Shown: positions 1-64,000 of the stretch, piece after piece
Layout of the letters: the number at the start of each line of letters is the position of its first letter
Position numbering within the stretch: position 1 is the first letter of the stretch
NCBI GenBank assembly: GCA_949287595.1
Contig: CASEGV010000001.1
Coordinates: 129,982-193,981, forward strand
Length of the DNA: 64,000 bases
Source of the DNA: an uncultured Mycoplasmatota bacterium
Lineage (GTDB): Bacteria > Bacillota_I > Bacilli_A > RF39 > UBA660
Reading direction: 5' to 3'
Made by a program: the position numbers and the translations under genes
The notes under the pieces: generated by a model
Seen by the model: only the letters and a program-made list of their open reading frames with translations
The model's database searches: none
Told to the model about the DNA's origin: nothing

Positions 1-1594
1 CTCCTTGTTTTACTTTTTGTCCAATTTTTACTTTAGGCTCTGTAAATACGGCGACATCATTTATACTTTGAATAGCCGTACGTCTTAATATTTCAGTTTC
101 AGTTCCATCAGGTAACTCTATTACTACTTTATCGTCAGTAATATTTTTTACTTTTCCTTCTGGATATTGAAATTTCTCATTTAATATATTATCTTTTAAC
201 TCTTCCGATCTACCAGTATCAACTAATGGTCGTTCTGCATTAACTAATGGAATACTTTGTTTTAACATAGAAGTACCCATACTAATACGAACACTATCAG
301 TATAATTTACAAATGGTATTCTTCTAGTAGTTCCAGACAATCTATAGTCAGGATGTAGGTCTATTAATTCTATCTCCTCTACAGGAACCATTCTACGTTT
401 CATTCTATACTTAACTTCTACTTGTCCATCTTTATTAGGTTTTATAGTATTAGTTTCGTAATCTACAAATTCAGATGCACATACTTTATGGTTAAGATAA
501 TCAATATAAGGAATAGTTATTCTCATAAAATTTTTATCATAAACATCAAAAAGTATATCATCATCAGTAATATGGCATGAAACTGTTAATGAATTCTGGA
601 GATTAGTATTATTATTAATAGGCGTATCAGCAATATCTATCAAATCGCTAAATGTAGTATTATATGCTATGCTATCTGGTATAACAATTTTATTAGAAAT
701 TGCTTCTAGATTAATAGAGTTTACTCCAGGAGGAACCTGAATTCCTGTTTCTGCTGTAGAAATATCTTTTGCTCCTTTAAAATATCTGAAACATAAAGTA
801 GTAATAGCAGTAACTTGATCCTGTATTCTCCCATATTTAGTAAAGTATGAATTTATTCTTCTACAAGCAGAGTAATAGTTTCTTCGATTATTATCTCTAA
901 ATAGATATTTCATAAATCCATTAGGTACCGACTCTATAGTTTTATCGATGATTAAATCCTTAAGTCTATCATCTCCAAAAGCCATACAATCCTGAATAAG
1001 CTTTTGAGTTATATACTCAGGTTTATAATCTAGATCCAACTTAATCATTAATTTCTTAGACTGTCTTTCAGTAAGTTTAAGAATATCTTTTTTATCAGTT
1101 TCTAAGGTCTTATCAATATCATCAAAGTGAATATCCATAGCCTTTTCCGAAATTCCTAAATCTGGATTTATTCTAGTTATCTTTAGAATCTTTTTATTTA
1201 TATCATATGTTCTATCATAATCAAATTTTACTGTATATTCTCCAGTACCTGACATACGAATACGACAGTCAAAATCTGCATTCATTTTGTTAGTTGAAAT
1301 ACGATAAGCCCCCTCTATAATAAAAGCTCCATCTATTTCTTTAGGTACCTCAAATTCTGCATATTTTAGTTCATCGTCTTCATTAATGGTATAATTAATT
1401 CTTACTTTATGAGTAGCAGTCAAACCATTTTCTATATAGTAAGAAGCTGGCTGAGGTGGTTCTTCGATAATTTCATAATCCAAAGAAGTAATTTTATTAT
1501 CTGGATTATATTTATCTATATTACTCTGTCTGAAGAACTTATCTACCATTATTTTTACTCCAGTGTTTCTAAAATATTGATTAAAATTACTCAT
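1..1594 (-). CDS. Multisubunit RNA polymerase beta-like subunit, N-terminal 531 codons; gene runs off the left edge
   Basis: Not in the ORF track (no stop in window). My translation from ATG 1594-1592 stays open to nt 1. AFIIEGAYRIS resembles RpoB FIINGAERV. RRIPFVNYTDSVRISMGTSMLKQSIPL aligns with RpoB [25 protein letters not shown]. Confidence 0.8.
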   Translation of the reverse strand, partial: MSNFNQYFRNTGVKIMVDKFFRQSNIDKYNPDNKITSLDYEIIEEPPQPASYYIENGLTATHKVRINYTINEDDELKYAEFEVPKEIDGAFIIEGAYRISTNKMNADFDCRIRMSGTGEYTVKFDYDRTYDINKKILKITRINPDLGISEKAMDIHFDDIDKTLETDKKDILKLTERQSKKLMIKLDLDYKPEYITQKLIQDCMAFGDDRLKDLIIDKTIESVPNGFMKYLFRDNNRRNYYSACRRINSYFTKYGRIQDQVTAITTLCFRYFKGAKDISTAETGIQVPPGVNSINLEAISNKIVIPDSIAYNTTFSDLIDIADTPINNNTNLQNSLTVSCHITDDDILFDVYDKNFMRITIPYIDYLNHKVCASEFVDYETNTIKPNKDGQVEVKYRMKRRMVPVEEIELIDLHPDYRLSGTTRRIPFVNYTDSVRISMGTSMLKQSIPLVNAERPLVDTGRSEELKDNILNEKFQYPEGKVKNITDDKVVIELPDGTETEILRRTAIQSINDVAVFTEPKVKIGQKVKQG

Positions 1595-1944
1595 TATAAT
1601 AATGTTTTAATATTTAACTGCTTATAATCGCAATCTACTGAATTAAAAAAATCTTCTAATTCTTTCTTAATACTATCTTTTAGATCACGAGCCTCTACAT
1701 ATTCTTCCATAGGTTTACCATCTAAAGATCTAAAGAAAGCCTCATATGTAACTAAATAATTAAATGTATCTTTTAACTGATATAATACAAGCTTAACTGA
1801 AAATTTCTCATATTTAGGATAAATACTATCTTTTAATTTTTCGTAAAGTATATTTCTAGCCTGTATTACATTAGGATCTTGAGAATCTATGACGTTATAT
1901 GGAATTTCATATGATAAAGTAATTTTATAATAATTATCGTTCAT
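1594..1944 (-). CDS. Hypothetical protein between the beta-prime and beta genes
   Basis: Track ORF. Its stop overlaps the beta start (TAATG). No motif recognised. Confidence 0.6.
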   Translation of the reverse strand: MNDNYYKITLSYEIPYNVIDSQDPNVIQARNILYEKLKDSIYPKYEKFSVKLVLYQLKDTFNYLVTYEAFFRSLDGKPMEEYVEARDLKDSIKKELEDFFNSVDCDYKQLNIKTLL

Positions 1945-1965
1945 AATTAAATTCTCTTCTTTTTA

Positions 1966-2274
1966 TTAAATATCTGTCAAATTCATCAAATTACCTCCTC
2001 TTCCTTTAGGAGTTTTTGATGTAATAGATTGTTCTCCTACCTTATTTCCTATATTATTAGATAATGAATTTCCACTACCTTCCACGATAGGAGAAATTAC
2101 TTTATCTACTTTTTCTACAGAATTTTCCAATCTACCATTATTTTTTGAAAAAGAGTTATTTGTAGAAGAAGATGAGGTATTATAAATTACCTCACCATCT
2201 CTACGAATAATTAAATTCAAACTTAATTCTTTTTCAAATTCTGGAAGATCTATTTCAAATTTAATAGTTCCCAT
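1966..2274 (-). CDS. Hypothetical S/N-rich protein
   Basis: Track ORF. Its start abuts the beta-prime stop. Low-complexity middle section. Confidence 0.5.
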   Translation of the reverse strand: MGTIKFEIDLPEFEKELSLNLIIRRDGEVIYNTSSSSTNNSFSKNNGRLENSVEKVDKVISPIVEGSGNSLSNNIGNKVGEQSITSKTPKGRGGNLMNLTDI

Positions 2275-3134
2275 TATTTTTTATCATCAAGTTTATTATT
2301 TAACAATAATCCTAATATAGTTTCTGTCATAACATCACCACTAAGATTTAAATCTCCCTTAAGAGCTCTACTAACTACTCTACTAGAATAACCATAAGAT
2401 AACACTGTATAGAATGATTTCTTGTTTAATACACCAGATTGAGTTCCCAAATATTGGATATCTTCAATTTTCTGAGTATTAGTATCCACAATAATATCAG
2501 TTAAACCAGTAAATAATAACTCCACTAATTCCTCCTGAGTTGAATGTAGATCAGTTAATCCAGTAGATGCAAATTTTCCGTCGGTTAATGTATAGAATTG
2601 ATTTCTGAAAATTAAATAAATATCATTTAAATTATTATTCATACCTGGAATCACGTGGTTCATATTAACCACTCCACTGCAGAATCTTTGATATTTCTTT
2701 ATTTCAGTACCATCAGGATAATAATACATACACATTGGATTATAATCATATTGAATATCTCCAATCCATACCTCTATATCACCATCCTTAGTCTCCTTGT
2801 AATGAATCGTCCCCGATTTATAACAGTATGAGTCAGAAACTATAACATTATCTTTTTCAAAGTATCTAGTACCATCAGATCCCTTTGCTCTCATCAATTT
2901 AATAAGTGCATTAAGTTTATAAATAGGAGATGTAGTATTATATGCTGTTCCTATAGTATCTCCCTTTTCAAACTTTTCTTTTCCTACACTTACCCAGTTA
3001 TCAGGTCTTGGATATTTTAATTCTCCACCTCTAACTTTTAAATAAATCCACCTTCCTTCTTCTCTAAATTCGCACTGTTTTGGGGCTTTAAGTATTCCGT
3101 CCATTTGCAAAATACGCTCATGACCCCCATGTTT
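2274..3134 (-). CDS. RNAP beta-prime-like subunit, exon 6 (C-terminal part)
   Basis: Starts KHGGH, completing the trigger-loop motif (bacterial ..TFHxGG). SFYTVLSYGYSSRVVSRAL..GDVMTETILG resembles the beta-prime C-terminal SFISAASFQETTRVLTEAA..LKENVIVG. I read the TTG that opens track ORF 2274..3137 as the intron 3' end (..UUG|AAA). Confidence 0.8.
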   Translation of the reverse strand, partial: KHGGHERILQMDGILKAPKQCEFREEGRWIYLKVRGGELKYPRPDNWVSVGKEKFEKGDTIGTAYNTTSPIYKLNALIKLMRAKGSDGTRYFEKDNVIVSDSYCYKSGTIHYKETKDGDIEVWIGDIQYDYNPMCMYYYPDGTEIKKYQRFCSGVVNMNHVIPGMNNNLNDIYLIFRNQFYTLTDGKFASTGLTDLHSTQEELVELLFTGLTDIIVDTNTQKIEDIQYLGTQSGVLNKKSFYTVLSYGYSSRVVSRALKGDLNLSGDVMTETILGLLLNNKLDDKK

Positions 3135-4151
3135 CAATAAAATTCCTAATATGTTCTATTAGGTTAGACTATATTATCTTCTATAAAAGAAGTACTTACT
3201 GTAGTCGTTGAATATAAGATAAATTACTTTTTTCTCCATCCTTTTTGAGGGAAATGATTAACCCATCTAATCATTGTAGTTCTATGAACTTTAGCAGCTA
3301 TTGCTGCTTCTTCTATAGAGTTATATTCAATTCCATCTGGGGATATTACGGGAATTTTGTGTGCATTAGATAATTTCTCTTTCGTAGATTCTTTTAAATG
3401 TTTTCCAAATAATGGATGATTTTCTCCTCTTAATTTGTCAGACATCTTCTTCCTTGCTTCATCAGTATGATGTTTACCATACATCGGATGATTCTTTCCA
3501 GATAATCCCTTACTTAATGTCTTTTCTCTGAGAATTTGTTTAGTTTTATCAGTGTGATGTCTTCCTTTAAAAAATCCTGGTAATCCTTTTTTCTTTTCAG
3601 AAACTTTTTTCGAAATGTCTGGATTTTTCATAGGATTATTATCTCCTTTCATAAAAATAGATCTTTTATTTTTTATCTCAGATAAAGTATTTAAATCTAT
3701 TTCTAAGCTATTTTCAAAATTAAATCTTAATTCTACTAATAAACTAAAAGACAGAAATAAATCTTTACTATCGGGATTTATAATATATAATAACATATGA
3801 GCTAATATATGTTCTCTATATGTTAGTAATACTAAATTAGATTCATCATTATTTCCTCCCTTACATCTCGGAATTATATGATGTTTTTCAAAGTATCCAT
3901 CTAATTTACTTTTATCTAATCCACGTGTTTTAGCAGAATTTACTAATTGTTTGTAGTGTAATTCTGCTATATCTACATTTTCCTTATAATAATTTATAAT
4001 TTCAATTGTTATAATATCTATAGATTCAATTGATAACATAAATATTTAATAATTAATCCTATAATGCTGATTTTAATATTAATTATTTCCAGCAATTTAA
4101 AGTATTTTTCATTACAAGTCGTCGTTAACCTGTAATGCCTCAAACTTAATT
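3135..4151 (-). mobile_element. Group I intron 1 with HNH homing endonuclease ORF
   Basis: Minus-strand core elements in canonical order: P ATTGCTGGAA (4088-4097), Q AATCAGCAT (4064-4072), R TTCAACGACTA (3202-3212), S AAGATAATATAGTCTAA (3164-3180), then a P9-like hairpin. Exon end GCCUU pairs with intron GAGGC (4137-4141) with a terminal U-G. The intron ends in G. Confidence 0.75.
3224..4039 (-). CDS. Intron-encoded HNH homing endonuclease with NUMOD-like repeats
   Basis: HNH core HHIIPRCKGGNNDESNLVLLTYREHILAH. Repeated G-K/R-HHT/S-xE-x-K-xK motifs (NUMOD3-like) in the C-terminal half. Lies between Q and R of intron 1. Confidence 0.8.
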   Translation of the reverse strand: MLSIESIDIITIEIINYYKENVDIAELHYKQLVNSAKTRGLDKSKLDGYFEKHHIIPRCKGGNNDESNLVLLTYREHILAHMLLYIINPDSKDLFLSFSLLVELRFNFENSLEIDLNTLSEIKNKRSIFMKGDNNPMKNPDISKKVSEKKKGLPGFFKGRHHTDKTKQILREKTLSKGLSGKNHPMYGKHHTDEARKKMSDKLRGENHPLFGKHLKESTKEKLSNAHKIPVISPDGIEYNSIEEAAIAAKVHRTTMIRWVNHFPQKGWRKK

Positions 4152-4487
4152 AAGGCCTAGTGCGCTCTGTGTTGTCCCCTCAGTTAGAGAAGTTGCAAAA
4201 GAGAGTCCAATAGCTGCTCCGTCAGTAAATTTAAATTTCTTTCCAATAAGATCAGGAGTAATAGTATGAGTATCTCCTTTTCTTTTTGTTATGATTGATC
4301 TAACCGGTACCAAATCATCTTCTGAACCGTTTACTAGTGGCTTTTCTGGATATACTTTTCCATTAGGTGCAGTACGTCCTAAAGCTTTGTATCTAGGTAT
4401 CAAAAGACCATCATTTTCAGTATCTTCTCCTTCATGATATACGTAGCTATTTAAAAGGAAAGATATCTGACGAGTTAAATATCCGCT
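4152..4487 (-). CDS. RNAP beta-prime-like subunit, exon 5
   Basis: Begins SGYLTRQISF (bacterial SGYLTRRLVDV) and ends GAAIGLSFATSLTEGTTQSALGL (bacterial [24 protein letters not shown]). The N* in the track ORF after GL is an intron read-through tail. Confidence 0.75.
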
Positions 4488-4922
4488 CGAAGGTCATTCA
4501 AGGATATTAGGCTATAATATAAATTAAAAGCGCTTCCTAAAATCCTATCCTGCCTATGTTTATCACATAGGATTAGACTATATCATGATTAAAATTTATT
4601 TAATCTAACAATATATAGTCGTTGATCTTATTTATTTCTTTTATATCTTTTTTTCGGCTTTGGTAAATATTTTACTTTTTTCTTTTGATTTTCCCTATAT
4701 GCTTTTGTTTCTTGAATTTTTCTATATTCTTCCATTCCACAAAGCATAGTTTTAGCAATTCCTCCAACTACTTTTAAAATTTTTAAAACTTTTTCCAATC
4801 TCGCCATAAAATAGATTTAAAGATTATATAAGTTGCTGATTTTATATTTACATATTCTTTCCAGCATTTAATTGTTATTTTAAGTGGGCTACCATATTCG
4901 AGCTTAATATTTTAACACCACT
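4488..4922 (-). mobile_element. Group I intron 2 (no large ORF); boundaries about +/-10 nt
   Basis: P ATGCTGGAA (4859-4868), Q AATCAGCAA (4832-4840), R TCAACGACTA (4617-4626), S ATCATGATATAGTCTAA (4573-4590), followed by hairpin CCTATGT/ACATAGG. The exon frame is closed by TGA at 4494-4496. I could not find a clean P1 pairing. Confidence 0.6.
4628..4807 (-). CDS. Small basic ORF (59 aa) inside intron 2
   Basis: My translation: MARLEKVLKILKVVGGIAKTMLCGMEEYRKIQETKAYRENQKKKVKYLPKPKKRYKRNK. It is below the ORF-track size cutoff, lies between Q and R, and has no known motif. Confidence 0.25.
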   Translation of the reverse strand: MARLEKVLKILKVVGGIAKTMLCGMEEYRKIQETKAYRENQKKKVKYLPKPKKRYKRNK

Positions 4923-5667
4923 AACCTTAATAGACTGTAAGCTTCGATTTTCTATTGCATGTAACTGATAATCTTTTTCTGTATAACCAGATAACAATGT
5001 TCCACGAGTAATTACAGGTTTTTCATCAACTCCTGAAGTTATAAACTGTGGCATTGACATTGCTACAATAGATGATAATTTAACACGAGCTGCTCTATCA
5101 AGTTCATTTTTCAAATCAGAACTAAAGCTTGCAGAAACTTCATCCTCATATTTCTTAAATTCTTGAGTCATTATCAAAAGTTTCTGTTTATCTGTAAGTT
5201 CTTTAGAATCTGCTACGTTACAAATTCTCTTATAAGTTTCCGTATCACAGTCAGCATATAATGTTTTGTAGTCAAACGTTACTACTCCAGCCATACTAAC
5301 TACGCGAAGAGCAAATTTAGTAAGTGCTTTTCTTTTTTCAACTCCATCTTCAAATTGATTTAAATAAAGACTTAACTTAGCTGCACTCTTAGCGCCAATA
5401 CGTTCAAACTCATTATTAAATATACCAATTTTATCTATATCAGCATCAAGTATTTTAGAAATACGAAGTCTACCATAACTTGTAACTTTAGATTGATAAT
5501 CTACATTTCCTATCTTTCCTGTAAATACAATCGGTGTTCCAACTTTGATTTTCTTTTCTATTTCTACATCCTTTAATAACTGAACATAATCAGTATAAAA
5601 ATATTTAGGATCTTTCAATTCTCCCAAATCAGAGTATGAGTATTCAGTTGCAACTGCTAAACCATTG
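4923..5667 (-). CDS. RNAP beta-prime-like subunit, exon 4
   Basis: Its first nt (C) completes the codon CU|C, giving ..HETL|NGLAVATEY (bacterial QDVVLGLYYMTRD). TSYGRLRISKIL, SMPQFITSGVDEKPVITRG..GYTEKDYQLHAIENRSLQSIKV match beta-prime regions E-F (..[21 protein letters not shown]). Confidence 0.75.
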
Positions 5668-6868
5668 CGTTTTATTTGTATATTTCTATACATAAACAGA
5701 CTATATAATCAACAATATACTCGTTGTTTCACTTATAGTCGTTGAACAGAATTCTTAATTAAATTTATGCTTTAAAATTTCTAAAAATTATACTATATAT
5801 TTATAAATATATAAATTTTTATTAATTTGTTTTTTATGATTTATATGTTTATAAATATCTTTTTCAGTTAATGTAATATATTTAGCATTATTCTCTTTAC
5901 ACCATTTTAATCCAGCAATCCTTTTTGCAATTACTAAACTGTTATTTAATAAATTAAATGCTTTTACTTCTACCATTAACTTTATTCCTGAATCTGTTGT
6001 TATTAAGAAATCTGGATAATAATTATGATTCCCTCCAGAATAATAGTACTGTATAGGTTCAGGTACCTCTACATTTACTATAAACTTGCTATAATCACAT
6101 ATCATTAAGAAATCTCTTTCGTAAGAAGATAAATAATAAATATCCTCTTTACATTTAGTAGATTTATAAATACCAGATTTATAATATGATCTAGACTTAA
6201 CTTTTCCTTTTTTTGACCTAGATATTTTTTTCTTTAGCCTCTTGACTTAAATGAAAATGATAACCCCTAGGTCTTTTTAGTCTCTGTTCTTCTGTAAGCT
6301 TTTTTCCTTTTTTAGATAAACTTATATTCCTCTTATTTTCTTCACTTAAAGGTCTTCCTTTTAGTTTCTTACTAACTAACTCACTTACATGTTTTACTTT
6401 ATGTAAATAACAATAAGCATAATACCCTTTACTTAAAAGAAATTTTGCTTCATTATTACAGAATCTACACTTAGGTCTATCTTCAATTGAAGAAATACCC
6501 AAATAAACTAGATCATAGTATATTTGTTTATTAACATCATCTTTTAAATATTTAGATAATCTAAAAGATGCTACCCACTTATCTTCCCCTAATTTAGAAA
6601 TCCAACTAGGAAGATAATAATAAACTGTTTTATTTTCAATTTTTTTGAAATTTTCTCTTAATCCTTTGGAATTATAAGGATTTATTTTAGAATATTTTTC
6701 ATAAATTTTATCTACTTCATTCATTTATATAAATATTAAATAAATTATATAAAATCTTAAAGCTATAAATTTAATTAAGAAAATTCTGCTGCTGATTAAG
6801 AATAAATTCTATTCCAGCAATAATGTGAAATTTTCAATCTTTAAAAAGATTGCCCCCAATTAATTTCA
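5668..6868 (-). mobile_element. Group I intron 3 with decayed homing endonuclease
   Basis: P ATTGCTGGAA (6812-6821), Q AATCAGCAG (6789-6797), R TTCAACGACTA (5736-5746), S GATTATATAGTCT (5698-5710), and a P9-like hairpin TGTATA-GAAA-TATACA. Exon CCCU pairs with GGGG (6853-6857). The last intron nt is G at 5668. Confidence 0.7.
5788..6724 (-). pseudogene. Frameshift-disrupted NUMOD3 + TnsA-like (PD-(D/E)xK) homing endonuclease
   Basis: ORFs 6218..6724 and 5788..6105 align with the N- and C-terminal halves of the intact 330-aa ORF 7198..8190 (LPSWIS, DRPKC, YYPDF..VEVK, VIAKRI, KYITLTE). They lie in different frames with a gap between them. Confidence 0.65.
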
Positions 6869-7095
6869 AGGGTTTCATGATTAAATTTATAAATAGGTTC
6901 ATTATTCTTTTTATAAATTGTAACATATCTAGGACTCATTCTTTCATAAGTCTCTTCAGCTGCTTCAGGAGGTACTAACTGTATTGATACAGTATCACCA
7001 TCAAAGTCAGCATTTAATGGTTCACATACTTGAATAGGAAAATGTATTGTATAATCCTCATGAATTCTTAACTTCATTGCAAAAGTCGAGTATTC
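6869..7095 (-). CDS. RNAP beta-prime-like subunit, exon 3 (catalytic NADFDGD)
   Basis: EYSTFAMKLRIHEDYTIHFPIQVCEPLNADFDGDTVSIQLVP aligns with bacterial [41 protein letters not shown]. Confidence 0.85.
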
Positions 7096-8309
7096 CAAAT
7101 TTCTTAATTTGTTAAATTAAGTTTAGACTGTATCATTTATTATTAGTACACAGTCGTTGAGTTTATAGAGTAAGTATTATTATATACCTTAATTTTACTA
7201 AACTATATAATCAAAAATACTAAATGATCCATGTATTCTTTTGAATAATTCAATTTCTGTTAAAGTAATGTATTTAAAATTATTTTTTCTACAATATTTC
7301 TTTGCTGTAATTCTTTTTGCAATCACAATAGGATCATTTACTAGATTTTTTGGTTTTATTTCAACAATAATAATCTGTTTGTTATTTAATGTTAATTTAA
7401 AATCTGGTATATACAAACGATCTTTACCAGAATATGTATATGGAATAGCATTTGCAGAATCTATTTCAACTACATCCTTACTAAGATCGCACATTTTCAT
7501 AAATTTTAACTCCCAAGAAGATAAATATCTCATCTCTTTCTGAGATTTATTTGGCTTATAATATCCTTTTCTCCCTCTTTTAGATTTGATATTTATTAAA
7601 GCTCTTTCAGGATCTTTCTCAATTCTCCTCAAAGCTGCTTCTCTCTGTTTATCTTTCCAAGTAATCTTTCTTCCTTTATTAGCTTTAGATAGTTTTCTCC
7701 TAGTCTCTTCAGAAACTACATGAAATTTCTTTTTCCCTTTTTGGGAATTTGAAATTTTTCTTTTTGTTTCTTCTGAATGATGTAATCCCAACTTTGCCTT
7801 TCCTCCTAAATTGTAAGTTCTAAACATTTCGTTAGTTTCTCTAAATTTATACATACATTCACTATTACAATACGTTCTATATCCATAAAATATACCTATA
7901 AATTTAGTATAGTTTCCACATGGACATTTAGGACGATCTTTAGGAGATGATAAACCTAAAATAACTATATCGTAATAGATTTGAGAAGTTATTGAATACT
8001 CTCTTTTCAATTTAGCAGCAAAAATTTTTATTGGATAATAACTATCTTTTGAAGAATTGCTAATCCAACTAGGAAGAAGAATTTTTTTAACCCCGTTATC
8101 TATCTTTATTACTTGACTAAAGTCGATTTTCTTTCCGTTATTAGGGTTCTTACTTGAATAATATTTATATATCTCATTTTCTGTCATCATATTTAAACTA
8201 TTTTAAAGAGATATATAACAATACTTACCTATAAACTGCTGATTTAATACTTTATTATTCCAGCAATTCTCTAACTTTATTAAAGTCTCCACAAATACTC
8301 GTAATCATT
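7096..8309 (-). mobile_element. Group I intron 4 with intact homing endonuclease
   Basis: P ATTGCTGGAA (8259-8268), Q AATCAGCAG (8237-8245), R TCAACGACTG (7151-7160), S AATGATACAGTCTAA (7123-7137), hairpin CTTAATTT/AAATTAAG. 8-bp P1: exon GUCUCCAU with intron GUGGAGAC (8285-8292), terminal U-G. The intron ends ..UUUG. Confidence 0.8.
7198..8190 (-). CDS. Intron-encoded homing endonuclease (NUMOD3-like repeats + TnsA-like PD-(D/E)xK nuclease domain)
   Basis: HHSEETKRKISNSQKGKK and SEETRRKLSKANKGRK repeats. The C-terminal SSWELKFM..YIPDFKL..IIVEIKPKN pattern resembles the TnsA N-terminal endonuclease fold. Confidence 0.6.
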   Translation of the reverse strand: MMTENEIYKYYSSKNPNNGKKIDFSQVIKIDNGVKKILLPSWISNSSKDSYYPIKIFAAKLKREYSITSQIYYDIVILGLSSPKDRPKCPCGNYTKFIGIFYGYRTYCNSECMYKFRETNEMFRTYNLGGKAKLGLHHSEETKRKISNSQKGKKKFHVVSEETRRKLSKANKGRKITWKDKQREAALRRIEKDPERALINIKSKRGRKGYYKPNKSQKEMRYLSSWELKFMKMCDLSKDVVEIDSANAIPYTYSGKDRLYIPDFKLTLNNKQIIIVEIKPKNLVNDPIVIAKRITAKKYCRKNNFKYITLTEIELFKRIHGSFSIFDYIV

Positions 8310-8334
8310 ATGGAGACTCGGTTGACGGTTTACT
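8310..8334 (-). CDS. RNAP beta-prime-like subunit, exon 2: 25-nt micro-exon encoding (L)VNRQPSLH
   Basis: A GTA AAC CGT CAA CCG AGT CTC CAT. This restores QIVL-VNRQPSLH-EYSTFAM against bacterial HPVLLNRAPTLHRLGIQAF. It is flanked by the intron 5 terminal G and the intron 4 P1. Confidence 0.7.
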
Positions 8335-9217
8335 CTGTAGAATGATTATATTCGTCATTATAATCATTCTTTACCAGGATATCTCTATCCTGCAAGACTA
8401 TATTATCAAAAACTAGGTTATCACAACACTAATCTTAGTTTTGTCCATAGTCGTTGAATTGAATTTATTATAAAAGTGGATTCTGTATTAAAAATTCTAA
8501 CTCATTATTATCAGATACTCTAGATTTTAAGAACTCATAAACTTCTTTTCTTACTGATAAGTCTAAGAATTCAGTATATCTAGTTCCATCCTCTGATAAT
8601 TTTGTATAATTTTGAAATTTAACAAATGTATCAAATTCAAGATCGGCTAAATCATTTGTTGGTCCTGATATGATTGCTATAACTTTACCACCTAAGATAT
8701 GATTCAAGTTAGGTAATTGATAATTCAGTCTTCTTTCCCAATTTTTTGAAAAACCAACCTTAATACTCATAGGAAATTTAACAAAGTATAGATAACCTTG
8801 TTCTCCTTGAAATTTATTATGCAGTAAAGTTCTGTTAGCTAGTCTCATATGCCACTCACTACCATATCCTTTACTATTTTTATCTAAAGAATTTGCTAAT
8901 CGTATATTAGCCATTCTTTGTCTTTTTTCTTCGCTAACATTCCACAACCCTATCTTAGAAGTTCCTTTATATCTTCCTTCAGCATGAAGTTGTTTCATGT
9001 GTTCAGATCGATTCCATGGAGTTGTAGAAGATAGTGTAGAAAATAAATTAATCCTAAATATCTTCATAAGCTCTTCTTCTATATTTACTATTCTGCTTTT
9101 ATAATAAATTCAACTGCTGATTATTAATTATAATTAATTTCCAGCAATACACAAAATTAAATAAATGTAAACTACATTTATTTCAGGATTTTCACCTAAC
9201 GTACCAGTGAAAAATCT
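8335..9217 (-). mobile_element. Group I intron 5 with GIY-YIG/T5orf172-like endonuclease ORF
   Basis: P ATTGCTGGAA (9139-9148), Q AATCAGCAG (9114-9122), R TTCAACGACTA (8448-8458), S GATAATATAGTCT (8395-8407), hairpins CAGGATA/TATCCTG and AATGATTATA/TATAATCATT. 6-bp P1: exon CGUACU with GGUACG (9200-9205). The intron ends ..CUACAG. Confidence 0.8.
8468..9067 (-). CDS. Intron-encoded putative homing endonuclease (GIY-YIG/T5orf172-like C-terminal domain)
   Basis: GYLYFVKFPMSIKVGFSKNWERRLNYQ resembles the GIY..YIG/T5orf172 core. Lies between Q and R of intron 5. Confidence 0.45.
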   Translation of the reverse strand: MKIFRINLFSTLSSTTPWNRSEHMKQLHAEGRYKGTSKIGLWNVSEEKRQRMANIRLANSLDKNSKGYGSEWHMRLANRTLLHNKFQGEQGYLYFVKFPMSIKVGFSKNWERRLNYQLPNLNHILGGKVIAIISGPTNDLADLEFDTFVKFQNYTKLSEDGTRYTEFLDLSVRKEVYEFLKSRVSDNNELEFLIQNPLL

Positions 9218-10350
9218 AGTACGATTTGTTTTTCCGCAAATTCTTTAAACATCTTTAAAGTTTCCGGATTATTATACTCTTCTTTTGTTGCTCTGAGAGC
9301 TTCTTCTTTAGTAAAATTTAATTCCTTCATTAAATAGTCTAAGAATCCTTCTCTACACATCTCATATGCAATATGAATAGGTATAGAGATTTCATCAATA
9401 GCTAATGTAGTACTAGGAATAATTGGACATCTAGCAGAGCTTTTTGTTCTTACTGAATAAAGATCACGTGCTAAATTTTCCTTAGAGGTATTTAAAAGTG
9501 CTGTAGCCTCTTTCTTACCTGTATTAAGAAGTGCTCTTAGAAGTGCTGTATATCTAACTTTCTCACCTGGAGTCTTAAATTTAGAAGTTACTTCTGCATA
9601 ATTTAAGTCATTAGATTTAGTATCTTCTACGCAACAAAGTCTAATTATAATAGAATACCAGATACTAAGTTTATGAGATCCCATTATCTTTTTGCCATTT
9701 TTTACACCAAGAGTAAAAGGTCTCATCATAGCTGGCTGTACTAAGTAATACCTATTAATCAACTTTTTATATTCTACGAGACGACCAGGAAAATGTTCTT
9801 CTATAATCTTCATAAGTCCTTCATAAGAACATTTAGATTCATCATCTATAAATTCAGAAATCTTAAGCTCTTTTGTAGTAGGATTATAATCAAACTGACA
9901 AGTATCAAATACTTTAATACCTAATTTCTTTGCTCCTCTCGCACTATAACCATTTCTTCTAAGATCATCCCCGAAGAAATCTAAAACTATTTTGCTTTCT
10001 TTAAATATATCTTCAAATAATTCTTTAAAGATATCAAAGCGCAAATCATTTAAATAATAGAAAGGCAATTCTATTCTGGCAAATCTTCTAAGTCCTTCTT
10101 CTCTAGAAAATACTCTAGCTCCACAATTAGGACAAGGTTCCATAGAAGGTTGTCGAATTTTTCCACAGATACATCTATCTTCCATAGGAGATCCGAATAT
10201 TTCGACATCATATACTCCACCGGAGATAGGTTGTATACCGTTATACTTTAAGTCTAAGTCTCTATGATTATAGAGAACTCTATCCTTTCCATCACTTTTA
10301 GTATAATCGATGATTGCTTCATCGGTTAGTAACTCAAGAGATACTGACAT
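9218..10350 (-). CDS. RNAP beta-prime-like subunit, exon 1 (N-terminal, Zn ribbon)
   Basis: GGVYDVEIFGSPMEDRCICGKIRQPSMEPCPNCGARVFSREEGLRRFARIELP aligns with the beta-prime N-terminal Zn-binding region (GLF..IFGP..DYEC.CGKYK..C..CGVEV..RRERMGHI). The exon ends ..QIV-CU. Confidence 0.8.
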
Positions 10351-10367
10351 AAAATAAATTTAAAAAA

Positions 10368-11465
10368 TTAATTAGATTTAACTATTTCTGAAACATCTTT
10401 CCAAATAATCTTAGTAGCTAGTTCAGAATCATTAGAATTTTCTTTAGACCATTCTTTATAAACTTGCTTTACATCTGCTATTGCATCAGAACGCGTTTTA
10501 TCTTTTAATCTTTCAAAAATTCCAGAATCTTTATCTACTACTACTTCAATTAAATCTGAAATAACATCTTGTGTAATAGCTCTAGAAGTATTAGTGAATC
10601 TTCCTCTGTATTCTCGATAAACTAATACATCATCATAAGTAAGATCTAGATCAGAATATTCTGAAGAAGATCGAATTTCAGCTGGTTCTTTATTAAACCA
10701 GGATAATTGTAATTTTCTTACTCTATCCGCTACTTGCTGTCTTCCCATCTCTTCATACTTCTTAGCTAGTTCTTCTACAATATCATACTTAGCTTTCATT
10801 ATCTTTCTTAAAGCTTCTTTAATCTGAGTATCATATTCTTTTGGCATTGTAGGACAATCTAATATCAAGTCATACATTCCAGAAGAAAATAGAAATATTA
10901 TAAAAGCAGGAATTTGTCTTTGCTTTCTTCTTCTAGATACAACAGAATCTTTAGAAAGATCTCTATTAGCTAAGAAATCTATAAATCTAGCAATTTGATT
11001 TCTGGCTTCCTCAGCATATGCTTTATTAAATCCAGAATCATCCTCATCTCTAAAGTCAATATCAACATCTTCACCTCTTAACATAGTATCAGGTGTATAG
11101 AGTGAATTGACCATTCTAGAGTGACCTTGCTTATGAAATAGATCTTTAATGATATTTCCAATAGTAGTAATTGATGTGTGCTTTGGATTAGCTTGAACTA
11201 TAGTAGTTACTGCATCTTCTATAGCATTACTAGTATCTTTTTTTCCAGCAGCAATAATATCATCGTATGCAGTAGATAACCAAATTTCATCTTTAGTCAT
11301 CTTACCCTGATACTGTGATTCATCTACTTTTTCTCTAGCTTCCTCCGCATCTTCAAGGCTAATACCAGAATCATCATTATTGTCAGAATCATCGTCATTG
11401 TCTTGCCCGAGATATCCTTGGTTTTCCAAGTCTTCCTCTTCATCTAACAAAAATTCGTCTTCCAT
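10368..11465 (-). CDS. Hypothetical protein with a strongly acidic N-terminus, directly upstream of beta-prime
   Basis: Track ORF. D/E-rich first ~60 aa. No catalytic motif recognised. Confidence 0.6.
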   Translation of the reverse strand: MEDEFLLDEEEDLENQGYLGQDNDDDSDNNDDSGISLEDAEEAREKVDESQYQGKMTKDEIWLSTAYDDIIAAGKKDTSNAIEDAVTTIVQANPKHTSITTIGNIIKDLFHKQGHSRMVNSLYTPDTMLRGEDVDIDFRDEDDSGFNKAYAEEARNQIARFIDFLANRDLSKDSVVSRRRKQRQIPAFIIFLFSSGMYDLILDCPTMPKEYDTQIKEALRKIMKAKYDIVEELAKKYEEMGRQQVADRVRKLQLSWFNKEPAEIRSSSEYSDLDLTYDDVLVYREYRGRFTNTSRAITQDVISDLIEVVVDKDSGIFERLKDKTRSDAIADVKQVYKEWSKENSNDSELATKIIWKDVSEIVKSN

Positions 11466-11664
11466 CTTTTAGTCTTTTAATTGATTAATTTAAGTATTAT
11501 TTATTATAATTAAAGAGGGTAAAACTTTACCCTCTCCTTTATAAGGAAATAAGGGAATTTTATTGCACTTTTTTACATTATAGAAAATAAAAAATCATAA
11601 AAAATTAGTTATAAATTTCTATAACTATTTTTCTATGATTCAATTATTAGGCTTTCAATGATAA

Positions 11665-11706
11665 GTAAAAGCAAAATAAAGACTTAGGATCCAATCCTAA
11701 GTCTTT
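11665..11706 (-). terminator. Rho-independent terminator
   Basis: AAAGACTTAGGAT-(4 nt)-TCCTAAGTCTTT followed on the minus strand by ATTTTGCTTTT. Confidence 0.6.
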
Positions 11707-11726
11707 ATTTTTATTGATTTGTCTCT

Positions 11727-11894
11727 TTATTTCTTTTCACTACTATTACCTTCTGATAACTCTTCTTCAGATGGTGTAGTAGCTTCATGAATTTCGTCAA
11801 ATCCTTCTTTTGCCTTGTTCTTTGCATACAAGACAATAGCAATAACAGCGGATACTACCACTGTAATTCCCGAAATTATATAACCTTTTTTCAT
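11727..11894 (-). CDS. Small single-pass membrane protein (55 aa)
   Basis: My translation: MKKGYIISGITVVVSAVIAIVLYAKNKAKEGFDEIHEATTPSEEELSEGNSSEKK. It has a promoter-like motif upstream and a terminator hairpin downstream. Below the track cutoff. Confidence 0.4.
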   Translation of the reverse strand: MKKGYIISGITVVVSAVIAIVLYAKNKAKEGFDEIHEATTPSEEELSEGNSSEKK

Positions 11895-11928
11895 AATTTA
11901 TTAATTTTTATTATGTTATTTTTTATTA

Positions 11929-11951
11929 CATATATAAGGCTTTGAAGGATT
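11929..11951 (-). promoter_or_regulatory. Promoter-like motif (class 1 variant)
   Basis: The minus strand reads AATCCTTCAAAGCCTTATATATG, 34 nt before ATG 11894. Confidence 0.35.
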
Positions 11952-11968
11952 ATCAATCGGTTAATTAA

Positions 11969-12868
11969 CTAAATTTCACATTCTGTTATTAACTTCTTAA
12001 ATTCTTCAAAATTTACTGTACATCCTGCTGCACATTTTTGTCCACTAAACCATCTATATCCTCCGCAACTAAATTCTGGACATTTATTAGTATCTTTATA
12101 CATACTTAAATTATAAACATCTGGACCTCTTCTGTTGCAACATATTACTACATCATAATTGTCTCTAACTGAGTTAAAAATATTACTAGTAAACTCGGTT
12201 GTTAGAATGCATATTCCTCTATATTTTCCAGCTACTTTAACATCAAAGGAATAAACTTTACAAGCACTGTTCCAACTTCTATCTAGATATTTAAGAATTA
12301 TTTCTCCTTCATGAATAATTTCATCTAAATCTATATTTTCAAATATTAGATTATTGAATGCTTGAGGGGATATCATAAAAGCTTTAATACTATACCTAGT
12401 TCTTAACCCATATTGAAACGGTAATATAATATTATCCCAAGAATATCTTGTTTTATCCCAAACATCATAACACCCTATAAATTCTACTACTTTTGGAGAT
12501 ATTAAAGTAGGGTAAAAATATTCCCAACAAAGTTCACATGCAGCTGTACCATCTCTTCTAAGTCCTTTTATATCTGAATAATTATTGGAATAAGAATTAT
12601 TGATTGCTGTAGTGTGATGATCTATCCAAATAACTTCGAAGTTATTTTGAGATTTTAAATAAATCATAACCTCTGGTGGAAATGATAAATCTACTAATAC
12701 TACTCTATTAAATTTTTCTAAATATTTAATATCAGGTATATCATCTCCGTAGGTCCATCCAAACAATTCAGTGATACATCCAATCTCTCTTGCAAATTTA
12801 TTTGCTATACTCCCAGAGAAAGCCCCATCAAAGTCTACCCTGTGATAAATTATTAATACTTTTTCCAT
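11969..12868 (-). CDS. DHH-family phosphoesterase
   Basis: Motifs HRVDFDGAFSG (DxD), VVLVDLS and IWIDHHTTA (DHH). Confidence 0.6.
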   Translation of the reverse strand: MEKVLIIYHRVDFDGAFSGSIANKFAREIGCITELFGWTYGDDIPDIKYLEKFNRVVLVDLSFPPEVMIYLKSQNNFEVIWIDHHTTAINNSYSNNYSDIKGLRRDGTAACELCWEYFYPTLISPKVVEFIGCYDVWDKTRYSWDNIILPFQYGLRTRYSIKAFMISPQAFNNLIFENIDLDEIIHEGEIILKYLDRSWNSACKVYSFDVKVAGKYRGICILTTEFTSNIFNSVRDNYDVVICCNRRGPDVYNLSMYKDTNKCPEFSCGGYRWFSGQKCAAGCTVNFEEFKKLITECEI

Positions 12869-12963
12869 AATCCTCTTTTTTTATTTGTTTTTCTTCAAAG
12901 TAACTAATCAATATATTTAAATTACCTTCGATTTTATCTAATAAAATTAAAATTGAATCTATA

Positions 12964-13401
12964 TCAGCATTTTTCAAAACTTTCTAAAATATGTTTTTCA
13001 AATTCATCATTAATAATACTCATTGCCTTAATATCAACTATACAATTATACAATTGATATTTATGTAGCCAAAAATACTTTCCATAAAAGAATTCACTTC
13101 CTGGAATATTATCATTGTATAAATCTTTTACTACCTTTGAAAATTTAAAGAAAAATTGATCTTTTTCAGATTCTTTATATGCGAATGAATAGTTTAATCC
13201 GGATAAACATGTCCTTCCATATTCTGGCCCACACTTATTCTTTATATACTTCATAATATTTTTATCAAACGTTTTTAACGCCTGTATAGCAGTTATTATA
13301 GTATATCCTCTATTCTCTAAAAATTCTTTCATTTTTTCATATGAAATAACATATGAAAAAGCCCTACTAGTTGACTTATACATATTACTATTTAGATTCA
13401 A
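12964..13401 (-). CDS. Hypothetical protein (shares the KMxEFLxNRGYxII motif with 22557..22949)
   Basis: Track ORF; motif YEKMKEFLENRGYTII. Confidence 0.55.
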   Translation of the reverse strand: MNLNSNMYKSTSRAFSYVISYEKMKEFLENRGYTIITAIQALKTFDKNIMKYIKNKCGPEYGRTCLSGLNYSFAYKESEKDQFFFKFSKVVKDLYNDNIPGSEFFYGKYFWLHKYQLYNCIVDIKAMSIINDEFEKHILESFEKC

Positions 13402-13678
13402 TAAATTTTACTTTAGACTCTAATATTCCTCTAACTGACTTTTCTCTCAGAATTTTTACTTTAGGTACATAACTAGAATCCATAGGTTCTGTTAAATAAA
13501 ATAAATTATCTCCCTTAAATGTAGCCATTAAAACTCTTTCTCCAGGCTCGACATTAATTTCCATCGTTCCTCCAAAAATTCTTGTTGTTCTATTTTCTGG
13601 TAAAAAATACCATTTTAATATTAAACCAATAATTAAAACTAATAATACTGAAATTAATGTAATTTTTAATTTTCTCAT
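13388..13678 (-). CDS. Small membrane-anchored protein
   Basis: N-terminal hydrophobic helix LKITLISVLLVLIIGLILKWYF. Promoter-like motif upstream. Confidence 0.55.
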   Translation of the reverse strand: MRKLKITLISVLLVLIIGLILKWYFLPENRTTRIFGGTMEINVEPGERVLMATFKGDNLFYLTEPMDSSYVPKVKILREKSVRGILESKVKFIESK

Positions 13679-13702
13679 ATATTTTTATAATTTATATTTA
13701 TA

Positions 13703-13720
13703 CATTAATAAGGATTTAAA
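13703..13720 (-). promoter_or_regulatory. Promoter-like motif (class 1 variant)
   Basis: The minus strand reads TTTAAATCCTTATTAATG, 24 nt before ATG 13678. Confidence 0.35.
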
Positions 13721-13730
13721 TGTTCTCTAG

Positions 13731-13763
13731 ATAAAAAAAATCAAGGGAATTACTCCCTTGATT
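13731..13763 (-). terminator. Rho-independent terminator
   Basis: The minus strand reads AATCAAGGGA-GTAAT-TCCCTTGATT followed by T8. Overlaps the stop of 13750..14226. Confidence 0.7.
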
Positions 13764-14226
13764 CTAATATAATCATTATAATATTAAATAATTCAAATCT
13801 TCTCTTACTTTCCTGACTACATTCTAATCCCCAATTAAAACCAGACTGATTAGAATATTTATAACAGCCATTTTCATTTACTTGAATTTCAATACCAAAA
13901 TGATTTTCAATAACCTCTTTTAATTTTTCCGGAGATGACATAATTTCTACCTTAGCTCCAGAAATTTCTAATGCCTTTATAATAATAGCTGAAGTTCTGA
14001 CTCTCACTATTTTTTCTAAATATTCTGAGTCTAAGCCAGTAACATCGCATATATTTTTTAAGCAATTTTCTTCTTTTTTCAATTTACTTAATGTATAATC
14101 TTCATATAATTTTAGTGTAGATGTTATACTTCTATAACACCCTAAAGAATACACCAACCATAGTGTAAATCTTAAAGTGCTTGAAATAATTCCAAGCATA
14201 ATTTTTCTTAAAAAACTTTTTTCCAT
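13750..14226 (-). CDS. Hypothetical protein with an N-terminal hydrophobic segment
   Basis: Track ORF. A terminator hairpin overlaps its stop. Confidence 0.55.
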   Translation of the reverse strand: MEKSFLRKIMLGIISSTLRFTLWLVYSLGCYRSITSTLKLYEDYTLSKLKKEENCLKNICDVTGLDSEYLEKIVRVRTSAIIIKALEISGAKVEIMSSPEKLKEVIENHFGIEIQVNENGCYKYSNQSGFNWGLECSQESKRRFELFNIIMIILESRE

Positions 14227-14249
14227 TTTTCATTAATTTTATTAATATA

Positions 14250-14287
14250 AATAAAAAATCTACCTAAGTTTTTTTACTTAAGTAGAT
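14250..14287 (-). terminator. Hairpin with T-run
   Basis: The minus strand reads ATCTACTTAAG-(8 nt)-CTTAGGTAGAT followed by TTTTTTATTT. Confidence 0.5.
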
Positions 14288-14323
14288 TAAAATCTAATTC
14301 ACTTATGATTTATTATCATCTTC

Positions 14324-14346
14324 AATTATAAGGTTTTTAGGGTTTT
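14324..14346 (-). promoter_or_regulatory. Class 1-like motif
   Basis: The minus strand reads AAACCCTAAAAACCTTATAATTG. Here it precedes a hairpin (14258-14287) rather than following one. Confidence 0.25.
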
Positions 14347-14978
14347 TAAAAGGGTTTCCGAATTAACTCTTTTGGCAAATCCGAATCAGTATGTAATACA
14401 CTAGAATCAAACCCGCTTTCTATATATTTATACATCATATCTTTCCAAGTATTTAAAGATATTCCTCTCAATCTAACTAACTTATCTTTCTCTTGCAGGG
14501 TATCAGATAAATCATTTGAACCTATATTAAAATAATTATCATCTTTCCAATACCATAAAACAATGGGATTAGATATCATATTAGTTATTTCTTTGTTTAC
14601 TGACGAATGTCCAAAACTAGTACTCCACAAGAGATTATAATGATCTTTAGTATTAGATAATGGTGTTATTCTAGGACCATCCTCTAATATACACATTGAC
14701 AGACATGTATTAGATAAAATTTCTTTTGTACTTTTATCTGGAATAAACACATCAGTTAACATATCCATAAGTTCTAAAGTCGACTTATTGAAATCTTTCC
14801 ACTCATTTATATCTATTCCATTTCCTAAATATACTCTGGTAGAACTTTTATTATCTAGGATTTTATCTAAATACTGTATTTCTAAAACTTTATCTAATGT
14901 CCAATCTTCTTTATTCCAATACGAATCAAGTATTTCTTTGAACATCTCCATATCAATTTCATTCCAATTCTTTACCAT
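14346..14978 (-). CDS. Hypothetical protein
   Basis: Track ORF, co-oriented and overlapping the upstream ORF end. Confidence 0.55.
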   Translation of the reverse strand: MVKNWNEIDMEMFKEILDSYWNKEDWTLDKVLEIQYLDKILDNKSSTRVYLGNGIDINEWKDFNKSTLELMDMLTDVFIPDKSTKEILSNTCLSMCILEDGPRITPLSNTKDHYNLLWSTSFGHSSVNKEITNMISNPIVLWYWKDDNYFNIGSNDLSDTLQEKDKLVRLRGISLNTWKDMMYKYIESGFDSSVLHTDSDLPKELIRKPF

Positions 14979-15504
14979 ATTTTTCTAAATTTAAATTTTT
15001 TAAATCTTTACAATCTATTTTATCAAACAATCTAACATAGTTAATCTCCAAGTTATTCGAATATCTAGAAGGTGCATATTTTAATGGATTCTTATCTTTA
15101 TCGTACCAAATAATCTTCTTAAAAAATAAATATACTATAGATAAATTAAATGTTTTTAAAAAATATGATTCTTCTTTTGTAAGAAAGTATGGATAATCTT
15201 CTATAAGTTTATCAATATAATCTTTTGAATAACATTTATTTATCTTTAAATTATTTGAAAAATACCTTAAAAAAGGATCACCAAGTTTACTTCCGGATAT
15301 AACAAACTTTAATATAGTTTTGCTACTATGAAAACATGGAACTAAATAACTGTAATATTTAGATAAGTATATTAATTCCTTATCGTATATTAAATTATAT
15401 AAATATTTCTCAGGATATTGAGAAATAAGTAATAATTTTAATTTTTCAGCATAATTATTATCCTCTAAAGAATAATATCGTTTTAAAAATTCTACAAATT
15501 CCAT
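14959..15504 (-). CDS. Hypothetical protein
   Basis: Track ORF. Promoter-like motif 21 nt upstream. Confidence 0.55.
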   Translation of the reverse strand: MEFVEFLKRYYSLEDNNYAEKLKLLLISQYPEKYLYNLIYDKELIYLSKYYSYLVPCFHSSKTILKFVISGSKLGDPFLRYFSNNLKINKCYSKDYIDKLIEDYPYFLTKEESYFLKTFNLSIVYLFFKKIIWYDKDKNPLKYAPSRYSNNLEINYVRLFDKIDCKDLKNLNLEKYGKELE

Positions 15505-15525
15505 ATATTAATAAATTATCTTCTC

Positions 15526-15549
15526 ATATATAAAGATTTAAAAGGAAGA
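15526..15549 (-). promoter_or_regulatory. Promoter-like motif (class 1 variant)
   Basis: The minus strand reads CTTCCTTTTAAATCTTTATATATG, 21 nt before ATG 15504. Confidence 0.35.
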
Positions 15550-15583
15550 AAAAAGAGAAAGGTATAAATTACTATACCTTTCT
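15550..15583 (-). terminator. Rho-independent terminator
   Basis: AGAAAGGTATA-(6 nt)-TATACCTTTCT with T-runs on both strands. Followed on the minus strand by the promoter-like motif at 15526-15549. Confidence 0.65.
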
Positions 15584-15590
15584 TTTTAAT

Positions 15591-16139
15591 TTAGAATAAT
15601 TGATCCAATAAATTAGTTATATCACCTAATTCAGTATTAGCGTTTCTTATCTCTTTAACTTCAACTAGTTCTCCCTTCTGATTTACATAACTTGTTCCAG
15701 GGAAAACAATCTCTTTTTTCTGAATAGCCGCTTTATATTCAAAATTATCTTTAGCGGTATTTATTTTATTTATCCAATATTTAGAATACTCTCCTTTTAC
15801 CGTATCTATAGTATCTTCTTCAGTAAAAAAATCATCCCCAAAATAACTGGGTTGTGGACATTCATATTTAATTGTAGTATTAACATCATCATTCTCAGAA
15901 TCGGTCATTTTATATTCCCAATAAAAATAATTTTTTCCATTATATTTATATGTACCTTCTGATTTAAGATCTCCAACTACATCACCTATTAATTCTACAG
16001 TATTATTAGCAGCACCTTGTCCGGGAACTATTAGAGTCTGCTCCTGTACTAAACTATATAAGACTCTTCCTTTATTATTTTCAGGTCTTTCAACTATATA
16101 AGCTTGACCGTATATTATCTTTGATTTATCACTATTCAT
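15591..16139 (-). CDS. Hypothetical protein
   Basis: Track ORF with a terminator hairpin downstream. Confidence 0.55.
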   Translation of the reverse strand: MNSDKSKIIYGQAYIVERPENNKGRVLYSLVQEQTLIVPGQGAANNTVELIGDVVGDLKSEGTYKYNGKNYFYWEYKMTDSENDDVNTTIKYECPQPSYFGDDFFTEEDTIDTVKGEYSKYWINKINTAKDNFEYKAAIQKKEIVFPGTSYVNQKGELVEVKEIRNANTELGDITNLLDQLF

Positions 16140-16144
16140 AATTT

Positions 16145-16212
16145 TAAAATAAAAAAAAGAAGAACATTAGGACTAATTTACAATATCGTACGTAAATTGT
16201 TCTAATGTTCTC
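16145..16212 (-). terminator. Long hairpin terminator after the actin-like gene
   Basis: AGAACATTAG..CTAATGTTCT outer stem with AATTTAC/GTAAATT inner stem, followed on the minus strand by a T8-containing tract. Confidence 0.6.
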
Positions 16213-16221
16213 TAATATTAA

Positions 16222-17277
16222 TTAATTTAAACGACCTTCATCGATTAATTTTTCCGCAATTTTAAGATAACTGATTGAATTATAGAATTCACTATCACTA
16301 CCATTTCCACCTAACTTAATGAATGATTTTGGAAAGTGTTTTTCTATTTCTTTATTTAAAATCTCATCATCTTTCATTTTATTAAAGAAATAAGCAAGAC
16401 CTCCACAAACTAATATTCCTTCAATGGAATCTAGTGATTCACTAAATTTTTCTTCTAATAGTTTAATTACATTAATAAGATATTCTCTAGTAAATTCTAT
16501 TACTTTATCTGAAATATCATATTCTCTCATTCTTCGTGTGAATAAGCCATTATTATCTAATACAGTCTGACCTTCTTTTACACTCATCTTCATCTCAAAA
16601 TTCTGGAATAAATAATCTATAATTTTATATACTATACAGATAACCCCAGTATTAGCTAATCCTATAGCAGCACCAGCAGAAGATTTTCCATCAAGAACTT
16701 GTGCAGCGTCAATACTTAAAAATCCTCCATCAACTATTAAGTAATTTCGCATTTTAACATCGTTCTTCTTAGATACTTCTCTCAAATCCAACCCAAATTG
16801 TTGATAAGCAAGTTTACAACTCAATCCTTGAGGAAGACATAAAAAGAAATTATCTTTAGTAATATTCAATGATTCATATAAATGATCTAATAAATCTGAA
16901 GCTTTATCACTAAATGCTAAAGATAAACCTAGAATTACATGATCAAATCTATCTAACCAATTATCACCACCATATCTTTTCAATAAATAAGAAAGCCAAA
17001 TAGGATAAGTAGCTTTCATATCTTCATACGTCTCTAATCTATATAATAAAGATCTAGGAACTTTAAGTGCTGGAGTTCCTAAAACATAATACTCACCATT
17101 TAAACAAAATATAGTATCATCATTAGGATCTTCTACTAAATCCTTTCCCCCCAATTTAGCTGCTGCGCTTATAAATTTCTCGAATTGAAGAACTCCATTT
17201 TCATCATAAAAACTTGTCTTCAGAGAACTATATCCATAATCTAATGCTAGTAATTTCTTTTGATTATCTTTTCCCAT
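16222..17277 (-). CDS. Actin-like ATPase (ParM/Alp-like)
   Basis: Phosphate-1 LALDYGYSSLKTS, phosphate-2 LIVDGGFLSIDA and adenosine-like ILVCGGLAYFF motifs, in the order and spacing of the actin/Hsp70 fold. Confidence 0.6.
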   Translation of the reverse strand: MGKDNQKKLLALDYGYSSLKTSFYDENGVLQFEKFISAAAKLGGKDLVEDPNDDTIFCLNGEYYVLGTPALKVPRSLLYRLETYEDMKATYPIWLSYLLKRYGGDNWLDRFDHVILGLSLAFSDKASDLLDHLYESLNITKDNFFLCLPQGLSCKLAYQQFGLDLREVSKKNDVKMRNYLIVDGGFLSIDAAQVLDGKSSAGAAIGLANTGVICIVYKIIDYLFQNFEMKMSVKEGQTVLDNNGLFTRRMREYDISDKVIEFTREYLINVIKLLEEKFSESLDSIEGILVCGGLAYFFNKMKDDEILNKEIEKHFPKSFIKLGGNGSDSEFYNSISYLKIAEKLIDEGRLN

Positions 17278-17282
17278 ATTTT

Positions 17283-17729
17283 CTACTGTTTATAATTTTT
17301 AATTACTTCATTAAAACTATCTATTATCTTTTTATTAACTTTATATTTCTTAAGATCTTGAGTTACTTGATTTTCTAAGTAATCTAGTGGTACATGTGGA
17401 AGTAAAGAAGTATATCCTGATGTAACCATACCAATTCCAAAATCTGAATTAACTAATTTATTTCCAAATTTATCAAATAAATTAATCACTACAACTATTT
17501 GAACTAGCTCAGAATCGCTATTTAAACTTTTATAAGCAAATACTAATTCTCCATTTAATAATGAAGAATGTATACTTGACCAAATATCGGCTGCAACAGA
17601 CATAGCACTATCCCATCCATAAATATATTGTTTACTATATCTATATGGATTTGGATCTTTACATTTAATACTTTCTTTATTCTCCTCCGAACAAAGTATT
17701 TCTTTCTCCGATTTCTTTATCTCTTCCAT
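17283..17729 (-). CDS. Hypothetical protein
   Basis: Track ORF, 6 nt downstream of... rather, immediately upstream-adjacent to the actin-like gene. The true start may be internal, since it overlaps 17677..18114 by 53 nt. Confidence 0.5.
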   Translation of the reverse strand: MEEIKKSEKEILCSEENKESIKCKDPNPYRYSKQYIYGWDSAMSVAADIWSSIHSSLLNGELVFAYKSLNSDSELVQIVVVINLFDKFGNKLVNSDFGIGMVTSGYTSLLPHVPLDYLENQVTQDLKKYKVNKKIIDSFNEVIKNYKQ

Positions 17730-18114
17730 TACTTAATATATAAATTAATATATAATAATATTTTGCTTCACTACAATCTACTTCTTGTAATCCAATAACA
17801 TCAATTTCTATTTTATCAGACCAATCACTAATTATTTTTGAAATAGATTTAAATATATGATCTAAATATTCAATAGAATCATTATACTTTAATGCACTGA
17901 ATAATACATAATAATTATCCCAATCCCCTAATTCTTCAGTTCTTTTTCTAGTTTCTAGAAATCTTAAAGATATTCCTGGAGTATTCTCTGAATAATTATA
18001 ATTTAATATATGCTCAGTTAAGTTATTATCTACCTCTAACCTCTTAATACCTTTCATACTAAGAAGTCTTTTGATTTCACTATTATTATTGTAATCCTGA
18101 GTGTCCAAAGCCAT
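17677..18114 (-). CDS. Hypothetical protein
   Basis: Track ORF in a chain of overlapping start/stop genes. Confidence 0.5.
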   Translation of the reverse strand: MALDTQDYNNNSEIKRLLSMKGIKRLEVDNNLTEHILNYNYSENTPGISLRFLETRKRTEELGDWDNYYVLFSALKYNDSIEYLDHIFKSISKIISDWSDKIEIDVIGLQEVDCSEAKYYYILIYILSNGRDKEIGERNTLFGGE

Positions 18115-18517
18115 TTCCTCCTCTTTCAGTTATTTTTTCAATTTTATCTACTTCTTCCAAAGTTATAATTTCAACTTTTGCACAAACTATCTGAGCTATT
18201 CTCTCACCTGAATTAATAGTATGAGTTTCATTACTAAGATTTATCAGTGTGATCTTTAACTCACCTGTATAAGAAGAATCGATAGTTCCTAACTGGGCTA
18301 CTAATCCTTGATTACTAGTTAATCCGCTTCTTGGACGAATTTGAATTTCATAACCTTCAGGAATATCTAAATATATTCCTGTAGGAAAAGTATATCTCTC
18401 CAAAGGTCCTAACACTACAGGTTCATCCATAAAAGTTCTTATATCCATTCCGCTATCCCCTGGTTTAGCATACTTTGGATTTGGATTATTTGATTTATTA
18501 ACTATTTTTACAACCAT
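18086..18517 (-). CDS. dut: dUTP pyrophosphatase (trimeric dUTPase)
   Basis: All five motifs are present: GDSGMDI, RPRSGL, GTIDSSYTGEL, GERIAQIV, ERGGNGFGHSG. Confidence 0.9.
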   Translation of the reverse strand: MVVKIVNKSNNPNPKYAKPGDSGMDIRTFMDEPVVLGPLERYTFPTGIYLDIPEGYEIQIRPRSGLTSNQGLVAQLGTIDSSYTGELKITLINLSNETHTINSGERIAQIVCAKVEIITLEEVDKIEKITERGGNGFGHSGLQ

Positions 18518-19047
18518 GATACTGTATTACTATAAAAAGATTTATTACCTACTCCTAAAATATGAACTTGATTATTTGAATCTTCATAAAAATTAATATC
18601 TCCAATAAAATTAGGGATAATAGTATAACACCAATCTCCATAATTAGAAAGAAAATCTGGACAGTATTTCAATACTTCATCTAATTTGAATACTCCGAAA
18701 CTTCCAGAGTCTACACAAAATCTACCTATAGTTTTTCTAGATCTTATAAGATCTTCTAACTTTATTTGATTATCAATATTAGAATTTTTATAAAAACTAT
18801 AATAAGCATCTTCTATGTCTTCGACAAATTTCTCTAACTCTAGTTGACACATAACTTTATTCATTTCAGAGACTTTCCATCTTCCATCCCCAACTTTAGT
18901 AGCTTCCCAAATATAATCTGTAAATCCTAAAGAAGGATTTATTTTACAAGTTTTATAATTAAATCCAGTATCATTACTAGACCAATCTTCATCCCTTTTT
19001 ACAAAATAACAAGGATCTGTAATAATAATAGTTCCATCAATTTTCAT
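18508..19047 (-). CDS. Hypothetical protein
   Basis: Track ORF, translationally coupled to its neighbours. Confidence 0.55.
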   Translation of the reverse strand: MKIDGTIIITDPCYFVKRDEDWSSNDTGFNYKTCKINPSLGFTDYIWEATKVGDGRWKVSEMNKVMCQLELEKFVEDIEDAYYSFYKNSNIDNQIKLEDLIRSRKTIGRFCVDSGSFGVFKLDEVLKYCPDFLSNYGDWCYTIIPNFIGDINFYEDSNNQVHILGVGNKSFYSNTVSWL

Positions 19048-19487
19048 AATTTATACTTTTTTCTTGTTCTATACTTAAAGAACCAAGATGTTCCGGAAAT
19101 AAATCTTACTTGTCCGATTAATCCAGGTCCTTTATACATTTCATTTATATTTACTGCATATACATCAAATCCATAGTTTTCAGGACTAACACATGTTCTA
19201 TCTTTTATCAACTCTCCAGATGCAATTAATGATTGGAGAGTTGACATTAGATAGTCATAATCTTCTGGTAAAAGATATGTTGGCTTTTTTAAATCTTCTA
19301 ATGCTAAACAATAATATATAGGAAGATTTAAATAAACTGATTTACCTTTTTGTTCCATAATTAACAATCTAGTTTCTTTTTCATACCTAACTGTTATAGG
19401 AACTGGAAAATTAGATTTAACAGTATTATCTGAAAACTCAACTAATGAATTATATATTTCTAAAATATCATTTTGAAGAGTTGTCAT
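19044..19487 (-). CDS. Hypothetical protein
   Basis: Track ORF. Confidence 0.55.
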   Translation of the reverse strand: MTTLQNDILEIYNSLVEFSDNTVKSNFPVPITVRYEKETRLLIMEQKGKSVYLNLPIYYCLALEDLKKPTYLLPEDYDYLMSTLQSLIASGELIKDRTCVSPENYGFDVYAVNINEMYKGPGLIGQVRFISGTSWFFKYRTRKKYKL

Positions 19488-19495
19488 AATAATTA

Positions 19496-20119
19496 TTAAT
19501 CTTCACTAGTAGCACAAAATACTTTAATTCCCATCTGATCCAATAAATTATATATTTGAGAAGTAATAGATGGGCTTATAGAACCAGTGGTATTTTTAAT
19601 CTTATCCATACTATTTAATAAAACTGTAAATGGATTTTTTACACCAGACATTTTATTTTGATCAAATAAACCAGACTGTTCTACGATCTGACGAAGAACA
19701 TTTGGAATATCCATACCTTCACCTGGAATAATTTTAGTTGCTGTAGGATAGTCATTCTGAATAAAGTTATAATCAATAACATTCCATTCAACTACACTAC
19801 CTGAAGGAACCCCAGTAGAATTTTCTTCATCATCAGTTACATTCTGAATCTGAACCATAAATCCAGATTGAGCTAACCAATAATTAATACTAGAAAAATC
19901 CTTGGTACTCATAATACTACTAGAATTAATATAAGATACTAATTCTTCATTACCTAATGAACTTTCAAAATTAGATAAATTATTCTTAAGGAATCCTTTA
20001 ACAAATTCCATAATACTTACGCCCATACTTTCTTTATTAAATCTGCTACGAGCAACACAACGACCTACCATTGAATTTACATCTTGAGTAGGAATTGAAT
20101 ACAAATTTACTTCGATCAT
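19496..20119 (-). CDS. Hypothetical protein
   Basis: Track ORF. Confidence 0.55.
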   Translation of the reverse strand: MIEVNLYSIPTQDVNSMVGRCVARSRFNKESMGVSIMEFVKGFLKNNLSNFESSLGNEELVSYINSSSIMSTKDFSSINYWLAQSGFMVQIQNVTDDEENSTGVPSGSVVEWNVIDYNFIQNDYPTATKIIPGEGMDIPNVLRQIVEQSGLFDQNKMSGVKNPFTVLLNSMDKIKNTTGSISPSITSQIYNLLDQMGIKVFCATSED

Positions 20120-20143
20120 TTTATAAACTATTTAAATTAAATT

Positions 20144-20542
20144 TTACATATTAATATTAGGATTGGCTATTAATAAAAAAATAGCCCATAATCTTTCTTC
20201 AACTAAACCAGAGGTAAATAGGATTTTTTCATTCATGCTAAAATCTCCAGCCTCTAATATAGCATTGTATACCTGAATAAAATCTACTTCTTGCCCATTT
20301 CTCCAGTTAATAAAGATATCAACTAACCAGGACTCAAATTCAATACTTCTAATATTATTAAAGTCTAATAGTAAAAATTCTTTGATATCAAATGCATCTT
20401 TTAATAATATAAATATATCAGATATTCTTGCTGTATATCCATATTTTTCAGATAATAATTTATATACTGACCTTACTACATCAGTAAAGTCAGTATCATT
20501 TATTGTTTTTATAAAAGAATTTCTCGGAGTTATATTAAACAT
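20144..20542 (-). CDS. Hypothetical protein
   Basis: Track ORF. Confidence 0.5.
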   Translation of the reverse strand: MFNITPRNSFIKTINDTDFTDVVRSVYKLLSEKYGYTARISDIFILLKDAFDIKEFLLLDFNNIRSIEFESWLVDIFINWRNGQEVDFIQVYNAILEAGDFSMNEKILFTSGLVEERLWAIFLLIANPNINM

Positions 20543-21017
20543 ATACTTTTATTGGAAACAACCTAGCTATATCAAATAGTCTTATATACAATTTATTATA
20601 TTGATTCATAAAATCTGATACTAATGAATAATTGTTAAATACCCATTCACTATTCAGAGATTTTAATGTATCATCTTTACTCTTTAGATCCATCCAATAT
20701 TCCGTTACTATTGAATTACTTAACGAACCATGATACGATTGAGTATATGAATTAGACCTTATCATAAATATATTATCCCAAATTGGAATATTAGGTATAT
20801 CTAGAACATGAATGATAAGTTTTTTAATAAATATCGGTTCAAATTTATCATCAATTATACCAAATTCACTATTCCATTCAAATTCAAATGTTGATACTCT
20901 ATCTTCAATATTCCACTCTATAAATTTTTCTATCAATACCTTATATAAATCCTCCCATTCTTTCTTAGGAGAAGTTATTTTTATAGATTCTTTTTTAAAC
21001 TCTAATAAACTTTTCAT
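20535..21017 (-). CDS. Hypothetical protein
   Basis: Track ORF. Confidence 0.5.
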   Translation of the reverse strand: MKSLLEFKKESIKITSPKKEWEDLYKVLIEKFIEWNIEDRVSTFEFEWNSEFGIIDDKFEPIFIKKLIIHVLDIPNIPIWDNIFMIRSNSYTQSYHGSLSNSIVTEYWMDLKSKDDTLKSLNSEWVFNNYSLVSDFMNQYNKLYIRLFDIARLFPIKVYV

Positions 21018-22521
21018 AATATTCTCTTAAAACGATAAATCCTGCTTTCCAAACTAAGTTTAAATTTCTAAGCTGTAATTGAGTAGTTAAATATCCTGCT
21101 AGATATTCGAAAAATCCCTGTTCATTATTATTCTCTACAAATGAAAATAATATTGATAAATCTATATTAGTATTTTCCCACTTAAATCTATCAATAACAA
21201 GATATTTATTTAAGTCAAATCCTACTAAATTTGGTTGAAGAGAAGATAAATATGATCTCATTCTTCCCATTCTCTCACTACACAATTGATTGCCACATTT
21301 TAATAGACTTCCATATACATCTTTTTCAGACATTGTATATCCACATGGACAAGTAGGCCATTGAAAATCTCCATTACCTTCTTTAAATGATTCTCCAACC
21401 ATTGGAATAGTAGAGTTTGCCATTATAATACTAACAATAGATCCAGGAGTTATTTTCTTTGATACCATTTTACTAACACTTCCAGCAGAAGGTTTTTTTA
21501 TAGTACATCCTTTTATCTGTATTGGATTAATTAAAATATTCGCTGACCAACTATCTTTTCCTTTAGCAACTTGAGAATTCCATTGAATTCCTAATACTTC
21601 TGTTTTTACCAACTCAGTATCATTTCCAGCTCCAGAATATTTAAGCGCTCCTATACATACTCCCAACTTGTTGTATATTACCCAACCATCATTTAAAAAA
21701 TAACCGGTTGGAGTAATAGTTTTTAACGTTTCTGTATATCCAGGAGCAGATTCTAAATCCTTTAAAGTCCAAATTGATGCTGGTGCAAATAAAATATGTC
21801 CGTCTATAGGAGAATATGTGATTTCAAATGAATTTATTACATTTCTAAAATCATAATTATACGATTTCCAAAAACTTTCCTTATCGATATTAGGATCTAA
21901 ATAAAATCTATAAGCTCTTAATGTTAAATAATTATTTACTTCTGATACAAGATACTTAGAATTTACTAATCCATTAGCCTTTTGTCTTGCAGTATCTGGG
22001 TCAGAATCTCCCAATCTATTTAAATCTACAAGAGCTTCGGCTTGAATAGCAACAATACCTTTTGGAAACTTTTTCGGAAGAAAGCTTATTAATTTCCAAG
22101 TTTGATCTACACCATAGTTGTCTAAATTTAGATTTCCTACAGTTACAACTCTCATCGGAGTCCCAGTAGTAGGATCTATGTAAATAGCTATAGAAGCCCC
22201 ATCATATTTTAAATCATACAATAATTCTTCTCCAAACTCTCTCTCTACATTTCGAAGAGCATCTAACATAGATATTCCTTCTACTTTTTTCTTTTTTATT
22301 TTTTCTATCCAACTATTTTTGGTTTTTGTTCCTTTCAAATATGTATTAAATACATAATCTCTAGCAAAAAAACCATCTTCTTTTATTGCTCTTAATTCTA
22401 GCTCGTCAAATTCACTATCACTCATCCCTGTTGGAAGAGAATCGATATAATAATTTTTACAAGCTTGAATTAAAATTTTCCATTTTTCTAATGATTGTTC
22501 TGTAATGTTATTATTACACAT
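20995..22521 (-). CDS. NAD-dependent DNA ligase-like protein
   Basis: N-terminal YYIDSLPTGMSDSEFDELELRA (LigA Ia-domain pattern YY..D.P.ISD.EYD.L). Adenylation lysine context LYDLKYDGASIAIY (KxDG). Cys cluster WPTCPCG..LKCGNQLC at the LigA Zn-finger position. It is shorter than bacterial LigA and I saw no BRCT region. Confidence 0.6.
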   Translation of the reverse strand: MCNNNITEQSLEKWKILIQACKNYYIDSLPTGMSDSEFDELELRAIKEDGFFARDYVFNTYLKGTKTKNSWIEKIKKKKVEGISMLDALRNVEREFGEELLYDLKYDGASIAIYIDPTTGTPMRVVTVGNLNLDNYGVDQTWKLISFLPKKFPKGIVAIQAEALVDLNRLGDSDPDTARQKANGLVNSKYLVSEVNNYLTLRAYRFYLDPNIDKESFWKSYNYDFRNVINSFEITYSPIDGHILFAPASIWTLKDLESAPGYTETLKTITPTGYFLNDGWVIYNKLGVCIGALKYSGAGNDTELVKTEVLGIQWNSQVAKGKDSWSANILINPIQIKGCTIKKPSAGSVSKMVSKKITPGSIVSIIMANSTIPMVGESFKEGNGDFQWPTCPCGYTMSEKDVYGSLLKCGNQLCSERMGRMRSYLSSLQPNLVGFDLNKYLVIDRFKWENTNIDLSILFSFVENNNEQGFFEYLAGYLTTQLQLRNLNLVWKAGFIVLREYYEKFIRV

Positions 22522-22556
22522 AATTTAAAATTTTAATTATTTACATAATTAAGAAT

Positions 22557-22949
22557 TTAAGCTTCTTTTCCTATTTTTAATAACCAAGATAATAAAATAT
22601 CTTGAACTTCATTATCAAAAATTTCTCTTACATTACTGTAATCATCTTCAGGGATAGAAGAAGAACCAGCTTTTACTGCTACATTATAATCCTGTCCTCT
22701 AGATTCAGAATATCTCTTTATTATTCTATATCCACGATTCTTAAGAAATTCTTCCATTTTTTCTTGAGGAAACATATATCCCAATGGTTTTGGCATTACT
22801 AAAGAATTCAAAAGAACATCAGTTAATGGGCAGTCTGGTAATTCTTCTATATTTGGTAATTGATTATCTTCAAAATTATCATCATAATTTGACTCATCAT
22901 CATTATTACCGCCATCATATAATGGTAAATCTTTATCTTCGTTTTTCAT
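22557..22949 (-). CDS. Hypothetical acidic protein (KMEEFLKNRGYRII motif)
   Basis: Track ORF. Shares a short motif with 12964..13401. Confidence 0.5.
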   Translation of the reverse strand: MKNEDKDLPLYDGGNNDDESNYDDNFEDNQLPNIEELPDCPLTDVLLNSLVMPKPLGYMFPQEKMEEFLKNRGYRIIKRYSESRGQDYNVAVKAGSSSIPEDDYSNVREIFDNEVQDILLSWLLKIGKEA

Positions 22950-23012
22950 AATTAAAATTTTATTTATTAATAATATTTAAACTAAGATTAATTTATAAAT
23001 TAATCTCACATA

Positions 23013-23597
23013 TCAGGAAATCAAGGCATTTTGAGAGCGTTTTAAATAATCCGCTAAAAAATATATAAACCTTACTAATTCTATTTCATTTTTAGAATTA
23101 CAAAATTCTAAATAATCTTTAGCAGAAAGAAATTGATTATTTAAACTTTCTAGAAATTTATTAATTAATAGAACAATATCAAAGTCGATACCATAGTAAT
23201 ACTTTACATTACTAGGGATAGCAAGTTCTCCAAAAATCAAATAATTAGGAAGTATAAAAATACTTCTAGTATTTACTAAATTTTTTACAAGACATTTAGA
23301 AAATCCCATTTTAGTTGGATACATTGACATTGGAATACAAAATGTTATTTCATTTAAATGTTTTTCATCAGTATTATTACTATTAAATTCATTAACTGCA
23401 TCAACAGATTTCTTAAAAAAATCCTTAACTGATAAATTAAGATCTACTTTTTTCTTTATAGTTTCTAATAATTTATTATCATAGTCCTTAAAATTACTTA
23501 CTAATCCAATCTTATAGTTAAGAATTATATAAGTATATTTTAAATATAAATTTAATCCTGGAGAATATCTATTTTCTACTATTACATCAGTTATCAT
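23013..23597 (-). CDS. Hypothetical protein
   Basis: Track ORF. Confidence 0.5.
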   Translation of the reverse strand: MITDVIVENRYSPGLNLYLKYTYIILNYKIGLVSNFKDYDNKLLETIKKKVDLNLSVKDFFKKSVDAVNEFNSNNTDEKHLNEITFCIPMSMYPTKMGFSKCLVKNLVNTRSIFILPNYLIFGELAIPSNVKYYYGIDFDIVLLINKFLESLNNQFLSAKDYLEFCNSKNEIELVRFIYFLADYLKRSQNALIS

Positions 23598-23606
23598 AAT
23601 ATATTT

Positions 23607-23642
23607 AATAAAATAAAACCTACCTAGAGACTTCTAGGTAGG
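23607..23642 (-). terminator. Rho-independent terminator after groEL
   Basis: The minus strand reads CCTACCTAG-AAGTCT-CTAGGTAGG followed by TTTTATTTTATT. Confidence 0.7.
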
Positions 23643-23659
23643 CATTATATTTAAAATTA

Positions 23660-25285
23660 TTATTTAATTAAATTATCTTCGTTTTTATCTTCTTCATCTA
23701 CAACTGTACAATCAATTAATAATATCATAGATGCAGCAGATACACTATTTTCGAGTGCTACTCTTAATGCTTTAGAAGAATCTAAAACACCTTCTTCCTC
23801 AAGATTACAATACTTCTTTGTTTTTGCATTGAAACCTACACCAGGTTTAGATGTTTTAATCTTTTCTAATACTACATCAGGAGATACTCCACAATTTTCT
23901 ACTACGGATTTCATAATAATTGGCAATGATTCTTGAAGAATTTTTGCTCCTTCAATCTCATCATCAACTAATGTTTTCCAGAACTCCTTATCTTTAGCCA
24001 ATTCAAGTGATGCTTTGAAATAAGTATATCCAGATCCGAGAGAACAACCTTCTGCCAAAGCACTCTTAGATGCCAAAATAGCATCTTCAACAGTTGCTTT
24101 AAGGTTTGCCCTTTCAATTTCACTAGCAGAACCAACTTTAATTAATCCAATACCTCCAGCTAATTGAGATAATCTAGAGCTATATTTCTTCTTATCGTAA
24201 TCACTAATGTCAGGATCAGAAATTCGATTTTTCAAAGTTTCAATTCTTTCACTAATAACACTCTTATCTCCATTTCCTTCATAGATAATACAAGAATCTC
24301 TAGATACAACAACTTTATTTGCTGTACCAAAATCCTCTAATGTAGCCTGATTAATTGAAATTCCATTTTCTGGATCCAAATATGTTCCACCAGTAAATAC
24401 TGCTAAATCAGCCATAATATTTTTTCTATTATCTCCAAAGTCTACTCCTTTAACTACACAACAACGAATATTTCCTTGAAGAGTATTAAGAATAAAAATA
24501 CCATTTACTTGATCAGACATATCATTACATACAATCAAGAAAGGCCGTCCACTTTTACACAAAGGCTCAATAATAGGACCTACTTGATTAAAATTACTAA
24601 TATTTTCTCCAACTACTATAATGTATGGATTCTCCATTACACATTTTGCATCAGATGGACTATTTACATACTGTGGACTAGACCATCCTTTAGTAAGTTT
24701 AAATCCTTGAACAATATCAATAGTCGTATCAATACCAGAAGAATAATCTGCTTGAATTTCTGCATCAGTTCCGATTTTTTCCATACATGACACTATTAGA
24801 TCTCCAATAGTAGAATCATTGTTAGCAGAAATTGTTGCTACCTTATGAATTTTATTAAGATCACCATCTACCTTAATAGAGTTCTTAGCAATATAGTTAG
24901 TAACCCATTTCTGAGCTTTCTTCATACCATCCTTAATTTCATTTACATTAGCTCCAGTACGAATTGCTTTTTGACCTTTAATCACCATTTCTTCAATAAG
25001 AGCTACTGTAGTTGAGGTTGAATCACCAGCTTGATCTTCAGTACTTGCAGCTGCTTTACGAACAATTTGAGCTCCAATATTTTCTTCTTGATCTTTAAAA
25101 GATATAGATTTACTAACAATACTACCATCTCGAGAAATTTCGGGACCAGTCATACTATTAGCAATTACTACATGTTTTCCTGCAGGACCAATAGTTGTTT
25201 TTACTGCATCTGCAATCTTTATAACACCACTAATTACTTTCTCACGTGATTCAGCTCCTTTAATAATTTTTTTTCCTTCTGCCAT
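23660..25285 (-). CDS. groEL: Chaperonin GroEL (Cpn60) homologue
   Basis: ADAVKTTIGPAGKHVVI, VATISANNDSTIGDLI and GGIGLIKVGSASEIE..LKATVEDAILASKSALAEG align with canonical GroEL segments. Length 541 aa. Confidence 0.9.
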   Translation of the reverse strand: MAEGKKIIKGAESREKVISGVIKIADAVKTTIGPAGKHVVIANSMTGPEISRDGSIVSKSISFKDQEENIGAQIVRKAAASTEDQAGDSTSTTVALIEEMVIKGQKAIRTGANVNEIKDGMKKAQKWVTNYIAKNSIKVDGDLNKIHKVATISANNDSTIGDLIVSCMEKIGTDAEIQADYSSGIDTTIDIVQGFKLTKGWSSPQYVNSPSDAKCVMENPYIIVVGENISNFNQVGPIIEPLCKSGRPFLIVCNDMSDQVNGIFILNTLQGNIRCCVVKGVDFGDNRKNIMADLAVFTGGTYLDPENGISINQATLEDFGTANKVVVSRDSCIIYEGNGDKSVISERIETLKNRISDPDISDYDKKKYSSRLSQLAGGIGLIKVGSASEIERANLKATVEDAILASKSALAEGCSLGSGYTYFKASLELAKDKEFWKTLVDDEIEGAKILQESLPIIMKSVVENCGVSPDVVLEKIKTSKPGVGFNAKTKKYCNLEEEGVLDSSKALRVALENSVSAASMILLIDCTVVDEEDKNEDNLIK

Positions 25286-25305
25286 TTTTCTAATAATTTT
25301 AAATT

Positions 25306-25563
25306 TTACAATACTACAATAATTTCATTTAAAGTAATAACACGATATTTCTCCCCGTTTTCCATAAATTCCTTTCCAGACTTCGGATAAATATAAACCT
25401 TATCTCCAAGTTTTAAAATCTCTCCATCTTTATTAACTTCATTTCCAACTTCGATAACAGTAGCTTTCTCAATATCTTCTACAGGAACTGTAAAATTACC
25501 GAGCTTCTGTTGTAATTGATCGTTATCTACTTGTACTAAAACTTTTGATTGTAATACTTTCAT
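25306..25563 (-). CDS. groES: Co-chaperonin GroES (Cpn10)-like
   Basis: 85 aa, immediately upstream of groEL. KVLVQ.., ATVIEVGN, LKLGDKVYIYPKSGKEF..NGEKYRVITLNEII follows the GroES pattern. Confidence 0.7.
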   Translation of the reverse strand: MKVLQSKVLVQVDNDQLQQKLGNFTVPVEDIEKATVIEVGNEVNKDGEILKLGDKVYIYPKSGKEFMENGEKYRVITLNEIIVVL

Positions 25564-25647
25564 TTCTTTTTTAAATTTTTAAATGTTACACAATAAACTT
25601 TTTATACAATTATAAGAGATTGAGGACTGTTTTTATTCCTCTTTCTT

Positions 25648-25672
25648 CATTACTAAGATTATTTAGGGTTTT
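25648..25672 (-). promoter_or_regulatory. Class 1-like motif upstream of groES
   Basis: The minus strand reads AAAACCCTAAATAATCTTAGTAATG, 84 nt before ATG 25563. Confidence 0.3.
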
Positions 25673-25726
25673 AAAAAGCAAAATAATAAATAGATAGAAA
25701 ATTGATTCTCTATCTATTTAATATAA

Positions 25727-26611
25727 TTACTGTTTAAATTGTTCATTAAATTTTAAAATCTTTTCTAAAATATCTTCAGTCTCTTTAATTTTTTCTTTAA
25801 TTTCTTTTATCTTGTCAGGATTATCTTCACTTACTATAGAATTTAAAACATCACTATTGTCAAGAACTTCTTCTTCACTATCTGTATCTATTTTTACTAT
25901 ACATGAACCCAAAAAATCTGCCATATCAAAAGTATTTGGAATTTCTGCATCCCAAATTATATCATCTCCCTCATTAAAATTTAGATCAAAACTATAACTA
26001 AATATAGCTTTATTAAATGCAGAGTACCACCACTTTTTTGCAATATCACCTTGAAATACTTCTACTTGAATATCACTATTCATACTAAAAACATTTATTA
26101 CATTAGGTAAACAATTATTAATTGTAGTAGTGATATTATAATATGATCTATTAAAACAATACATACTATTTAAAGATACAGTTTGTAATGTTACTGAATC
26201 TGGATGATCTATTTCTTTTATTCTAAATACTGAAGATATTCTATAATACTTAGTATGCTGAACAAATACTAAATCTTTTAAATACTTATTATATAAATTG
26301 TGTGATGTTGTCATTTGCATATCATAAATTTTCTCTACATCATTTAATTCAAAAATCCATATTTTATTTTTAATTAGTTCATATGAATACATATGATATG
26401 CTCTAATATTTTTTAACTTATCTTTAATATATCTTGCTTCTTCATCATCTGAAGCTTTTAATATAGACCAATAATTTACATGATTAATTCTTTTTCCGCC
26501 ACGAGGAACACCATCCCATAATACCCATTTAATATCTGGAATTTCTAACTCTATCTTCTCAGTTCCATTATAAATTCCTTTTATTAATTCTATTTTCTCA
26601 AAATTTACCAT
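25727..26611 (-). CDS. Hypothetical protein
   Basis: Track ORF. Confidence 0.55.
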   Translation of the reverse strand: MVNFEKIELIKGIYNGTEKIELEIPDIKWVLWDGVPRGGKRINHVNYWSILKASDDEEARYIKDKLKNIRAYHMYSYELIKNKIWIFELNDVEKIYDMQMTTSHNLYNKYLKDLVFVQHTKYYRISSVFRIKEIDHPDSVTLQTVSLNSMYCFNRSYYNITTTINNCLPNVINVFSMNSDIQVEVFQGDIAKKWWYSAFNKAIFSYSFDLNFNEGDDIIWDAEIPNTFDMADFLGSCIVKIDTDSEEEVLDNSDVLNSIVSEDNPDKIKEIKEKIKETEDILEKILKFNEQFKQ

Positions 26612-26615
26612 AATT

Positions 26616-26984
26616 TCAACATTTTCTTAAGTTAATTAATAATGAACTATTTTTCTCATCTATATAGACTTTATCCACTTCTTTTCCATCAAAAATTTTA
26701 TCATAAATTTTAAATACTCTAGAAATATTATTAATAGCAGCCCTCAATACTAATGTACTATTAAACACCTCTGTATATACCCTAAACGAGTGTCTAACTT
26801 CATCAAAAACTTTTTCATTAATAAATATATTTATAGAATTTTCTCCAACTTGTAAAACTATTATAAAAATTTCCCAATCAGTATTATTAAACTCACTAGT
26901 CACATTACTATTATTTCCATACATTAATAATAAAAAATCTTCAACTGGGGTTTCTTGATTAATATCTGTTAATTCTCTAAGCAT
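26616..26984 (-). CDS. Hypothetical protein, tandem paralogue A (MLREL family)
   Basis: Starts MLRELTDI and ends ..IDEKNSSLLINLRKC. Similar ends and length to 26992..27372. Confidence 0.55.
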   Translation of the reverse strand: MLRELTDINQETPVEDFLLLMYGNNSNVTSEFNNTDWEIFIIVLQVGENSINIFINEKVFDEVRHSFRVYTEVFNSTLVLRAAINNISRVFKIYDKIFDGKEVDKVYIDEKNSSLLINLRKC

Positions 26985-26991
26985 ATTTTTA

Positions 26992-27372
26992 TTATTTTAG
27001 AATTATTAATATTGACTCATCTTTAATATCTATATCTATCTTCTGTATATCTCTTTCATAAAATATTTGATCAATTACTTTAACAGTATTAGATATTGGC
27101 CCAAGACATAACGATACTAGTAGACTATTAGGATCATCTTTACTAATCTTAAAATCTAGTTTATATGGATTTAATAAAACAATATCACTATTATAATAAA
27201 CCTTTACTTTATTATCGTCTACTTGAAATAAAGTAATACAATCTTTCAAATTTAATTTCTCTAATTCAAGTTTAGAAAAATCATTAACACCATATTCTAC
27301 ATTACTCGAAGAAAAAGTATTTATATAGTACCCAACTTTAACAAATTCGATTTTATTTAATTCTCTTAACAT
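26992..27372 (-). CDS. Hypothetical protein, tandem paralogue B (MLREL family)
   Basis: Starts MLRELNKI and ends ..IDIKDESILIILK. It is the first gene of the leftward block. Confidence 0.55.
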   Translation of the reverse strand: MLRELNKIEFVKVGYYINTFSSSNVEYGVNDFSKLELEKLNLKDCITLFQVDDNKVKVYYNSDIVLLNPYKLDFKISKDDPNSLLVSLCLGPISNTVKVIDQIFYERDIQKIDIDIKDESILIILK

Positions 27373-27389
27373 AAATTTCTTAATATTAT

Positions 27390-27410
27390 CATTTATAAGG
27401 ATTATAAACT
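27390..27410 (-). promoter_or_regulatory. Promoter-like motif (class 1: AATCCTTATAAATG), leftward
   Basis: The minus strand reads TTTATAATCCTTATAAATG, 17 nt before ATG 27372. It is inverted relative to the plus-strand copy at 27421-27444. Confidence 0.4.
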
Positions 27411-27420
27411 ATATAATTTA

Positions 27421-27444
27421 AATCCTTAAAATCCTTATAAATGG
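27421..27444 (+). promoter_or_regulatory. Promoter-like motif (class 1), rightward
   Basis: AATCCTTAAAATCCTTATAAATGG. The same motif recurs upstream of at least seven minus-strand genes. Confidence 0.4.
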
Positions 27445-27449
27445 ACATA

Positions 27450-27533
27450 GTTAAAGGCAATTAGTAAAACTGTCGTCTAAAGCATTATTAAATTATGATT
27501 AGCACTGTTTGTGAAAATGGTGCTAATTTTTTT
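27450..27533 (+). ncRNA. Candidate small RNA 1 (hairpin U1 plus T7 tract)
   Basis: Follows the promoter-like motif. Hairpin TTAGCAC (27499-27505) / GTGCTAA (27520-27526) with loop TGTTTGTGAAAATG, then TTTTTTT (27527-27533). No ORF. Confidence 0.3.
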
Positions 27534-27535
27534 CT

Positions 27536-27569
27536 TTCCTTTTATAAAACACTGAAACTCCTATATATG
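27536..27569 (+). promoter_or_regulatory. Promoter-like motif (class 2: TTCCTT-N20-TATATATG)
   Basis: TTCCTT 27536-27541, exactly 20 nt, then TATATATG 27562-27569. The same architecture occurs at 27712-27745 and 28524-28558. Confidence 0.4.
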
Positions 27570-27574
27570 TGAAA

Positions 27575-27711
27575 ATAAAAACAAAAAGAGGTACTTGTGA
27601 AAGTACTATGGGTTTTATCTTTCGTATTATCAGTATCTTTTGTGAAAACCGTACTGATAGTTTGATTTATTATTTTTAATTGTTAATCCCGCAGCGGCGG
27701 GATTTTTTTTC
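27575..27711 (+). ncRNA. Candidate small RNA 2 (hairpins U2, U3 plus intrinsic terminator)
   Basis: U2 GTACTT-GTGA-AAGTAC (27591-27606). U3 TATCAGTA (27628-27635) / TACTGATA (27652-27659) with loop TCTTTTGTGAAAACCG. Ends at the GC-rich terminator. No ORF. Confidence 0.3.
27685..27711 (+). terminator. Rho-independent terminator
   Basis: AATCCCGC-AGCG-GCGGGATT followed by T8. It is the most GC-rich stem in this region. Confidence 0.75.
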
Positions 27712-27745
27712 TTCCTTCTACTATCAACTAAAAGCCTTATATATG
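27712..27745 (+). promoter_or_regulatory. Promoter-like motif (class 2), abutting the start codon of 27747..28028
   Basis: TTCCTT 27712-27717, 20 nt, TATATATG 27738-27745, ATG at 27747. This implies a near-leaderless mRNA if it is a promoter. Confidence 0.35.
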
Positions 27746-27746
27746 T

Positions 27747-28028
27747 ATGGAAAGATATTTATTAAATGCATTTTCATTGCAGATGATAAACTTTCCAGCG
27801 GTAGTGAACTTTGAAGAAATAGATTCTCTACAGGATGGTTTGACCTCAGCTATTGGACATGCTGATACTGCTGCAATTCTGGGAGTACCAATGAACCGAA
27901 TTAACGTTAAGTTATCTAAAGGTGATATTGCGTACGTAGCTCAGTTGCAGGGAGGCAGATTACCAGAAGGGTCTACAAAACTTCCGGATGGATTTAGCTT
28001 CAAGTTCATTAAGGTTACCGTTGGATAA
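27747..28028 (+). CDS. acrIII-1: DUF1874 / AcrIII-1-like viral ring nuclease (candidate anti-type III CRISPR)
   Basis: YLLNAFSLQM, SAIGHADTA, KGDIAYVAQLQGGRLPEG resemble my recollection of SIRV1 gp29/STIV B116 (..LANAFSINML.., ..SIGH.., ..LYVVQ..RLEEG). About 93 aa as in that family. Visibly GC-richer than the flanks. Confidence 0.65.
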   Translation: MERYLLNAFSLQMINFPAVVNFEEIDSLQDGLTSAIGHADTAAILGVPMNRINVKLSKGDIAYVAQLQGGRLPEGSTKLPDGFSFKFIKVTVG

Positions 28029-28196
28029 TCTGAGTGAAATGCATCATTGGTTGCTGAACCAATTTAGACAAATCAGATAGAGTATAATAGTAGAAAAGGC
28101 TCAATAAATACGGACACTACTAGTATTTTAATAAAATTAATTAATATAATAAAATTTTTAAACTTTTAAAGAATACAATAACTTTAATTTAAATAT

Positions 28197-28448
28197 ATGA
28201 AAAAATTTATAAATAATCTGGAAGGTTTATTTTTATTTCCAGGTATAGCAGTTTGGTTTACTGTTCTTTTAATCGGAGTTTTAATAAAGAATAGTAGTTC
28301 AATAAATACATTATGTAATTTAAGAAGTTCTATTGATGATAATAATATAGGTATGTACTTAAAAGAATCTAAGATAATAAGAGATTTTTATATATTAAGT
28401 ATATTAATATATTTATATATCGGATTTATCATAGTAACTTTTTCATAA
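28197..28448 (+). CDS. Small membrane protein (two hydrophobic helices)
   Basis: LFLFPGIAVWFTVLLIGVLI and FYILSILIYLYIGFIIVTF. Terminator directly downstream. Confidence 0.5.
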   Translation: MKKFINNLEGLFLFPGIAVWFTVLLIGVLIKNSSSINTLCNLRSSIDDNNIGMYLKESKIIRDFYILSILIYLYIGFIIVTFS

Positions 28449-28482
28449 GTAAGATTAACTAATCTTACTTATTTATTTTTTG
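28447..28482 (+). terminator. Rho-independent terminator
   Basis: AAGTAAGATT-AACT-AATCTTACTT followed by ATTTATTTTTT. Confidence 0.6.
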
Positions 28483-28523
28483 TCCCTTATTTCTGAAGAC
28501 AAAGGCGTTAGCCCTTTCACTCT

Positions 28524-28558
28524 TTCCTTTTAAACTTGAATGAAACCCCTATAAAGTG
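28524..28558 (+). promoter_or_regulatory. Promoter-like motif (class 2 variant)
   Basis: TTCCTT 28524-28529, 20 nt, TATAAAGTG 28550-28558. Confidence 0.35.
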
Positions 28559-28586
28559 TTATAAGAAATTATTCTATTAAAATTGA

Positions 28587-28618
28587 TTCTCTCCCTCCCC
28601 TTCAAAGGAGGGAGAGAA
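28587..28618 (+). other. GC-rich 12-bp hairpin in a 350-nt non-coding gap
   Basis: TTCTCTCCCTCC-CCTTCAAA-GGAGGGAGAGAA. A T-rich tract (CTTTTTCTCTTTTTTG) begins about 20 nt later. Confidence 0.5.
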
Positions 28619-28804
28619 GGGAAATCTATCTTATCACTTTTTCTCTTTTTTGAAACTATATAATGAATACTACCAAAAATATCCATATAAAAGTGATAAA
28701 ATGCGTATATATTCCCCTATTATTCTTACAATTGAGTTAAAGGGAAACTCCTTTGACTTCATAAAAATAGGACAATTTAATGAATTCTATAATAAATATA
28801 AGTT

Positions 28805-30970
28805 ATGATAAATAAATTAAAACCATGGATTGTACCAGGAGGAATTAGATTTTTAAGTGATTGGAAAGACTTCTTTTTCTATAAATTACCTCCTAAATGT
28901 ATAATAAACAAACAAATACCTGGATGCGGATTTACAGAAAGAGTAATTAATGGGATAGAGAATACGATCCTTTGTAGTCCTCGTATAGTTCTTCTTGAAA
29001 GTAAGTATAGTAAGCATGATAGAGATGTTTACTTAGTTAAGAATGAGCTACAGGATAATGATCCAGATATCGATAAAGATATTAGTAAAGATGATTCATC
29101 TTATTTAAATTCAAAAAAATCATCTTCTAATATGTTCGAGGAGAAATTAAAAGATTGTATTGATCCTAATCAAAGAAAAAGAGATATATATAATCGATTA
29201 ATGAGAGAAATTAAAGATTATATTAATACTAGAGACTTCTATGGTAAACCTTATAAAATCTTAGTAACATACGATTCTTATAGGATAGTACAAGATATTT
29301 TAATAGCATTAGGAAAATTTGATACTTTCTATACAATAGTAGATGAGTTTCAAAGTATCCTACATGATTCTAGATTTAAAAGTAATACTGAGAATGAATT
29401 CTTGGGTTATTTAAAAAAATCTCATTCAGCTATATTTGTTTCTGCCACTCCAATGGTAGATAAGTATTTAAATATGTTAGATGAATTTGATGGTCTTCCA
29501 TATATTGAATTCGATTGGTTAACTGAAGATCCTACTAGAGTTATAAAACCTTCTCTTAAGGTGAGAACTATGAAATCAGTAGGTACTAAGGCAGTTGAGA
29601 TTATACAATCTTATCTTAATGGAAATTTCGAGAGAGCTACTAGAATTATTAATGGTTTTCCAATAGAGATAGAATCTAGAGAGGCAGTCTTATTTATGAA
29701 TTCTGTTAACCATATTATTAGTATCATCAAGAAGTGTAATCTAAGTCCTGATCAAGTATTAATATTATGTGCTAAGACAGAAGATAATAAGAAAAAGATA
29801 AGGAAGAAACTAGGGAAATCATTTGAGATTGGACATGTTCCTAATGTAGATAAAGGAGAGATTTTTCCGATGTTTACCTTCTGTACTTCAACGGTTTATC
29901 TAGGAGCAGATTTTGATAGTTATTGTGCTAGAACTTTTATATTTAGTGATGCTAATCTTGATACACTAGCAGTAGATATAAGTGATGACCTTCCACAGAT
30001 TTTAGGACGACAAAGGAAGTCTGAAAATCCTTGGAAAAATAGTGCTGAGTTCTATTATAGAGTGACTGCAGATTATAAGAAGATGTCACAAGAGGAATTT
30101 ATGAGAGAGATAGAGAGAAAAGTAGATGTAACTAATAGTTTACTTAGGACTTATGATAATGCTCTTGATAAAGATAAATTAGCTGTAGCATCTACTTACA
30201 AAGATGTAGCTGAACTTAAGCATTATAAGGATAATTATATTTCTGTAAATACTCATGGTGGTACTGGATTATTTCCAATATTTAATAATTTAGTTAAAAT
30301 AAATGATCTTAGAGTATTTGAGATTCAACAGTATGATTATGCAGATCGTTTTACAGTATTTAGTACTATAAATGAGAGATTAGATATAGGATATTCAGTA
30401 AATCAAGAAGTTGAGGCATTTTTCTATAAATATGATCAATTAGGAACATTTAAAGAAAAACTAAGACTTCTCTGTGAATATGATATGTCAGATGAAGCAA
30501 GAAGTATTGCTTTAGAACAGATTGGAGAACATGATAATATTAGATCTTACTACTTAACTCTAAAACCAGAAAGACTTAGGGCATTAAATTATAATAGAAC
30601 TTATATTGAAAGAGAATTAGGAATAGTAGTATTTAGTAAAGAACTACTGGTTAGAACTATATTTCAAAATTTTAAGGTAGGAGATAGAGTTAGTACTGCA
30701 AATGCGAAGATTAAGTTAGGACAATTATATAATTCTATAAATTATAAAGCAACTCCGAAGGCTACTGATCTTAATGAATATTTTGATACTAAGGAAACAA
30801 AATTAACGGAGACATTAAGTGATGGAACTAAAAGAGTTGTGAAAGCAATGAATATTGTTTCTATAAAATCAGAATATCAATTCTTTTATAATAATCTACT
30901 AGTAGCAAATAATTATGTAGAACAAGAAAATAAACTTAAAGATCAAAATAACAATGATATATTTAATTGA
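28805..30970 (+). CDS. SF2 (DExH/Q-type) helicase-like protein with a C-terminal module shared with the next ORF
   Basis: Motif II IVDEFQS, motif III FVSATP, motif VI-like QILGRQRK. P-loop-position sequence IPGCGFTE is atypical. Confidence 0.55.
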   Translation: MINKLKPWIVPGGIRFLSDWKDFFFYKLPPKCIINKQIPGCGFTERVINGIENTILCSPRIVLLESKYSKHDRDVYLVKNELQDNDPDIDKDISKDDSSYLNSKKSSSNMFEEKLKDCIDPNQRKRDIYNRLMREIKDYINTRDFYGKPYKILVTYDSYRIVQDILIALGKFDTFYTIVDEFQSILHDSRFKSNTENEFLGYLKKSHSAIFVSATPMVDKYLNMLDEFDGLPYIEFDWLTEDPTRVIKPSLKVRTMKSVGTKAVEIIQSYLNGNFERATRIINGFPIEIESREAVLFMNSVNHIISIIKKCNLSPDQVLILCAKTEDNKKKIRKKLGKSFEIGHVPNVDKGEIFPMFTFCTSTVYLGADFDSYCARTFIFSDANLDTLAVDISDDLPQILGRQRKSENPWKNSAEFYYRVTADYKKMSQEEFMREIERKVDVTNSLLRTYDNALDKDKLAVASTYKDVAELKHYKDNYISVNTHGGTGLFPIFNNLVKINDLRVFEIQQYDYADRFTVFSTINERLDIGYSVNQEVEAFFYKYDQLGTFKEKLRLLCEYDMSDEARSIALEQIGEHDNIRSYYLTLKPERLRALNYNRTYIERELGIVVFSKELLVRTIFQNFKVGDRVSTANAKIKLGQLYNSINYKATPKATDLNEYFDTKETKLTETLSDGTKRVVKAMNIVSIKSEYQFFYNNLLVANNYVEQENKLKDQNNNDIFN
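30461..30934 (+). repeat. Duplicated C-terminal module, copy 1 (partner 31599..32060)
   Basis: LRLLCEYDMSDEARSIALEQIGEHDNIRSYYLTLKPERLRAL..LYNSINYKATPKATDL..NNLLVANNYVEQENK against the copy in 30954..32072. A 27-nt identical stretch AATAATTATGTAGAACAAGAAAATAAA closes both. Confidence 0.8.
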
Positions 30971-32072
30971 ATCAAGTGGTTATAACAGAGTAGGAGATAC
31001 TATCTCTTATTTTCAATTATTAAAAATAGGATATACTGAAGATTTTAAAAAAGATAAGAGATATATTTCCTATAAACTTCATAATCCTACTTGTAAGGTA
31101 TTATATGAAGTACTAGGAGGTACTGAAGATCATGAAAAAAGAATACAGTATAAATTTAAAGATCTATTATATCCTGATTATGGAAGAGAATGGTTTTATT
31201 ATTCTGAAGAGATAATAGATTTCTTTGAAGATATTCAGAATAATGGATTAGATATTGTATTAAATCTTCCTAAAGGAGCTTCTAGTAATACTGTTTATAC
31301 AACCTATAGAAATAAAGTAAAAGATATATTATACAGTATTTATGGATTTTATAGAGAAGAAAATAATATATCTCCTAAAGAATCATTAGAAGATACTATG
31401 AAAGATTACTATAATAGATTAATAGTAGATTTAGGAGATAAGATTACTGTAGAATCTGAAGTATTAGAGTATATAAGAAAAGATTTTGGAGATATATTAG
31501 TAAATAAGTATATAGAAAATAATAAATTATTTCAATCTTCTCAAGAGATATCTAAATTTATGGAAGAGTTTTCCAAATTAGATACACCTAATGATAGATT
31601 AAGATTCTTTTGTAATTATGAATTATCTGATACAGAAAGAAACATAATTCTTAATCAATTAGGAGAATATGATAATATTAGATCTTACTATACTACATTA
31701 TCTCCCGAAAGATTAAGAGCATTAGGACATAACAGTACTAAAATTCGTAGAGAATTAGGAATAGTAGCATTTAGTAAGGAATTGCTTACTATGACTATAT
31801 TCAAAAACTTTAAGATAGGTACTAGAATTCCAAATACTAAGATTAAAAATACTCTTACTAATCTTTATAATTCTATTAATTATAAAGCAACACCAAAAGC
31901 AACAGACCTAGGAGAATACTTTGAAATTAAGAAATTAAAAGTTACATTACCAGATAAGACAAGAGTAAATGGAATTGAATTAGTAGGAGTTAAGCCAGAA
32001 TATCAAGGAACTTATAATAATCTACTAGTAGTGAATAATTATGTAGAACAAGAAAATAAAGAAGAGGATTAA
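30954..32072 (+). CDS. T5orf172 (GIY-YIG-like) domain protein with duplicated C-terminal module
   Basis: N-terminal MIYLIESSG..LLKIGYTED..KR..YK..(H)EKRIQYKF..YGREWFY fits the T5orf172 pattern. The C-terminal ~155 aa are roughly 60% identical to the helicase C-terminus. Confidence 0.6.
   Translation: MIYLIESSGYNRVGDTISYFQLLKIGYTEDFKKDKRYISYKLHNPTCKVLYEVLGGTEDHEKRIQYKFKDLLYPDYGREWFYYSEEIIDFFEDIQNNGLDIVLNLPKGASSNTVYTTYRNKVKDILYSIYGFYREENNISPKESLEDTMKDYYNRLIVDLGDKITVESEVLEYIRKDFGDILVNKYIENNKLFQSSQEISKFMEEFSKLDTPNDRLRFFCNYELSDTERNIILNQLGEYDNIRSYYTTLSPERLRALGHNSTKIRRELGIVAFSKELLTMTIFKNFKIGTRIPNTKIKNTLTNLYNSINYKATPKATDLGEYFEIKKLKVTLPDKTRVNGIELVGVKPEYQGTYNNLLVVNNYVEQENKEED
31599..32060 (+). repeat. 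Duplicated C-terminal module, copy 2
   Basis: See 30461..30934. Confidence 0.8.
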
Positions 32073-32093
32073 TTTCCTCTTCTTTCTATTTTT
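32061..32093 (+). terminator. Hairpin terminator between convergent genes
   Basis: GAAGAGGA-TTAATT-TCCTCTTC followed by TTTCTATTTTT. Overlaps the stop of 30954..32072. Confidence 0.5.
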
Positions 32094-32832
32094 AATTTCC
32101 TCCATATAATCTTACTATTCTTGATGGATCGTCTTCAGTTTCATATAATACTTTCTCTATATTTCTATAATATGCTTTTTTAGATTTATAGTTCTTCCCT
32201 GGTATAAGTATTGTATTATTCATTAATTTATTTCTGTCCCATTCTAATATATCAGGGTTATCAATATTATTTGATTTTTGTGTATTTATAATTATTGATT
32301 GTTTCTTATAATTTCTTTTAGAAAGTTTTAATCTTTTTCTTTTGACTTGTTTTATAATATTTTCGTTAAATATTACAATACTCTCACAGTCCCATCCATA
32401 CAGATCTAATTTTCCACTCATACTACAGTCATATGGAGAAAATCTAGTATCATGTTCCCCATTTTCAGTAAGATATATCCCATCATATCCATCTTTCATC
32501 ATTTTCTCGTAATCTATCATAACTTCATTAAACATTCTATTTTTATCATAGATCCAATACTTTTTCAACTTAATAAGATCTAGATAAGAATTTATGGTGT
32601 ATATTTTACTATTAGGATTTATTTTAAATAAAATATATTTCTTTAAAGTTCCAATATTGAAATTTTCATCCAAACAAAATTTTCTCCAAGAATGATTAGA
32701 ATTTAGTGGAGAAGCCCATATTCCCCCACTTGGTTTATTCCACCCTCTTCTATTCTTTATTGTTTTAAATAATTTCTCTTTAATTTTATTTGTCCCATAA
32801 TGAACAAATATAATATTTTTTAAATTTTTCAT
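32092..32832 (-). CDS. Hypothetical protein (opposite-strand island, downstream of flotillin)
   Basis: Track ORF. Promoter-like motif CTCCTAAAACTCTTATAGATG lies 25 nt upstream. No motif recognised. Confidence 0.6.
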   Translation of the reverse strand: MKNLKNIIFVHYGTNKIKEKLFKTIKNRRGWNKPSGGIWASPLNSNHSWRKFCLDENFNIGTLKKYILFKINPNSKIYTINSYLDLIKLKKYWIYDKNRMFNEVMIDYEKMMKDGYDGIYLTENGEHDTRFSPYDCSMSGKLDLYGWDCESIVIFNENIIKQVKRKRLKLSKRNYKKQSIIINTQKSNNIDNPDILEWDRNKLMNNTILIPGKNYKSKKAYYRNIEKVLYETEDDPSRIVRLYGGN

Positions 32833-32857
32833 AATTTTAATTATTTTTATATATTAT

Positions 32858-32878
32858 CATCTATAAGAGTTTTAGGAG
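32858..32878 (-). promoter_or_regulatory. Promoter-like motif (class 1 variant)
   Basis: The minus strand reads CTCCTAAAACTCTTATAGATG, preceded by the terminator at 32880-32913. Confidence 0.35.
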
Positions 32879-32879
32879 A

Positions 32880-32913
32880 AGAAAAATAGAGGGATAATTT
32901 TATCCCTCTATTT
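32880..32913 (-). terminator. Rho-independent terminator after the flotillin gene
   Basis: The minus strand reads AATAGAGGGAT..ATCCCTCTATT followed by TTTTTC. Confidence 0.6.
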
Positions 32914-32916
32914 TAT

Positions 32917-34425
32917 TTATTTTACAATATTATCCTTTAGTTCATCAATATCTTTAGAGATATTAATATTTCTAGTGGTAGCGGCTTCTATTGTACCAGT
33001 TTTCAGTATTTCTTTCATATCTACTCCAGTAGCTTGACTCATAGTATCAAATACTTGTTTAACTATTACTGGAATATTACCAGTTACTCCAGAAACCTCA
33101 TTACCATTAGTACCATAGATATTTACAGAATCAATAGATTCCATAGGTTTAGCAATATTTGCTGCCATTTCTGGAAGTATTTTTATCATCATTTCAGCAA
33201 CAGCAGCACCATTATATAATTTATAAGCTTCTGCTTTTTGTTTCATAGCTTCTGCTTCAGCTATACCTTTTTGTTGAATTGCATAAGCTTCTGCTTCACC
33301 TTTTGCTTTTATACCTTCTGCCTCTTGGATTAATTTGTATCTAATGGCATCTGCTTCAGCTTTCATAGCCTCTGCTTTTTGTTCTGTTTCGTATTTTTCA
33401 GCCTCAGCATTTCTTTTTCTTTGTTCCAGAATTGCTTTTGCTTCAGTTTCAGTCTTATACTTTTCTGCCTCAGATTCTTTTTCGGTTTTATATTTTTCAG
33501 CTTCTACCTTTTTATTTATTTCAGCTTTTAATTCATTTTCACGAATTATAATTTGTTCTTGACTAAGAATCTGTTGTTTCTTCGTTTTTTCAATTTCAGC
33601 TTCAACAGATTTAGTATTAATTATTTTTTGCTGTTCTTGTTTTTGTATCTCATAAGCGGTATCAGCTTCTGCTTTTTTAGCATCTTCCTTTAGTTTTAAG
33701 TCTGATTTTTTGAGAGATAGTTCATTATTTTTTTCAGCTATCCTCATTTCAGATTCTACTTTAAAATCATTAGCTTCTTTATTTGCCTGACTACTTTTTA
33801 TGCTAATTTCTTTTTCAGCAGTTATTCTAGTAATAGCTGCTTCTTTTTTTATTTTAGAAGTATTATCAGCACCTAAATCTTTTATTAACCCTTCTCTATC
33901 TGTAATATTTTGAATATTACAGGATAATATCTCAATACCTAATTTTTCCATATCAGGAGCAGCTTTTTCCATTACCTGATCAGAGAATCCATCTCTATTA
34001 GTATTAAGTTCTTTAAGTTCAAGAGTTCCTATAATTTCCCTCATATTTCCTTGAAGAGAATCTTGCAATTGATTTGCAATATCTAAAGGTTTCATATTAA
34101 GGAAGTTTTTTCCAGCTAATCTAATTCCTTCATCTGTAGGTTTTACTCTAATTTTTGCTACTGCATCTACATCTACATTAATAAAGTCATTAGTTGGAAC
34201 AGAAGTTTCCGTTTTTATATCTACAGTAATTTGTCCTAGATAGATTTTATCTAATCGTTCAAAGAATGGCAATCTAAATCCTCCTTTACCGATAAGAACT
34301 CTAGGATTTTTGTTTAAACCTGAGATTATAAAAGCTTGACTTGGAGGTGCTTTTACATAAGAAACTAACACAATAACTACTAGAATCAGAACAATAATTC
34401 CGATTAAAATAAAAGTACTAATCAT
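32917..34425 (-). CDS. Flotillin-like SPFH (band 7) domain protein
   Basis: N-terminal TM helix, SPFH-like GKGGFRLPFFERLDKIYLGQITVDIKT..DVDAVAKIRV, then a long E/A/K-rich coiled coil with AEKYKTE repeats, as in bacterial FloT/YuaG. Confidence 0.8.
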   Translation of the reverse strand: MISTFILIGIIVLILVVIVLVSYVKAPPSQAFIISGLNKNPRVLIGKGGFRLPFFERLDKIYLGQITVDIKTETSVPTNDFINVDVDAVAKIRVKPTDEGIRLAGKNFLNMKPLDIANQLQDSLQGNMREIIGTLELKELNTNRDGFSDQVMEKAAPDMEKLGIEILSCNIQNITDREGLIKDLGADNTSKIKKEAAITRITAEKEISIKSSQANKEANDFKVESEMRIAEKNNELSLKKSDLKLKEDAKKAEADTAYEIQKQEQQKIINTKSVEAEIEKTKKQQILSQEQIIIRENELKAEINKKVEAEKYKTEKESEAEKYKTETEAKAILEQRKRNAEAEKYETEQKAEAMKAEADAIRYKLIQEAEGIKAKGEAEAYAIQQKGIAEAEAMKQKAEAYKLYNGAAVAEMMIKILPEMAANIAKPMESIDSVNIYGTNGNEVSGVTGNIPVIVKQVFDTMSQATGVDMKEILKTGTIEAATTRNINISKDIDELKDNIVK

Positions 34426-34454
34426 AAATTATTAATTTTAAATTAAACATAGTT

Positions 34455-34480
34455 CATTTATAAGGATTTTAAGGTTTAAA
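34455..34480 (-). promoter_or_regulatory. Promoter-like motif (class 1)
   Basis: The minus strand reads TTTAAACCTTAAAATCCTTATAAATG, 29 nt before ATG 34425. Confidence 0.4.
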
Positions 34481-34559
34481 ACGCGGTGATAATCAGGGTA
34501 AATACTTAATAGTGTAATAAAAAGTATGTAGTTGTGTCGTACTTTATAAAAATAATACT

Positions 34560-35282
34560 ATGAATAATTATGAAAAGAATTTAGAAAAAATTAATAAATA
34601 TTTTAGCGAAATATTATTACTTTCAGATGTACTCTCGTTTAATTTCGATATAGTATCTAGTAAATCAAATGATTTTTATTTACCAATTCCTATAATTGTT
34701 TATAAAAACATGATTAAATGCAATATCGTTTCTAGGAGGAATTCTCAATTAACTAAAAGAGAAAAAAAATAATAATGAACTTCTTTTAGAAAATTTATTG
34801 GATAGATTTAAAATTAAGTATTTAAGTGAATATCCAATAGTGATTTCTAATAGAGAAAAGTGGGAATCTTTATGTATTGCTAATGACATAACTGATGACG
34901 ATGAGTTTTTTATCGAAAAGTAATATATGTAGATTTTATTCTTAGTGGTGGATTAATTTTAGAAGCTGATTCTAAAAAATTTCATCAAAAGACTAGTCTT
35001 CAAATAAAAAAAGATTCAATTAGGGATTCATATCTTTATGATGAGTTTAATTTATCTACTATAAGATTATTTCCTTTGATAGAGTTTCCTGAAAAAATAC
35101 AGAATAATCAGGATTTATTGAATATAAAATTTAAAAAGATTTTGAATTTATCTAAGGATAAAGAAAATCAAAATAAATCTAATTTTTATATTATTCAAAA
35201 TTTACTTAGTGAATTTTCTGGGTATGATTCTATTAAATTTAAAGAATTTTTAGATAAATTTTTTAATTCTGATAACGGTTGA
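34560..35282 (+). pseudogene. Vsr/DUF559-like endonuclease gene split by two homopolymer frameshifts
   Basis: Three consecutive frames join at A8 (34762-34769) and T6 (about 34904-34909). The third piece reads YVDFILSGGLILEADSKKFHQKTSLQIKKDSIRDSYLYDEFNLSTIRLF, the DUF559/Vsr-like pattern (DF..viE.DG..H....D..RD..L...G..v.R.). Confidence 0.5.
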
Positions 35283-35393
35283 GTTATTAATAAAAGATTT
35301 AGAAAAAAGAATGTGGAATTCTCAATATGATTATTTATTATACAATTTTTCTATCTCATATGTAATTAATGAATTTAAATTAACATCATTTTT

Positions 35394-36113
35394 ATGAAAA
35401 GTAGACAAGAACGAGATTTATATTTTTCTTCGGATTGGCATGGAGAAATTAAAACTAATTTATGGAATATTATAAATAGATATGATATAACTGATGCTAA
35501 TATTATTGTATGTGGCGATTTTGGTTTTGATGGATTTAATAAAAAATCTTATTATGATGATATATATAAGAAGATAGAACCAAAATTAGAAAAAAATAAT
35601 ATAGAAATTTTTGCTATAAGAGGAAATCATGATTCATTAGAATACTTTAATAATGACTATTATAATTATCCAAGAATTAAGTATGTTCCGGATCATGAAA
35701 TTATGGAGTTATCTGGAAAAACTATCTATCCAATAGGAGGGGCTCAGAGTATTGATATGAAATTTAGATTAGACTATAACTCTAAGATGGAAAAGTATGG
35801 ATCATCTAAAAGAATTTGGTGGGAAGATGAAAGACCAATAAAGAAATATAGAGATCTTCCTAATAAAGTAGATATTATAGTATCTCATGAGGCTCCAATT
35901 AGTTTTCTTCCTGTGATTACTAGAGATAGTAATATGACGGAAGAGGTTTATAATAATATTTTAGAAGATAGAAATTATTTAGATTATATTTTTAGAAATA
36001 TAAGATGTAGTAGATGGTTTTTTGGTCACTATCACTGTTCTTTAACATCCTCGTTAGAGAACGTATTATATAAATGTTTAGATATTAATGAATTATATAA
36101 ACTTAATAAATAA
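35394..36113 (+). CDS. Calcineurin-like metallophosphoesterase
   Basis: Motifs SSDWHGE (DxH), CGDFGFDG (GDxxD), IRGNHD (GNHD), VSHEAP, FFGHYH (GHxH). Confidence 0.8.
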   Translation: MKSRQERDLYFSSDWHGEIKTNLWNIINRYDITDANIIVCGDFGFDGFNKKSYYDDIYKKIEPKLEKNNIEIFAIRGNHDSLEYFNNDYYNYPRIKYVPDHEIMELSGKTIYPIGGAQSIDMKFRLDYNSKMEKYGSSKRIWWEDERPIKKYRDLPNKVDIIVSHEAPISFLPVITRDSNMTEEVYNNILEDRNYLDYIFRNIRCSRWFFGHYHCSLTSSLENVLYKCLDINELYKLNK

Positions 36114-36115
36114 TT

Positions 36116-36856
36116 ATGATTATGGAAGAAGACTTTAAAACAATTGATGTTAATAGTAATATTTCTGCAGATATTAGTTCTTTGAATTCTGCAAATGTGA
36201 GTGTAGGAGATTATACAATTTCTTCAGATTTATTATCTGCTGCTGCTATTAATACTATTAGTAAAGATGTAATTGGATATAGTGGATCTACTCCAATGTA
36301 TGGTTATAGTAGTAGTAAGAATCTATTTAATAGTTCTATTACTTCAACAAGCTCTTCGTTTAGTAAAACTCCCATTTGGAGTGACGTGGATGATTTACAA
36401 AGTAGAATAGAATTATCTGATGATTTTAAAAAAGATATATTAACAAAATTATTAGAATTAGATAAAGACACTTTAGATATTATTCTGAATCTTCTTAGGG
36501 GACACTTAGAAAATATAATTGATGATCCAGAACTATTAATAAAGATTGATGAAAGAGATAAAGAAATACTTGATTTAAAGAAAGAAGTATCTGATCTTAG
36601 GAAAGAAATTAATGAGATAAGGAAAGAATTGATTAGGAAGGTTCCTGGAAATTATGGGAATAATGGTATATCTATTGATCCTCATACTGGAGGAGGAATA
36701 ATGTATGATGGTCCATTGTATAATTATACTAGTGAAAATATTCATGAAGATGTTTATACTTATTTGGAATCAGAACTTAGAAAAAGTATATTGAATTGCA
36801 ATAATAAAAATAGTATATCTAATAATATTGATAATGCAGATAAAAACGCATTTTAA
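36116..36856 (+). CDS. Hypothetical protein with a coiled-coil segment
   Basis: Track ORF; KEILDLKKEVSDLRKEINEIRKEL. Confidence 0.55.
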   Translation: MIMEEDFKTIDVNSNISADISSLNSANVSVGDYTISSDLLSAAAINTISKDVIGYSGSTPMYGYSSSKNLFNSSITSTSSSFSKTPIWSDVDDLQSRIELSDDFKKDILTKLLELDKDTLDIILNLLRGHLENIIDDPELLIKIDERDKEILDLKKEVSDLRKEINEIRKELIRKVPGNYGNNGISIDPHTGGGIMYDGPLYNYTSENIHEDVYTYLESELRKSILNCNNKNSISNNIDNADKNAF

Positions 36857-36872
36857 AACCCTTGAAAATCTA

Positions 36873-36912
36873 AATAATGAGAGCTAATCAAGTTATTGGC
36901 TCTCATTATTTA
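36873..36912 (+). terminator. Hairpin terminator
   Basis: AATAATGAGAGC-(14 nt)-GCTCTCATTATT then T-rich sequence. Confidence 0.5.
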
Positions 36913-36958
36913 AGAAGTAAATTATATATAAAATTCACAAATTTAAAACATTAGAAAA

Positions 36959-38485
36959 ATGGCAAAGAAAAATGATTCTATTAATGTTCAAATTTTTACA
37001 GCATTAAAAGTTAGCGAAATTAGTAAAGTACCTGTATTGATTATGTCTAATCCAGGTTTGGGTAAATCAACATCAGTAGAAATGTTTGCTGAGGTTAGAG
37101 GATATAATCTTATACTTCTTAGAGGTAATAGTACTACTGCTGAAGAAGTAATGGGATATGATGTAGTAGATAACGATAATCCAGAATCAAAAACTACTAA
37201 ACATCTTCGCCCATCATGGTATACTGAAATTCGCAATATTGCAGAAAAAGGTGGTAAAAGTTTGTTATTTTTGGATGAAATTACAACTGCAAACGAGTAC
37301 GTTCAGTCTGCGTTGTTACACTTAGTTTTTGAACGTAAGGTAGGAAGTGAAAAATTACCTGAGAATACATTGATTGTATCTGCAGGTAACTATGCACAGA
37401 ATCTTTCTAATTCAATGCAGATGCTTCCTCCATTGATGAACCGTTTTATGATATTTAATATAACTCCTGATTATAACGATTTGGATACATTTTTGTGTAA
37501 GTATGAAGGAGCTATAGCATCTTCTGAAGGAAAGACAAATAATTATATGGAAAACTTGAGAAAGATTATGAAGAAATTGGATGCTCAAGAACAAGATATT
37601 TCAGAAGATCAGTATAATAAAATTGGTGAATATATCGAACGAGGTATTAAGATGACCGCAAAATCTCTTATGACTTCTGGATCTAAGGTAGTAGATTTGG
37701 CTATTACAGATCTTCAAGGATTATATTCAGATGCAGAGAATGAAACTAAACTTTATGGATTCGTTACATTCAGAACTCTTAATTATCTTAGAGATGTAAC
37801 TATAGCTTCTTTCAAGTGTTTTGGAAAAGCTGGTATTACTAGTGATAATTATAGAAATATGATTGATGGTCTTTGTGGAATTGGTATTTCTAGAGATAAA
37901 TCCTCTAAGAATATTATTAAAACTCCAATTTCAAAAGAGTTTTATGATACTATGGTCAATATTGTTAATGATATTGAGAAGATGAAGAATGATAAGTTGC
38001 CTAAATATACTAAATTCTTTAATGACATAGTAGACGGAAAGACTCAGTTCCAAATCCCTGAAATGCAGGCTATTATTAATAAGCTTTCTGAGTTGAAGGG
38101 AGATAAGGAAATTAATTCTATTGAACGTCCAATTGATCCTGAATGTATTGAGAAGATGTTTAAGATTTGTAAAACTTCTGGATCTAGTATCAGTAAGATT
38201 AAGATGGCACCAACAGATAAGTTCTTAGATAAAATATCTTCAGATACTTTCATTGGTTATGTTACTTATTGGAATGTTTTAGCAGATCTTATGACATCAA
38301 TGCAAGAATTAGTTATGGATTCTACTAAAGGTTATGGAAATAAAGATAATTCAGTATCTACACTTAAGTCTACTCAAGAAGACTTAAAGGTAGCTGGATT
38401 TAGATTGAAATCATTCCGTAAGATTATTTTGCAGGAAGATCCAGCTCTTGCATCTATAGTACCTGAAATTAGAGGTTTTAAATAA
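36959..38485 (+). CDS. AAA+ ATPase (MoxR/AAA_5-like)
   Basis: Walker A MSNPGLGKST and Walker B LLFLDEITTA. Paired with the downstream VWA protein. Confidence 0.7.
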   Translation: MAKKNDSINVQIFTALKVSEISKVPVLIMSNPGLGKSTSVEMFAEVRGYNLILLRGNSTTAEEVMGYDVVDNDNPESKTTKHLRPSWYTEIRNIAEKGGKSLLFLDEITTANEYVQSALLHLVFERKVGSEKLPENTLIVSAGNYAQNLSNSMQMLPPLMNRFMIFNITPDYNDLDTFLCKYEGAIASSEGKTNNYMENLRKIMKKLDAQEQDISEDQYNKIGEYIERGIKMTAKSLMTSGSKVVDLAITDLQGLYSDAENETKLYGFVTFRTLNYLRDVTIASFKCFGKAGITSDNYRNMIDGLCGIGISRDKSSKNIIKTPISKEFYDTMVNIVNDIEKMKNDKLPKYTKFFNDIVDGKTQFQIPEMQAIINKLSELKGDKEINSIERPIDPECIEKMFKICKTSGSSISKIKMAPTDKFLDKISSDTFIGYVTYWNVLADLMTSMQELVMDSTKGYGNKDNSVSTLKSTQEDLKVAGFRLKSFRKIILQEDPALASIVPEIRGFK

Positions 38486-38510
38486 AATATAGTTAAATAG
38501 ATAGCATATA

Positions 38511-38559
38511 ACCTTAGAGAGAATATAGTTTGATTTATATGAATCTCTAAGGTTTTTTC
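38511..38559 (+). terminator. Rho-independent terminator
   Basis: ACCTTAGAGA-(23 nt)-TCTCTAAGGT followed by TTTTTT. Confidence 0.55.
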
Positions 38560-38589
38560 ATTAAGAACAATTTAAAAAAATTTAAAATT

Positions 38590-40320
38590 ATGAGAACTCA
38601 ATCAGAATTAGAGTTTATAAAAAGATTTGTAGACAACACTTATTGTAGATTTGGAAACTTATTAATGGTTAATACAGAAAAACCATTTAATCCAGATAAT
38701 CCAGAGTTAGGATATTGTTATAAATATAAAGATGATTCTACTGGATATGTTACATATAAGATAGTATGTTCTGAGATAGGGATTCCAAGAACAGACTTTA
38801 GAGTACTTATGCATGAGTACGGTCATATATATTTAGGTCACTTGGATGGAATTCATGAAGAATTAGATGTTCAGATCTGTAATGCTTTTAGAGATCATAG
38901 AGGAGAGCTTATAGATAGAATTAATAAAGAGTGTGGAATTGATTTTGCGGATAAACTTATTGAAAGAGTAATTGATGATCCTGTATTAAATCACAGTATT
39001 CATAATATAGCTATGGATATGGAAGTAAATTCTAAGATATTATCTAAAGATGATATTGAAGAAATGGAAAAAGATATTTCAGAAAAACTTCCAGATTATC
39101 AAGCAGAATTACTTAGATATCAGAGAGATCACACTGATGATGAAGAAGTAAAGAAACAGATAGATGAGGCTCTTAAGAAAATGGAGAACGAGACAAAAAT
39201 TAAATTAATTGTCCCAGAGAGATATCATCTAGATAATGCATTACCAGATCCTACACCATTTCCAAAAGAACGTTCTTATTCGGAATATCTTATGTTGATT
39301 ATCATGCATTTGGATCAATTTGTTAAGATGTTGGTATCAATTAAAAATGGAGGAAATGGAGATACTTCTGATATAACTGCCGAAGATGTACAGAATGCAT
39401 TAGGTGGCAGTGGAGATGGAGGTTCTTCTCAAGGAGGAGGAATGCAAGGACTATCCGATTTGATGGAAGAAATGGGTATGTCTTCTGGTTCTGGAAATGG
39501 TAATGGTCAAGGACAAAAAACACCTAGAGATTGTCCATATAAAGGGAATAGAGATTCTGGAACAAATGAGTTAGATCCTAATGGAAATAATAAAGGAGGA
39601 ACTCACAGAGACCACGGAACAGATTCTAGAGATGATGCAGATAAAAAGAGAGAGCTAGGACAAATTCGTTCCGGTGGTGGAATTGGATGTGGAAACTCGG
39701 GTGGTCCAGATGCTACTAGAACAGTAACTGATACTGATGAAGTAGATATGGCTCTAGATGAAGTTATGTTGAACTATAAATCTAGAGTAGTAAAAGTAGA
39801 TACAAAAAAAGATTTAATGTATATGTATAATAGGGGGATTAATAGAAGTGTTATTACTCCAACTATTAGAAGAAAAGTTACTATCTCAAATGATCCTACT
39901 ATTGTATTTTTAATAGATGTGTCAGGATCTATGGATACTAGACTTGTGGACAGAATACTTAATACTATTGCTAATAAGATGAAACGACTTGGAAGAGGTC
40001 TTACTTACAATATTATATCTTGGTCTACTTGTTTAGGTGAGCACATAAAGAATATTAATCCAAGAAAAGGTGTTCCTCGTATATCTATGGGAGGTGGAAC
40101 AAGAATGGCTAGAGGTATAAAATACTTTAGAGATAATTATGGACCAGAAGCTATATTGATTCTTATCTCGGATTTTGAAGATTACTTGGAAGAATGGCAT
40201 GAAGAAGAGTCTAAGATGCCGGAATATACTATGTATGGATTTAATTATGGCTCTAGTAATTATAATCAAAATTTTAAATATTTCAAAGTAAAAAATTTTA
40301 AAAATAGTTATGGCTACTAA
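38590..40320 (+). CDS. Putative metallopeptidase (HExxH) + VWA-like domain protein (DUF2201-type)
   Basis: LMHEYGHIYLGH near the N-terminus, a G/S/N-rich linker, and a MIDAS-like VFLIDVSGSMD in the C-terminal third. Confidence 0.7.
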   Translation: MRTQSELEFIKRFVDNTYCRFGNLLMVNTEKPFNPDNPELGYCYKYKDDSTGYVTYKIVCSEIGIPRTDFRVLMHEYGHIYLGHLDGIHEELDVQICNAFRDHRGELIDRINKECGIDFADKLIERVIDDPVLNHSIHNIAMDMEVNSKILSKDDIEEMEKDISEKLPDYQAELLRYQRDHTDDEEVKKQIDEALKKMENETKIKLIVPERYHLDNALPDPTPFPKERSYSEYLMLIIMHLDQFVKMLVSIKNGGNGDTSDITAEDVQNALGGSGDGGSSQGGGMQGLSDLMEEMGMSSGSGNGNGQGQKTPRDCPYKGNRDSGTNELDPNGNNKGGTHRDHGTDSRDDADKKRELGQIRSGGGIGCGNSGGPDATRTVTDTDEVDMALDEVMLNYKSRVVKVDTKKDLMYMYNRGINRSVITPTIRRKVTISNDPTIVFLIDVSGSMDTRLVDRILNTIANKMKRLGRGLTYNIISWSTCLGEHIKNINPRKGVPRISMGGGTRMARGIKYFRDNYGPEAILILISDFEDYLEEWHEEESKMPEYTMYGFNYGSSNYNQNFKYFKVKNFKNSYGY

Positions 40321-40915
40321 TGGAAACATAAATAGAGATAAAATTCATTCACTGGTTGAAGTATTTTATCAACCAGCATTTAAAACATTTTATGTAAATT
40401 CAGTTGATGGAAATACATTTGTTAAACCATTTGGAGTATTTGTTAGTTTAGGCATTACAACATCTATGAAAGTATTAGAGGATATGAGAAATATCATATC
40501 CTCTAAGGATGAATATAATGCTGTTATTGCTGAGATTTCTAGTAAAAAAATAGCAGGACAGTTTCTAAATACTATTAAAAGTACTAGTGATATTAAGCAA
40601 TATAAATTAACTGAGTTTACTAGTGATATTATGAATGAGGAAGAATCCAATAAAGAACTTGCAAAATTAAAAGAGTTTATGGATCCTTCTCAAGATATAG
40701 AAGTATTAAAAGAGTATGCTCCTAAAATATCTAGATTACAAGATCTAATAGATAAATTAACAACTACTCATGGATGGGATGCACATCTTATTCAAAGAGA
40801 GAATGATGGATATTATAGAATATTTCATCAGTATGTTAATTATAAAAAAGAAGATGATATCGAGTATCGAATCGGTATATTTGTAACTGAAAATGAAGGT
40901 AAAGGAGTTAATTAA
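40310..40915 (+). CDS. Hypothetical protein
   Basis: Track ORF. Confidence 0.55.
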   Translation: MATNGNINRDKIHSLVEVFYQPAFKTFYVNSVDGNTFVKPFGVFVSLGITTSMKVLEDMRNIISSKDEYNAVIAEISSKKIAGQFLNTIKSTSDIKQYKLTEFTSDIMNEEESNKELAKLKEFMDPSQDIEVLKEYAPKISRLQDLIDKLTTTHGWDAHLIQRENDGYYRIFHQYVNYKKEDDIEYRIGIFVTENEGKGVN

Positions 40916-41231
40916 ATCTATTTTAATTACTTTTATAAGTATATCAATAGGATGGTGTCTGGGATATTTTTTATTTAAAGAGGAGAATTCCCAGACTCCT
41001 TCTGTAAATGTACCTATTGAGGTTATTAAACCAGAGAAAGATAAGATAGATTCTCTTAAGAAGGTGATTCTTAAGAGAGATAGTGTTATAGATTATCTCA
41101 GAGATAGTATCAGAAAAATTGATACTACTCGAATCTATAAAGTTGATAGTATTAGAAATTTACCCACTACACAAGGGGTGGAATTTTTAAGATCTAAACT
41201 TAGAGAATTTGAGAGTAAGTATAATAATTAA
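40893..41231 (+). CDS. Membrane-anchored hypothetical protein
   Basis: N-terminal helix ILITFISISIGWCLGYFLF. Confidence 0.5.
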   Translation: MKVKELIKSILITFISISIGWCLGYFLFKEENSQTPSVNVPIEVIKPEKDKIDSLKKVILKRDSVIDYLRDSIRKIDTTRIYKVDSIRNLPTTQGVEFLRSKLREFESKYNN

Positions 41232-41236
41232 ATATA

Positions 41237-41280
41237 ACTTAGAGAACTTACTTATTAATCAAGTTCTCTAAGTTTTTTAT
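41237..41280 (+). terminator. Rho-independent terminator
   Basis: ACTTAGAGAACTT-(11 nt)-AAGTTCTCTAAGT followed by TTTTTT. Confidence 0.7.
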
Positions 41281-41297
41281 TTTTTAATATAAATTTT

Positions 41298-41690
41298 ATG
41301 AAAAGATTAATCTATTGTCTCTTGTTATCTCTATTGCCTTCACTAAGTGTAAGAGCTCAAGAGATAATAGAGCATAAGGGGGATACTATGATAGTAATTT
41401 CTCCCAATAATTTAAAAACTATAAATTCAATTATTATTGATCTTGAAGATTCTAAAAAAATAATAAATCTTCAAAATAAAATTATTAAAAATGACTCTAT
41501 AGTTAAGTCAGAAAGAGATTCTATAATAGTTAATCAAACTAGTATAATTAATAAGCAGAATGAATACTATACTGAATCTATAAATAATTTAGAAAAAACA
41601 TTAAAAAAAGAAAAGATAAAAAAGACAGTATGGACTAGTGCTTTAGGTTTAGTAGCAGTTATCTTTGGCACTATAGCTATATCTAAATAA
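41298..41690 (+). CDS. Secreted/membrane protein (signal peptide plus C-terminal TM)
   Basis: MKRLIYCLLLSLLPSLSVRAQ signal and C-terminal WTSALGLVAVIFGTIAI. Confidence 0.55.
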   Translation: MKRLIYCLLLSLLPSLSVRAQEIIEHKGDTMIVISPNNLKTINSIIIDLEDSKKIINLQNKIIKNDSIVKSERDSIIVNQTSIINKQNEYYTESINNLEKTLKKEKIKKTVWTSALGLVAVIFGTIAISK

Positions 41691-41698
41691 AAGATATT

Positions 41699-42142
41699 AT
41701 GGTAGAAGTAGTAATAAATTATAACAAGGATAATCAGAATTTTCAGGTATACGAGCCGACTACTGATACATTATTAGTATCTAGTAATTTAACAGAGGCT
41801 TTAGTTAATCTTTCAATTTTTTTAAATTCTGCTGGGTTATTACAAGGTGATATTTTAGATTATCCAGAGATATCTTATCACTTAGATTCTTATACTGTAA
41901 AGAGTATGGTAGAAAGTAATGTTAATTTAATAAAAAGATTACAAACAGCTCCTTCTGGATTTACTATAAGTAGTCAACGTTTTGGAGGAACTTCTGGATT
42001 AATATCGTCTAAAAAATCTAATTCTTCTGGATTTTCAGAATCTTATAAAAATTCAGATAGAAAATTTAATAAAAAATCATCTTCTAATTTTTCCGGAAAA
42101 TCAGGGTTTCGAACGGCGAATAAGAAATTTGGAGGAAAATAG
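41699..42142 (+). CDS. Hypothetical protein with an S/K-rich tail
   Basis: Track ORF. Confidence 0.5.
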   Translation: MVEVVINYNKDNQNFQVYEPTTDTLLVSSNLTEALVNLSIFLNSAGLLQGDILDYPEISYHLDSYTVKSMVESNVNLIKRLQTAPSGFTISSQRFGGTSGLISSKKSNSSGFSESYKNSDRKFNKKSSSNFSGKSGFRTANKKFGGK

Positions 42143-42174
42143 AAGAAATTATTAATTAAAAAATTTATAGAAAA

Positions 42175-42600
42175 ATGAGTTACCAATTACAAGTAAAAAC
42201 ATCTTTTGTGTCTCCAATGACATTAAAAGTTCTTCCAGAGTATGGATATTTACCTATATTTATTATTAGAAATATAGGAAATTCAAATTTAATAGGAAAG
42301 TATTCTGGAACAGCAATTCACATGAGAGAATTAGCTCCTAGTAATGAATTATTTAGAGAAAGAAGAGATAATTTAATAAGTTTTGAGGAATTCTCTAAGA
42401 GGTATGTTATAGAAATGTCTGAAGTTAATTTTGTTAGTATAATAGATAGATTAAATTATTTAGCTAATCTATCTGATGCTAAAGGAGTAGTTTTAATGGG
42501 ATATGGATCAGATGATAAGAATTGTCATAGATCTATATTATCTAGTATATTAAATAATATGAAGATTCTAGATGATAGAGTTACTGAGTTAATATTATGA
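42175..42600 (+). CDS. DUF488-like protein
   Basis: HMRELAPSNELF..ISFEEFSKRY.. and VVLMGYGSDDKNCHRSILSSIL resemble the DUF488 pattern (..LC.E.....CHR..ia). Confidence 0.45.
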   Translation: MSYQLQVKTSFVSPMTLKVLPEYGYLPIFIIRNIGNSNLIGKYSGTAIHMRELAPSNELFRERRDNLISFEEFSKRYVIEMSEVNFVSIIDRLNYLANLSDAKGVVLMGYGSDDKNCHRSILSSILNNMKILDDRVTELIL

Positions 42601-42866
42601 AAGTTCCTAGAGAAATAGAAATTCAAGATGAAATAGAAAAAAGACTTAGTAGCTATGATATAAACCCATATTCTATTATTTGTTCATTTGCATTTGATAG
42701 TGGGATTGTATCTATAACATTTTATTTAAATTCTGATTTATTAGAATTTTTAGATATTCTAGATTATAAAAATCAGTGTGATAAATCAGGATATTTAATA
42801 TTAGAAGATAATAATACTATAATTCTTAGTGGTCTTGGATTAATAAACTTATATACATTATTATGA
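42597..42866 (+). CDS. Hypothetical protein
   Basis: Track ORF with an ATGA overlap. Confidence 0.5.
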   Translation: MKVPREIEIQDEIEKRLSSYDINPYSIICSFAFDSGIVSITFYLNSDLLEFLDILDYKNQCDKSGYLILEDNNTIILSGLGLINLYTLL

Positions 42867-43351
42867 AAGTAGTAACTGATCCTTGGTTTAAGAGAATTTT
42901 TAGTGAATTCTATAGACTATATTATTCTGATATAAAAGACAAAAAAATAATATTGAATTTTAATGATAGTTTAGTATCTGATTATATTTTATATAGAGTT
43001 ACAGAATTTGGTCATTATATTATATATCTATATAATGGAACTTCAATTTATATACCTCCAAAATGGATTTATTTATTCTCTGCTTTAAATTGTCATTCAG
43101 GTGATGAAATTTTATATCATAGTGTAAATTATGAAGATGATAAATTTAATAATTTTGGATATCTAATGACTAAATTCGTTTGCTATCTTGAACCAAATTT
43201 ATCATCTATTAATGGAGATGAACTATTAGATGTTTTAGGGAATATTAGTGTAATTGGTACTAAAGATTTTAGAGATTGGGTTTTTAATGACTTTAGTCTA
43301 GATTTAGATCCATTAGAATATAGATCTCTTAATAAAAATATTGATATATGA
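42863..43351 (+). CDS. Hypothetical protein
   Basis: Track ORF with an ATGA overlap. Confidence 0.5.
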   Translation: MKVVTDPWFKRIFSEFYRLYYSDIKDKKIILNFNDSLVSDYILYRVTEFGHYIIYLYNGTSIYIPPKWIYLFSALNCHSGDEILYHSVNYEDDKFNNFGYLMTKFVCYLEPNLSSINGDELLDVLGNISVIGTKDFRDWVFNDFSLDLDPLEYRSLNKNIDI

Positions 43352-43839
43352 AACAATTTGATGTTTATACAGATGGATCTCATTTAGATAAACAAAATAA
43401 TGGTCGTTTAGGTGTTGGAGGTGTTATAGTAAATTTATCTGGTCCTGGAATGGGAACTATACTCGGAAAATTTTCTAACGAATTAAAACAAGATTATATG
43501 TACGATAATTTTGGAGCATCTAAATGTAGTAATCCTAGTGCTGAGTTAGTAGGAGTATTATTTGCTCTTAGAGAATTCTCTAAATTTTGGGGTCCATTAG
43601 ATAAGGTAGTAATTCATGCAGATTACTTAGGAGTAAAGGAATGGATGACGGGAAAATGGAGAATTAAAGAACCTTATATTGCTAAAATAAAGAGCGAAAT
43701 AGATAAAGAAATAATGAAACAGGGTTTACAAGGTAGACTAAGTTATGAATGGGTAAAAGGACATCAAAAGTTTGATGGAGTTAATCCAGACATATATTGG
43801 AATAACCATGTAGATTCGCTAGCTAAAGGAATAGATTAA
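43348..43839 (+). CDS. rnhA: Ribonuclease H (type 1)
   Basis: DEDD-type landmarks: VYTDGS, AELVGVLFAL, VIHADY, WVKGH, NHVDSLAK. Confidence 0.8.
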   Translation: MKQFDVYTDGSHLDKQNNGRLGVGGVIVNLSGPGMGTILGKFSNELKQDYMYDNFGASKCSNPSAELVGVLFALREFSKFWGPLDKVVIHADYLGVKEWMTGKWRIKEPYIAKIKSEIDKEIMKQGLQGRLSYEWVKGHQKFDGVNPDIYWNNHVDSLAKGID

Positions 43840-43840
43840 G

Positions 43841-44356
43841 ATGTTAAATAGTTGTAAAAATGCAAGAATAGTAAGCCCATCCGGAGTTTGGGAATATGAA
43901 CAACTAATTGGTGCGAAAGTTAAAGTAAAATCAATGCCGATTAGTAATTTTTTCGGGTGTTTTAGTGGAGTAAATGAATTGCTTACTATAAAAGATATAT
44001 TTTTTAGAATATCTTTAGATGGGAAGACTATAACAGTTATTGAGCTAGTTGAATATCCCGGAAAAATATTTACATGGAAAGACCTAGAAGTAGTAGAGCT
44101 TAATGTAATAAGTAAGTTTAAATCTGCTTGTGGAGAATTTTTAGCAGGTCAAACTGTATGTGGGCATGGAGTTGATACTAATCCATCTTGGTTAAATAAT
44201 GTAAATGGTATAGCAATTATCGATGAAAACGGAAATGTAATAACTAATAGAATTGTTCGAATTGTTGGAGCTACGGTAGAAGATATTACTAAAGATGTTG
44301 ATGATATATCTGATATCGATGTTAATTTTAATGGGGACATTCTAGATAAAAAATAA
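43841..44356 (+). CDS. Hypothetical protein
   Basis: Track ORF. Confidence 0.5.
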   Translation: MLNSCKNARIVSPSGVWEYEQLIGAKVKVKSMPISNFFGCFSGVNELLTIKDIFFRISLDGKTITVIELVEYPGKIFTWKDLEVVELNVISKFKSACGEFLAGQTVCGHGVDTNPSWLNNVNGIAIIDENGNVITNRIVRIVGATVEDITKDVDDISDIDVNFNGDILDKK

Positions 44357-44365
44357 ATATATAAT

Positions 44366-44944
44366 ATGGCACAAGGACAGTTAACTAGATTTGAATGTAT
44401 TTATTCAAGTCGAGAAGAAGCGTTAAAGGCTCTAAGTTGTTCAAGTAGACAATACGCTGAATTAGTAGCAGTTAGATATTATAATGAAAATGAAGAAGTT
44501 TGTATTATCTTAGCTATTTATAAAAGCGCTGATCTTGGTGATTTTGAGATAGTATCAGATAGTTTTTTATGTTGTAATCAACCTAGAATATTTACGGCAA
44601 AGAAACAGTCTGAAGATCAATCTGATGCTGAGTGTATATTAATAGCATTATTTGGTGAGAAACCAAAAAATGGCGATGTAGTAATTTTAACATCATATGA
44701 TGGAACTACATCTATTACTTATACGATGATAGGAGGAGAATGGATTAAGACTGGAGGTACTACTGCAGATGGTTTAGGAATTATATTTGAAGATTCTGGA
44801 ACTATTGATTTTACTCTTTCTCCTGGACCAACAGAAAGTAAAAAAATTCTAAAAGCAGATGTTAAACTTGACGATAATAGTCTAGTTTATGATAAAGATA
44901 TAGATGCTATTAGAGTAAATAAGATTTATGGAGGAACATTCTAA
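44366..44944 (+). CDS. Structural protein sharing the N-terminal domain of fibre 59658..62387
   Basis: SSREEALKAL..VAVRYYNENEEVCIILAIYK against STEEEALQAL..VAIYGKTEEDARVILAIGK. Confidence 0.5.
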   Translation: MAQGQLTRFECIYSSREEALKALSCSSRQYAELVAVRYYNENEEVCIILAIYKSADLGDFEIVSDSFLCCNQPRIFTAKKQSEDQSDAECILIALFGEKPKNGDVVILTSYDGTTSITYTMIGGEWIKTGGTTADGLGIIFEDSGTIDFTLSPGPTESKKILKADVKLDDNSLVYDKDIDAIRVNKIYGGTF

Positions 44945-45132
44945 TGAAAAAAGTAAGAAGTCCTAAAGATATAAGATTAAAAGTTGGGAAGTCATCTGGA
45001 AAAAATTATTCTCCATTTCTTGGCAGATTAAATCATCCTATTCCAAATGCTCTCAAGAAATTAATAGATTCTGGAAAAGTTAGTGGAAATGTCTTTGGTG
45101 ACTATAATCTAGATCTAATGAAACTTAAATAA
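44944..45132 (+). CDS. Small basic hypothetical protein
   Basis: Track ORF with a TAATG junction. Confidence 0.4.
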   Translation: MKKVRSPKDIRLKVGKSSGKNYSPFLGRLNHPIPNALKKLIDSGKVSGNVFGDYNLDLMKLK

Positions 45133-45134
45133 TT

Positions 45135-45497
45135 ATGGATTTATTAAATACGTCTGGTGTAGGAATGAAGAAATTAGGAGATTCTTTATCACATCAGGAT
45201 TTCAACTCTGTAAATAATACAGCTAATTCTGGTGTAAATTATATAAATGAGATAATAAAGGATTTCTGTAATATTAATTCCGAAGCTAATGATTTCTCAA
45301 GAAAGTTTAATTTAAGTACCGCTGTATTATTAGTTCCCGAGTCTAGAAGAAGATTAGGTATGAAAATAAGATTTTTAGGATCTGAAGGAAATTTTCTAGA
45401 GTTTATTTATAAAGGTGCTAATACTGACGAGGAAAATTGGATAAACGAAGATAATTGGTCTGCTCCATTTGATATAATTGATGGAGGAGAGTGGTAA
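45135..45497 (+). CDS. Hypothetical (structural module)
   Basis: Track ORF. Confidence 0.5.
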   Translation: MDLLNTSGVGMKKLGDSLSHQDFNSVNNTANSGVNYINEIIKDFCNINSEANDFSRKFNLSTAVLLVPESRRRLGMKIRFLGSEGNFLEFIYKGANTDEENWINEDNWSAPFDIIDGGEW

Positions 45498-45516
45498 ATA
45501 ATTATAATATAAAATT

Positions 45517-45900
45517 ATGAAAAATAATTACATAAAAACAACCTGGATTGATAATAAAACTCCAGTTAATGCAGCTAATCTTAATAAGATTGAAAACGCT
45601 ATTTCAGATTTATATACAAATGCAATAAGTCCTTCTGAAATATTAGAAGGAGATGGTATTAGAATTGCAGATGCTACTTGTAACTCTGATTGTTATGGAA
45701 ATACAAAAAAGGGTATTCAAATTTCAGTTTCTGATAAAATAATGCAATCAGAAAGTTGTAAAGGAATTGATGTGGTAACTGATGCTAGCAGTATTCTTCA
45801 ATTTGAAAAGGATAGATTATACTTTTTCTTAAATCCAGAAACAAAATCATTGGTTAAAATAATGATTAATGGTGTTACTATTTTTGAAGTAAAAGATTAA
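45517..45900 (+). CDS. Tail-fibre-associated protein (N-terminal W.D..TPVNAANLNKIENAI motif)
   Basis: TTWIDNKTPVNAANLNKIENAISDL is a motif common at the N-termini of phage fibre/tail proteins. Confidence 0.4.
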   Translation: MKNNYIKTTWIDNKTPVNAANLNKIENAISDLYTNAISPSEILEGDGIRIADATCNSDCYGNTKKGIQISVSDKIMQSESCKGIDVVTDASSILQFEKDRLYFFLNPETKSLVKIMINGVTIFEVKD

Positions 45901-45901
45901 T

Positions 45902-46501
45902 ATGAAATGGAATGATAAAAATGGATATATCATTTACAAAGTAGCTCTTCAAAATATTAAATCTGTCTTAGGAATATCACAAATAGATTATTCTTTAAGA
46001 TGTGAATTAGCACCATACATTACTTATACTTTAGACTATATAAGTAAAAGATTAACTTTACTCCCAGAAGGTTCAGATATTAAAGTAAGTATTCAAGAGA
46101 TATTTGATATTAAGGAACATGGAGAAACAAAGATTATATACGGGGATGTTGATGATCTTAGAAGAGAGTTAGGAATAGATAATGGAGAGATTTATGTAGA
46201 TAATGAAGAAATTCCATATAATCAAGATAGATTTATCTATTCTTGGAGTAATGTAATTACAGCTTTATTAGTTAGAATAAAGTTTCAATATCAAAATCTT
46301 TTATATCAAAATCCGATAAATGAATGTCCATGTGGAGATGAATGTTCTCCTGGACAAAGTGTATCAGACTTTGAAAATTGGACTTCCGGGGTTTATCCCG
46401 AAGATGAAAGTTATTCTTATTATAATTATAATGATGTAACGAATACAGGATGGAGAGTAAATAATGATATTCCTGAATGTACTAAATGTCTTAGGAAATG
46501 A
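45902..46501 (+). CDS. Hypothetical (structural module), Cys-rich C-terminus
   Basis: Track ORF. Confidence 0.5.
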   Translation: MKWNDKNGYIIYKVALQNIKSVLGISQIDYSLRCELAPYITYTLDYISKRLTLLPEGSDIKVSIQEIFDIKEHGETKIIYGDVDDLRRELGIDNGEIYVDNEEIPYNQDRFIYSWSNVITALLVRIKFQYQNLLYQNPINECPCGDECSPGQSVSDFENWTSGVYPEDESYSYYNYNDVTNTGWRVNNDIPECTKCLRK

Positions 46502-47991
46502 ATAATAGTGAAGAATTAAAAAATGTAGTGGATAATACCCAGCTTCCTCTTCCTTCTATTATTATATTAAAGAATTCTATAGAAGAAGGAAAAATGCCTA
46601 AACCAGAACAATTAGAGGTTGGAGAACTTGGTTTAGGATTATTTGAAGGTTATGAAAGTATTTGGGCAAAAAATTCCGCTGGAAATATTATAGATTTAAG
46701 AGATCCTAGAGTAGATTTATTTTGGGGTAATTTCTTTAGAGTTTATGATTTAATTGAAAGCTTTGAATTAGATCTATCTGCAGGAGCAATTCCTGAATCA
46801 TCTATAGTGTATATAAAAGAGACTAGACAGATTTGGACTGCTGGTACTTTTTTTGCATTGTCTGAAAATGAAGTATTAAATTTAATAAATAGTAAAGTTT
46901 TATTACTTCCATTAAAGACCTCAGAATTAACTAGCGAAAGTACTAGTGAAGAAATTTCTGAAGTTTTTGGAGGAGCAGATGAATTTAAGAAACTTTGTGA
47001 ATCATTGAAATTATCTGCGTCTATAGTAGCAATGAAGGTAAATGAAGGAAGAGGAATAGTTCCTGTAACAGCTTCTGCATGTACTATAGAATGTGAATAT
47101 CAATGTAAACATATTCTTACTATTGAGTGGATATTTAAAGGAAAATATTATAAAGAAGTAATTACTCTTAATAACGATACTTTAGTATTTACATCAGCAG
47201 TAGAAAGTACTTCTAAATCATTACTAGAGATAGTAGATAATTTAGATAGTTTATTGGATGAAAATAAAGAATTAGTAGTTCCTAAAATTAGTTGTTCTTG
47301 GGAATTTTATAATAATTCATTTAAACCTATTTCAATATATCCAAGTCCTGATAGAGATAATCCAATTATAGAAAAGGGTTATAAAGTAGTATTTAAAGGA
47401 GTGTATTCTTGGAAATCTGAAGAAGGGAAAAAAGATCCAATTAGCATATCGGAAGATTCAACTTGGAAAGAATTAACTACTAGTGGGGTAGAGTCTTCTA
47501 TGTTTACATCTACATATGTTACTGAAGATACAGAGTTTTTAGTTAAACTTGAAGCTCCTAAAACTGGATTTATGGTTAGAGGAGAAGATGTAATTTATAG
47601 TAATGGGAAAATAGATGTAACTGAAGATAAGAGAAAAGTATCTTTTGCTGATAGAATATATTACGGAACTTTACATAAAGGATCTGAAAAAGATATAGTT
47701 GAATATGATATTAGATCTTTATCTGATACTAAACTAATTTTAGAAGGAAACTTAGAAACTAAAGTAGAAGGTGTAACTACAGATGAAGATGAGTATTATT
47801 TAATAGCCTTTCCAGATTCTTTAGGTGACTTGAAAGGTATTTATCAGGATGGTTTTCCAATTTTAGGAGCTTTTCATAAATTTGAAAACTCAATAGAAGT
47901 TATCAATGCAGCTGGAATTGGAATTGATTATAAAGTATATATTACAAATCATCCAGGAGTATTTACTAATGTTACTATAGAATTTAAATAA
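46498..47991 (+). CDS. Tail/fibre-module protein sharing a C-terminal domain with 56129..57112 and with the giant fibre
   Basis: RIYYGT..YYLIAFPDSLGDL..INAAGIGIDYKVYITNHPGVFTNVTIEFK against RLYYGV..YYCYAFPKDLGAL..NNAGLAITYYVYTSKNKGAFQNVKLDFK. Confidence 0.55.
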   Translation: MNNSEELKNVVDNTQLPLPSIIILKNSIEEGKMPKPEQLEVGELGLGLFEGYESIWAKNSAGNIIDLRDPRVDLFWGNFFRVYDLIESFELDLSAGAIPESSIVYIKETRQIWTAGTFFALSENEVLNLINSKVLLLPLKTSELTSESTSEEISEVFGGADEFKKLCESLKLSASIVAMKVNEGRGIVPVTASACTIECEYQCKHILTIEWIFKGKYYKEVITLNNDTLVFTSAVESTSKSLLEIVDNLDSLLDENKELVVPKISCSWEFYNNSFKPISIYPSPDRDNPIIEKGYKVVFKGVYSWKSEEGKKDPISISEDSTWKELTTSGVESSMFTSTYVTEDTEFLVKLEAPKTGFMVRGEDVIYSNGKIDVTEDKRKVSFADRIYYGTLHKGSEKDIVEYDIRSLSDTKLILEGNLETKVEGVTTDEDEYYLIAFPDSLGDLKGIYQDGFPILGAFHKFENSIEVINAAGIGIDYKVYITNHPGVFTNVTIEFK

Positions 47992-48002
47992 ATATAAATA
48001 CA

Positions 48003-51000
48003 ATGGCATTAAAATTTGCAGATAGATTAGTGTCTAATAATCCTAAAAGTTATGGGATTGCGAGAGCTATAGAAATCTCAGGACACAAAACCGTATCATC
48101 TCTAGAAGCTTTATATAAAATACCAGATTGTATATTGTCTGATAGTGGAGATAATACTGGAGATGATGCAATTGGTCAAGAATGGTATGTAGTTAGTGAA
48201 GCATCTAATTATAAATTAATTAGTTGGGATAATCGTCATTCAGGAGAGGGTTGGAAATCCTCTTTAGGTGAATATGTTACCGAAGATCAATTACAAGAAG
48301 AATTAAAGAAAAAACAAGATAAGTTAACAGCCGGTACAGGAATTAATATTTCAGAAGATAATATCATTTCTTGTACGTTGGATACTGAAATTTTTATATT
48401 TGTTGATGAACTTCCTCCTTTAAAAGAAGCAAAGTTTAATAAGATATATGTCTTAAGAAAAACAGAAAATGAAGGAGAGAATCAAAAATATATAGAATAT
48501 ATTCTTACTACTGTCTATGATGAGGCTGGATTTGAATCTAGAGCTTGGGAAAAGTTAGGAGAATATGATTTAGGTATCGAATTAGAGCCGTATCTTAAGA
48601 AGGAAGATGCTGAAAAATTATATGTAAAGAAAACTGATATAATTAATTCTTTAGAAGGAGGTGAATCTGAACAAGTATTAGGAGCATCTCAAGGAAAAGA
48701 GTTAAAAGATCAGATAGATTCATTAAATGAAAATACAGTTCATAGCATCACCGCTACAGAAGGAAAGGGTATTATTATAGAAGGAACAAAAAATGATCCT
48801 ACTATTGGAATACTTAGAGACGAAAGTAGTGAAGATTTTTTAAGTTTATCTGAAAACGGGCTAAAATTAAGCGGGGTTCAAGAAGCCATTGATGCAGGAG
48901 ATAATAAAGTAAGAGAAGAGTATAAGTCTGATCTAGATGAAATGCAATCTCATACAGAATATCTCTATAATATCAATACTCTTTTTCCTAATGAAGGAAT
49001 GGAAGATAATAAGAATCAATGGACTTTAACTAGAGCCATATCTAAATTAGATTCACTATTATCAGATGAAGAAAGATTAGCAGGTATTAAAATAAAATTT
49101 TTATCTAATGAAGATAAGTGGAGAACTTATACTTTCTATGGAGAATCTTCCGAAATATTAGATGAATCTAAATGGAACTATGATCTAACTTCTAAAGATT
49201 TTATTGAATTAGCTACAACAAATTTACCTACAGCCACACAAGAAGCTAATGGTACTATGTCTAAGGAAGATAAGAAAAAATTCGATACTCTTTCTGAAGG
49301 CATAGAGGAAGGTGTTTCTATAGTAGATAAGATTAATGAAATCGTAGAAGATACTAAAGAAGTAATAGATAATTATACTGTTAATGGTTATAAGATATCT
49401 GAAAATCCTGTCTTAAATAAAGAAGATGTTGGTCTTGGAAACGTAGATAATACTTCTGATATGGATAAACCTATATCTACTGCTACTCAAGAAGCTTTAG
49501 ATGAATTAATTTCACATACTGAAGTATTATTTAATATAGTTGATCTCTTTCCAGGAGAAGGACAAGGAGATAATAAAGATCAATGGAATTTACAATCCGC
49601 AATATCTAGACTAAGTGGTACAATTGATAGTAAATACAAAGTTCCAGGAGTTAAGATTAAATTAATAACTGAGGATGGAAAGTGGAGAACTTATACTTTC
49701 TATGGAGAAGTATTTACTGACGTAAGTTCTTGGAAATATGATCTAACTTCTAAAGATTTTACTGAATTAGCAACTGTAGATTTACCTACCGCTACACAAG
49801 AGGCTAACGGTACTATGTCTAAGGAAGATAAGAAGAAATTAGATACTCTTTCCGAAGGTATAGAAGAAGGCGTTTCTATAGTAGATAAGATTAACGAAAT
49901 TGTAGGAGATACTAAAGAAGTAATAGATAATTATACTGTTAATGGTTATAAGATATCTGAAAATCCTGTCTTAAATAAAACTGACATTGGCCTTGGAAAT
50001 GTTACAGACGATGCTCAAGTTAAGCGCTCTGAGATGGGAGTTGCTAATGGTGTTGCTACCCTTGATGATAATGGAAAAGTACCAGATTCACAACTTCCTG
50101 ATTCTGTATTAGGAAATGTTAAGTTTATGGGTACTTGGAACGCTTCTACAAATACTCCTGAACTAGTAGAAGGAAATGAAGAAGATAATGGACATTACTA
50201 TATCGTTGATGTTCCAGGATCTCAATTTGGATTTGATTTTGACGCAGGAGATTGGGTAATTAATAGTAATGGATCTTGGTCTAAGGTAGATAATGTAGAT
50301 GCAGTAAAATCTGTTAATGGTAAAGATGGAATAGTAGAATTAGTTATTGAAGATATTCCAGATTTAAGAGATGAATTAGATTCTAAAGCTTCTCAGGTAG
50401 ATTTGGAAGCTCATACTTCTAATACTGAAAATCCTCATAATGTTACTAAAGAACAGGTTGGCTTAGGAAATGTAGATAATACATCTGATATGGATAAGCC
50501 GATTTCTACTGCTACATTAGATGCATTGAAGAAATTACAAGAGCATTCGGATATAGTATATAATGTTACATCTCTTTTCCCAGGAGAGGGACAAGGAGAT
50601 AATAAAGATCAGTGGACTATTCAATTAGCCGTATCTAAATTAGATAGTTATGCTGATTCTAAATATAGAGTACCTGGAGTTAAGTGTAAATTTTTAGATA
50701 CTACAGGAGTATGGAGAACTTATACTTACTATGGGGAAATATTTGCTGATTCTAATAGTTGGAGTTATGATCTAACTTCTAAAGATTTTACTGAATTAGC
50801 AACTACAAATTTACCTACAGCTACACAGGAAGCTAATGGTACTATGTCTAAGGAAGATAAGAAGAAATTAGATACTCTTTCTGAAGGTATTGATGAAAAT
50901 ACTTCGATTAAAGATATAGTAGATGAAGCCGTAAATGTAGCAAAAGAAGAATTACAAGGAAATATTGATACAGTAGATTCTAAAGTAGAGGCTCATATTG

Positions 51001-54000
51001 CAGATAAGTCTAATCCTCATCAAGTAACAAAAGAACAGGTAGGATTAGGTAATGTTACTAATGATGCTCAAGTTAAAAGAGCTGAAATGGGTATAGCAGA
51101 AGGAGTTGCTACACTTGATGAATCTGGAAAAGTTCCTAGTTCTCAATTACCTGATTCAGTATTAGGAAATGTTAGATATTCAGGAACTTGGGATGCTTCT
51201 AAAAATACACCAGAACTAACAGATAATTCTCCAGAAAATTCTGGAAAATATTATGTTGTTTCGATTGCTGGATCTCAATTCGGTATAAATTTCGAACCTG
51301 GAGATTGGGTAATTAATAACGGTGGAAATTGGGCTAAGGTAGATAATGTAGATGCAGTAAAATCTGTTAATGGAAAGTCTGGAGAAGTAGTAATTGAAAT
51401 TGCAGATATTAGTGGTTTAACAGATGAATTGAATTCTAAAGCAGCACAATCTGATTTAGATTCAGTTAAAGAACTAACTAATGAATTAAATGATTCATTA
51501 GCTCAACCTGATGGTATTGCTACTCTGGATTCTAATGGAAAATTGGTAGAATCTCAAATTCCAAGTAAAGCAATTAATGTACTAGAAGGTAAGTATATTA
51601 ATGAAACTACTTTTAATGATAGATCAGATTCTCCATACACTCCAGCATTAGGAATAATTTATGTAGATATTACTGATGGATCTAATAATAATATATATCG
51701 TTGGAATGGTACAGCGTTTGTTAAACTTTGCCAAACTGGAGATATAGAGCAAGATATATTAGATCACATTGATAATAAATCTAATCCTCATGAAGTAACT
51801 AAAGAACAGATAGGTCTTGAAAATGTTACTAATGATGCTCAAGTTAAGAGAACAGAAATGGGAGTTGCTGAAGGAGTCGCTACTCTTGATATAAATGGAA
51901 AAATTCCAACATGGCAATTACCAGGTCAAGTAGATGAAGTATTTGGTATCGATCATTTTGTAGATAGCAAAGATCAAATTCCTACCTCTAGATTAGATAT
52001 CGGTACTACTTATTATGCAGAACTTGAGAAGAAAATATTCACTGCTATTAGTGATACATCTCTAGATGAGGGAAAGACTCCTGAAAAAGGAGTAATATAC
52101 TCAAATAGAGATACTAATATAATTTATAGATGGGATGGTACTGATTTAGTAGAAATTGGAAATCCTATACACTTAGGAGAAATAGCTGGAACAGCATATC
52201 CTGGAGATAAAGGTAAAGAAACTACTGATAAAGTAAATTCTCATTTAGAAGATTTCGAAAATCCACATCAAGTTACTAAAGCTCAAGTTGGTTTAGGAGA
52301 TGTAGATAATACAAGTGACGTTAATAAACCAGTATCTAAAGCTCAACAAGCAGCATTAGATGCAGTTAAAGATGAACTTAAACAAAATATTGATTCTAAT
52401 AAAGAAGCTACAGATAATTATACTATTAATGGTTATAAGATATCTGAAAATCCTGTATTAGATAAAGAAGATATTGGTTTAAGTGAAGTTGATAATACAA
52501 GTGACTTGAATAAACCTATATCTACCGCTACACAGGAAGCTTTAGATGTATTAACTAGTGGATTAAAAGCTATTAATGATTCTTTAGCACAACCTAATGG
52601 TATTGCTACTCTAGATTCTAATGGAAAATTAGTTCAGGCACAAATACCTAAGGAAGCTATAAATGTATTGGAAGGTAAATACATTAATGAAACTACTTTT
52701 AATGATAAACAGGGACATCCATATGAGCCTATTACAGGAGTTATTTATGTAGATATTACTTCTGGATTGGGGAATAAAATGTATCGTTGGGATGGTTCTA
52801 TCTTTGCTGAATTAAATCAACTTAATGATGTTGATTCAAAAATTGATGAACATATTTCAGATAAAAATAATCCTCACGAAGTTACTAAAGAACAAGTAGG
52901 TTTAGGTAACGTTACTAATGATGCTCAAGTTAAACGTTCTGAGATGGGTGCTCTTAACGGAGTTGCTACTCTTGATGATAATGGAAAAATTCCAGATTCA
53001 CAACTTCCTGGAAAAGTAGTTCAAGTATTTGGTATTGATCATTTTGTAGATAGTAAAGATCAAATTCCTACTTCTAGATTAGTAATTGGTACTACTTACT
53101 ACGTAAAAGAAGATAAGAAGATTTATACAGCTATTAGTGATACAACTGTTGATGAAGGAAAGACTCCTGAAAAAGGAACTATTTATTCTAACAGAGATAC
53201 TAATTATATCTATAGATGGGATGGTACTGATTTAGTAGAAATTGGAAATCCTATACATTTAGGAGAAACTGAAGGTACAGCTTATGAAGGAAATAAAGGT
53301 AAAGAAACTACTGACAAAGTAAATGAACATGTAGCTAATACTGAAAATCCTCATAATGTTACTAAAGCTCAAGTAGGTTTAGCTAATGTAGATAATACAT
53401 CTGATATAGATAAACCTATATCTACTGCTACACAAGAAGCTTTAGATAAAATAACATCTGATGTAGAATCTCATACTACTAATAAATCTAATCCTCATGA
53501 AGTAACAAAAGCTCAAGTAGGTTTAGGTAATGTAGATAATACTGCAGATTTAGATAAACCAGTTTCTAATGCTACTAAAGAATTAATAAATAGTACGAAA
53601 GATAGTTTAACTCAAACTATTACACTTCATATAGAAAATAAAAATAATCCTCACAGAGTAACGAAGGAACAAGTAGGTTTAGCAAATGTAGATAATACAG
53701 CGGACTTAAATAAACCAGTATCTATAGCTCAACAAGCAGCAATAGATAAGGTTAAGAGTGAAATTCTTCCAGAGGTTGATAAAGTAAATTCATCATTAAC
53801 TGCTCATGTTAGTAGTGAAAATAATCCTCATAAAGTTACTAAAGCTCAGATTGGTTTAGGTAACGTTGATGATACTAGTGATGAAAATAAGCCTGTATCA
53901 TTAGCTCAAGAAGCAAGAATTTCTAAAGTTGAATCTGATTTAACTGCTAAAATTACTATTCATACTTCAGATAAGAATAATCCTCATGAAGTTACTAAAG

Positions 54001-56129
54001 CTCAGATTGGTTTAGGAGATGTAGATAATACAAGAGATATAGATAAACCTATATCTACTGCTACACAAAGAGCATTAGATGAATTAGATAGTAGATTAAG
54101 TGAATCTGTAACTACTCATATTGCAGATAAATCTAATCCTCATCAAGTAACAAAAGAACAAGTAGGATTAAGCAATGTAACTAATGACGCTCAGGTTAAA
54201 CGTTCTGAGATGGGAGTTGCTAGTGGTGTTGCTACTCTTGATGAATCTGGAAAAGTTCCTAGTTCTCAATTGCCTTCCTTCGTAGATGATATTGTTGAAG
54301 CAGATAGTCTTGATGAATTCCCAGAAGTTGGAGAAGTTGGAAAGATCTATTTAGCCAAAGATACTAATATCATATATCGTTGGAGTGGATCTAAATACGT
54401 TGAGATATCTTCTTCTTTAGCACTTGGTGAAACTTCTAGTACAGCATATCCTGGAGATAAAGGTAAAGCTACTACTGATAAATTAAATGAGCATATAGCT
54501 AATACTGAAAATCCTCATCAGGTAACAAAAGAACAGGTAGGTTTAGCTAATGTAGATAATACTTCTGATATGGATAAACCTGTATCTACTGCTACTCAAA
54601 CAGCGATAGATAAGGTTAAAGAAGATTTAGAGCAAAGTATTGGAGAAGGAAGTGAAACACTTACTTCACATATAGAAAATAAATCTAATCCTCATGAAGT
54701 AACAAAAGAACAGGTAGGATTAGGCAATGTAGATAATACAGCTGATAAAGATAAACCTGTATCTACTGCTCAGTCAGAAGCTATTAGTGCAGCTAAAGCA
54801 GAAGTAACTAAAAGTATTAATGATCATATTGCTGATGTAAGAAATCCTCATCAGGTAACGAAAGAACAAGTTGGTTTAGGTAATGTAGATAATACTAGTG
54901 ACTTAAATAAACCAGTTTCTAATGCTACTAGAGAAGCTTTATCAGCATTAAGTGATAGTGTTACTCAAATAGTAAATGCTCATGCTCAAAATTATAGCAA
55001 TCCTCATCAGGTAACAAAGGCTCAAGTTGGTCTTGATAGAGTAGACAATACTAATGACTTAGAGAAACCAGTCTCTAATGCAACTCAAGAATTAGTAAAT
55101 AAGATTAAGTTAGATCTTACTACTACAATTACATCTCAAGGAGAAATCTTAAATGCTCATGTTGCAGATAAGAATAATCCTCATAATGTTACTGCTTTCC
55201 AAATTGGATTAGGAAATGTGAATAATACAGCTGATATGGATAAACCTGTATCTACTGCTACACAAATAGCTCTTGATAAGAAAGCAGATTTAGTAGATGG
55301 TAAGGTTCCTACTACTCAATTACCTGATCAAGTTATTCATAGTTTACATTATCGTGGTTTCTGGGATGCTGATATTAATTCTCCTAAGTTAGAGAATGAT
55401 TTAGGAAATAATGCGCAAGAAGGAGATTACTATATTGTAAGAGGAAAAGGTGTAAGATTTGGTTATGAGTTTTTACCTTATGATATTATATTTAATGCTT
55501 ATGGTACTTGGTATCGATTAAGTGGATCAAATCAAAGAGATGAAATTACTAGATTTGATATTACTTCATTTACAGCAAATAAATATGAATGTGAAATTGG
55601 AGAAAATGCTACTATTAGATTTAACTGGGAATATAATGGTTTAGGTGAAGGAGAAAATCCTGAATCTCAAAATATTAACGGTAATGTAGCGGAACCTGCA
55701 TCTAGAACGTTATCAATCACTGACGTTTTAACTGATACTACATTTGTATTATCTGCCGGATATAGAGGTATTTCAGCTAGTGCAGAATTGCAAGTTAAAT
55801 TCTATAGTAAAGTATATGTAGGAACTTCAACTAATAATACTGTTAGTGATTCTGAATTACAAGCTATGACTTCATTCTTTGATAATGAGAAAAATAGTCT
55901 TCCTTTAACTAAGCTTGATTGTACAGGTGGAAAATATATTTATGTTGCAATACCTAAAGTGAATGCAACTAATTATACTATCTATGCAAATAATATCTTA
56001 GTTACTGATGTTGTTGAAACTAGTAGAACTGTTGTAAATGCTTCAGGAGGAAAAGCTGAATATACAATCTACCGATTAAGCAATAAGTATAATGGAATAT
56101 TGAATATTGAAGTTAAATTGAATAAATAA
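48003..56129 (+). CDS. Giant repetitive tail fibre protein (2708 aa)
   Basis: By my count, 16 copies of NPHxVTKxQ(V/I)GLxNVxNT(S/A)DxxKP(V/I)S, several DAQVKRxEMGVAxGVATLDxxGK(V/I)PxSQLP units, and three ~150-190-aa repeats. The N-terminal domain is shared with 57588..59603. Confidence 0.85.
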   Translation: MALKFADRLVSNNPKSYGIARAIEISGHKTVSSLEALYKIPDCILSDSGDNTGDDAIGQEWYVVSEASNYKLISWDNRHSGEGWKSSLGEYVTEDQLQEELKKKQDKLTAGTGINISEDNIISCTLDTEIFIFVDELPPLKEAKFNKIYVLRKTENEGENQKYIEYILTTVYDEAGFESRAWEKLGEYDLGIELEPYLKKEDAEKLYVKKTDIINSLEGGESEQVLGASQGKELKDQIDSLNENTVHSITATEGKGIIIEGTKNDPTIGILRDESSEDFLSLSENGLKLSGVQEAIDAGDNKVREEYKSDLDEMQSHTEYLYNINTLFPNEGMEDNKNQWTLTRAISKLDSLLSDEERLAGIKIKFLSNEDKWRTYTFYGESSEILDESKWNYDLTSKDFIELATTNLPTATQEANGTMSKEDKKKFDTLSEGIEEGVSIVDKINEIVEDTKEVIDNYTVNGYKISENPVLNKEDVGLGNVDNTSDMDKPISTATQEALDELISHTEVLFNIVDLFPGEGQGDNKDQWNLQSAISRLSGTIDSKYKVPGVKIKLITEDGKWRTYTFYGEVFTDVSSWKYDLTSKDFTELATVDLPTATQEANGTMSKEDKKKLDTLSEGIEEGVSIVDKINEIVGDTKEVIDNYTVNGYKISENPVLNKTDIGLGNVTDDAQVKRSEMGVANGVATLDDNGKVPDSQLPDSVLGNVKFMGTWNASTNTPELVEGNEEDNGHYYIVDVPGSQFGFDFDAGDWVINSNGSWSKVDNVDAVKSVNGKDGIVELVIEDIPDLRDELDSKASQVDLEAHTSNTENPHNVTKEQVGLGNVDNTSDMDKPISTATLDALKKLQEHSDIVYNVTSLFPGEGQGDNKDQWTIQLAVSKLDSYADSKYRVPGVKCKFLDTTGVWRTYTYYGEIFADSNSWSYDLTSKDFTELATTNLPTATQEANGTMSKEDKKKLDTLSEGIDENTSIKDIVDEAVNVAKEELQGNIDTVDSKVEAHIADKSNPHQVTKEQVGLGNVTNDAQVKRAEMGIAEGVATLDESGKVPSSQLPDSVLGNVRYSGTWDASKNTPELTDNSPENSGKYYVVSIAGSQFGINFEPGDWVINNGGNWAKVDNVDAVKSVNGKSGEVVIEIADISGLTDELNSKAAQSDLDSVKELTNELNDSLAQPDGIATLDSNGKLVESQIPSKAINVLEGKYINETTFNDRSDSPYTPALGIIYVDITDGSNNNIYRWNGTAFVKLCQTGDIEQDILDHIDNKSNPHEVTKEQIGLENVTNDAQVKRTEMGVAEGVATLDINGKIPTWQLPGQVDEVFGIDHFVDSKDQIPTSRLDIGTTYYAELEKKIFTAISDTSLDEGKTPEKGVIYSNRDTNIIYRWDGTDLVEIGNPIHLGEIAGTAYPGDKGKETTDKVNSHLEDFENPHQVTKAQVGLGDVDNTSDVNKPVSKAQQAALDAVKDELKQNIDSNKEATDNYTINGYKISENPVLDKEDIGLSEVDNTSDLNKPISTATQEALDVLTSGLKAINDSLAQPNGIATLDSNGKLVQAQIPKEAINVLEGKYINETTFNDKQGHPYEPITGVIYVDITSGLGNKMYRWDGSIFAELNQLNDVDSKIDEHISDKNNPHEVTKEQVGLGNVTNDAQVKRSEMGALNGVATLDDNGKIPDSQLPGKVVQVFGIDHFVDSKDQIPTSRLVIGTTYYVKEDKKIYTAISDTTVDEGKTPEKGTIYSNRDTNYIYRWDGTDLVEIGNPIHLGETEGTAYEGNKGKETTDKVNEHVANTENPHNVTKAQVGLANVDNTSDIDKPISTATQEALDKITSDVESHTTNKSNPHEVTKAQVGLGNVDNTADLDKPVSNATKELINSTKDSLTQTITLHIENKNNPHRVTKEQVGLANVDNTADLNKPVSIAQQAAIDKVKSEILPEVDKVNSSLTAHVSSENNPHKVTKAQIGLGNVDDTSDENKPVSLAQEARISKVESDLTAKITIHTSDKNNPHEVTKAQIGLGDVDNTRDIDKPISTATQRALDELDSRLSESVTTHIADKSNPHQVTKEQVGLSNVTNDAQVKRSEMGVASGVATLDESGKVPSSQLPSFVDDIVEADSLDEFPEVGEVGKIYLAKDTNIIYRWSGSKYVEISSSLALGETSSTAYPGDKGKATTDKLNEHIANTENPHQVTKEQVGLANVDNTSDMDKPVSTATQTAIDKVKEDLEQSIGEGSETLTSHIENKSNPHEVTKEQVGLGNVDNTADKDKPVSTAQSEAISAAKAEVTKSINDHIADVRNPHQVTKEQVGLGNVDNTSDLNKPVSNATREALSALSDSVTQIVNAHAQNYSNPHQVTKAQVGLDRVDNTNDLEKPVSNATQELVNKIKLDLTTTITSQGEILNAHVADKNNPHNVTAFQIGLGNVNNTADMDKPVSTATQIALDKKADLVDGKVPTTQLPDQVIHSLHYRGFWDADINSPKLENDLGNNAQEGDYYIVRGKGVRFGYEFLPYDIIFNAYGTWYRLSGSNQRDEITRFDITSFTANKYECEIGENATIRFNWEYNGLGEGENPESQNINGNVAEPASRTLSITDVLTDTTFVLSAGYRGISASAELQVKFYSKVYVGTSTNNTVSDSELQAMTSFFDNEKNSLPLTKLDCTGGKYIYVAIPKVNATNYTIYANNILVTDVVETSRTVVNASGGKAEYTIYRLSNKYNGILNIEVKLNK
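48951..50900 (+). repeat. Three long intragenic repeats (units start near 48951, 49516 and 50544)
   Basis: Each unit reads H(T/S)(E/D)..YN(I/V)..LFP(N/G)EG..DNK(N/D)QW..KWRTYTFYGE..YDLTSKDF.ELAT..LPTATQEANGTMSKEDKKK.DTLSEGI. DNA stretches 49195-49440 and 49745-49990 are about 90% identical. Confidence 0.8.
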
Positions 56130-57112
56130 TGCCAAATAATAATTTAAAAGGAACGGTGCTCTATTCGGGCATCGTTCCATCTAATACAGCTGATGTTTAT
56201 CCTACTCATTCCGCTATATATGGAATGGGTGGATTTAAATCAGTAAAGTCAATTTCTGATAGAGATGCTATTCCAGTTGAAAGATTGGAAGTTGGAGCTA
56301 AAGTATTAGTAACAGATGAAGAAACTGGATATTATGTTCAATCTATAAGTGAAGAAGGGGAAGTTACTTGGGCACTAGATACTAGATTATTTGCCGATAG
56401 ATTATTAGCTACTCCTTCAATATCAGGAACTTGGACATTCAAAGATAATTCTGGAGACGAAGCTACTAAAGAGGAAGTAGGAGTATCTGATGAACATGCT
56501 AAATCAATTACTATTGAAAGAGGTTATAAAGCAAAGTATGTTGGACAGTTTAAATGGTCAAAGACAATTACTAATAAAGCTCCTACATCTTGTAGTGGTG
56601 ATTTAGGAACAAAACTTCCTACTACAGATGTACTATCTGATCCTGTTACTATAGATAACATAACAGCTTCTAGAACAATAAGAGAAACTCTAACTGCAAA
56701 GAAAAAAGGATTTATGGTTAGTGGTTCCTCTGTAGTAGAAGCTACTGGAAATGATAATACTTCTGATCAAGTATCTATTAATATATGGTCAAGGTTGTAT
56801 TATGGAGTAACTACAGCAAGCGCTCCTAATCAAAGTCAAGTGAAAGCTTTGGCTGGATCAAAATTATCTAATAATAACGACTTATCAGTTTCTGGAGTTA
56901 CAGCACAAAGTACAGAATATTATTGTTATGCATTTCCAAAAGATCTTGGAGCACTAACTACTGCTGTACAAAATGGTGCTGCACCTGTACTTGAGGATTT
57001 TAATAGAACTGAAGTTAGTGTTACTAATAATGCTGGTTTAGCTATCACTTATTATGTATACACCTCTAAAAATAAAGGTGCATTCCAAAATGTTAAATTA
57101 GACTTTAAATAA
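56129..57112 (+). CDS. Tail/fibre-module protein (paralogue of the 46498..47991 C-terminal region)
   Basis: Shared C-terminal domain, see 46498..47991. Confidence 0.55.
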   Translation: MPNNNLKGTVLYSGIVPSNTADVYPTHSAIYGMGGFKSVKSISDRDAIPVERLEVGAKVLVTDEETGYYVQSISEEGEVTWALDTRLFADRLLATPSISGTWTFKDNSGDEATKEEVGVSDEHAKSITIERGYKAKYVGQFKWSKTITNKAPTSCSGDLGTKLPTTDVLSDPVTIDNITASRTIRETLTAKKKGFMVSGSSVVEATGNDNTSDQVSINIWSRLYYGVTTASAPNQSQVKALAGSKLSNNNDLSVSGVTAQSTEYYCYAFPKDLGALTTAVQNGAAPVLEDFNRTEVSVTNNAGLAITYYVYTSKNKGAFQNVKLDFK

Positions 57113-57117
57113 TAAAA

Positions 57118-57561
57118 ATGATTGAAAATATATTAGTTCATTATAATACGTATAATACTTTTAAATCAGATTTAGATTCCGGACTAATATCCCAAACATC
57201 GGTATGTTTTATTAAAGATACTAATCAGATATATACACATGGACAGTATTATAATTCATCTAACAATATAGATTCGCAGAAAATAGAATATATTGAAGGG
57301 ACTTCTGACAGTGATGGAGTAATAAGTAGTATAAATTTACCCGAGCCCGAAGAAGGATATGAAAATATGATAATCTCTATTGTATATTACGATACCAATG
57401 CTGGAATGTGGTCTAATTGCGTTTGCTATAAGCCTGCTGGAAACACACAACTTATTACAGGAGGTCCTAAATATGGAGTATCTGTTGTAGTTGGTGGTGT
57501 TGAAGCATATAGATGTGGAAATGCTAAATATAGAGTATTTTATATGAAAATTAAATCTTAA
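57118..57561 (+). CDS. Hypothetical (structural module)
   Basis: Track ORF. Confidence 0.5.
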   Translation: MIENILVHYNTYNTFKSDLDSGLISQTSVCFIKDTNQIYTHGQYYNSSNNIDSQKIEYIEGTSDSDGVISSINLPEPEEGYENMIISIVYYDTNAGMWSNCVCYKPAGNTQLITGGPKYGVSVVVGGVEAYRCGNAKYRVFYMKIKS

Positions 57562-57587
57562 TGAACTTATTTAAATAATAATATAAT

Positions 57588-59603
57588 ATGGCACGTTATC
57601 CTGGAACTCTTGAATCTGCAAATACTAATGAATTTGGTATAGTATTTGCAGATCATATTCAAGGTCATAGAACAGTTGCTAATCTGGAAGCACTATATAA
57701 ATTGTCCGATGCAATTCTTAGTAAATCTAAGAATAATACTGGAAATGATGCAATTGGTCAAGAATGGTATGTAATTTCGGAAAAAAGTGTATATAGATTA
57801 GATGATTGGGCTAATAGAAAACAAGCTAGTGGATGGAGAAAATTGCAAAATGTTGATACTGAATTTGACAGTCTTCAATCTCATGGTGCAGATAAGATAA
57901 AGAATTTTACCACTACTGCAAATGATGTAACCTTGAATTATAATACTTGGAAAAATTCAGAAACTAGTGAAGATGGAACAGCAGTTATTCCTGCTGCAAC
58001 CGGAGATAATGCTGGAGTACTAACAGCTAATGGAAAGGATCAATTAGATCAATTAAATAAAATAGGTTCAGTATCTCACATGAAAGATGCTGGAATATTT
58101 ACTAAATCAGCTAGTAAACTTACATTTAACTATAATTGTATTAGTACAACAGCTGGAGCTACCAGTGCAATTGAAACTAAGTATGAAGATATACCTGCTG
58201 CAACTGGAGATTTAGCCGGTGTATTAACAGCCGATGGAAAAGATCAGTTAGACCAATTAAATAAAATAAGAGAAGTTACTCACTTAAAAGATGGTGGAGT
58301 AATAACTACAGATGCAACTAAGGCTACAATTCACTATACATGCATTGATACAACAGCTGGAGCTACTAGTGAAACTGTAGAAAAAACTGCAGATATTCCA
58401 GCAGCTAGTTTAACCAATGCTGGAATGTTAGCTGCTGATCAGAGGAATCAGCTTGAACAGTTGAATAAATTAGGAGCAATATCTAAGATAAATGATTCAG
58501 ATGATGATACTACTCCTACATTTACTACTACAGAAGATACAGTAACTTTAAACTATAAGAATATATCATCAACAGCTGGAGCTAATTCTTCAGTAGTTAC
58601 TAAAACTGCAGATATTCCTGTAGTAACTCAGTCTAAAGCAGGAATAATGACATCAGCTGATAAAATTAATTTAGATATAACTATTCCTAATAAAATATCT
58701 GCTGAAACTAGTAGAGCTACTACTAAGGAAAATCAATTAGAGTCTACTATTAATAGTAATAAGGGAACTATAGATAATTATACTGTTAATGGTATAAAAA
58801 TATCTACTAATCCAGTAATAACTGGTGCTAATGCAAAAGTTACTGGATATACTAAACCTTCATCTACATCTGCTATCGCTGCTACAGATAGTATTAATGC
58901 CGCTTTAGGTAAGTTAGAGAAAAAAGCAGATGACCATATAGCAAATAAATCTAATCCTCATGGAGTAACTAAAGCTCAAGTAGGTTTAGGAAACTGTGAT
59001 AATACTAGTGACTTAAATAAGCCTATATCTACAGCTACACAAACTGCTTTAAATTCTAAGGTACAAACTGTAGAAGTCACAGGTACTGGTAATGCTATAA
59101 CAGCTGCATCTATTAGTGGAACTAAATTAACTTTAACTAAAGGTGCTACATATAATAATCAAACTTATACAGCTGGAACTAACTTAAGTTTATCAGGAAA
59201 TACATTTAGTTTAAATAGTACTATATCATTAACAAGAGTAAATGCTTCTAGTGGATTTTTTCAAACTTCTGATAAGAGATTGAAATCTGACATAAAACCG
59301 CTAGATCATTCTCTTGAAGATATTTGTTCTATCCCTACAGATTCATTTATCTTAAATGGAAAGAATGATTTTGGAACTATTGCACAAGAAGTTGAAGATA
59401 AATTTCCAGAACTAGTTTCTGAAGCTAGATTAAAAGAATCTGATGTAGATGAGCCTAGCAAGTTTGATAAAGTAGAAATTAACGGCGAATCTTATGTTTT
59501 AGTAAAAGAGGTAGATTATTCAAAGCTTAGTATATTAGCTATTGAAGGAATTAAACTTCTTAAGAAAGAAATAGAGGAGCTTAAAAAACAACTTAATAAA
59601 TAA
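57588..59603 (+). CDS. Tail fibre with a C-terminal intramolecular chaperone (peptidase S74-like) domain
   Basis: N-terminus is homologous to the giant fibre (GHRTVANLEALYK..NDAIGQEWYV). Repeats PAATGD.AGVLTA.GKDQLDQLNKI. C-terminal SDKRLKSDIKPL..FGTIAQEVEDKFPELV..DYSKLSILAIEGIKLLKKEIEELK fits the S74 autoproteolytic chaperone domain. Confidence 0.8.
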   Translation: MARYPGTLESANTNEFGIVFADHIQGHRTVANLEALYKLSDAILSKSKNNTGNDAIGQEWYVISEKSVYRLDDWANRKQASGWRKLQNVDTEFDSLQSHGADKIKNFTTTANDVTLNYNTWKNSETSEDGTAVIPAATGDNAGVLTANGKDQLDQLNKIGSVSHMKDAGIFTKSASKLTFNYNCISTTAGATSAIETKYEDIPAATGDLAGVLTADGKDQLDQLNKIREVTHLKDGGVITTDATKATIHYTCIDTTAGATSETVEKTADIPAASLTNAGMLAADQRNQLEQLNKLGAISKINDSDDDTTPTFTTTEDTVTLNYKNISSTAGANSSVVTKTADIPVVTQSKAGIMTSADKINLDITIPNKISAETSRATTKENQLESTINSNKGTIDNYTVNGIKISTNPVITGANAKVTGYTKPSSTSAIAATDSINAALGKLEKKADDHIANKSNPHGVTKAQVGLGNCDNTSDLNKPISTATQTALNSKVQTVEVTGTGNAITAASISGTKLTLTKGATYNNQTYTAGTNLSLSGNTFSLNSTISLTRVNASSGFFQTSDKRLKSDIKPLDHSLEDICSIPTDSFILNGKNDFGTIAQEVEDKFPELVSEARLKESDVDEPSKFDKVEINGESYVLVKEVDYSKLSILAIEGIKLLKKEIEELKKQLNK

Positions 59604-59612
59604 CATTAATAG

Positions 59613-59650
59613 ATAGGGAGGAGACTTATAACCTCTTCCCTATTATTTTA
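59613..59650 (+). terminator. Hairpin terminator
   Basis: ATAGGGAGGAG-(9 nt)-CTCTTCCCTAT followed by TATTTT. Confidence 0.5.
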
Positions 59651-59657
59651 ATATATT

Positions 59658-62387
59658 ATGGCAGCTCGAATTGTTTTAAAGAAAAATGAAGAATATTTTA
59701 GTACTGAAGAAGAAGCACTACAGGCTTTAAGAAATATTATATTTCAAAAAGGTGAACCTGCAGTAGCAATATATGGAAAAACTGAAGAAGATGCTAGAGT
59801 AATTCTTGCAATAGGTAAAGATAATGGAGTTGGAGATTCTTGTTTTGATGTAATTGCTACAACTCAATCTATAGATAATATATCTTCTATAATTAATTCA
59901 TTAGAGAATTCATTTAGTTCTCATGAATTATTATTAGCTAATGGGGATACTGTAGGACATGTAAAATCTAGTAATGATATAACATTTACTGATGGTGGTG
60001 GTATAGTTAATTCTGCAGGGAAAGTAAAAAATAAATTAATTTTTCAAGGAGGTTCAACAGGAGAATTTGATGGATCTAATAAGGTTACAATTAATATTCC
60101 ATTATCTAGTAATGAAACTCCAAAAATAAATTCAGGTAGTGGATCTCCTGGAACAAAAAATGATTGGTCAAGAGCTGATCATGTACATCCAGAGCAGATT
60201 AATATATCAGGAAATTCAGGAACAACTACTAAATTTCAAAATCCAAAATCTATAACTATTAAAGGAGCTGTTAATGGTAATGTTAGATCAGATTTTAGTG
60301 GAGATGTTGTAATTAATACTACACTCTCAGATCATACACACAGTATATCTCAGATTACTAATTTAACCGATGAGTTAAATAATAAAGCTCCTATTAATAA
60401 TCCAGTATTCACAGGGGTACCACAAGCACCAACAGCAAGTAAAGGAACTAATACTAAGCAACTAGCTACTACAGAATTTGTTATAGCAGAAATTCAAGAT
60501 AAGATACAGGCAGCAATAGCTCTTAGGTTTAAAGGAACTATAGGTAATGGTGGAACAATAACTGAATTGCCAAGTTCTCATACTACTGGAGATGTTTATC
60601 TATCTTTAATGGGTGCTCCAAATGTAGGAGATGAAGTATTAGAGCCAGGAGACTTAGTTATTTGTATAAAAGATGGATCTGAGAAAAATGACCTAGATTG
60701 GACTGTTGTTCAAACAAATATTGATGGCGCTGTAGTTGGGCCGTCAAGTTGTGTAAATGATAATATTCCAATTTTTAATGGAAATACTGGAAAATTAATA
60801 AAGGATTCAGGATTATCCTTATCTAATTTAGCAAAAACTTCTATAGCTATTCTTCCAGGAAAAGGTTTAGTTGGAGGAGGTGATCTAGGATCTACTAGAA
60901 CATTATCACATCAAGATAAACCATCTTCTGGGAATGATGCTGGAGGTAATGGTTCTTTTGTTACTGCTGTAAAGATAGATGATTTAGGACATGTAGTAGA
61001 AACATCTAAGGTATCATTAAGTGGGTCAGTTACTGCAGAATCTGGAAAATATATATCAAGTGTTAATCTTTCTGGAACTAAGTTATCAGGAACTACTTCA
61101 GATTTACCAAGATTATCAGTTTCTGGGGGAGAAGAAATATCTAATAACTATGTAACTGGAATATCTGTTGATGATCACTCTATAAAGGTTACTAAATCTC
61201 AATTAATAATACCTAATGTAGTTATTGATAATGGGGAAGAAGAAGATAATAAGTATATATCTTCAATTACATCTGAAGGGCATAACATAACTGTATCTAA
61301 AGTTTCTTTACCAGAAGAGTCCGGAAAAGTAAAAGTAACTGCAAATGGTCCTGCTGACTATCTATCTGAGAAAATAAAAACAGTTAGTAGAGAGAATAAT
61401 ATTTATCCAATTAACATTGAACATACTGATGAGGATATAGAATTAGGTATTACTATAGATAAAATTGATGGATCTGTATCAGATATTATTAGTAAAATTA
61501 TTCCAGAGTCTTCTACTCCTAACTTGAGTAATAAAGGAGAAATTGGTATTAGATTTAGTAATGATGGAACGTATGGATACCTTTATTCTAATTCAGGTAA
61601 TAGTACTATAAGACTTTATCCAAATGCTACAGAAACATTAGATGGATTAATGTCTAAGGAAGATAAAGTTAGACTAAACAATTTAGAAGATTCTACAATA
61701 GGAGGAATCAATAATAAAATAACAGAAGTATCTAATAAAGTTAATCAAGAAATTATTGATAGAGAGAATGCAGATACTCAATTAAATACTAAAATAGACG
61801 AAACTAATAGTAGCTTAGAAGAAAAAATAAATAATTTAGATACAAAAGTAGATAATCTAAGAGTAGTAAAATCTATTCAATTAGGTACTAATAAAGAATT
61901 ACTATATCCTTCTAGCGATGGAAATTTAATTATAAATGAAGTCTCCGGAGTTGATGGGAATCCCCCTGGACTTATGAATAATGCAGATAAAATAAAGTTA
62001 GATAGAATTATTTTTAATGGAGATGGGGAAAATTTTTTATCTAATTCTGGATATAAGACAATTCAAATAAGTAATGTATATAATTTAAATAGTGAATTAA
62101 GTAATATAAAAAGTTCTATTGAAAAAGTAAAAGATACTATTGGAACTTCAGAAGACGGATCTTTACCGAGTTTATCTGGAACAAATTATTTAAATGGAAA
62201 AACAACTATAATTGATTGTCTTAAAGCATTAGATTCACAAATAAAACTAATTTCTGATAAAATAGATTCTCACATAAGTAATAGTAATAATCCTCATAAT
62301 GTTACTAGAGATCAATTATCTCTTGGAGAAAATAATGAAGTTAGATTTAAAAAAGTATCATCTACAGATGGTTTTTTCGATGTATAA
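59658..62387 (+). CDS. Tail fibre protein (909 aa)
   Basis: NPVFTGVPQAPTASKGTNTKQLATTEFV (a common fibre motif), WSRADHVHP and DHTHSISQITNL His motifs, a C-terminal NNPHNVTRDQLSLG unit. Confidence 0.75.
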   Translation: MAARIVLKKNEEYFSTEEEALQALRNIIFQKGEPAVAIYGKTEEDARVILAIGKDNGVGDSCFDVIATTQSIDNISSIINSLENSFSSHELLLANGDTVGHVKSSNDITFTDGGGIVNSAGKVKNKLIFQGGSTGEFDGSNKVTINIPLSSNETPKINSGSGSPGTKNDWSRADHVHPEQINISGNSGTTTKFQNPKSITIKGAVNGNVRSDFSGDVVINTTLSDHTHSISQITNLTDELNNKAPINNPVFTGVPQAPTASKGTNTKQLATTEFVIAEIQDKIQAAIALRFKGTIGNGGTITELPSSHTTGDVYLSLMGAPNVGDEVLEPGDLVICIKDGSEKNDLDWTVVQTNIDGAVVGPSSCVNDNIPIFNGNTGKLIKDSGLSLSNLAKTSIAILPGKGLVGGGDLGSTRTLSHQDKPSSGNDAGGNGSFVTAVKIDDLGHVVETSKVSLSGSVTAESGKYISSVNLSGTKLSGTTSDLPRLSVSGGEEISNNYVTGISVDDHSIKVTKSQLIIPNVVIDNGEEEDNKYISSITSEGHNITVSKVSLPEESGKVKVTANGPADYLSEKIKTVSRENNIYPINIEHTDEDIELGITIDKIDGSVSDIISKIIPESSTPNLSNKGEIGIRFSNDGTYGYLYSNSGNSTIRLYPNATETLDGLMSKEDKVRLNNLEDSTIGGINNKITEVSNKVNQEIIDRENADTQLNTKIDETNSSLEEKINNLDTKVDNLRVVKSIQLGTNKELLYPSSDGNLIINEVSGVDGNPPGLMNNADKIKLDRIIFNGDGENFLSNSGYKTIQISNVYNLNSELSNIKSSIEKVKDTIGTSEDGSLPSLSGTNYLNGKTTIIDCLKALDSQIKLISDKIDSHISNSNNPHNVTRDQLSLGENNEVRFKKVSSTDGFFDV

Positions 62388-62399
62388 TATAGTACAACT

Positions 62400-62720
62400 A
62401 TGAAAAAAATTATATATTCAGTATTATTAGCTATTTTTATTCTTTTTATTGTATCTTGTGCAACTAAAAGAAAGTTTTTAACTACTTTTTTCGAAATATA
62501 TACAAATACCCCAGAAAATGTAATAGATAGTATTTGTGCTAGCAATCTAATCCCTGAAAGTAATTTTTATAATTGGAGTAAAAGTATGTATTTTGGATCT
62601 GATTCCGTTATAACAGAGCAATATGTTAAATATATTCAAAAAGAAGATACTACATACATATTCTCAGTAACAAAGGAAAAAGGTGATAGTATTTATTTTA
62701 TAAAATTTAGAAAGGAGTAA
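62400..62720 (+). CDS. Putative lipoprotein
   Basis: MKKIIYSVLLAIFILFIVSC, a lipobox-like leader. Confidence 0.55.
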   Translation: MKKIIYSVLLAIFILFIVSCATKRKFLTTFFEIYTNTPENVIDSICASNLIPESNFYNWSKSMYFGSDSVITEQYVKYIQKEDTTYIFSVTKEKGDSIYFIKFRKE

Positions 62721-62724
62721 ACAT

Positions 62725-63039
62725 ATGGACATTATATCATGTTTTGAAACTTTTGCTGCAGTAGTAGCATTAATCCCAGTAGTAACTGAAGGAATTAAAA
62801 GTTTAATTAAAAAAGAATTACCTAGTTGGGCAAACCAATTAATATCTTGGATAGTTGCTTTATTAATAGCAATATTTGGACAGTTCTTTAACCTCGGCGT
62901 ATTTGCTGATGTAAATTGGTGGCAATCTTTAATTATTGGAGCTTTTGCAGGACTAGCATCTAATGGTATTTGGGATATTAATGTTGTACAGCAATTATTA
63001 AAACTTATTTTCAGTAAAATTAAAGTAAGTAGTAAATAA
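62725..63039 (+). CDS. Holin-like small membrane protein
   Basis: 104 aa, three hydrophobic segments, immediately upstream of the peptidase gene. Confidence 0.5.
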   Translation: MDIISCFETFAAVVALIPVVTEGIKSLIKKELPSWANQLISWIVALLIAIFGQFFNLGVFADVNWWQSLIIGAFAGLASNGIWDINVVQQLLKLIFSKIKVSSK

Positions 63040-63057
63040 ATTTTAAAAAATTAATCT

Positions 63058-63642
63058 ATGAAACATTTTTATGGTTATATTAAAACAGATAACTTAGAAT
63101 CTTATCAAGAATATAATCCTGAGGTTAGTGAATTACCCAAAGAATATAAACTTAAGGATCTAGGTGAAGTATGGGACCAAGGAAATAAAGGATCCTGTGT
63201 TAGCTGCAGTATTTCTGAAATGTATAACTTTTATCAAGTATCTCATGGGAAAAAGTTAGATATCCCATTTACATATGTATATGATAAAAGATCAGATAAA
63301 AGTTTAGACGGAATGCAACCAGCTGAAGGATTTAAAATATTATCTAATGAAGGGAAGATAAAAATGTTTTCTAGAATATCAACTCTAGATTCATTAAAAC
63401 AATCTATATTAGCTAATGGACCAGCTCTTATTGGCATGACAGTTAGAGATACAGATAGAACAGATTTTTGGAATGGTCCTACTGCACAAAATATAGGACA
63501 TGCTGTGGCAGTGGTCGGATATAATCAGGATTCTTTAATTATTAAAAATTCTTGGGGATATTCGTATGGAGAATATGGATATTGGTATTTACCATTTAGT
63601 GATTTTCGAGTAGTTAAGGAGGCTTGGACTATAATAAAATGA
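63058..63642 (+). CDS. Papain-like cysteine peptidase (C1 family pattern); candidate endolysin
   Basis: QGNKGSCVSCS (papain QGxCGSCWAFS), IGHAVAVVGY (GHAVxxVGY), IIKNSWGYSYGEYGYWYL (xxKNSWGxxWGxxGY). Confidence 0.7.
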   Translation: MKHFYGYIKTDNLESYQEYNPEVSELPKEYKLKDLGEVWDQGNKGSCVSCSISEMYNFYQVSHGKKLDIPFTYVYDKRSDKSLDGMQPAEGFKILSNEGKIKMFSRISTLDSLKQSILANGPALIGMTVRDTDRTDFWNGPTAQNIGHAVAVVGYNQDSLIIKNSWGYSYGEYGYWYLPFSDFRVVKEAWTIIK

Positions 63643-63983
63643 AAAATATAACTAATTATATTATAGTAGTGTTATCTATCTTCATATCAATTATAATAAG
63701 TTGTACAAATACAATTAACACATTATCAGAAGATCAACTTATTGGAGTGTGGAGGATTAATAATAACAATGATATAATATATTTTAAAAATGATAATACA
63801 TTTGTACTAACGGATTGGACTTGTAATAGAGTATATAAAAAAGGAAATTGGGAATTAAAAGAGGAATACTCTATGATAGAAATTAATGATAGTTTATTAT
63901 TTAAAATAGATGATATTGAATATGATAAAATAATTTTTAATAATGATACTATATTTAAAGTTTATAATTTAAATCCCAAATAA
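63624..63983 (+). CDS. Putative lipoprotein (spanin-like position)
   Basis: Leader IIVVLSIFISIIISCT. Overlaps the end of the peptidase gene. Confidence 0.45.
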   Translation: MDYNKMKNITNYIIVVLSIFISIIISCTNTINTLSEDQLIGVWRINNNNDIIYFKNDNTFVLTDWTCNRVYKKGNWELKEEYSMIEINDSLLFKIDDIEYDKIIFNNDTIFKVYNLNPK

Positions 63984-64000
63984 TAATAAAAAAGATCATA

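What the first reader, a model, noticed from the sequence alone, without database searches (positions are those of the whole stretch)
2274..10350. RNAP beta-prime gene split into six exons by five group I introns
Six minus-strand ORF fragments carry consecutive beta-prime landmarks in order:
- Zn ribbon CICGK..CPNCG (9218-10350)
- VNRQPSLH (8310-8334)
- NADFDGD (6869-7095)
- ..HAIENRSLQSIKV (4923-5667)
- SGYLTRQ through trigger-loop TEGTTQSALGL (4152-4487)
- KHGG.. through C-terminal SYGYSSRVVSRAL (2274-3134)

Each gap contains matches to the classical group I core elements, in canonical 5'-3' order on the minus strand: P (ATTGCTGGAA), Q (AATCAGCAG), R (TTCAACGACTA) and S (ATATAGTCT). Each also has a hairpin after S, a U as the last exon nucleotide and a G as the last intron nucleotide.

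For four introns an internal guide pairs with the exon end through a terminal U-G wobble, for example exon GUCUCCAU with intron GUGGAGAC.

With my junctions the exons sum to 3327 nt (1108 codons plus stop), in frame. The junction peptides restore conserved motifs: QIVL|VNRQPSLH|EYSTFAMKL, HETL|NGLAVAT and ALGL|KHGG.

Every insertion site lies inside a catalytic or otherwise highly conserved motif, as expected for homing. Introns in phage RNAP genes are known (Bacillus phage AR9), but five in one gene is extreme.
Basis: partly seen in the sequence, partly recalled or inferred. Interest (0 to 1): 0.85.

Follow-up and report, generated by a model that had tools for sequence, protein, structure and literature searches.

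The report
Five self-splicing introns in phage RNAP gene
The RNA polymerase beta-prime gene of an uncultured, AT-rich jumbo phage is cut into six pieces by five mobile group I introns; this is real, with one splice junction corrected, but it is a strong example of something already reported in gut jumbo phages rather than a new kind of element.

Summary
Six minus-strand exons between 10350 and 2274 join into one ORF that is a genuine RNAP beta-prime.

Junction 4 is misplaced: it deletes five residues (SGVPS) that every homologue has. The correct boundaries are exon 4 = 5667-4915 and exon 5 = 4494-4152. This gives 3342 nt and 1113 aa, with a better P1 helix.

All five gaps carry group I cores, each with its ORF in the P6 loop. 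Near-identical strains have ORF-less copies of introns 2 and 3, or lack intron 2 exactly at the predicted junction. The intron-2-less allele is flanked by a tract of purely synonymous differences, as homing would leave. An ORF-less allele of intron 3 scores 48.6 bits (E = 1e-11) against Rfam Intron_gpI.

"Five is extreme" does not hold. Related 220-400 kb viral contigs carry up to about 14 intron cores in the same gene. Heavy group I intron load has been published for "Jug" gut jumbo phages and for crAss-like phages.

No RNA data exist for this locus. Intron 2 lacks P8.

The parts
9218..10350 (-). Exon 1 of beta-prime (aa 1-377 plus 2 nt), with the Zn-ribbon CICGK..CPNCG
   Evidence: ORF. Aligns with uninterrupted homologues. 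Aligns with the N-terminus of solved beta-prime structures.
8335..9217 (-). Intron 1 (883 nt). P 9148-9139, Q 9122-9114, R 8458-8448, S 8403-8395. P1 is CGUACU/GGUACG.
   Evidence: nhmmer hits to both halves. Occupied at the same site in many relatives.
8468..9067 (-). Intron-1 ORF, 199 aa, endonuclease-like, in the P6 loop
   Evidence: phrog_681 'endonuclease', E = 1.3e-7. No Pfam hit.
8310..8334 (-). Exon 2, a 25-nt micro-exon encoding (L)VNRQPSLH
   Evidence: Contiguous with exon 3 in L003 and L004.
7096..8309 (-). Intron 2 (1214 nt). P 8267-8258, Q 8244-8236, R 7161-7151, S 7133-7125. P1 is 10 bp and P10 is 9 bp. No P8 helix.
   Evidence: Absent in L003/L004 and ORF-less (278 nt) in L002. 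The L002 copy scores 20.8 bits against RF00028.
7198..8190 (-). Intron-2 ORF, 330 aa: NUMOD3 plus TnsA-like (PD-(D/E)xK) endonuclease
   Evidence: Pfam PF07460 and PF08722. phrog_15427 'endonuclease'.
6869..7095 (-). Exon 3 (EYSTFAMKL ... NADFDGD ... NHET)
   Evidence: Pfam RNA_pol_Rpb1_2. Alignment.
5668..6868 (-). Intron 3 (1201 nt). P 6821-6812, Q 6797-6789, R 5746-5736, S 5706-5698.
   Evidence: The 185-nt ORF-less allele in L003 scores 48.6 bits, E = 1.3e-11, against RF00028 over the full model.
5788..6724 (-). Intron-3 endonuclease gene, broken into two ORFs (6724-6218, 168 aa; 6105-5788, 105 aa with the TnsA-like domain). Probably a decaying homologue of the intron-2 endonuclease.
   Evidence: The N-terminal similarity to the intron-2 ORF is seen by eye. 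The whole segment is deleted in L002-L004.
4915..5667 (-). Exon 4, corrected 3' end (reader: 4923). Ends ...IKVSGV.
Evidence: Corrected product.
4495..4914 (-). Intron 4, corrected (420 nt). P 4866-4859, Q 4841-4833, R 4626-4616, S 4583-4575. P1 is AGUGG(U)GU/GCCCACU.
   Evidence: The same site is occupied in close relatives.
4628..4807 (-). Intron-4 small ORF (59 aa) in the P6 loop, function unknown
   Evidence: No Pfam or PHROG hit. Called as a gene in L001-L004.
4152..4494 (-). Exon 5, corrected 5' end (reader: 4487). PSSGYLTRQ (bridge helix) through the trigger-loop start TEGTTQSALGL.
3135..4151 (-). Intron 5 (1017 nt). P 4096-4087, Q 4072-4064, R 3212-3202, S 3174-3166. P1 is GCCUU/GAGGC.
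3224..4039 (-). Intron-5 ORF, 271 aa: HNH plus NUMOD3 homing endonuclease
   Evidence: Pfam PF01844 and PF07460. phrog_655 'homing endonuclease', E = 7e-32.
2274..3134 (-). Exon 6 (KHGGHE ... C-terminus, stop at 2274-2276)

Best explanation
The region holds one gene for the beta-prime subunit of a phage multisubunit RNA polymerase (1113 aa). It is interrupted by five group I introns of a single family.

Proposed mechanism:
- After transcription, each intron folds into the P1-P9 ribozyme core, with its ORF looped out of P6.
- Each intron excises itself by the two-step, guanosine-initiated transesterification. The 5' splice site is set by a U-G pair in P1. The 3' splice site is set by the terminal G and by P10.
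- The six exons, including a 25-nt micro-exon, are joined into an intact reading frame.

The introns are, or were, mobile.
- Introns 1, 2 and 5 carry intact endonuclease genes.
- Intron 3 carries a decayed one.
- Intron 4 carries only a 59-aa ORF.
- These introns spread between co-infecting relatives by homing into conserved stretches of the gene.

Shown by sequence and comparison: the exon structure, the group I core, and the presence/absence polymorphism with a flanking conversion tract.

Inferred only: splicing itself, and endonuclease activity.
For: 1. Joined product.
- It is one ORF.
- It aligns end to end with 37 uninterrupted homologues of 1113-1158 aa.
- With junction 4 corrected, there is no indel at any junction.
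- It is a beta-prime: Pfam 68.6 bits; the family profile against solved structures gives E = 3.8e-41 over profile positions 283-878.

2. Alleles in sister strains.
- Contigs from other samples encode an identical exon 1 but differ in intron content.
- L003 and L004 lack intron 2 exactly at the predicted junction and encode the same protein.
- L002-L004 carry ORF-less versions of intron 3 (248 and 185 nt). L002 carries an ORF-less intron 2 (278 nt).

3. Conversion tract.
- Window and L003 differ at 25 positions in 3342 nt, all synonymous.
- Twenty-three of them cluster in the last 10 nt of exon 2 and in exon 3, on either side of the intron-2 site.
- Exons 1, 4 and 5 are identical.

4. Group I identity.
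- RF00028 scores 48.6 bits, E = 1.3e-11, full-length, on the 185-nt allele of intron 3.
- It scores 60.6 bits on a relative's intron.
- R occurs five times, only in the gaps.
- nhmmer profiles built only from 70 relatives' mini-introns hit the window solely in the gaps. The 3' half hits 5 of 5, with E from 5e-10 to 8e-5. The 5' half hits 4 of 5.
- Unconstrained folds of the ORF-excised cores give P4/P5, P6, P7 and P9 in four of the five introns and the expected hairpins, though not P7, in intron 4. P8 folds in introns 1, 3, 4 and 5, and P2 in introns 1, 3 and 5.

5. Family covariation across 72 mini-introns.
- 83% of cells are paired; covariation score 0.384 against 0.119 in shuffles (0 of 500 reach it), and at most 0.205 when partners are slid.
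- In P6, the four outer pairs never fail to pair and show several pair types.
- One P4 pair switches between G-C (43 sequences) and A-U (26).

6. Endonuclease ORFs lie in the P6 loops.

7. Published metatranscriptomes confirm splicing of many such introns in Jug gut jumbo phages (PMC12880540).
Against: - There is no RNA evidence for this locus.
- Rfam finds nothing in the window itself, at gathering or E-value thresholds. The best ORF-less allele is just under the gathering score (48.6 against 50).
- Intron 2 has no P8 helix. Only about 5 nt (AAUAA) plus a conserved J8/7 (AUGAU) separate P3' from P7'. Whether it can splice unaided is uncertain.
- P1 of intron 3 is only 4 bp, and P1 of intron 4 needs a bulge.
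- The nhmmer 5'-half profile missed intron 3.
Confidence: 0.9

Rival explanations
1. The gene is truly fragmented. The pieces are translated separately and assemble into a split beta-prime, as in cyanobacterial gamma/beta-prime or phiKZ/AR9-type split subunits, without RNA splicing.
For: Split beta-prime subunits exist in nature (established knowledge). Gene callers report each fragment as an ORF.
Against: - A 25-nt exon cannot be a polypeptide.
- The breaks fall within codons at three junctions.
- The fragment ORFs begin inside introns, some at TTG codons, and end in read-through tails.
- Sister strains carry the same coding sequence uninterrupted at site 2.
- Thirty-seven homologues are single polypeptides.
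- Every gap holds a group I core.
Confidence: 0.03
2. The locus is a decaying pseudogene in a defective phage. The introns are relics that no longer splice.
For: The intron-3 endonuclease is broken. Intron 2 lacks P8. There is no RNA evidence.
Against: - The exons are intact, with no internal stops.
- All 25 differences from L003 are synonymous, which indicates purifying selection.
- The same arrangement recurs on 12 contigs from several samples.
- Ribozyme cores are conserved and covary across the family.
Confidence: 0.03
3. Most of the introns self-splice, but intron 2 (P8-less) and possibly others are not autonomous. They would need a protein cofactor or help from the other, similar introns. 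Alternatively they splice poorly and so throttle RNAP production.
For: - P8 is missing in intron 2 and in several relatives' mini-introns at other sites.
- Many organellar group I introns need maturases (established knowledge).
- Only 37 of 76 predicted Jug introns had read support.
Against: - P8-less copies recur at several independent sites within an essential gene whose exons stay intact. This argues that they are removed efficiently.
- Intron 2 has the strongest P1 and P10 of the five (10 and 9 bp).
Confidence: 0.2
4. The arrangement is an assembly artefact or a chimera of metagenomic strains.
For: The source is metagenomic, and strain mixtures with differing intron content exist.
Against: An identical 8.2-kb arrangement was assembled independently in another run (L001, 100% identity). 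Variant alleles are internally consistent on long contigs of 45-166 kb.
Confidence: 0.01

Closest known systems
Group I introns of Jug (jumbo gut) phages (Sci Adv 2026, PMC12880540)
   Same: - Uncultured AT-rich (27-30% GC) jumbo phages with genomes of 360-402 kb.
- 2513 group I introns in 136 of 139 genomes, about 18.5 per genome and about 206 nt on average.
- HNH, PD-(D/E)xK and GIY-YIG endonucleases; essential genes fragmented.
- Splicing supported by metatranscriptomes for 37 of 76 predicted introns.
- The window (28.3% GC) and its IMG/VR relatives (29% GC, contigs up to 401 kb) fit this description.
   Different: - The main text of the paper describes terL, nrdD and DNA polymerase, not the beta-prime gene. 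It uses RpoC only as a marker.
- I could not compare sequences with the curated Jug genomes, so membership is not shown.
- The per-gene load, the micro-exon, the allele series and the P8-less cores come from this analysis.
PhiPA3 gp210 intron in a jumbo-phage RNAP subunit gene (Science 2024, PMC11620839)
   Same: A group I intron with an HNH homing endonuclease interrupts an RNAP gene of a jumbo phage. The endonuclease targets the intron-less allele of a co-infecting relative (abstract seen).
   Different: That case is one intron in a Pseudomonas nucleus-forming phage with split RNAP subunits. Here there are five introns in an unsplit 1113-aa beta-prime of an unrelated lineage; the best tblastn identity to deposited phages is about 24%. 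No competition data exist here.
Bacillus phage AR9 RNAP-gene introns (Lavysh et al. 2016; from my own knowledge, cited in the reference list seen)
   Same: Group I introns interrupt genes for beta/beta-prime-like subunits of a jumbo phage.
   Different: Single introns in separate genes and a different host phylum. No DNA similarity to any phage in the collection searched.
crAss-like phages of the Zeta and Delta groups (Nat Commun 2021, PMC7886860)
   Same: Gut phages with a high density of group I introns and inteins in core genes. There are up to 14 introns per genome, and an MCP gene split into five fragments.
   Different: A different phage order with a different RNAP type. The per-gene counts reported there are lower than five. 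Those phages also recode stop codons, which is not needed to read this gene.
Classical phage group I introns with the endonuclease ORF looped out of a peripheral helix (T4 td/nrdB/sunY, SPO1, Twort orf142 with three introns; from my own knowledge)
   Same: P1 with a U-G pair, a terminal G, the ORF in a peripheral loop (P6 here), insertion at conserved sites of essential genes, and co-conversion of flanking exon sequence.
   Different: - The cores here have no extra helices between P3' and P8. That is unlike the subgroup IA2 introns of T4 and Twort as I recall them; I did not test subgroup assignment.
- Their P/Q/R/S elements match the classical consensus closely.
- ORF-less forms are very small (185 nt measured), and some lack P8.

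Membership tests
Group I intron (Rfam RF00028 Intron_gpI) | 5' splice site defined by a U-G wobble pair in P1, formed with an internal guide sequence | tested here: met
   All five have U at -1 paired to G. P1 is 6, 10, 4 and 5 bp for introns 1, 2, 3 and 5, and 7 bp with one bulge for corrected intron 4 (plus hand pairing on that sequence).
Group I intron (Rfam RF00028 Intron_gpI) | Terminal G at the 3' end of the intron, and P10 pairing with the 3' exon | tested here: met
   G is the last base in all five. P10 is 3, 9, 4 and 4 bp for introns 1, 2, 3 and 5. For intron 4 it is 3 bp, offset by one base (by hand).
Group I intron (Rfam RF00028 Intron_gpI) | Conserved core: the P4-P6 and P3-P7-P8 domains, with P/Q/R/S elements and the G-binding P7 | tested here: inconclusive
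   - P/Q/R/S are present in order in all five.
- P4/P5, P6 and P9 come out of unconstrained folds in all five, and P7 in four of five.
- P3, P4, P6 and P7 covary across 72 family members.
- Intron 2 has no P8, so the full core is met for four of five.
Group I intron (Rfam RF00028 Intron_gpI) | Covariance-model score at or above the curated gathering threshold (50 bits) | tested here: not met
   - Window copies: no hit at gathering or at E <= 10. Each has a 184-1041-nt insert in P6.
- ORF-less alleles: 48.6 bits (E = 1.3e-11), 20.8 and 19.5 bits.
- One relative's intron reaches 60.6 bits.
- The test fails formally for the window, but for an understood reason.
Group I intron (Rfam RF00028 Intron_gpI) | Guanosine-dependent self-splicing | not testable with these tools
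   Needs in vitro transcription and a GTP splicing assay, or RNA-seq.
Mobile (homing) intron | Intron-encoded homing endonuclease | tested here: met
   - Intron 5: HNH + NUMOD3.
- Intron 2: NUMOD3 + TnsA-like nuclease.
- Intron 1: phrog_681 endonuclease.
- Intron 3: the same type as intron 2, but broken.
- Intron 4: none recognisable.
Mobile (homing) intron | Presence/absence polymorphism at the same site, with co-conversion of flanking exon sequence | tested here: met
   Intron 2 is present with ORF, ORF-less, or absent among strains with identical exon 1. Of 25 synonymous differences, 23 cluster around its site.
Mobile (homing) intron | Endonuclease cleaves the intron-less allele | not testable with these tools
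   Needs a cleavage assay on the L003 target (CCTTCATTACAT|GAGTATAGTAC).
Multisubunit RNAP beta-prime subunit | Double-psi beta-barrel with NADFDGD, plus the Zn ribbon, bridge helix and trigger loop in order | tested here: met
   Pfam PF00623 at 68.6 bits. The profile matches beta-prime structures at E = 3.8e-41, aligned through NADFDGD, SGYLTR and TQ..L..H.GG. The Zn-ribbon segment aligns.
Jug (jumbo gut) phage clade | Genome of 360-402 kb, 27-30% GC, dense group I introns | tested here: inconclusive
   The window has 28.3% GC. Contigs carrying this exact gene reach only 166 kb. Relatives at 92% exon-1 identity sit on contigs of up to 401 kb with 29% GC. Intron density is met.
Jug (jumbo gut) phage clade | Sequence identity to curated Jug genomes (at least 90% nucleotide identity in the authors' recruitment) | not testable with these tools
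   No Jug sequences are on hand. No supplementary files are held. The GenBank phage collection has no near match.

The most novel reading that the evidence does not exclude
This phage lineage carries a family of minimal group I ribozymes. ORF-less forms are about 185 nt where measured exactly, and 150-200 nt by rough estimate. Several of them, including intron 2 of this window, have dispensed with helix P8 and still splice.

The family has saturated the beta-prime gene. There are 5 introns here and up to about 14 cores, with micro-exons of about 25-30 nt, in relatives. The endonuclease-bearing copies may act as weapons between co-infecting jumbo phages.

If P8-less copies splice on their own, they would be a natural minimal core of interest for ribozyme structure and engineering.
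Probability: 0.35. Interest if true: 0.7.

Novelty: new member of a known kind. Interest (0 to 1): 0.5.

Why it matters
The introns are group I introns with homing endonucleases, which is textbook. Heavy intron load in gut jumbo phages and crAss-like phages is published. So the kind of element is known.

The locus still adds three things.
- It gives an unusually clean natural allele series. The same gene occurs, in otherwise near-identical genomes, with an intron carrying its endonuclease, with the intron stripped of it, and with no intron at all. A synonymous conversion tract marks the event. That is close to a snapshot of the homing cycle of invasion, endonuclease decay and loss.
- It shows that the RNAP genes are a hot spot. 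Five introns here and up to about 14 cores in relatives exceed the per-gene counts I found in the literature for phages.
- It has practical consequences. Gene callers split this gene into many fragments, so beta-prime-based phylogeny and annotation of such phages will fail unless introns are removed. The correct 1113-aa product is given here.

The P8-less mini-introns may be worth testing as minimal ribozymes.

Tried and rejected
- Rfam on the whole window at gathering threshold, and on 2000-10600 at E <= 10, gave no Intron_gpI hit. I do not take this as evidence against introns, because ORF-less alleles of the same introns are hit.
- Rfam at gathering on six related loci (148 kb) gave only one hit. 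The AT-rich mini-introns mostly score below 50 bits.
- Megablast against 50,697 GenBank phage records gave no match. tblastn gave at best about 24% identity. There is therefore no named close relative.
- The scan of bacterial and archaeal genomes returned only cellular rpoC genes at 21-32% identity. This gave no clue to the host and no link to MAGs.
- A literature search for P8-less group I introns returned nothing relevant. Absence from that search is not proof of novelty.
- A regex for an uninterrupted IKxSGxPxSGYLTRQ in loci L001-L034 found none. A looser search showed that the close relatives all carry an intron at this same site, while L005 and L027 do not. The support for corrected junction 4 therefore comes from the uninterrupted proteins.
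- I considered inteins. They are rejected because the inserts are out of frame, contain stop codons and carry ribozyme cores.
- I considered group II introns. No domain V/VI-like features and no reverse transcriptase ORF were seen, and the cores match group I.
- TGCTGGAA also occurs five times around 57399-58425. No Q, R or S elements accompany it, so it is not an intron.
- tblastn-derived gap sizes and positions in relatives are approximate, because micro-exons are missed. For that reason I counted R/S cores instead.

Full report
**What is there**

On the minus strand between 10350 and 2274 there are six coding segments separated by five non-coding or ORF-bearing gaps.

The joined protein matches Pfam RNA_pol_Rpb1_2 at 68.6 bits, against 28.4 bits for exon 3 alone. 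It aligns with solved bacterial beta-prime structures straight across junctions 1, 2 and 3: QIVLVNRQPSLHEYSTFAMKL against [20 protein letters not shown], and HETLNGLAVAT against RDIILGLYYIT.

A profile of the family matches beta-prime structures at E = 3.8e-41 over profile positions 283-878. That stretch includes NADFDGD, the bridge-helix SGYLTR motif and the trigger-loop TQ..L..H.GG motif. The product is therefore a genuine, unsplit beta-prime.

**Test of the junctions**

A search of the large protein collection found 37 uninterrupted homologues of 1113-1158 aa at 55-72% identity and 100% coverage. In an alignment with 12 of them, junctions 1, 2, 3 and 5 show no indel.

Junction 4 does show one.
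- The correct boundaries are exon 4 = 5667-4915, intron 4 = 4914-4495 and exon 5 = 4494-4152.
- The product is then 3342 nt = 1113 aa, the commonest length among the homologues. Its sequence around the junction is identical to P0001.
- The corrected site keeps U at -1 and G as the last intron base.
- By hand pairing on the sequence, exon AGUGG(U)GU pairs with guide GCCCACU. The U-G pair falls at the splice site and there is one bulged base.
- In a relative the bulged base differs (A instead of U) while the helix is kept.

**Group I identity**

*Sequence elements in the window*
- The R element TCAACGACT occurs exactly five times in 64 kb, all on the minus strand, one per gap. About 0.15 per strand is expected.
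- P, Q and S flank it in canonical order.
- P1 and P10 are 6/3, 10/9, 4/4 and 5/4 bp for introns 1, 2, 3 and 5.
- In each intron a helix that starts right after Q pairs with the sequence right before R. This is P6, and the ORF lies in its loop.
- After the loop is excised, unconstrained folding gives P4/P5, P6 and P9 in all five introns. It gives P7 in four of five, P8 in introns 1, 3, 4 and 5, and P2 in introns 1, 3 and 5.

*Covariance and profile models*
- Rfam finds nothing in the window itself.
- The explanation is the 184-1041-nt insert in P6. The 185-nt ORF-less allele of intron 3, found in a sister strain, matches Intron_gpI over the whole model at 48.6 bits, E = 1.3e-11. The gathering score is 50.
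- ORF-less alleles of introns 2 and 3 in another strain score about 20 bits. One relative's intron scores 60.6 bits.
- nhmmer profiles built only from 70 mini-introns of more distant relatives hit the window exclusively in the five gaps. The 3' half hits 5 of 5, with E from 5e-10 to 8e-5. The 5' half hits 4 of 5.

*Covariation across 72 distinct mini-introns of the family*
- P3, P4, P6 and P7 are paired in 83% of cells.
- The covariation score is 0.384, against 0.119 in shuffles (0 of 500 reach it) and at most 0.205 when partners are slid.
- The four outer pairs of P6 never fail to pair and show several pair types. One P4 pair switches between G-C (43 sequences) and A-U (26).

**Natural alleles**

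The exact exon-1 protein is encoded on 12 contigs from several samples. One of them, L001, is identical to the window over 8.2 kb, which rules out an assembly artefact.
- L002 has a 278-nt ORF-less intron 2 and a 248-nt ORF-less intron 3.
- L003 and L004 have no intron 2 at all and a 185-nt intron 3.
- In L003 and L004, exon 2 and exon 3 are contiguous exactly at the predicted junction and encode the same peptide. The DNA around the site differs at many synonymous positions: CCTTCATTACAT|GAGTATAGTACTTTC against CCGAGTCTCCAT|GAATACTCGACTTTT.

Over the whole coding sequence, the window and L003 differ at 25 positions, all synonymous. Twenty-three lie in the last 10 nt of exon 2 and in exon 3, thinning out away from the intron-2 site. 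Exons 1, 4 and 5 (2229 nt) are identical.

This is what co-conversion during homing from a diverged donor produces. The intron-less version also cannot pair with the intron's guide sequence. It may be resistant to the endonuclease, but that is inference.

**Endonucleases**
- Intron 5 encodes an HNH + NUMOD3 protein (phrog_655, E = 7e-32).
- Intron 2 encodes a NUMOD3 + TnsA-like nuclease.
- Intron 1 encodes a protein matching phrog_681, 'endonuclease'.
- Intron 3 encodes a relative of the intron-2 protein, broken into 168-aa and 105-aa ORFs. This fits the ORF-less alleles found elsewhere.
- Intron 4 holds only a 59-aa ORF with no match.

**Context and relatives**

The window is 28.3% GC and carries no tRNA gene. 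It encodes a chaperonin, a flotillin-like protein, an actin-like partition protein, tail-fibre features and a 2708-aa ORF. No GenBank phage is close, and no bacterial genome carries a close copy.

IMG/VR holds many relatives on contigs of 220-401 kb, with 92% identity in exon 1 and 29% GC. In these contigs the same gene spans up to 10 kb and contains 7-14 R/S core signatures. L024 has 14, L009 has 13 and L016 has 12. Most are ORF-less mini-introns at additional sites, separated in places by micro-exons. The counts are motif-based, so they are approximate.

Five introns is therefore not extreme within this lineage.

**Literature**
- They were reported to carry 2513 group I introns in 136 of 139 genomes, about 206 nt on average, which split terL, nrdD and DNA polymerase. 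Metatranscriptomes supported 37 of 76 predicted introns (PMC12880540).
- The main text does not describe the beta-prime gene as interrupted.
- crAss-like Zeta phages have up to 14 introns per genome and an MCP gene in five fragments (PMC7886860).
- A homing endonuclease in an RNAP-gene intron of phage PhiPA3 mediates competition between co-infecting jumbo phages (PMC11620839).
- The window probably belongs to, or lies near, the Jug clade. I could not test this by sequence.

**Unusual points**
- Intron 2 has no P8. Between P3' and P7' there are only about 5 nt plus a J8/7 that matches the family consensus.
- The same reduction recurs in mini-introns at several other sites in relatives. It therefore looks like a tolerated variant rather than damage, but whether such copies self-splice is unknown.
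- The 25-nt exon 2 serves both as P10 partner of intron 1 (first 3 nt) and as P1 partner of intron 2 (last 10 nt), without overlap.

**Verdict**

Confidence that these are five group I introns removed at the RNA level is 0.9. Splicing and endonuclease activity remain inferred.

This is a new and well-documented member of a known kind. Interest is moderate, for the allele series, the per-gene load in the lineage and the P8-less cores.

Noticed in passing
window 1-1594 (minus strand, gene runs off the window start); L003:18822-19019; L002:19302-20264; L004:16530-19718: The next RNAP gene downstream is the beta subunit (PF00562). It is also polymorphic for an intron, just outside the window. It is intact at 1062 aa in L004. 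In L001 and L003 it is split as 776 + 294 aa by an ORF-less mini-intron. In L002 it is split by an intron holding a 320-aa ORF.
   Followed up: partly
L006-L034 (IMG/VR contigs of 220-401 kb), e.g. L024:10001-20006: Relatives carry 7-14 group I core signatures inside the same beta-prime gene, and up to 18 on the plus strand of a 24-kb locus. Insertion sites include about aa 36, 72, 379, 403, 425, 441, 451, 466, 598, 633, 669, 713, 833, 898 and 909.
   Followed up: partly
window 7096-7165 (intron 2, 3' part); also L006:13802-13967, L006:14089-14254, L006:21151-21304, L008:9368-9526: Intron 2 and several mini-introns at other sites lack helix P8. P3' is followed after about 5 nt by the conserved J8/7 and then P7'. 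I found no literature on natural P8-less group I introns in one search.
   Followed up: partly
window 4628-4807 (-): A 59-aa lysine-rich ORF sits in the P6 loop of intron 4. It has no Pfam or PHROG match and is called as a gene in all four sister contigs. A different small ORF sits in the intron at the neighbouring site (about aa 719) in L028.
   Followed up: no
window 5788-6724 (-): The intron-3 endonuclease gene is broken into two ORFs near an A-rich run around 6200-6220. It looks like a decaying copy of the intron-2 endonuclease. I did not examine whether a frameshift could restore it.
   Followed up: no
L002:12047-12324: The ORF-less intron 2 of L002 is not a simple deletion of the window's ORF. 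Its P6 region holds about 100 nt of unrelated, more GC-rich sequence (GGGGTTACAGTAGACTAG...), which the window copy lacks.
   Followed up: no
window 57399-58425: TGCTGGAA, the P-element word, occurs five times here, four on the plus strand, in and just upstream of the 671-aa tail-fibre-like ORF (Peptidase_S74 chaperone domain). No Q, R or S elements accompany it. It probably reflects a coding repeat, not introns.
   Followed up: no
window 16222-17277, 23660-25285, 32917-34425, 36959-40320, 48003-56129: Other genes of note: an actin/ParM-like 'partition protein', a GroEL-type chaperonin, an SPFH/flotillin protein, an AAA_5 + VWA (CoxE-like) pair, and a 2708-aa ORF. All are consistent with a jumbo phage.
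   Followed up: no
L005:1-2207: In a more distant relative (60% beta-prime identity, 318-kb contig) the anaerobic ribonucleotide reductase gene nrdD, next to the RNAP genes, is also split (453 + 263 aa). This is as reported for Jug phages.
   Followed up: no

What the first reader, a model, noticed from the sequence alone, without database searches (positions are those of the whole stretch)
27450..27711. ORF-less hairpin array with conserved TTGTGAAA loops just upstream of the Acr-like gene
Three stem-loops lie between a promoter-like motif (27421-27444) and a strong terminator (27685-27711). Their stems differ, but each displays the same sequence in or across the loop:
- U1: TTAGCAC[TGTTTGTGAAAATG]GTGCTAA followed by T7
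- U2: GTACTT[GTGA]AAGTAC
- U3: TATCAGTA[TCTTTTGTGAAAACCG]TACTGATA

A fourth TGTGAAAA lies at 27568-27575, directly after a second promoter-like motif. Conservation of the loop with divergent stems suggests a protein- or RNA-recognition element presented on RNA, not a simple terminator.

Given the location beside an anti-CRISPR-like gene, possibilities include RNA decoys (for example CRISPR-repeat mimics), regulatory sRNAs, or attenuators controlling Acr dosage. I cannot tell these apart from sequence alone.
Basis: seen in the sequence. Interest (0 to 1): 0.75.

Follow-up and report, generated by a model that had tools for sequence, protein, structure and literature searches.

The report
Two tandem phage small-RNA genes
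The gene-free stretch beside the anti-CRISPR gene of this giant phage holds two related small non-coding RNA genes whose hairpins share a GUGA-capped tip; the same tip caps hairpins in other, probably Bacteroidota-infecting, phages, so it is a real RNA element of unknown function with no required link to the anti-CRISPR gene.

Summary
Three of the four TTGTGAAA copies in 64 kb lie within 139 nt, each at a hairpin tip. The tip is a GUGA (GNRA) tetraloop closed by U-A pairs.

The region is two tandem transcription units, not one array. Each starts at a phage promoter (CCTTATAWATG, 8 intergenic copies in the window) and has no conserved ORF.
- Unit 1 (~27444-27535) has a short 5' hairpin, and U1 is its terminator.
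- Unit 2 (~27570-27712) has U2, U3 and a GC-rich terminator.

A covariance model built from unit 2 finds unit 1, so the two are paralogs.

In 19 related contigs unit 1 is always present. U2 and U3 are nearly invariant while the linkers diverge. Unit 2 and the AcrIII-1 gene occur in all four combinations, and further unit-2 copies sit beside unrelated genes. This argues against an Acr attenuator.

A scan of 185,579 genomes for the U1/U3 core found no CRISPR-like array, though that test is weak.

The same tip on covarying ~14-bp stems occurs in Bacteroides phage DAC16 and in other uncultured phages. There it lies at gene ends or 0-9 nt before tRNA genes.

Best reading: a new sRNA family carrying a lineage-wide RNA-end or processing hairpin. 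Its trans function is unknown.

The parts
27390..27407 (-). Leftward promoter of the same class (CTTATAAATG on the - strand), 18 nt upstream of the 126-aa gene. It forms an inverted duplicate with P1.
   Evidence: (inverted repeat I1, 18 nt, 94% complementary).
27426..27443 (+). P1, the promoter of unit 1 (TTAAAATCCTTATAAATG).
   Evidence: It belongs to a motif class with 8 intergenic, correctly oriented copies in the window. It is invariant in 19 related contigs.
27444..27535 (+). Unit 1, a predicted ~90-nt non-coding RNA.
   Evidence: It folds at -21.5 kcal/mol with z -2.7. It is present in all 19 related contigs with 9 sequence variants. Model R1 matches it at 37 bits, E 1.8e-5.
27456..27474 (+). 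5' hairpin of unit 1 (GGCAATT-AGTAA-AACTGTC).
   Evidence: It is a perfect 7-bp stem GACAATT/AATTGTC in many relatives. A compensatory variant GATAATT/AATTATC occurs in L122, and relatives such as L110 show a G.U in + strand sense. It aligns to U2 in the model.
27497..27533 (+). U1, a 14-bp hairpin with a G.U + UUU/AAA + GUGA tip followed by T7. It is the intrinsic terminator of unit 1.
   Evidence: -14.8 kcal/mol on + versus -7.9 on -. Relatives carry compensatory changes in the 3' arm, and one carries a whole-hairpin flip.
27534..27569 (+). P2, the promoter of unit 2 (CTTTCCTTTTATAAAACACTGAAACTCCTATATATG). It is the first copy of the 45-nt T-run-plus-promoter direct repeat (27526-27570).
   Evidence: (repeat D1). 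It is nearly identical in the paralogous copies.
27570..27712 (+). Unit 2, a predicted non-coding RNA of ~90 nt if it ends after U3, or ~140 nt if it ends at the GC terminator.
   Evidence: It folds at -35.6 kcal/mol with z -3.6. There are 10 distinct full-length versions in relatives plus 2 paralogous loci.
27590..27607 (+). U2 hairpin (core GTACTTGTGAAAGTAC).
   Evidence: It is 100% identical in all 10 full-length versions, while the flanking leader and linker average 67% and 57% identity.
27628..27659 (+). U3 hairpin: a 9-bp lower stem, a variable internal loop, and a UUU(U)-GUGA-AAA(A) tip. A U-rich tract follows at 27660-27684.
   Evidence: core 97% identical. It is homologous to U1 with compensatory stem changes.
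27685..27711 (+). GC-rich intrinsic terminator (AATCCCGC-AGCG-GCGGGATT + T8).
   Evidence: It is conserved in relatives, and L113 and L116 carry the exact reverse complement.
27712..27745 (+). P3, the acr gene's own promoter. It is the second copy of the 45-nt direct repeat (27702-27746), and its core ends 1 nt before the ATG.
   Evidence: In L114 this promoter follows U1 directly.
27747..28028 (+). Neighbouring gene of the AcrIII-1 / DUF1874 (STIV_B116-like) family. It is not part of the RNA units.
   Evidence: PF08960 at 36.7 bits against a cut-off of 26. It aligns to SIRV1 gp29 (2x4i) and 6scf and keeps the IGH motif.

Best explanation
The region holds two tandem, paralogous small non-coding RNA genes of an uncultivated giant phage.

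**Shown or strongly indicated:**
- Each unit starts at a phage-specific promoter (...CCTTATAWATG).
- Each has a short 5' hairpin, an unconstrained single-stranded linker, and a ~14-bp 3' hairpin whose tip is R-UUU-GUGA-AAA-U.
- In unit 1 that 3' hairpin is the terminator. In unit 2 it is followed by a U-rich tract and a second, GC-rich terminator.
- The units are separate modules. They are gained and lost by recombination at the repeated terminator-plus-promoter cassettes, independently of the neighbouring AcrIII-1 gene.

**Inferred:**
- The GUGA-capped hairpin is not specific to this locus. It belongs to a hairpin class found in phages that are shown or inferred to infect Bacteroidota. There it sits at gene ends, at sRNA 3' ends and just upstream of tRNA genes.
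- I take it to be an RNA 3'-end-forming or processing and stability element whose tip is read by a shared host factor, such as a nuclease or an RNA-binding protein.
- The ~90-140-nt RNAs would then act in trans. They may titrate or use that same factor, and the invariant U2 is a second binding site. This trans function is my guess and is not tested.
For: **Transcription signals.**
- The promoter motif has 8 intergenic, correctly oriented copies in the window. Five precede protein genes with 17-45-nt leaders.
- U1 and the GC hairpin pass the terminator scan, which found 3 sites against 0.6 expected.

**Non-coding.**
- The candidate ORFs change frame between variants. They are cut to MVN* in L117-L119 and are absent in L064.

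**RNA on the + strand.**
- The + strand folds 2-7 kcal/mol better than the - strand for every hairpin, owing to G.U pairs and the GNRA loop.
- Compensatory changes occur in the U1 3' arm and in the unit-1 5' hairpin.
- Between U1-type and U3-type stems, 92.8% of cells are paired, against 35-51% when partners are slid, and 6 of 14 pairs change on both sides.

**Paralogy.** The model built from unit 2 hits unit 1 over its full length at 37 bits, E 1.8e-5 in 64 kb.

**Selective constraint.** Mean pairwise identity by segment:

| Segment | Identity |
|---|---|
| U2 | 100% |
| U3 core | 97% |
| Leader | 67% |
| U2-U3 linker | 57% |
| 3' linker | 75% |
| Neighbouring 126-aa gene (DNA) | 90% |

**Modularity.**
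- Of 19 contigs, 9 have unit 2 plus acr, 1 has acr only, 2 have unit 2 only, 4 have neither, and 3 are cut by a contig end.
- Paralogous copies lie elsewhere in the relative's genome.

**Wider hairpin class.**
- DAC16 has 4 intergenic copies on the coding strand in 50 kb. TTTGTGAAAA occurs 6 times there against 0.6 expected.
- L008, L099 and L034 have hairpins with this tip or the U2-type tip ending 0-9 nt before tRNA genes.
- L008 also has a unit built as promoter, hairpin, AU linker and GC terminator, the same plan as unit 2.
- No Rfam family matches.
Against: - There are no expression data. Promoters, ends and RNA sizes are all predictions.
- U2 and U3 show no covariation within the lineage because their stems never vary. 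For those two, structure rests on thermodynamics, strand asymmetry and homology to U1.
- One natural variant (L115) carries U1 flipped so the loop reads UCAC. The loop sequence is therefore dispensable for whatever U1 does there.
- Part of the cross-phage set (L099b, L100, L102, L104, L109) was found with a pattern that already imposed the tip and five stem pairs. My rough estimate is that some such terminators would turn up by chance.
- The first 50 kb of Prevotella phage Lak-B1 has none, so the tip is not universal in Bacteroidota phages.
- No binding factor is known. The Bacteroidota host assignment is inferred from the lack of Shine-Dalgarno sequences, the GroEL best hits and the hairpin sharing.
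Confidence: 0.6

Rival explanations
1. Empty or decayed cassettes. The units would be promoter-terminator shells left after gene loss in a recombination-prone accessory region. The hairpins would be ordinary terminators of a locally common type. Their identity between copies would reflect recent duplication and gene conversion rather than function.
For: - The region is a hotspot of gain and loss bounded by repeated T-run-plus-promoter cassettes.
- acr deletion scars are visible (ATGGAAAGATA|AAC in L123).
- Leaders and linkers are mosaics exchanged between paralogous copies.
- U1 is a terminator, and its loop can flip.
- Similar hairpins end ordinary genes in DAC16, L102 and Chryseobacterium.
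Against: - U2 is not followed by a U-run, yet it is 100% identical in 10 versions and 2 distant paralogous loci, while the sequence 1 nt away diverges to 57-67%.
- The two-hairpin plan is kept in both unit 1 and unit 2, and unit 1 is in 19 of 19 contigs.
- A shell with no function should decay or be deleted.
Confidence: 0.18
2. RNA anti-defence decoy. The hairpins would mimic a host CRISPR repeat (as Racr / solitary repeat units do) or another RNA substrate of a defence nuclease, and soak up Cas6, effector or nuclease proteins.
For: - The units are promoter-driven, ORF-less and next to a validated type of anti-CRISPR gene. Racr candidates are enriched within 1 kb of acr genes (PMC10651486).
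- U1 and U3 are 32 nt, a repeat-like size.
- Several copies of one tip on one RNA suit a sponge.
Against: - A scan of 185,579 species genomes for the U1/U3 core found one hit, an ordinary gene terminator in Chryseobacterium, and no array.
- U1, U2 and U3 differ in stem sequence and length, unlike copies of one repeat.
- Unit 2 and acr assort independently.
- The same tip caps gene-end and pre-tRNA hairpins in other phages, which points to a general RNA role.
- The host is unknown, so its repeats could not be compared directly.
Confidence: 0.07
3. Cis-acting leader. Unit 2 would be an attenuator or a nut/put-like antitermination RNA that sets read-through of the GC terminator into acrIII-1.
For: - The order is promoter, two hairpins, strong terminator, then a gene on the same strand.
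- GNRA-type hairpin loops are what lambda N-type antiterminators bind (from my own knowledge of boxB).
Against: - acr has its own promoter, ending 1 nt before its ATG.
- L114 has acr without unit 2, and L121 and L123 have unit 2 without acr.
- Paralogous units precede unrelated genes that also have their own promoters.
- In unit 1 the corresponding hairpin is itself the terminator.
Confidence: 0.05
4. DNA-level element. It could be a replication origin (an R-loop or hairpin priming site at the strand-switch point), or a recognition site for a nuclease or recombinase that moves cassettes.
For: - The locus lies at the GC-skew minimum and the divergent-transcription point.
- The hairpins are near-palindromes that undergo exact flips.
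- A T5orf172-domain and helicase-like gene pair, present as several paralogs, lies nearby and also next to the L064 copy.
Against: - G.U pairs make the structures markedly better on the + strand only.
- The elements are framed by promoters and terminators.
- The multiple dispersed copies, and the copies before tRNA genes inside one transcript in L008, fit RNA better.
- GC skew here simply follows gene orientation.
Confidence: 0.07
5. Small hydrophobic peptide gene in unit 2, either MKVLWVLSFVLSVSFVKTVLIV from GTG 27597 or MGFIFRIISIFCENRTDSLIYYF from ATG 27608.
For: - An AAGAGG lies 5 nt before the GTG.
- The ATG frame stays open in two linker types, because a +2 and a +1 indel compensate each other.
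Against: - The frame between the two indels differs completely.
- The ORF is MVN* in L117-L119, L121 and L125, and there is no start codon in L064.
- The conserved parts are the hairpins, not a reading frame.
Confidence: 0.02

Closest known systems
Phage-encoded small non-coding RNA genes with their own promoter and intrinsic terminator (for example the stable small RNAs of the T4 tRNA region, or prophage sRNAs). This comparison rests on my own knowledge.
   Same: They are short, ORF-less, promoter-to-terminator units in an accessory region. They are structured and present in more than one copy.
   Different: There is no sequence or structure match to any of 4227 Rfam families. Conservation lies in the two hairpins rather than in a single-stranded seed. 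The target and any partner protein are unknown.
Racr / solitary repeat units, the RNA anti-CRISPRs (PMC10651486).
   Same: They are promoter-driven non-coding units in a phage, here adjacent to an acr gene, with a hairpin of repeat-like size.
   Different: No matching CRISPR repeat was found. The three hairpins are not copies of one repeat. The units assort independently of acr. The same tip occurs in pre-tRNA and gene-end hairpins of other phages.
Ordinary Rho-independent terminators.
   Same: U1 and the GC hairpin meet the definition. Hairpins of the same type end ordinary genes in DAC16, L102 and Chryseobacterium.
   Different: The 12-nt tip (R-UUU-GUGA-AAA-U) is conserved across unrelated phages while the stems covary. 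U2 has no U-run. In L008, L099 and L034 the hairpins lie 0-9 nt upstream of tRNA genes with no room for a new promoter, so they cannot be efficient terminators there.
PeSL-type mobile regulatory cassettes of T4-type phages: an early promoter plus a stem-loop that mediates modular shuffling. Recalled from Arbiol et al. 2010, which I did not read here.
   Same: Repeated stem-loop, T-run and promoter cassettes (27526-27570 and 27702-27746, 73% identical) flank small modules. Relatives differ by exactly such modules.
   Different: The promoter class and the phage group are different. That concept explains the gain and loss of units, but not the conserved U2 and U3 inside a unit.
Tetraloop-specified dsRNA processing sites, such as yeast Rnt1p with AGNN loops, or lambda boxB with a GNRA-like loop bound by N. 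From my own knowledge.
   Same: A sequence-conserved tetraloop tip sits on a stem of fairly constant length (~13-16 bp). It is placed where RNA ends are made.
   Different: No enzyme or binding protein is known for this tip. No cleavage data exist. This is purely an analogy.

Membership tests
Racr / solitary repeat unit (RNA anti-CRISPR) | Sequence similarity to the CRISPR repeat of a host system. | tested here: inconclusive
   The core pattern AGYAYNKTTTGTGAAAAYNGTRCT gave 1 hit in 185,579 genomes, a gene terminator and not an array. The test needs near-identity, and the host is unknown. No repeat database was available.
Racr / solitary repeat unit (RNA anti-CRISPR) | A solitary unit directly downstream of a promoter, with no cas genes nearby. 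| tested here: met
   Promoters P1 and P2 lie upstream. No cas-like genes appeared among the neighbours scanned.
Racr / solitary repeat unit (RNA anti-CRISPR) | Consistent association with acr genes. This is an enrichment, not a strict rule. | tested here: not met
   All four combinations of unit 2 and acr occur. Paralogs lie beside unrelated genes. Model R1 gives only weak hits in 28 other AcrIII-1 loci, the best being L008 at E 0.023. That hit is a unit 2 kb downstream of the L008 acr.
Intrinsic (Rho-independent) terminator | A stable stem-loop immediately followed by a U-run. | tested here: met
   U1 (14 pairs + T7) and the GC hairpin (8 pairs + T8) pass the scan. U3 has only an interrupted U-rich tract. 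U2 has none.
Cis-regulatory leader / attenuator / antiterminator of acrIII-1 | The element and the regulated gene are always co-transcribed and co-inherited, and the gene lacks its own promoter. | tested here: not met
   acr has its own promoter at 27736-27745. L114 has acr without unit 2. L121 and L123 have unit 2 without acr.
Small protein gene | A reading frame conserved among relatives. | tested here: not met
   The frame shifts between linker types. There is a stop after 3 codons in L117-L119, and no start codon in L064.
Any described RNA family (Rfam 15) | A covariance-model match at or near the gathering score. | tested here: not met
   The best hit is rseX at 27.9 bits against a gathering score of 50, E 0.39, and it is driven by the terminator. 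Nothing matched the equivalent hairpins in L008, L099, L100, L102 or L104.
Structured RNA (general) | Base pairs kept through compensatory changes, with strand-specific G.U pairs. | tested here: met
   This holds for the U1/U3-type hairpin and for the unit-1 5' hairpin. For U2 and U3 within the lineage the stems never vary, so those pairs give no evidence either way.
AcrIII-1 / DUF1874 ring nuclease (the neighbouring gene only) | A Pfam PF08960 match above threshold and a conserved GH motif. | tested here: met
   36.7 bits against a cut-off of 26. It aligns to SIRV1 gp29 (2x4i) and 6scf and retains IGH. Activity was not tested.

The most novel reading that the evidence does not exclude
The tip R-UUU-GUGA-AAA-U on a ~14-bp stem could be the recognition signal of a dedicated, still unidentified RNA-processing or RNA-binding factor of Bacteroidota. 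Bacteroidota lack Hfq and ProQ (my own knowledge).

The factor might be a nuclease that measures from the tetraloop to release tRNAs and define sRNA ends. Phages of several unrelated lineages would have adopted the signal. The giant phage's multi-copy two-hairpin sRNAs would then exploit or titrate that factor during infection.
Probability: 0.2. Interest if true: 0.7.

Novelty: new member of a known kind. Interest (0 to 1): 0.42.

Why it matters
If the units are expressed, this is an undescribed small-RNA family in a giant phage lineage that many metagenomes carry: 23 homologous clusters of the neighbouring protein were found, several of them seen on multiple contigs.

The hairpin tip it carries may also be of wider interest. 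It is sequence-conserved across unrelated phages, on stems that covary. It sits where RNA ends are made, including 0-9 nt before tRNA genes.

Post-transcriptional control in Bacteroidota is poorly understood. A portable hairpin signal would be a handle for finding the factor that reads it. The cultured pair Bacteroides phage DAC16 and B. thetaiotaomicron makes this directly testable.

For anti-CRISPR work the result is mostly negative. The RNA units are neighbours of acrIII-1, not partners of it.

Tried and rejected
- **Rfam.** I scanned the region and five other loci and found no family.
- **tRNA.** The window has none.
- **BLAST against 50,697 phage records.** There was no relative of the locus, and only noise for unit 2.
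- **Small-ORF reading.** Rejected on frame non-conservation.
- **A 25-aa ORF through U1 (MISTVCENGAN...).** Rejected, because it runs through the terminator and the next promoter. Its likeness to a CxxC-coding stretch in L107 is a chance pattern hit.
- **DNA-binding half-sites.** Rex (TTGTGAA-N4-TTCACAA), CRP and parS were considered and rejected, because no inverted partner lies at the right spacing (sequence; Rex lead).
- **Anticodon-loop mimic of tRNA-His (UUGUGAA).** Rejected. The pairing register gives a tetraloop, not a 7-nt loop, and the match is weak statistically.
- **Bacteroidota promoter inside the hairpin (TTTG ... TAnnTTTG).** Rejected, because the spacing is inconsistent at 12, 16, 22 and 29 nt.
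- **Antisense pairing of the unit-2 linker with the acr start.** The match is 8 nt (TATCTTTC/GAAAGATA). It is not kept in other linker types and is of chance size.
- **Variable linkers as guide or spacer cassettes.** Rejected. The linker types are related by ordinary substitutions and indels and by exchange between paralogs.
- **Literature search for the motif strings.** Nothing relevant.
- **Collection scans.** Scans for U1, U2, U3 and the unit-2 promoter found only the one related IMG/VR contig and its ENA twin.
Full report
**1. What is there**

The window is AT-rich (about 27% GC) phage DNA. It carries GroEL/GroES, tail-fibre genes and a 2708-aa ORF. It comes from a 371-kb ENA contig, ERZ16268073 scaffold_4.

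Positions 27373-27746 are the 374-nt gap between a leftward gene block and a rightward one. The gene to the right (27747-28028, 93 aa) belongs to the AcrIII-1 / DUF1874 family. It matches PF08960 at 36.7 bits against a cut-off of 26. It also aligns to SIRV1 gp29 and to 6scf, and keeps the IGH motif.

**2. Checking the observation**

- TTGTGAAA occurs four times in the window, as chance predicts (4.04 expected). Three copies lie at 27509, 27595 and 27640 on one strand.
- Folding puts each at the tip of a hairpin. The 8-mer is two U-A pairs around a GUGA tetraloop.
- Hairpins capped with GTGA are otherwise rare in the window.
- The fourth TGTGAAAA, at 27568, is the end of a promoter running into the leader. 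Relatives with other leaders lack it.

**3. The region is two units, not one array**

The motif ...CCTTATAWATG occurs eight times in the window. Every copy is intergenic and correctly oriented.
- Five copies lie 17-45 nt upstream of protein genes.
- One ends 1 nt before the acr ATG.
- Two have no ORF downstream, at 27433-27443 and 27560-27569.

U1 is followed by T7 and scores as a terminator, as does the GC hairpin at 27685-27704. This gives two units:
- Unit 1 runs from P1 to U1 (about 27444-27535).
- Unit 2 runs from P2 through U2 and U3 to the GC terminator (about 27570-27712).

A 45-nt T-run-plus-promoter direct repeat flanks unit 2.

**4. Relatives**

Pattern scans first found two further unit-2 copies in a related 254-kb IMG/VR contig. 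They lie at other genomic positions, next to unrelated genes. One of these copies also recurs on an ENA contig (L072).

Homologues of the adjacent 126-aa protein then gave 17 further related contigs. With the window and the IMG/VR contig this makes 19. Their intergenic regions are printed.

| Feature | Result in 19 contigs |
|---|---|
| Unit 1 | present in all 19 |
| Unit 2 | present in 14 |
| Unit 2 and acr both present | 9 |
| acr only | 1 (L114) |
| Unit 2 only | 2 (L121, L123, the latter with an acr deletion scar) |
| Neither | 4 |
| Cut by a contig end | 3 |

Unit 2 is therefore neither a leader of acr nor obligatorily linked to it.

**5. Coding or not**

- The GTG and ATG ORFs in unit 2 change frame between linker types.
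- They are cut to MVN* in L117-L119.
- They have no start codon in L064.

What is conserved is the hairpins. Mean pairwise identity by segment:

| Segment | Identity |
|---|---|
| U2 | 100% |
| U3 core | 97% |
| Leader | 67% |
| U2-U3 linker | 57% |
| 3' linker | 75% |
| Neighbouring 126-aa gene (DNA) | 90% |

**6. RNA or DNA**

- Every hairpin folds better on the + strand (U1: -14.8 against -7.9 kcal/mol). The cause is G.U pairs and the GNRA loop.
- The U1 3' arm varies with compensation (UGG, CGG, CAG).
- The 5' hairpin of unit 1 shows GACAATT/AATTGTC against GATAATT/AATTATC.
- U1-type and U3-type stems differ by compensatory changes.

A covariance model built from U2, the linker and U3 finds unit 1 over its whole length, at 37 bits and E 1.8e-5 in 64 kb, and finds nothing else in the window. 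Units 1 and 2 are tandem paralogs with one plan: a short 5' hairpin, a linker, and a ~14-bp 3' hairpin with the GUGA tip.

**7. The tip is not private to this phage**

- L008 was fetched only because it encodes an AcrIII-1 homologue, and it has Bacteroidota-type promoters. It carries three hairpins with the same tip. Two end 8-9 nt before tRNA genes inside one transcript. One lies in a unit built as promoter, hairpin, AU linker and GC terminator, like unit 2.
- L099 has four such hairpins in a tRNA array, three of them 0-7 nt before tRNA genes. Only one of the four was selected by my search pattern.
- L034 has a hairpin with the U2-type tip about 6 nt before a tRNA gene.
- Cultured Bacteroides phage DAC16 has four in its first 50 kb. 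All are intergenic and on the coding strand, and this is the most frequent tip among 96 long hairpins there. TTTGTGAAAA occurs 6 times against 0.6 expected.
- The first 50 kb of Prevotella phage Lak-B1 has none. A Staphylococcus control has the 10-mer twice, but not in hairpins.
- The single bacterial hit of the core pattern is a gene terminator in Chryseobacterium.

Where such a hairpin lies a few nucleotides before a tRNA gene, with no room for a promoter, it cannot be an efficient terminator. That points to a processing, stability or recognition role for the tip.

I treat this as inference, for two reasons. Some of the set was pattern-selected. And one relative (L115) carries U1 exactly flipped, with the loop reading UCAC.

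**8. Interpretation**

Shown:
- two promoter-to-terminator, ORF-less, paralogous units;
- strong constraint on U2 and U3;
- independence from acr;
- multiple copies per genome;
- no Rfam family.

Inferred:
- they are expressed sRNAs;
- the 3' hairpin belongs to a wider end-forming or processing hairpin class, read by a host factor;
- the sRNAs act in trans.

The Racr idea is not excluded, but nothing supports it beyond adjacency. The attenuator and peptide ideas are largely refuted. An 'empty cassette' reading remains the main rival. The invariance of U2, which has no terminator features, speaks against it.

**9. Verdict**

This is a real, non-random feature. It is a new small-RNA family of a known general kind. 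It carries a hairpin tip that may be of wider interest in Bacteroidota phage RNA biology. The proposed connection to anti-CRISPR function is not supported.

Noticed in passing
L115 (U1) and L113 / L116 (GC terminator), against window 27497-27528 and 27685-27704: Whole-hairpin flips occur. In L115, U1 reads ...CTGTTTTCACAAACAG..., the exact reverse complement of the L113 form. In L113 and L116 the terminator TCCCGCAGCGGCGGGA reads TCCCGCCGCTGCGGGA. Near-perfect palindromes in this lineage therefore invert in place.
   Followed up: partly
L008 3405-3660: A GC-rich, apparently structured ~250-nt stretch lies between a Bacteroidota-type promoter (just downstream of an AcrIII-1 homologue) and two tRNA genes that are each preceded by a hairpin. 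It has no Rfam match at E <= 0.01 and no obvious ORF.
   Followed up: partly
L008 3707-3868, L099 8395-10533, L034 10700-10737: Hairpins with the tip (Y/R)UUGUGAAA(R/U) end 0-9 nt upstream of tRNA genes in three unrelated phage contigs. This may be a pre-tRNA processing or insulating element.
   Followed up: partly
window 28549-28700 (hairpin 28587-28618): A conserved non-coding element lies upstream of the 721-aa gene. It has a 14-bp G/C-rich hairpin (TTCTCTCCCTCC...GGAGGGAGAGAA) and a promoter-like CCCTATAAAGTG. It is also kept in L029 and in L031, where the upstream genes differ.
   Followed up: partly
window 28805-32072; L064 338-3450: A gene pair recurs as paralogs elsewhere in the relative's genome. 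One member is a 721-aa protein with a weak DEAD-helicase match. The other is a 372-aa protein with a T5orf172 domain. They share a ~170-aa C-terminal domain. This may be a mobile or selfish module.
   Followed up: partly
window 27736-27749: The acrIII-1 promoter core ends 1 nt before the ATG. The mRNA would be leaderless or nearly so. Genes in the window generally lack Shine-Dalgarno sequences, which suggests a Bacteroidota-like host.
   Followed up: no
L029 2780-2800, L123, L121 (window equivalent 27747-28170): acrIII-1 has been lost by deletion in several relatives. The deletion leaves its first codons fused to the 5' UTR of the next gene (ATGGAAAGATA|AACTTTTAAAG).
   Followed up: yes
L100 3972-4018 (- strand): A sub-threshold type III hammerhead match (28.9 bits, E 0.031; CUGAUGAG...CGAAAC) lies about 60 nt upstream of a GUGA-tip hairpin in an unrelated 97-kb phage contig.
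   Followed up: no
L099 6209-6284: The 26-tRNA array includes a tRNA with a CUA anticodon (an amber suppressor, called 'Pyl' by ARAGORN). This hints at stop-codon recoding in that phage.
   Followed up: no
window 26616-27372: Two adjacent paralogous genes of unknown function (126 aa and 122 aa, both starting MLRELxxI) lie left of the locus. They have no Pfam or PHROG match but are conserved in all relatives.
   Followed up: partly

Follow-up and report, generated by a model that had tools for sequence, protein, structure and literature searches.

The open reading frame (ORF) at 27747-28028 on the plus strand of the window, by which we mean the whole 64-kb stretch of DNA analysed here, is virtually certain to be a member of the DUF1874/AcrIII-1 family. 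We propose that it encodes a functional viral ring nuclease that cleaves cyclic tetra-adenylate (cA4) and so counters host type III CRISPR-Cas, a reading to which we give a probability of roughly 0.8. Its parts are not equally firm: by analogy with relatives, cA4 nuclease activity of the product is highly probable, whereas a true anti-CRISPR role in natural infection is favoured with less assurance, being the least certain step, as it depends on the host and its signalling chemistry and in view of the late expression of SIRV2 gp37. As in characterised members, two subunits would dimerise around one cA4 molecule, His38 of each would protonate the leaving group, and the ring would be cut in a metal-free reaction into two A2>P halves. 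Removal of cA4 would switch off the cA4-activated CARF/SAVED effectors of the host type III CRISPR-Cas system, enabling the phage to evade RNA-triggered defence. We infer dimerisation, cA4 specificity, catalysis, expression timing and a natural host that signals with cA4. The features referred to below are as follows.

27390-27443, both strands: back-to-back pair of the 13-mer ATCCTTATAAATG, at 27390-27402 (minus, facing the leftward operon) and 27431-27443 (plus), forming a divergent control region
27685-27704, plus strand: intrinsic terminator of the preceding short unit, with an 8-bp G+C-rich stem and a T-run
27702-27746, plus strand: promoter-like copy of a 45-nt direct repeat present in three copies, ending at the DUF1874 ATG
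27747-28028, plus strand: DUF1874/AcrIII-1-family ring nuclease gene, 93 aa, assigned by ORF, Pfam, PHROG, PDB and AlphaFold2/Foldseek evidence
28028-28078, plus strand: nested 3' hairpin, outer UCUGA/UCAGA and inner AUUGGUU/AACCAAU, conserved in loci L002-L004
28084-28120, plus strand: conserved 3' element, ATAATAGTAGAAAAGG followed by CACTAC
28197-28448, plus strand: downstream 83-aa ORF with two hydrophobic segments

The ATG of the 93-codon ORF is the first possible start after an in-frame stop, so an N-terminal extension is impossible. The preliminary description had placed the ORF in DUF1874 on the strength of the segments YLLNAFSLQM, SAIGHADTA and KGDIAYVAQLQGGRLPEG, which are present in the translation exactly as quoted, and both profile and structural comparison bear the assignment out. 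The product scores 36.7 bits (E 4.9e-9) against Pfam PF08960 (STIV_B116-like, formerly DUF1874), above the gathering score of 26, with residues 4-76 aligned on profile positions 2-87 of 101; it also matches phrog_5063 (E 9.3e-14) and, among PDB sequences, SIRV1 ORF114/gp29 (2x4i, 6scf), AFV3-109 (2j6b) and STIV B116 (2j85). An AlphaFold2 model of the monomer, built with a 59-sequence alignment, has a mean pLDDT of 94.6 and a pTM of 0.83. When the model was compared with the PDB using Foldseek, the best 16 matches were all AcrIII-1, DUF1874 or Csx1-Crn2 structures (6scf, 2x4i, 2j85, 2j6b, 8y7f, 8y7g; TM 0.66-0.81), the rest having E values above about 1, such that the model matches folds of this family only. 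Within the wider family, natural tandem duplications give single-chain 'dimers' of about 214-234 aa (e.g. P0125, P0182, P0183, P0190), which would be consistent with a two-domain functional unit, and some variants (P0127, P0129, P0134, P0135) carry a Cys-rich insertion that resembles a zinc ribbon and separates the N-terminal strand from the SAIGH motif.

In the active site of SIRV1 gp29, H47 serves as general acid and R85 as the lock of the closed dimer, while N8, S11, N13, S49, T50, R66 and Q81 contact cA4 (10.1101/778746). Counting along the printed PDB-sequence alignment, H47 and R85 correspond to the identical residues H38 and R71, while N8, S11, T50, R66 and Q81 are retained as N7, S10, T41, R51 and Q66; N13 and S49 are changed, to Q12 and D40, respectively. 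Six of the eight cA4-contacting side chains (N7, S10, T41, R51, Q66 and R71) are thus identical to those in gp29. The 59-sequence alignment shows no variation at S10 and R51 and at least 90% conservation at N7, H38, D40, Q66, R71 and E74; H38 is invariant in family alignment A3. H38 is accordingly the predicted general acid, with N7, S10, T41, R51 and Q66 as predicted cA4 contacts. The catalytic His proposed at the outset is therefore found where it was expected. The acidic residue proposed alongside it fares less well, because although E74 (gp29 E88) is conserved and lies, with R71, in the GGRLPEG lid loop, the AcrIII-1 literature examined assigns it no part in catalysis. Beyond the lid loop, and outside the Pfam match, residues 84-92 form a β-strand in the model, in contrast to gp29, where a helix follows the loop (10.1101/778746).

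The Q12 and D40 changes and the β-strand C terminus count against the ring nuclease reading, and could be taken to mean that the protein degrades or sequesters a different nucleotide, i.e. cA3, cA6, a CBASS product or SAM-AMP. That D40 is at least 90% conserved in the bacterial/phage subfamily and that the C-terminal lid is unlike those of the archaeal structures would fit such a role, as would the possible Bacteroidota host suggested by the scarcity of Shine-Dalgarno sites (see below). SAM-AMP signalling is known in Bacteroidota; the type III-B system of Bacteroides fragilis signals with SAM-AMP, which a cA4 nuclease should leave unaffected. The Q12 and D40 replacements are, however, subfamily-wide, and the protein of phage THSA-485A, which belongs to the same subfamily (HADTA, GGRLPEG, C terminus), is cA4-specific in vivo. 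Since that active protein has the same β-strand C terminus, the difference from gp29 is no argument against activity. The ring nucleases so far surveyed associate, in all cases, with cA4 effectors only. A substrate other than cA4 therefore appears very improbable, and cA4 cleavage is the reading that we retain.

The gene is clearly maintained. Copies encoding proteins 96-99% identical occur on several 140-370-kb contigs, and copies about 78-83% identical on related contigs of 345, 312 and 300 kb, as well as on rumen-type metagenome fragments. For the DUF1874 gene dN/dS is 0.12 relative to L002 and 0.05-0.08 between closer pairs, i.e. it is under strong purifying selection. The small size and atypical composition of the ORF might have suggested a decaying or chance reading frame without function in this phage; the intact catalytic motifs, the dN/dS values of 0.05-0.12 between orthologues, and the recurrence of the protein at 96-99% identity on 140-370-kb contigs and at 79-83% in related huge phages effectively refute that view, which retains a negligible probability.

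The only window ORFs with matches in the related huge-phage loci are DUF1874 (79-83%) and a metallophosphatase fragment (38.6%), and no relative of the phage GroEL outside its species-level cluster exceeds 63% identity. The contrast between the 79-83% identity of DUF1874 and the values for the other shared gene (38.6%) and GroEL (at most 63%) could reflect a recently exchanged mobile cassette. We reject this explanation because the synonymous sites of the gene are diverged relative to L002 (dS 0.72) and saturated relative to L005-L009; strong purifying selection explains the high identity of the copies.

The composition of the gene had been described as foreign, and it does stand out: with a GC content of 0.390 it exceeds both the window as a whole (0.283) and its immediate flanks (0.20-0.25); just 0.47% of 282-bp windows attain this level, and among the 68 window ORFs it ranks first both for GC (z = 3.1) and for GC3 (0.323 versus a mean of 0.150, z = 4.5). 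Across loci, however, the gene itself is near-constant (GC 0.39-0.44, GC3 0.32-0.39) whereas the background varies. It is an outlier where background GC3 is 0.15 (the window) or 0.24 (L002), but not where it is 0.33-0.35 (L005/L006), so the gene is conspicuous only in the lowest-GC phages. Unrelated elements, including an 18-kb contig with RepL/HTH genes and a 94-kb contig, carry 76-80% identical copies, and copies with 63-73% identity are present in metagenome-assembled genomes (MAGs) of Bacteroidales, Erysipelotrichaceae, Treponema and Desulfovibrio. These occurrences in unrelated elements and MAGs make horizontal spread among gut and rumen mobile elements a well supported conclusion. It is plausible that this phage lineage acquired the gene from a GC-richer pool long ago, with selection on codon choice as a possible alternative. 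Horizontal acquisition, as originally suggested, hence stands as plausible from composition, but not as a recent event, since the gene is common to related huge phages in which its synonymous sites are diverged or saturated.

The exact DUF1874 protein was found on a 370,915-bp ENA contig, and the window encodes tail-fibre proteins and a head-closure-like protein, which together indicate that the carrier is a huge tailed phage of about 371 kb, uncultured and of gut/rumen type; the gene is thus located in the viral or mobile-element context that characterises AcrIII-1. Other window genes encode GroEL, GroES, ligase-like, Band_7 and metallophosphatase proteins. The ORF at 48003-56129 (plus strand) encodes a highly repetitive 2708-aa protein that matches dozens of tail-fibre/minor-tail PHROGs, in up to 16 stretches, and is followed 3' by two further tail-fibre proteins, one with a Peptidase_S74 chaperone domain. 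A megablast search of window positions 20-40 kb against GenBank phages came back empty, which means that none of the phage genomes deposited there is a near relative. Relatives of the phage GroEL (23660-25285, minus strand), with identities of up to 63%, occur on many 280-391-kb contigs, suggesting that huge, GroEL-bearing phages form a large clade. One of these contigs is labelled 'MAG: Bacilli bacterium' in NCBI, probably a binning artefact given the lack of Shine-Dalgarno sites in the phage.

With respect to the host, a Shine-Dalgarno-like core precedes only 4 of 63 window ORFs, an under-representation relative to the 11% background, and a hint at a host that initiates translation without Shine-Dalgarno guidance, possibly a member of the Bacteroidota. 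The standard genetic code yields long ORFs across the window, in which no tRNA genes were found. The 'Jug' gut phages, known from a preprint, have genomes of 360-402 kb, 27-30% GC, the standard code and Bacteroides/Phocaeicola hosts; the window is compatible with this group, and membership is plausible. The preprint makes no mention of a ring nuclease. The window also encodes a DHH-family phosphoesterase (11969-12868, minus strand; phrog_4771, E 2.5e-22; Pfam DHH 29.8 bits, just over threshold), for which no sequence relative was found in the PDB. DHH enzymes include nanoRNases and NrN, which degrades SAM-AMP in Bacteroides type III-B systems. The DHH protein may likewise degrade a signal, as a second enzyme of that kind, or may just serve nucleotide metabolism.

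The preliminary description located the gene at an early divergent control region. It does lie where the gene arms diverge, but the word 'early' goes too far. To its left all ORFs of at least 150 aa (2274-26611), and two smaller ones extending to 27372, are on the minus strand; the DUF1874 gene is the first of the rightward arm, beside the point of divergence. The leftward arm is headed by two adjacent paralogous ORFs (26616-26984 and 26992-27372, minus strand; 122 and 126 aa), both of which start with MLRELxxI and neither of which has a Pfam or PHROG match. Across the window there are three exact copies of the 13-mer ATCCTTATAAATG (0.02 expected), namely the back-to-back pair and one before the Band_7 gene.

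The region contains a 45-nt direct repeat, present at 27526-27570, 27702-27746 and 28514-28558, the second copy of which ends at the DUF1874 ATG. This copy contains the core CCTTATATATG (27735-27745), with a TTCC box about 19 nt upstream. The same bipartite signal, TTCC and CCTTATATATG separated by about 17-20 nt, is found upstream of the orthologues in L002-L009 and L106; in L002-L004 it abuts the ATG, and in L005-L009 and L106 it lies about 50 nt upstream and is followed by a GUGA-capped hairpin. The 11-mer CCTTATAWATG has 34 matches in the huge-phage loci, compared with one in the other 98 loci fetched, and a promoter-like motif also precedes the Band_7 gene. A sigma-70 scan returned fewer promoter-like sites than in shuffled sequences. 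We read CCTTATAWATG as a putative lineage-specific promoter with its 3' end near the transcription start, which would imply that the DUF1874 mRNA is leaderless or has a very short leader. The first 56 nt of this putative mRNA (27745-27800, plus strand) can form a stable hairpin (-16.8 kcal/mol, z = -4.35) in which GGAAAG, just after the AUG, pairs with CUUUCC at codons 15-16; the hairpin is partly kept in L002, but not in L005-L009, which have a 5' UTR instead.

Between the divergence point and the gene are two short plus-strand units, 27444-27535 and 27571-27712, each running from a promoter-like motif through GUGA-capped (GNRA-type) hairpins to an intrinsic terminator. The terminators that close them are at 27497-27528 and 27685-27704, the latter being predicted to shield the DUF1874 unit from upstream transcription. 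The folds of both units are more stable than those of shuffled sequences (z = -2.7 and -3.3, respectively). No convincing ORF was found in either, there being only a 36-aa ORF with a GTG start and a 23-aa ORF, and an Rfam search of the small units gave nothing near threshold. The units are candidates for phage small RNAs encoded beside the ring nuclease gene. We considered whether the 45-nt repeats and hairpins might be CRISPR-repeat mimics, i.e. RNA anti-CRISPRs, and set this aside because conserved TTCC and CCTTATAWATG boxes, a variable spacer and recurrence before many genes are better explained by a promoter.

At the 3' end, the hairpin at 28028-28078 is weak (z = -0.41), has no T-run and was not called as a terminator. 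The suggestion that the gene forms its own promoter-to-hairpin unit therefore holds for the promoter-like repeat that ends at the ATG, but not for the hairpin, which is not a convincing terminator. Beyond it lies the 16-nt ATAATAGTAGAAAAGG, followed 7-15 nt on by CACTAC, which is perfectly conserved 3' of DUF1874 in L002, L003, L005-L009 and L106. ATAATAGTAGAAAAGG is kept in all the huge-phage orthologous loci despite 3' flanks that cannot be aligned and saturated synonymous sites, is unique in the window, and is absent from the unrelated DUF1874 loci L108-L110. Its candidate roles are as a promoter of the following gene, a binding site or an RNA element. We also asked whether it is a general or mobile signal and set this aside, as none of its 73 exact matches in IMG/VR is accompanied by DUF1874 or by the extended motif, indicating that these matches are due to chance.

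The downstream ORF at 28197-28448 has a counterpart of 84/85 aa at the same position in L002-L004 (6465-6719 in L002), with 37% identity over 52 aa and a pairwise E of 1e-4, and it gives a weak Pfam holin match below threshold. No terminator was called between it and the DUF1874 gene; the two are possibly co-transcribed by read-through, and may constitute a conserved gene pair. About 30 nt after the third copy of the 45-nt repeat (28514-28558) there is a perfect 12-bp G+C-rich palindromic hairpin (28587-28618), called as a minus-strand terminator. The region 28514-28618 could represent one more very short unit, or a stop that works in both directions.

The genetic context also bears on whether the benefit of the protein to the phage is in fact anti-CRISPR. 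A genuine DUF1874 protein, perhaps a cA4 nuclease in vitro, could act late in infection, bind and inhibit a host protein, or blunt a cA4-dependent pathway other than CRISPR. There is precedent in SIRV2 gp37, a close AcrIII-1 homologue which, owing to its middle/late expression, had no Acr effect in native infection and for which a second activity, binding and inhibition of a host lysine methyltransferase, is reported (10.1101/2023.01.10.523387). The sharing of the promoter-like motif with genes of no assigned class, such as the Band_7 gene, is compatible with such a role, and 76-83% conservation of the protein across unrelated mobile elements would fit an additional conserved interaction surface. 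Set against these points, conservation falls on the catalytic and ligand-binding site, the closest tested relative, from THSA-485A, acts as an Acr in a heterologous assay, and the gene, preceded by its own signal, comes first in its arm at the divergent control region. On balance we regard a benefit unrelated to CRISPR as unlikely, and favour a ring nuclease directed against type III immunity.

The target of AcrIII-1, a characterised anti-CRISPR, is a second messenger and not a Cas protein, and among CRISPR types it is type III that has been reported to halt jumbo phages that form a nucleus. AcrIII-1 is the commonest phage ring nuclease, yet is present in only 36 of 28,114 phage genomes. The conservation of so rare a gene in gut and rumen phages of about 300-370 kb is thus indicative of a host defence that these phages face. 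The literature searched yielded no paper that connects jumbo or huge phages with a ring nuclease of their own. The ORF is short, and its product should be an easily expressed candidate enzyme. A broader proposal, which as a whole we think doubtful, is that huge gut/rumen phages of 300-370 kb, a whole clade with probable Bacteroidota hosts, maintain AcrIII-1 under unusually strong selection, so that it is better conserved than their GroEL. It would head an arm and belong to a conserved cassette that has a lineage-specific promoter and 3' elements, beside promoter-to-terminator units that look non-coding. If this were correct, cA4-based type III signalling would be a dominant pressure on these huge phages, and the neighbouring small structured RNAs might be part of a combined protein-plus-RNA counter-defence module.

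Comparison with known systems places the ORF closest to Tsac_2833 (YP_006546274.1, annotated DUF1874) of THSA-485A, with 56% identity over ORF residues 4-92. The two proteins, both encoded by bacteriophages, share NAFSLQM, SAIGHADTA, VAQL.GGRLPEGST.LP.GFSFKF and the β-strand C terminus; the ORF product is 9 aa shorter as it lacks two short insertions. In an E. coli assay, the THSA-485A gene abolished cA4-dependent, but not cA6-dependent, type III immunity (10.1101/778746). The carriers differ considerably, THSA-485A being a 42-kb phage of a thermophilic Firmicute, in contrast to the phage of about 371 kb without Shine-Dalgarno sites described here.

The structurally characterised archaeal virus proteins are more distant. 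SIRV1 gp29 (2X4I, apo; 6SCF, with cA4) has the same fold as the ORF model (Foldseek E 4e-7, TMq 0.72) and the same catalytic His, lock Arg and six of eight ligand-contacting side chains, but is only about 26-29% identical. At 114 aa it is also the longer protein; it has inserts, and its lid loop leads into a C-terminal helix. Both gp29 and YddF have been shown to cleave cA4 to A2>P with no need for a metal (10.1101/778746). STIV B116 (2J85), which gives the best structural superposition on the model (TMq 0.81, rmsd 2.9 Å), and AFV3-109 (2J6B), the founding DUF1874 structures, match the ORF in sequence with E values of 1e-4 to 8e-4 and likewise 26-29% identity; both are from archaeal viruses.

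The cellular counterpart of these enzymes is Crn2, which carries out the same chemistry on cA4 as the DUF1874/AcrIII-1 ring nucleases. Crn2 and the Csx1-Crn2 fusion (Marinitoga, 8Y7F/8Y7G) have the same domain and fold as the ORF model (Foldseek probability 1.0, TMq about 0.68). Crn2 is, however, encoded in, or fused to components of, type III CRISPR loci, and regulates the host's own response, whereas the ORF is stand-alone and phage-borne, with no cas or CRISPR features near it and no CRISPR context in the 64-kb window. A distant DUF1874 copy (39% identity) on a Thiohalocapsa sp. chromosome (locus L030, 8001-8243) adjoins a CRISPR-like array (8500-10500), and is a cellular, Crn2-type arrangement that contrasts with the phage context of the window. 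Bacteriophages had been reported to carry AcrIII-1 before, and the ORF adds a member to that family rather than a new kind of system. What is new is the setting, which is biologically sensible, for a known ring nuclease family whose mechanism is unchanged.
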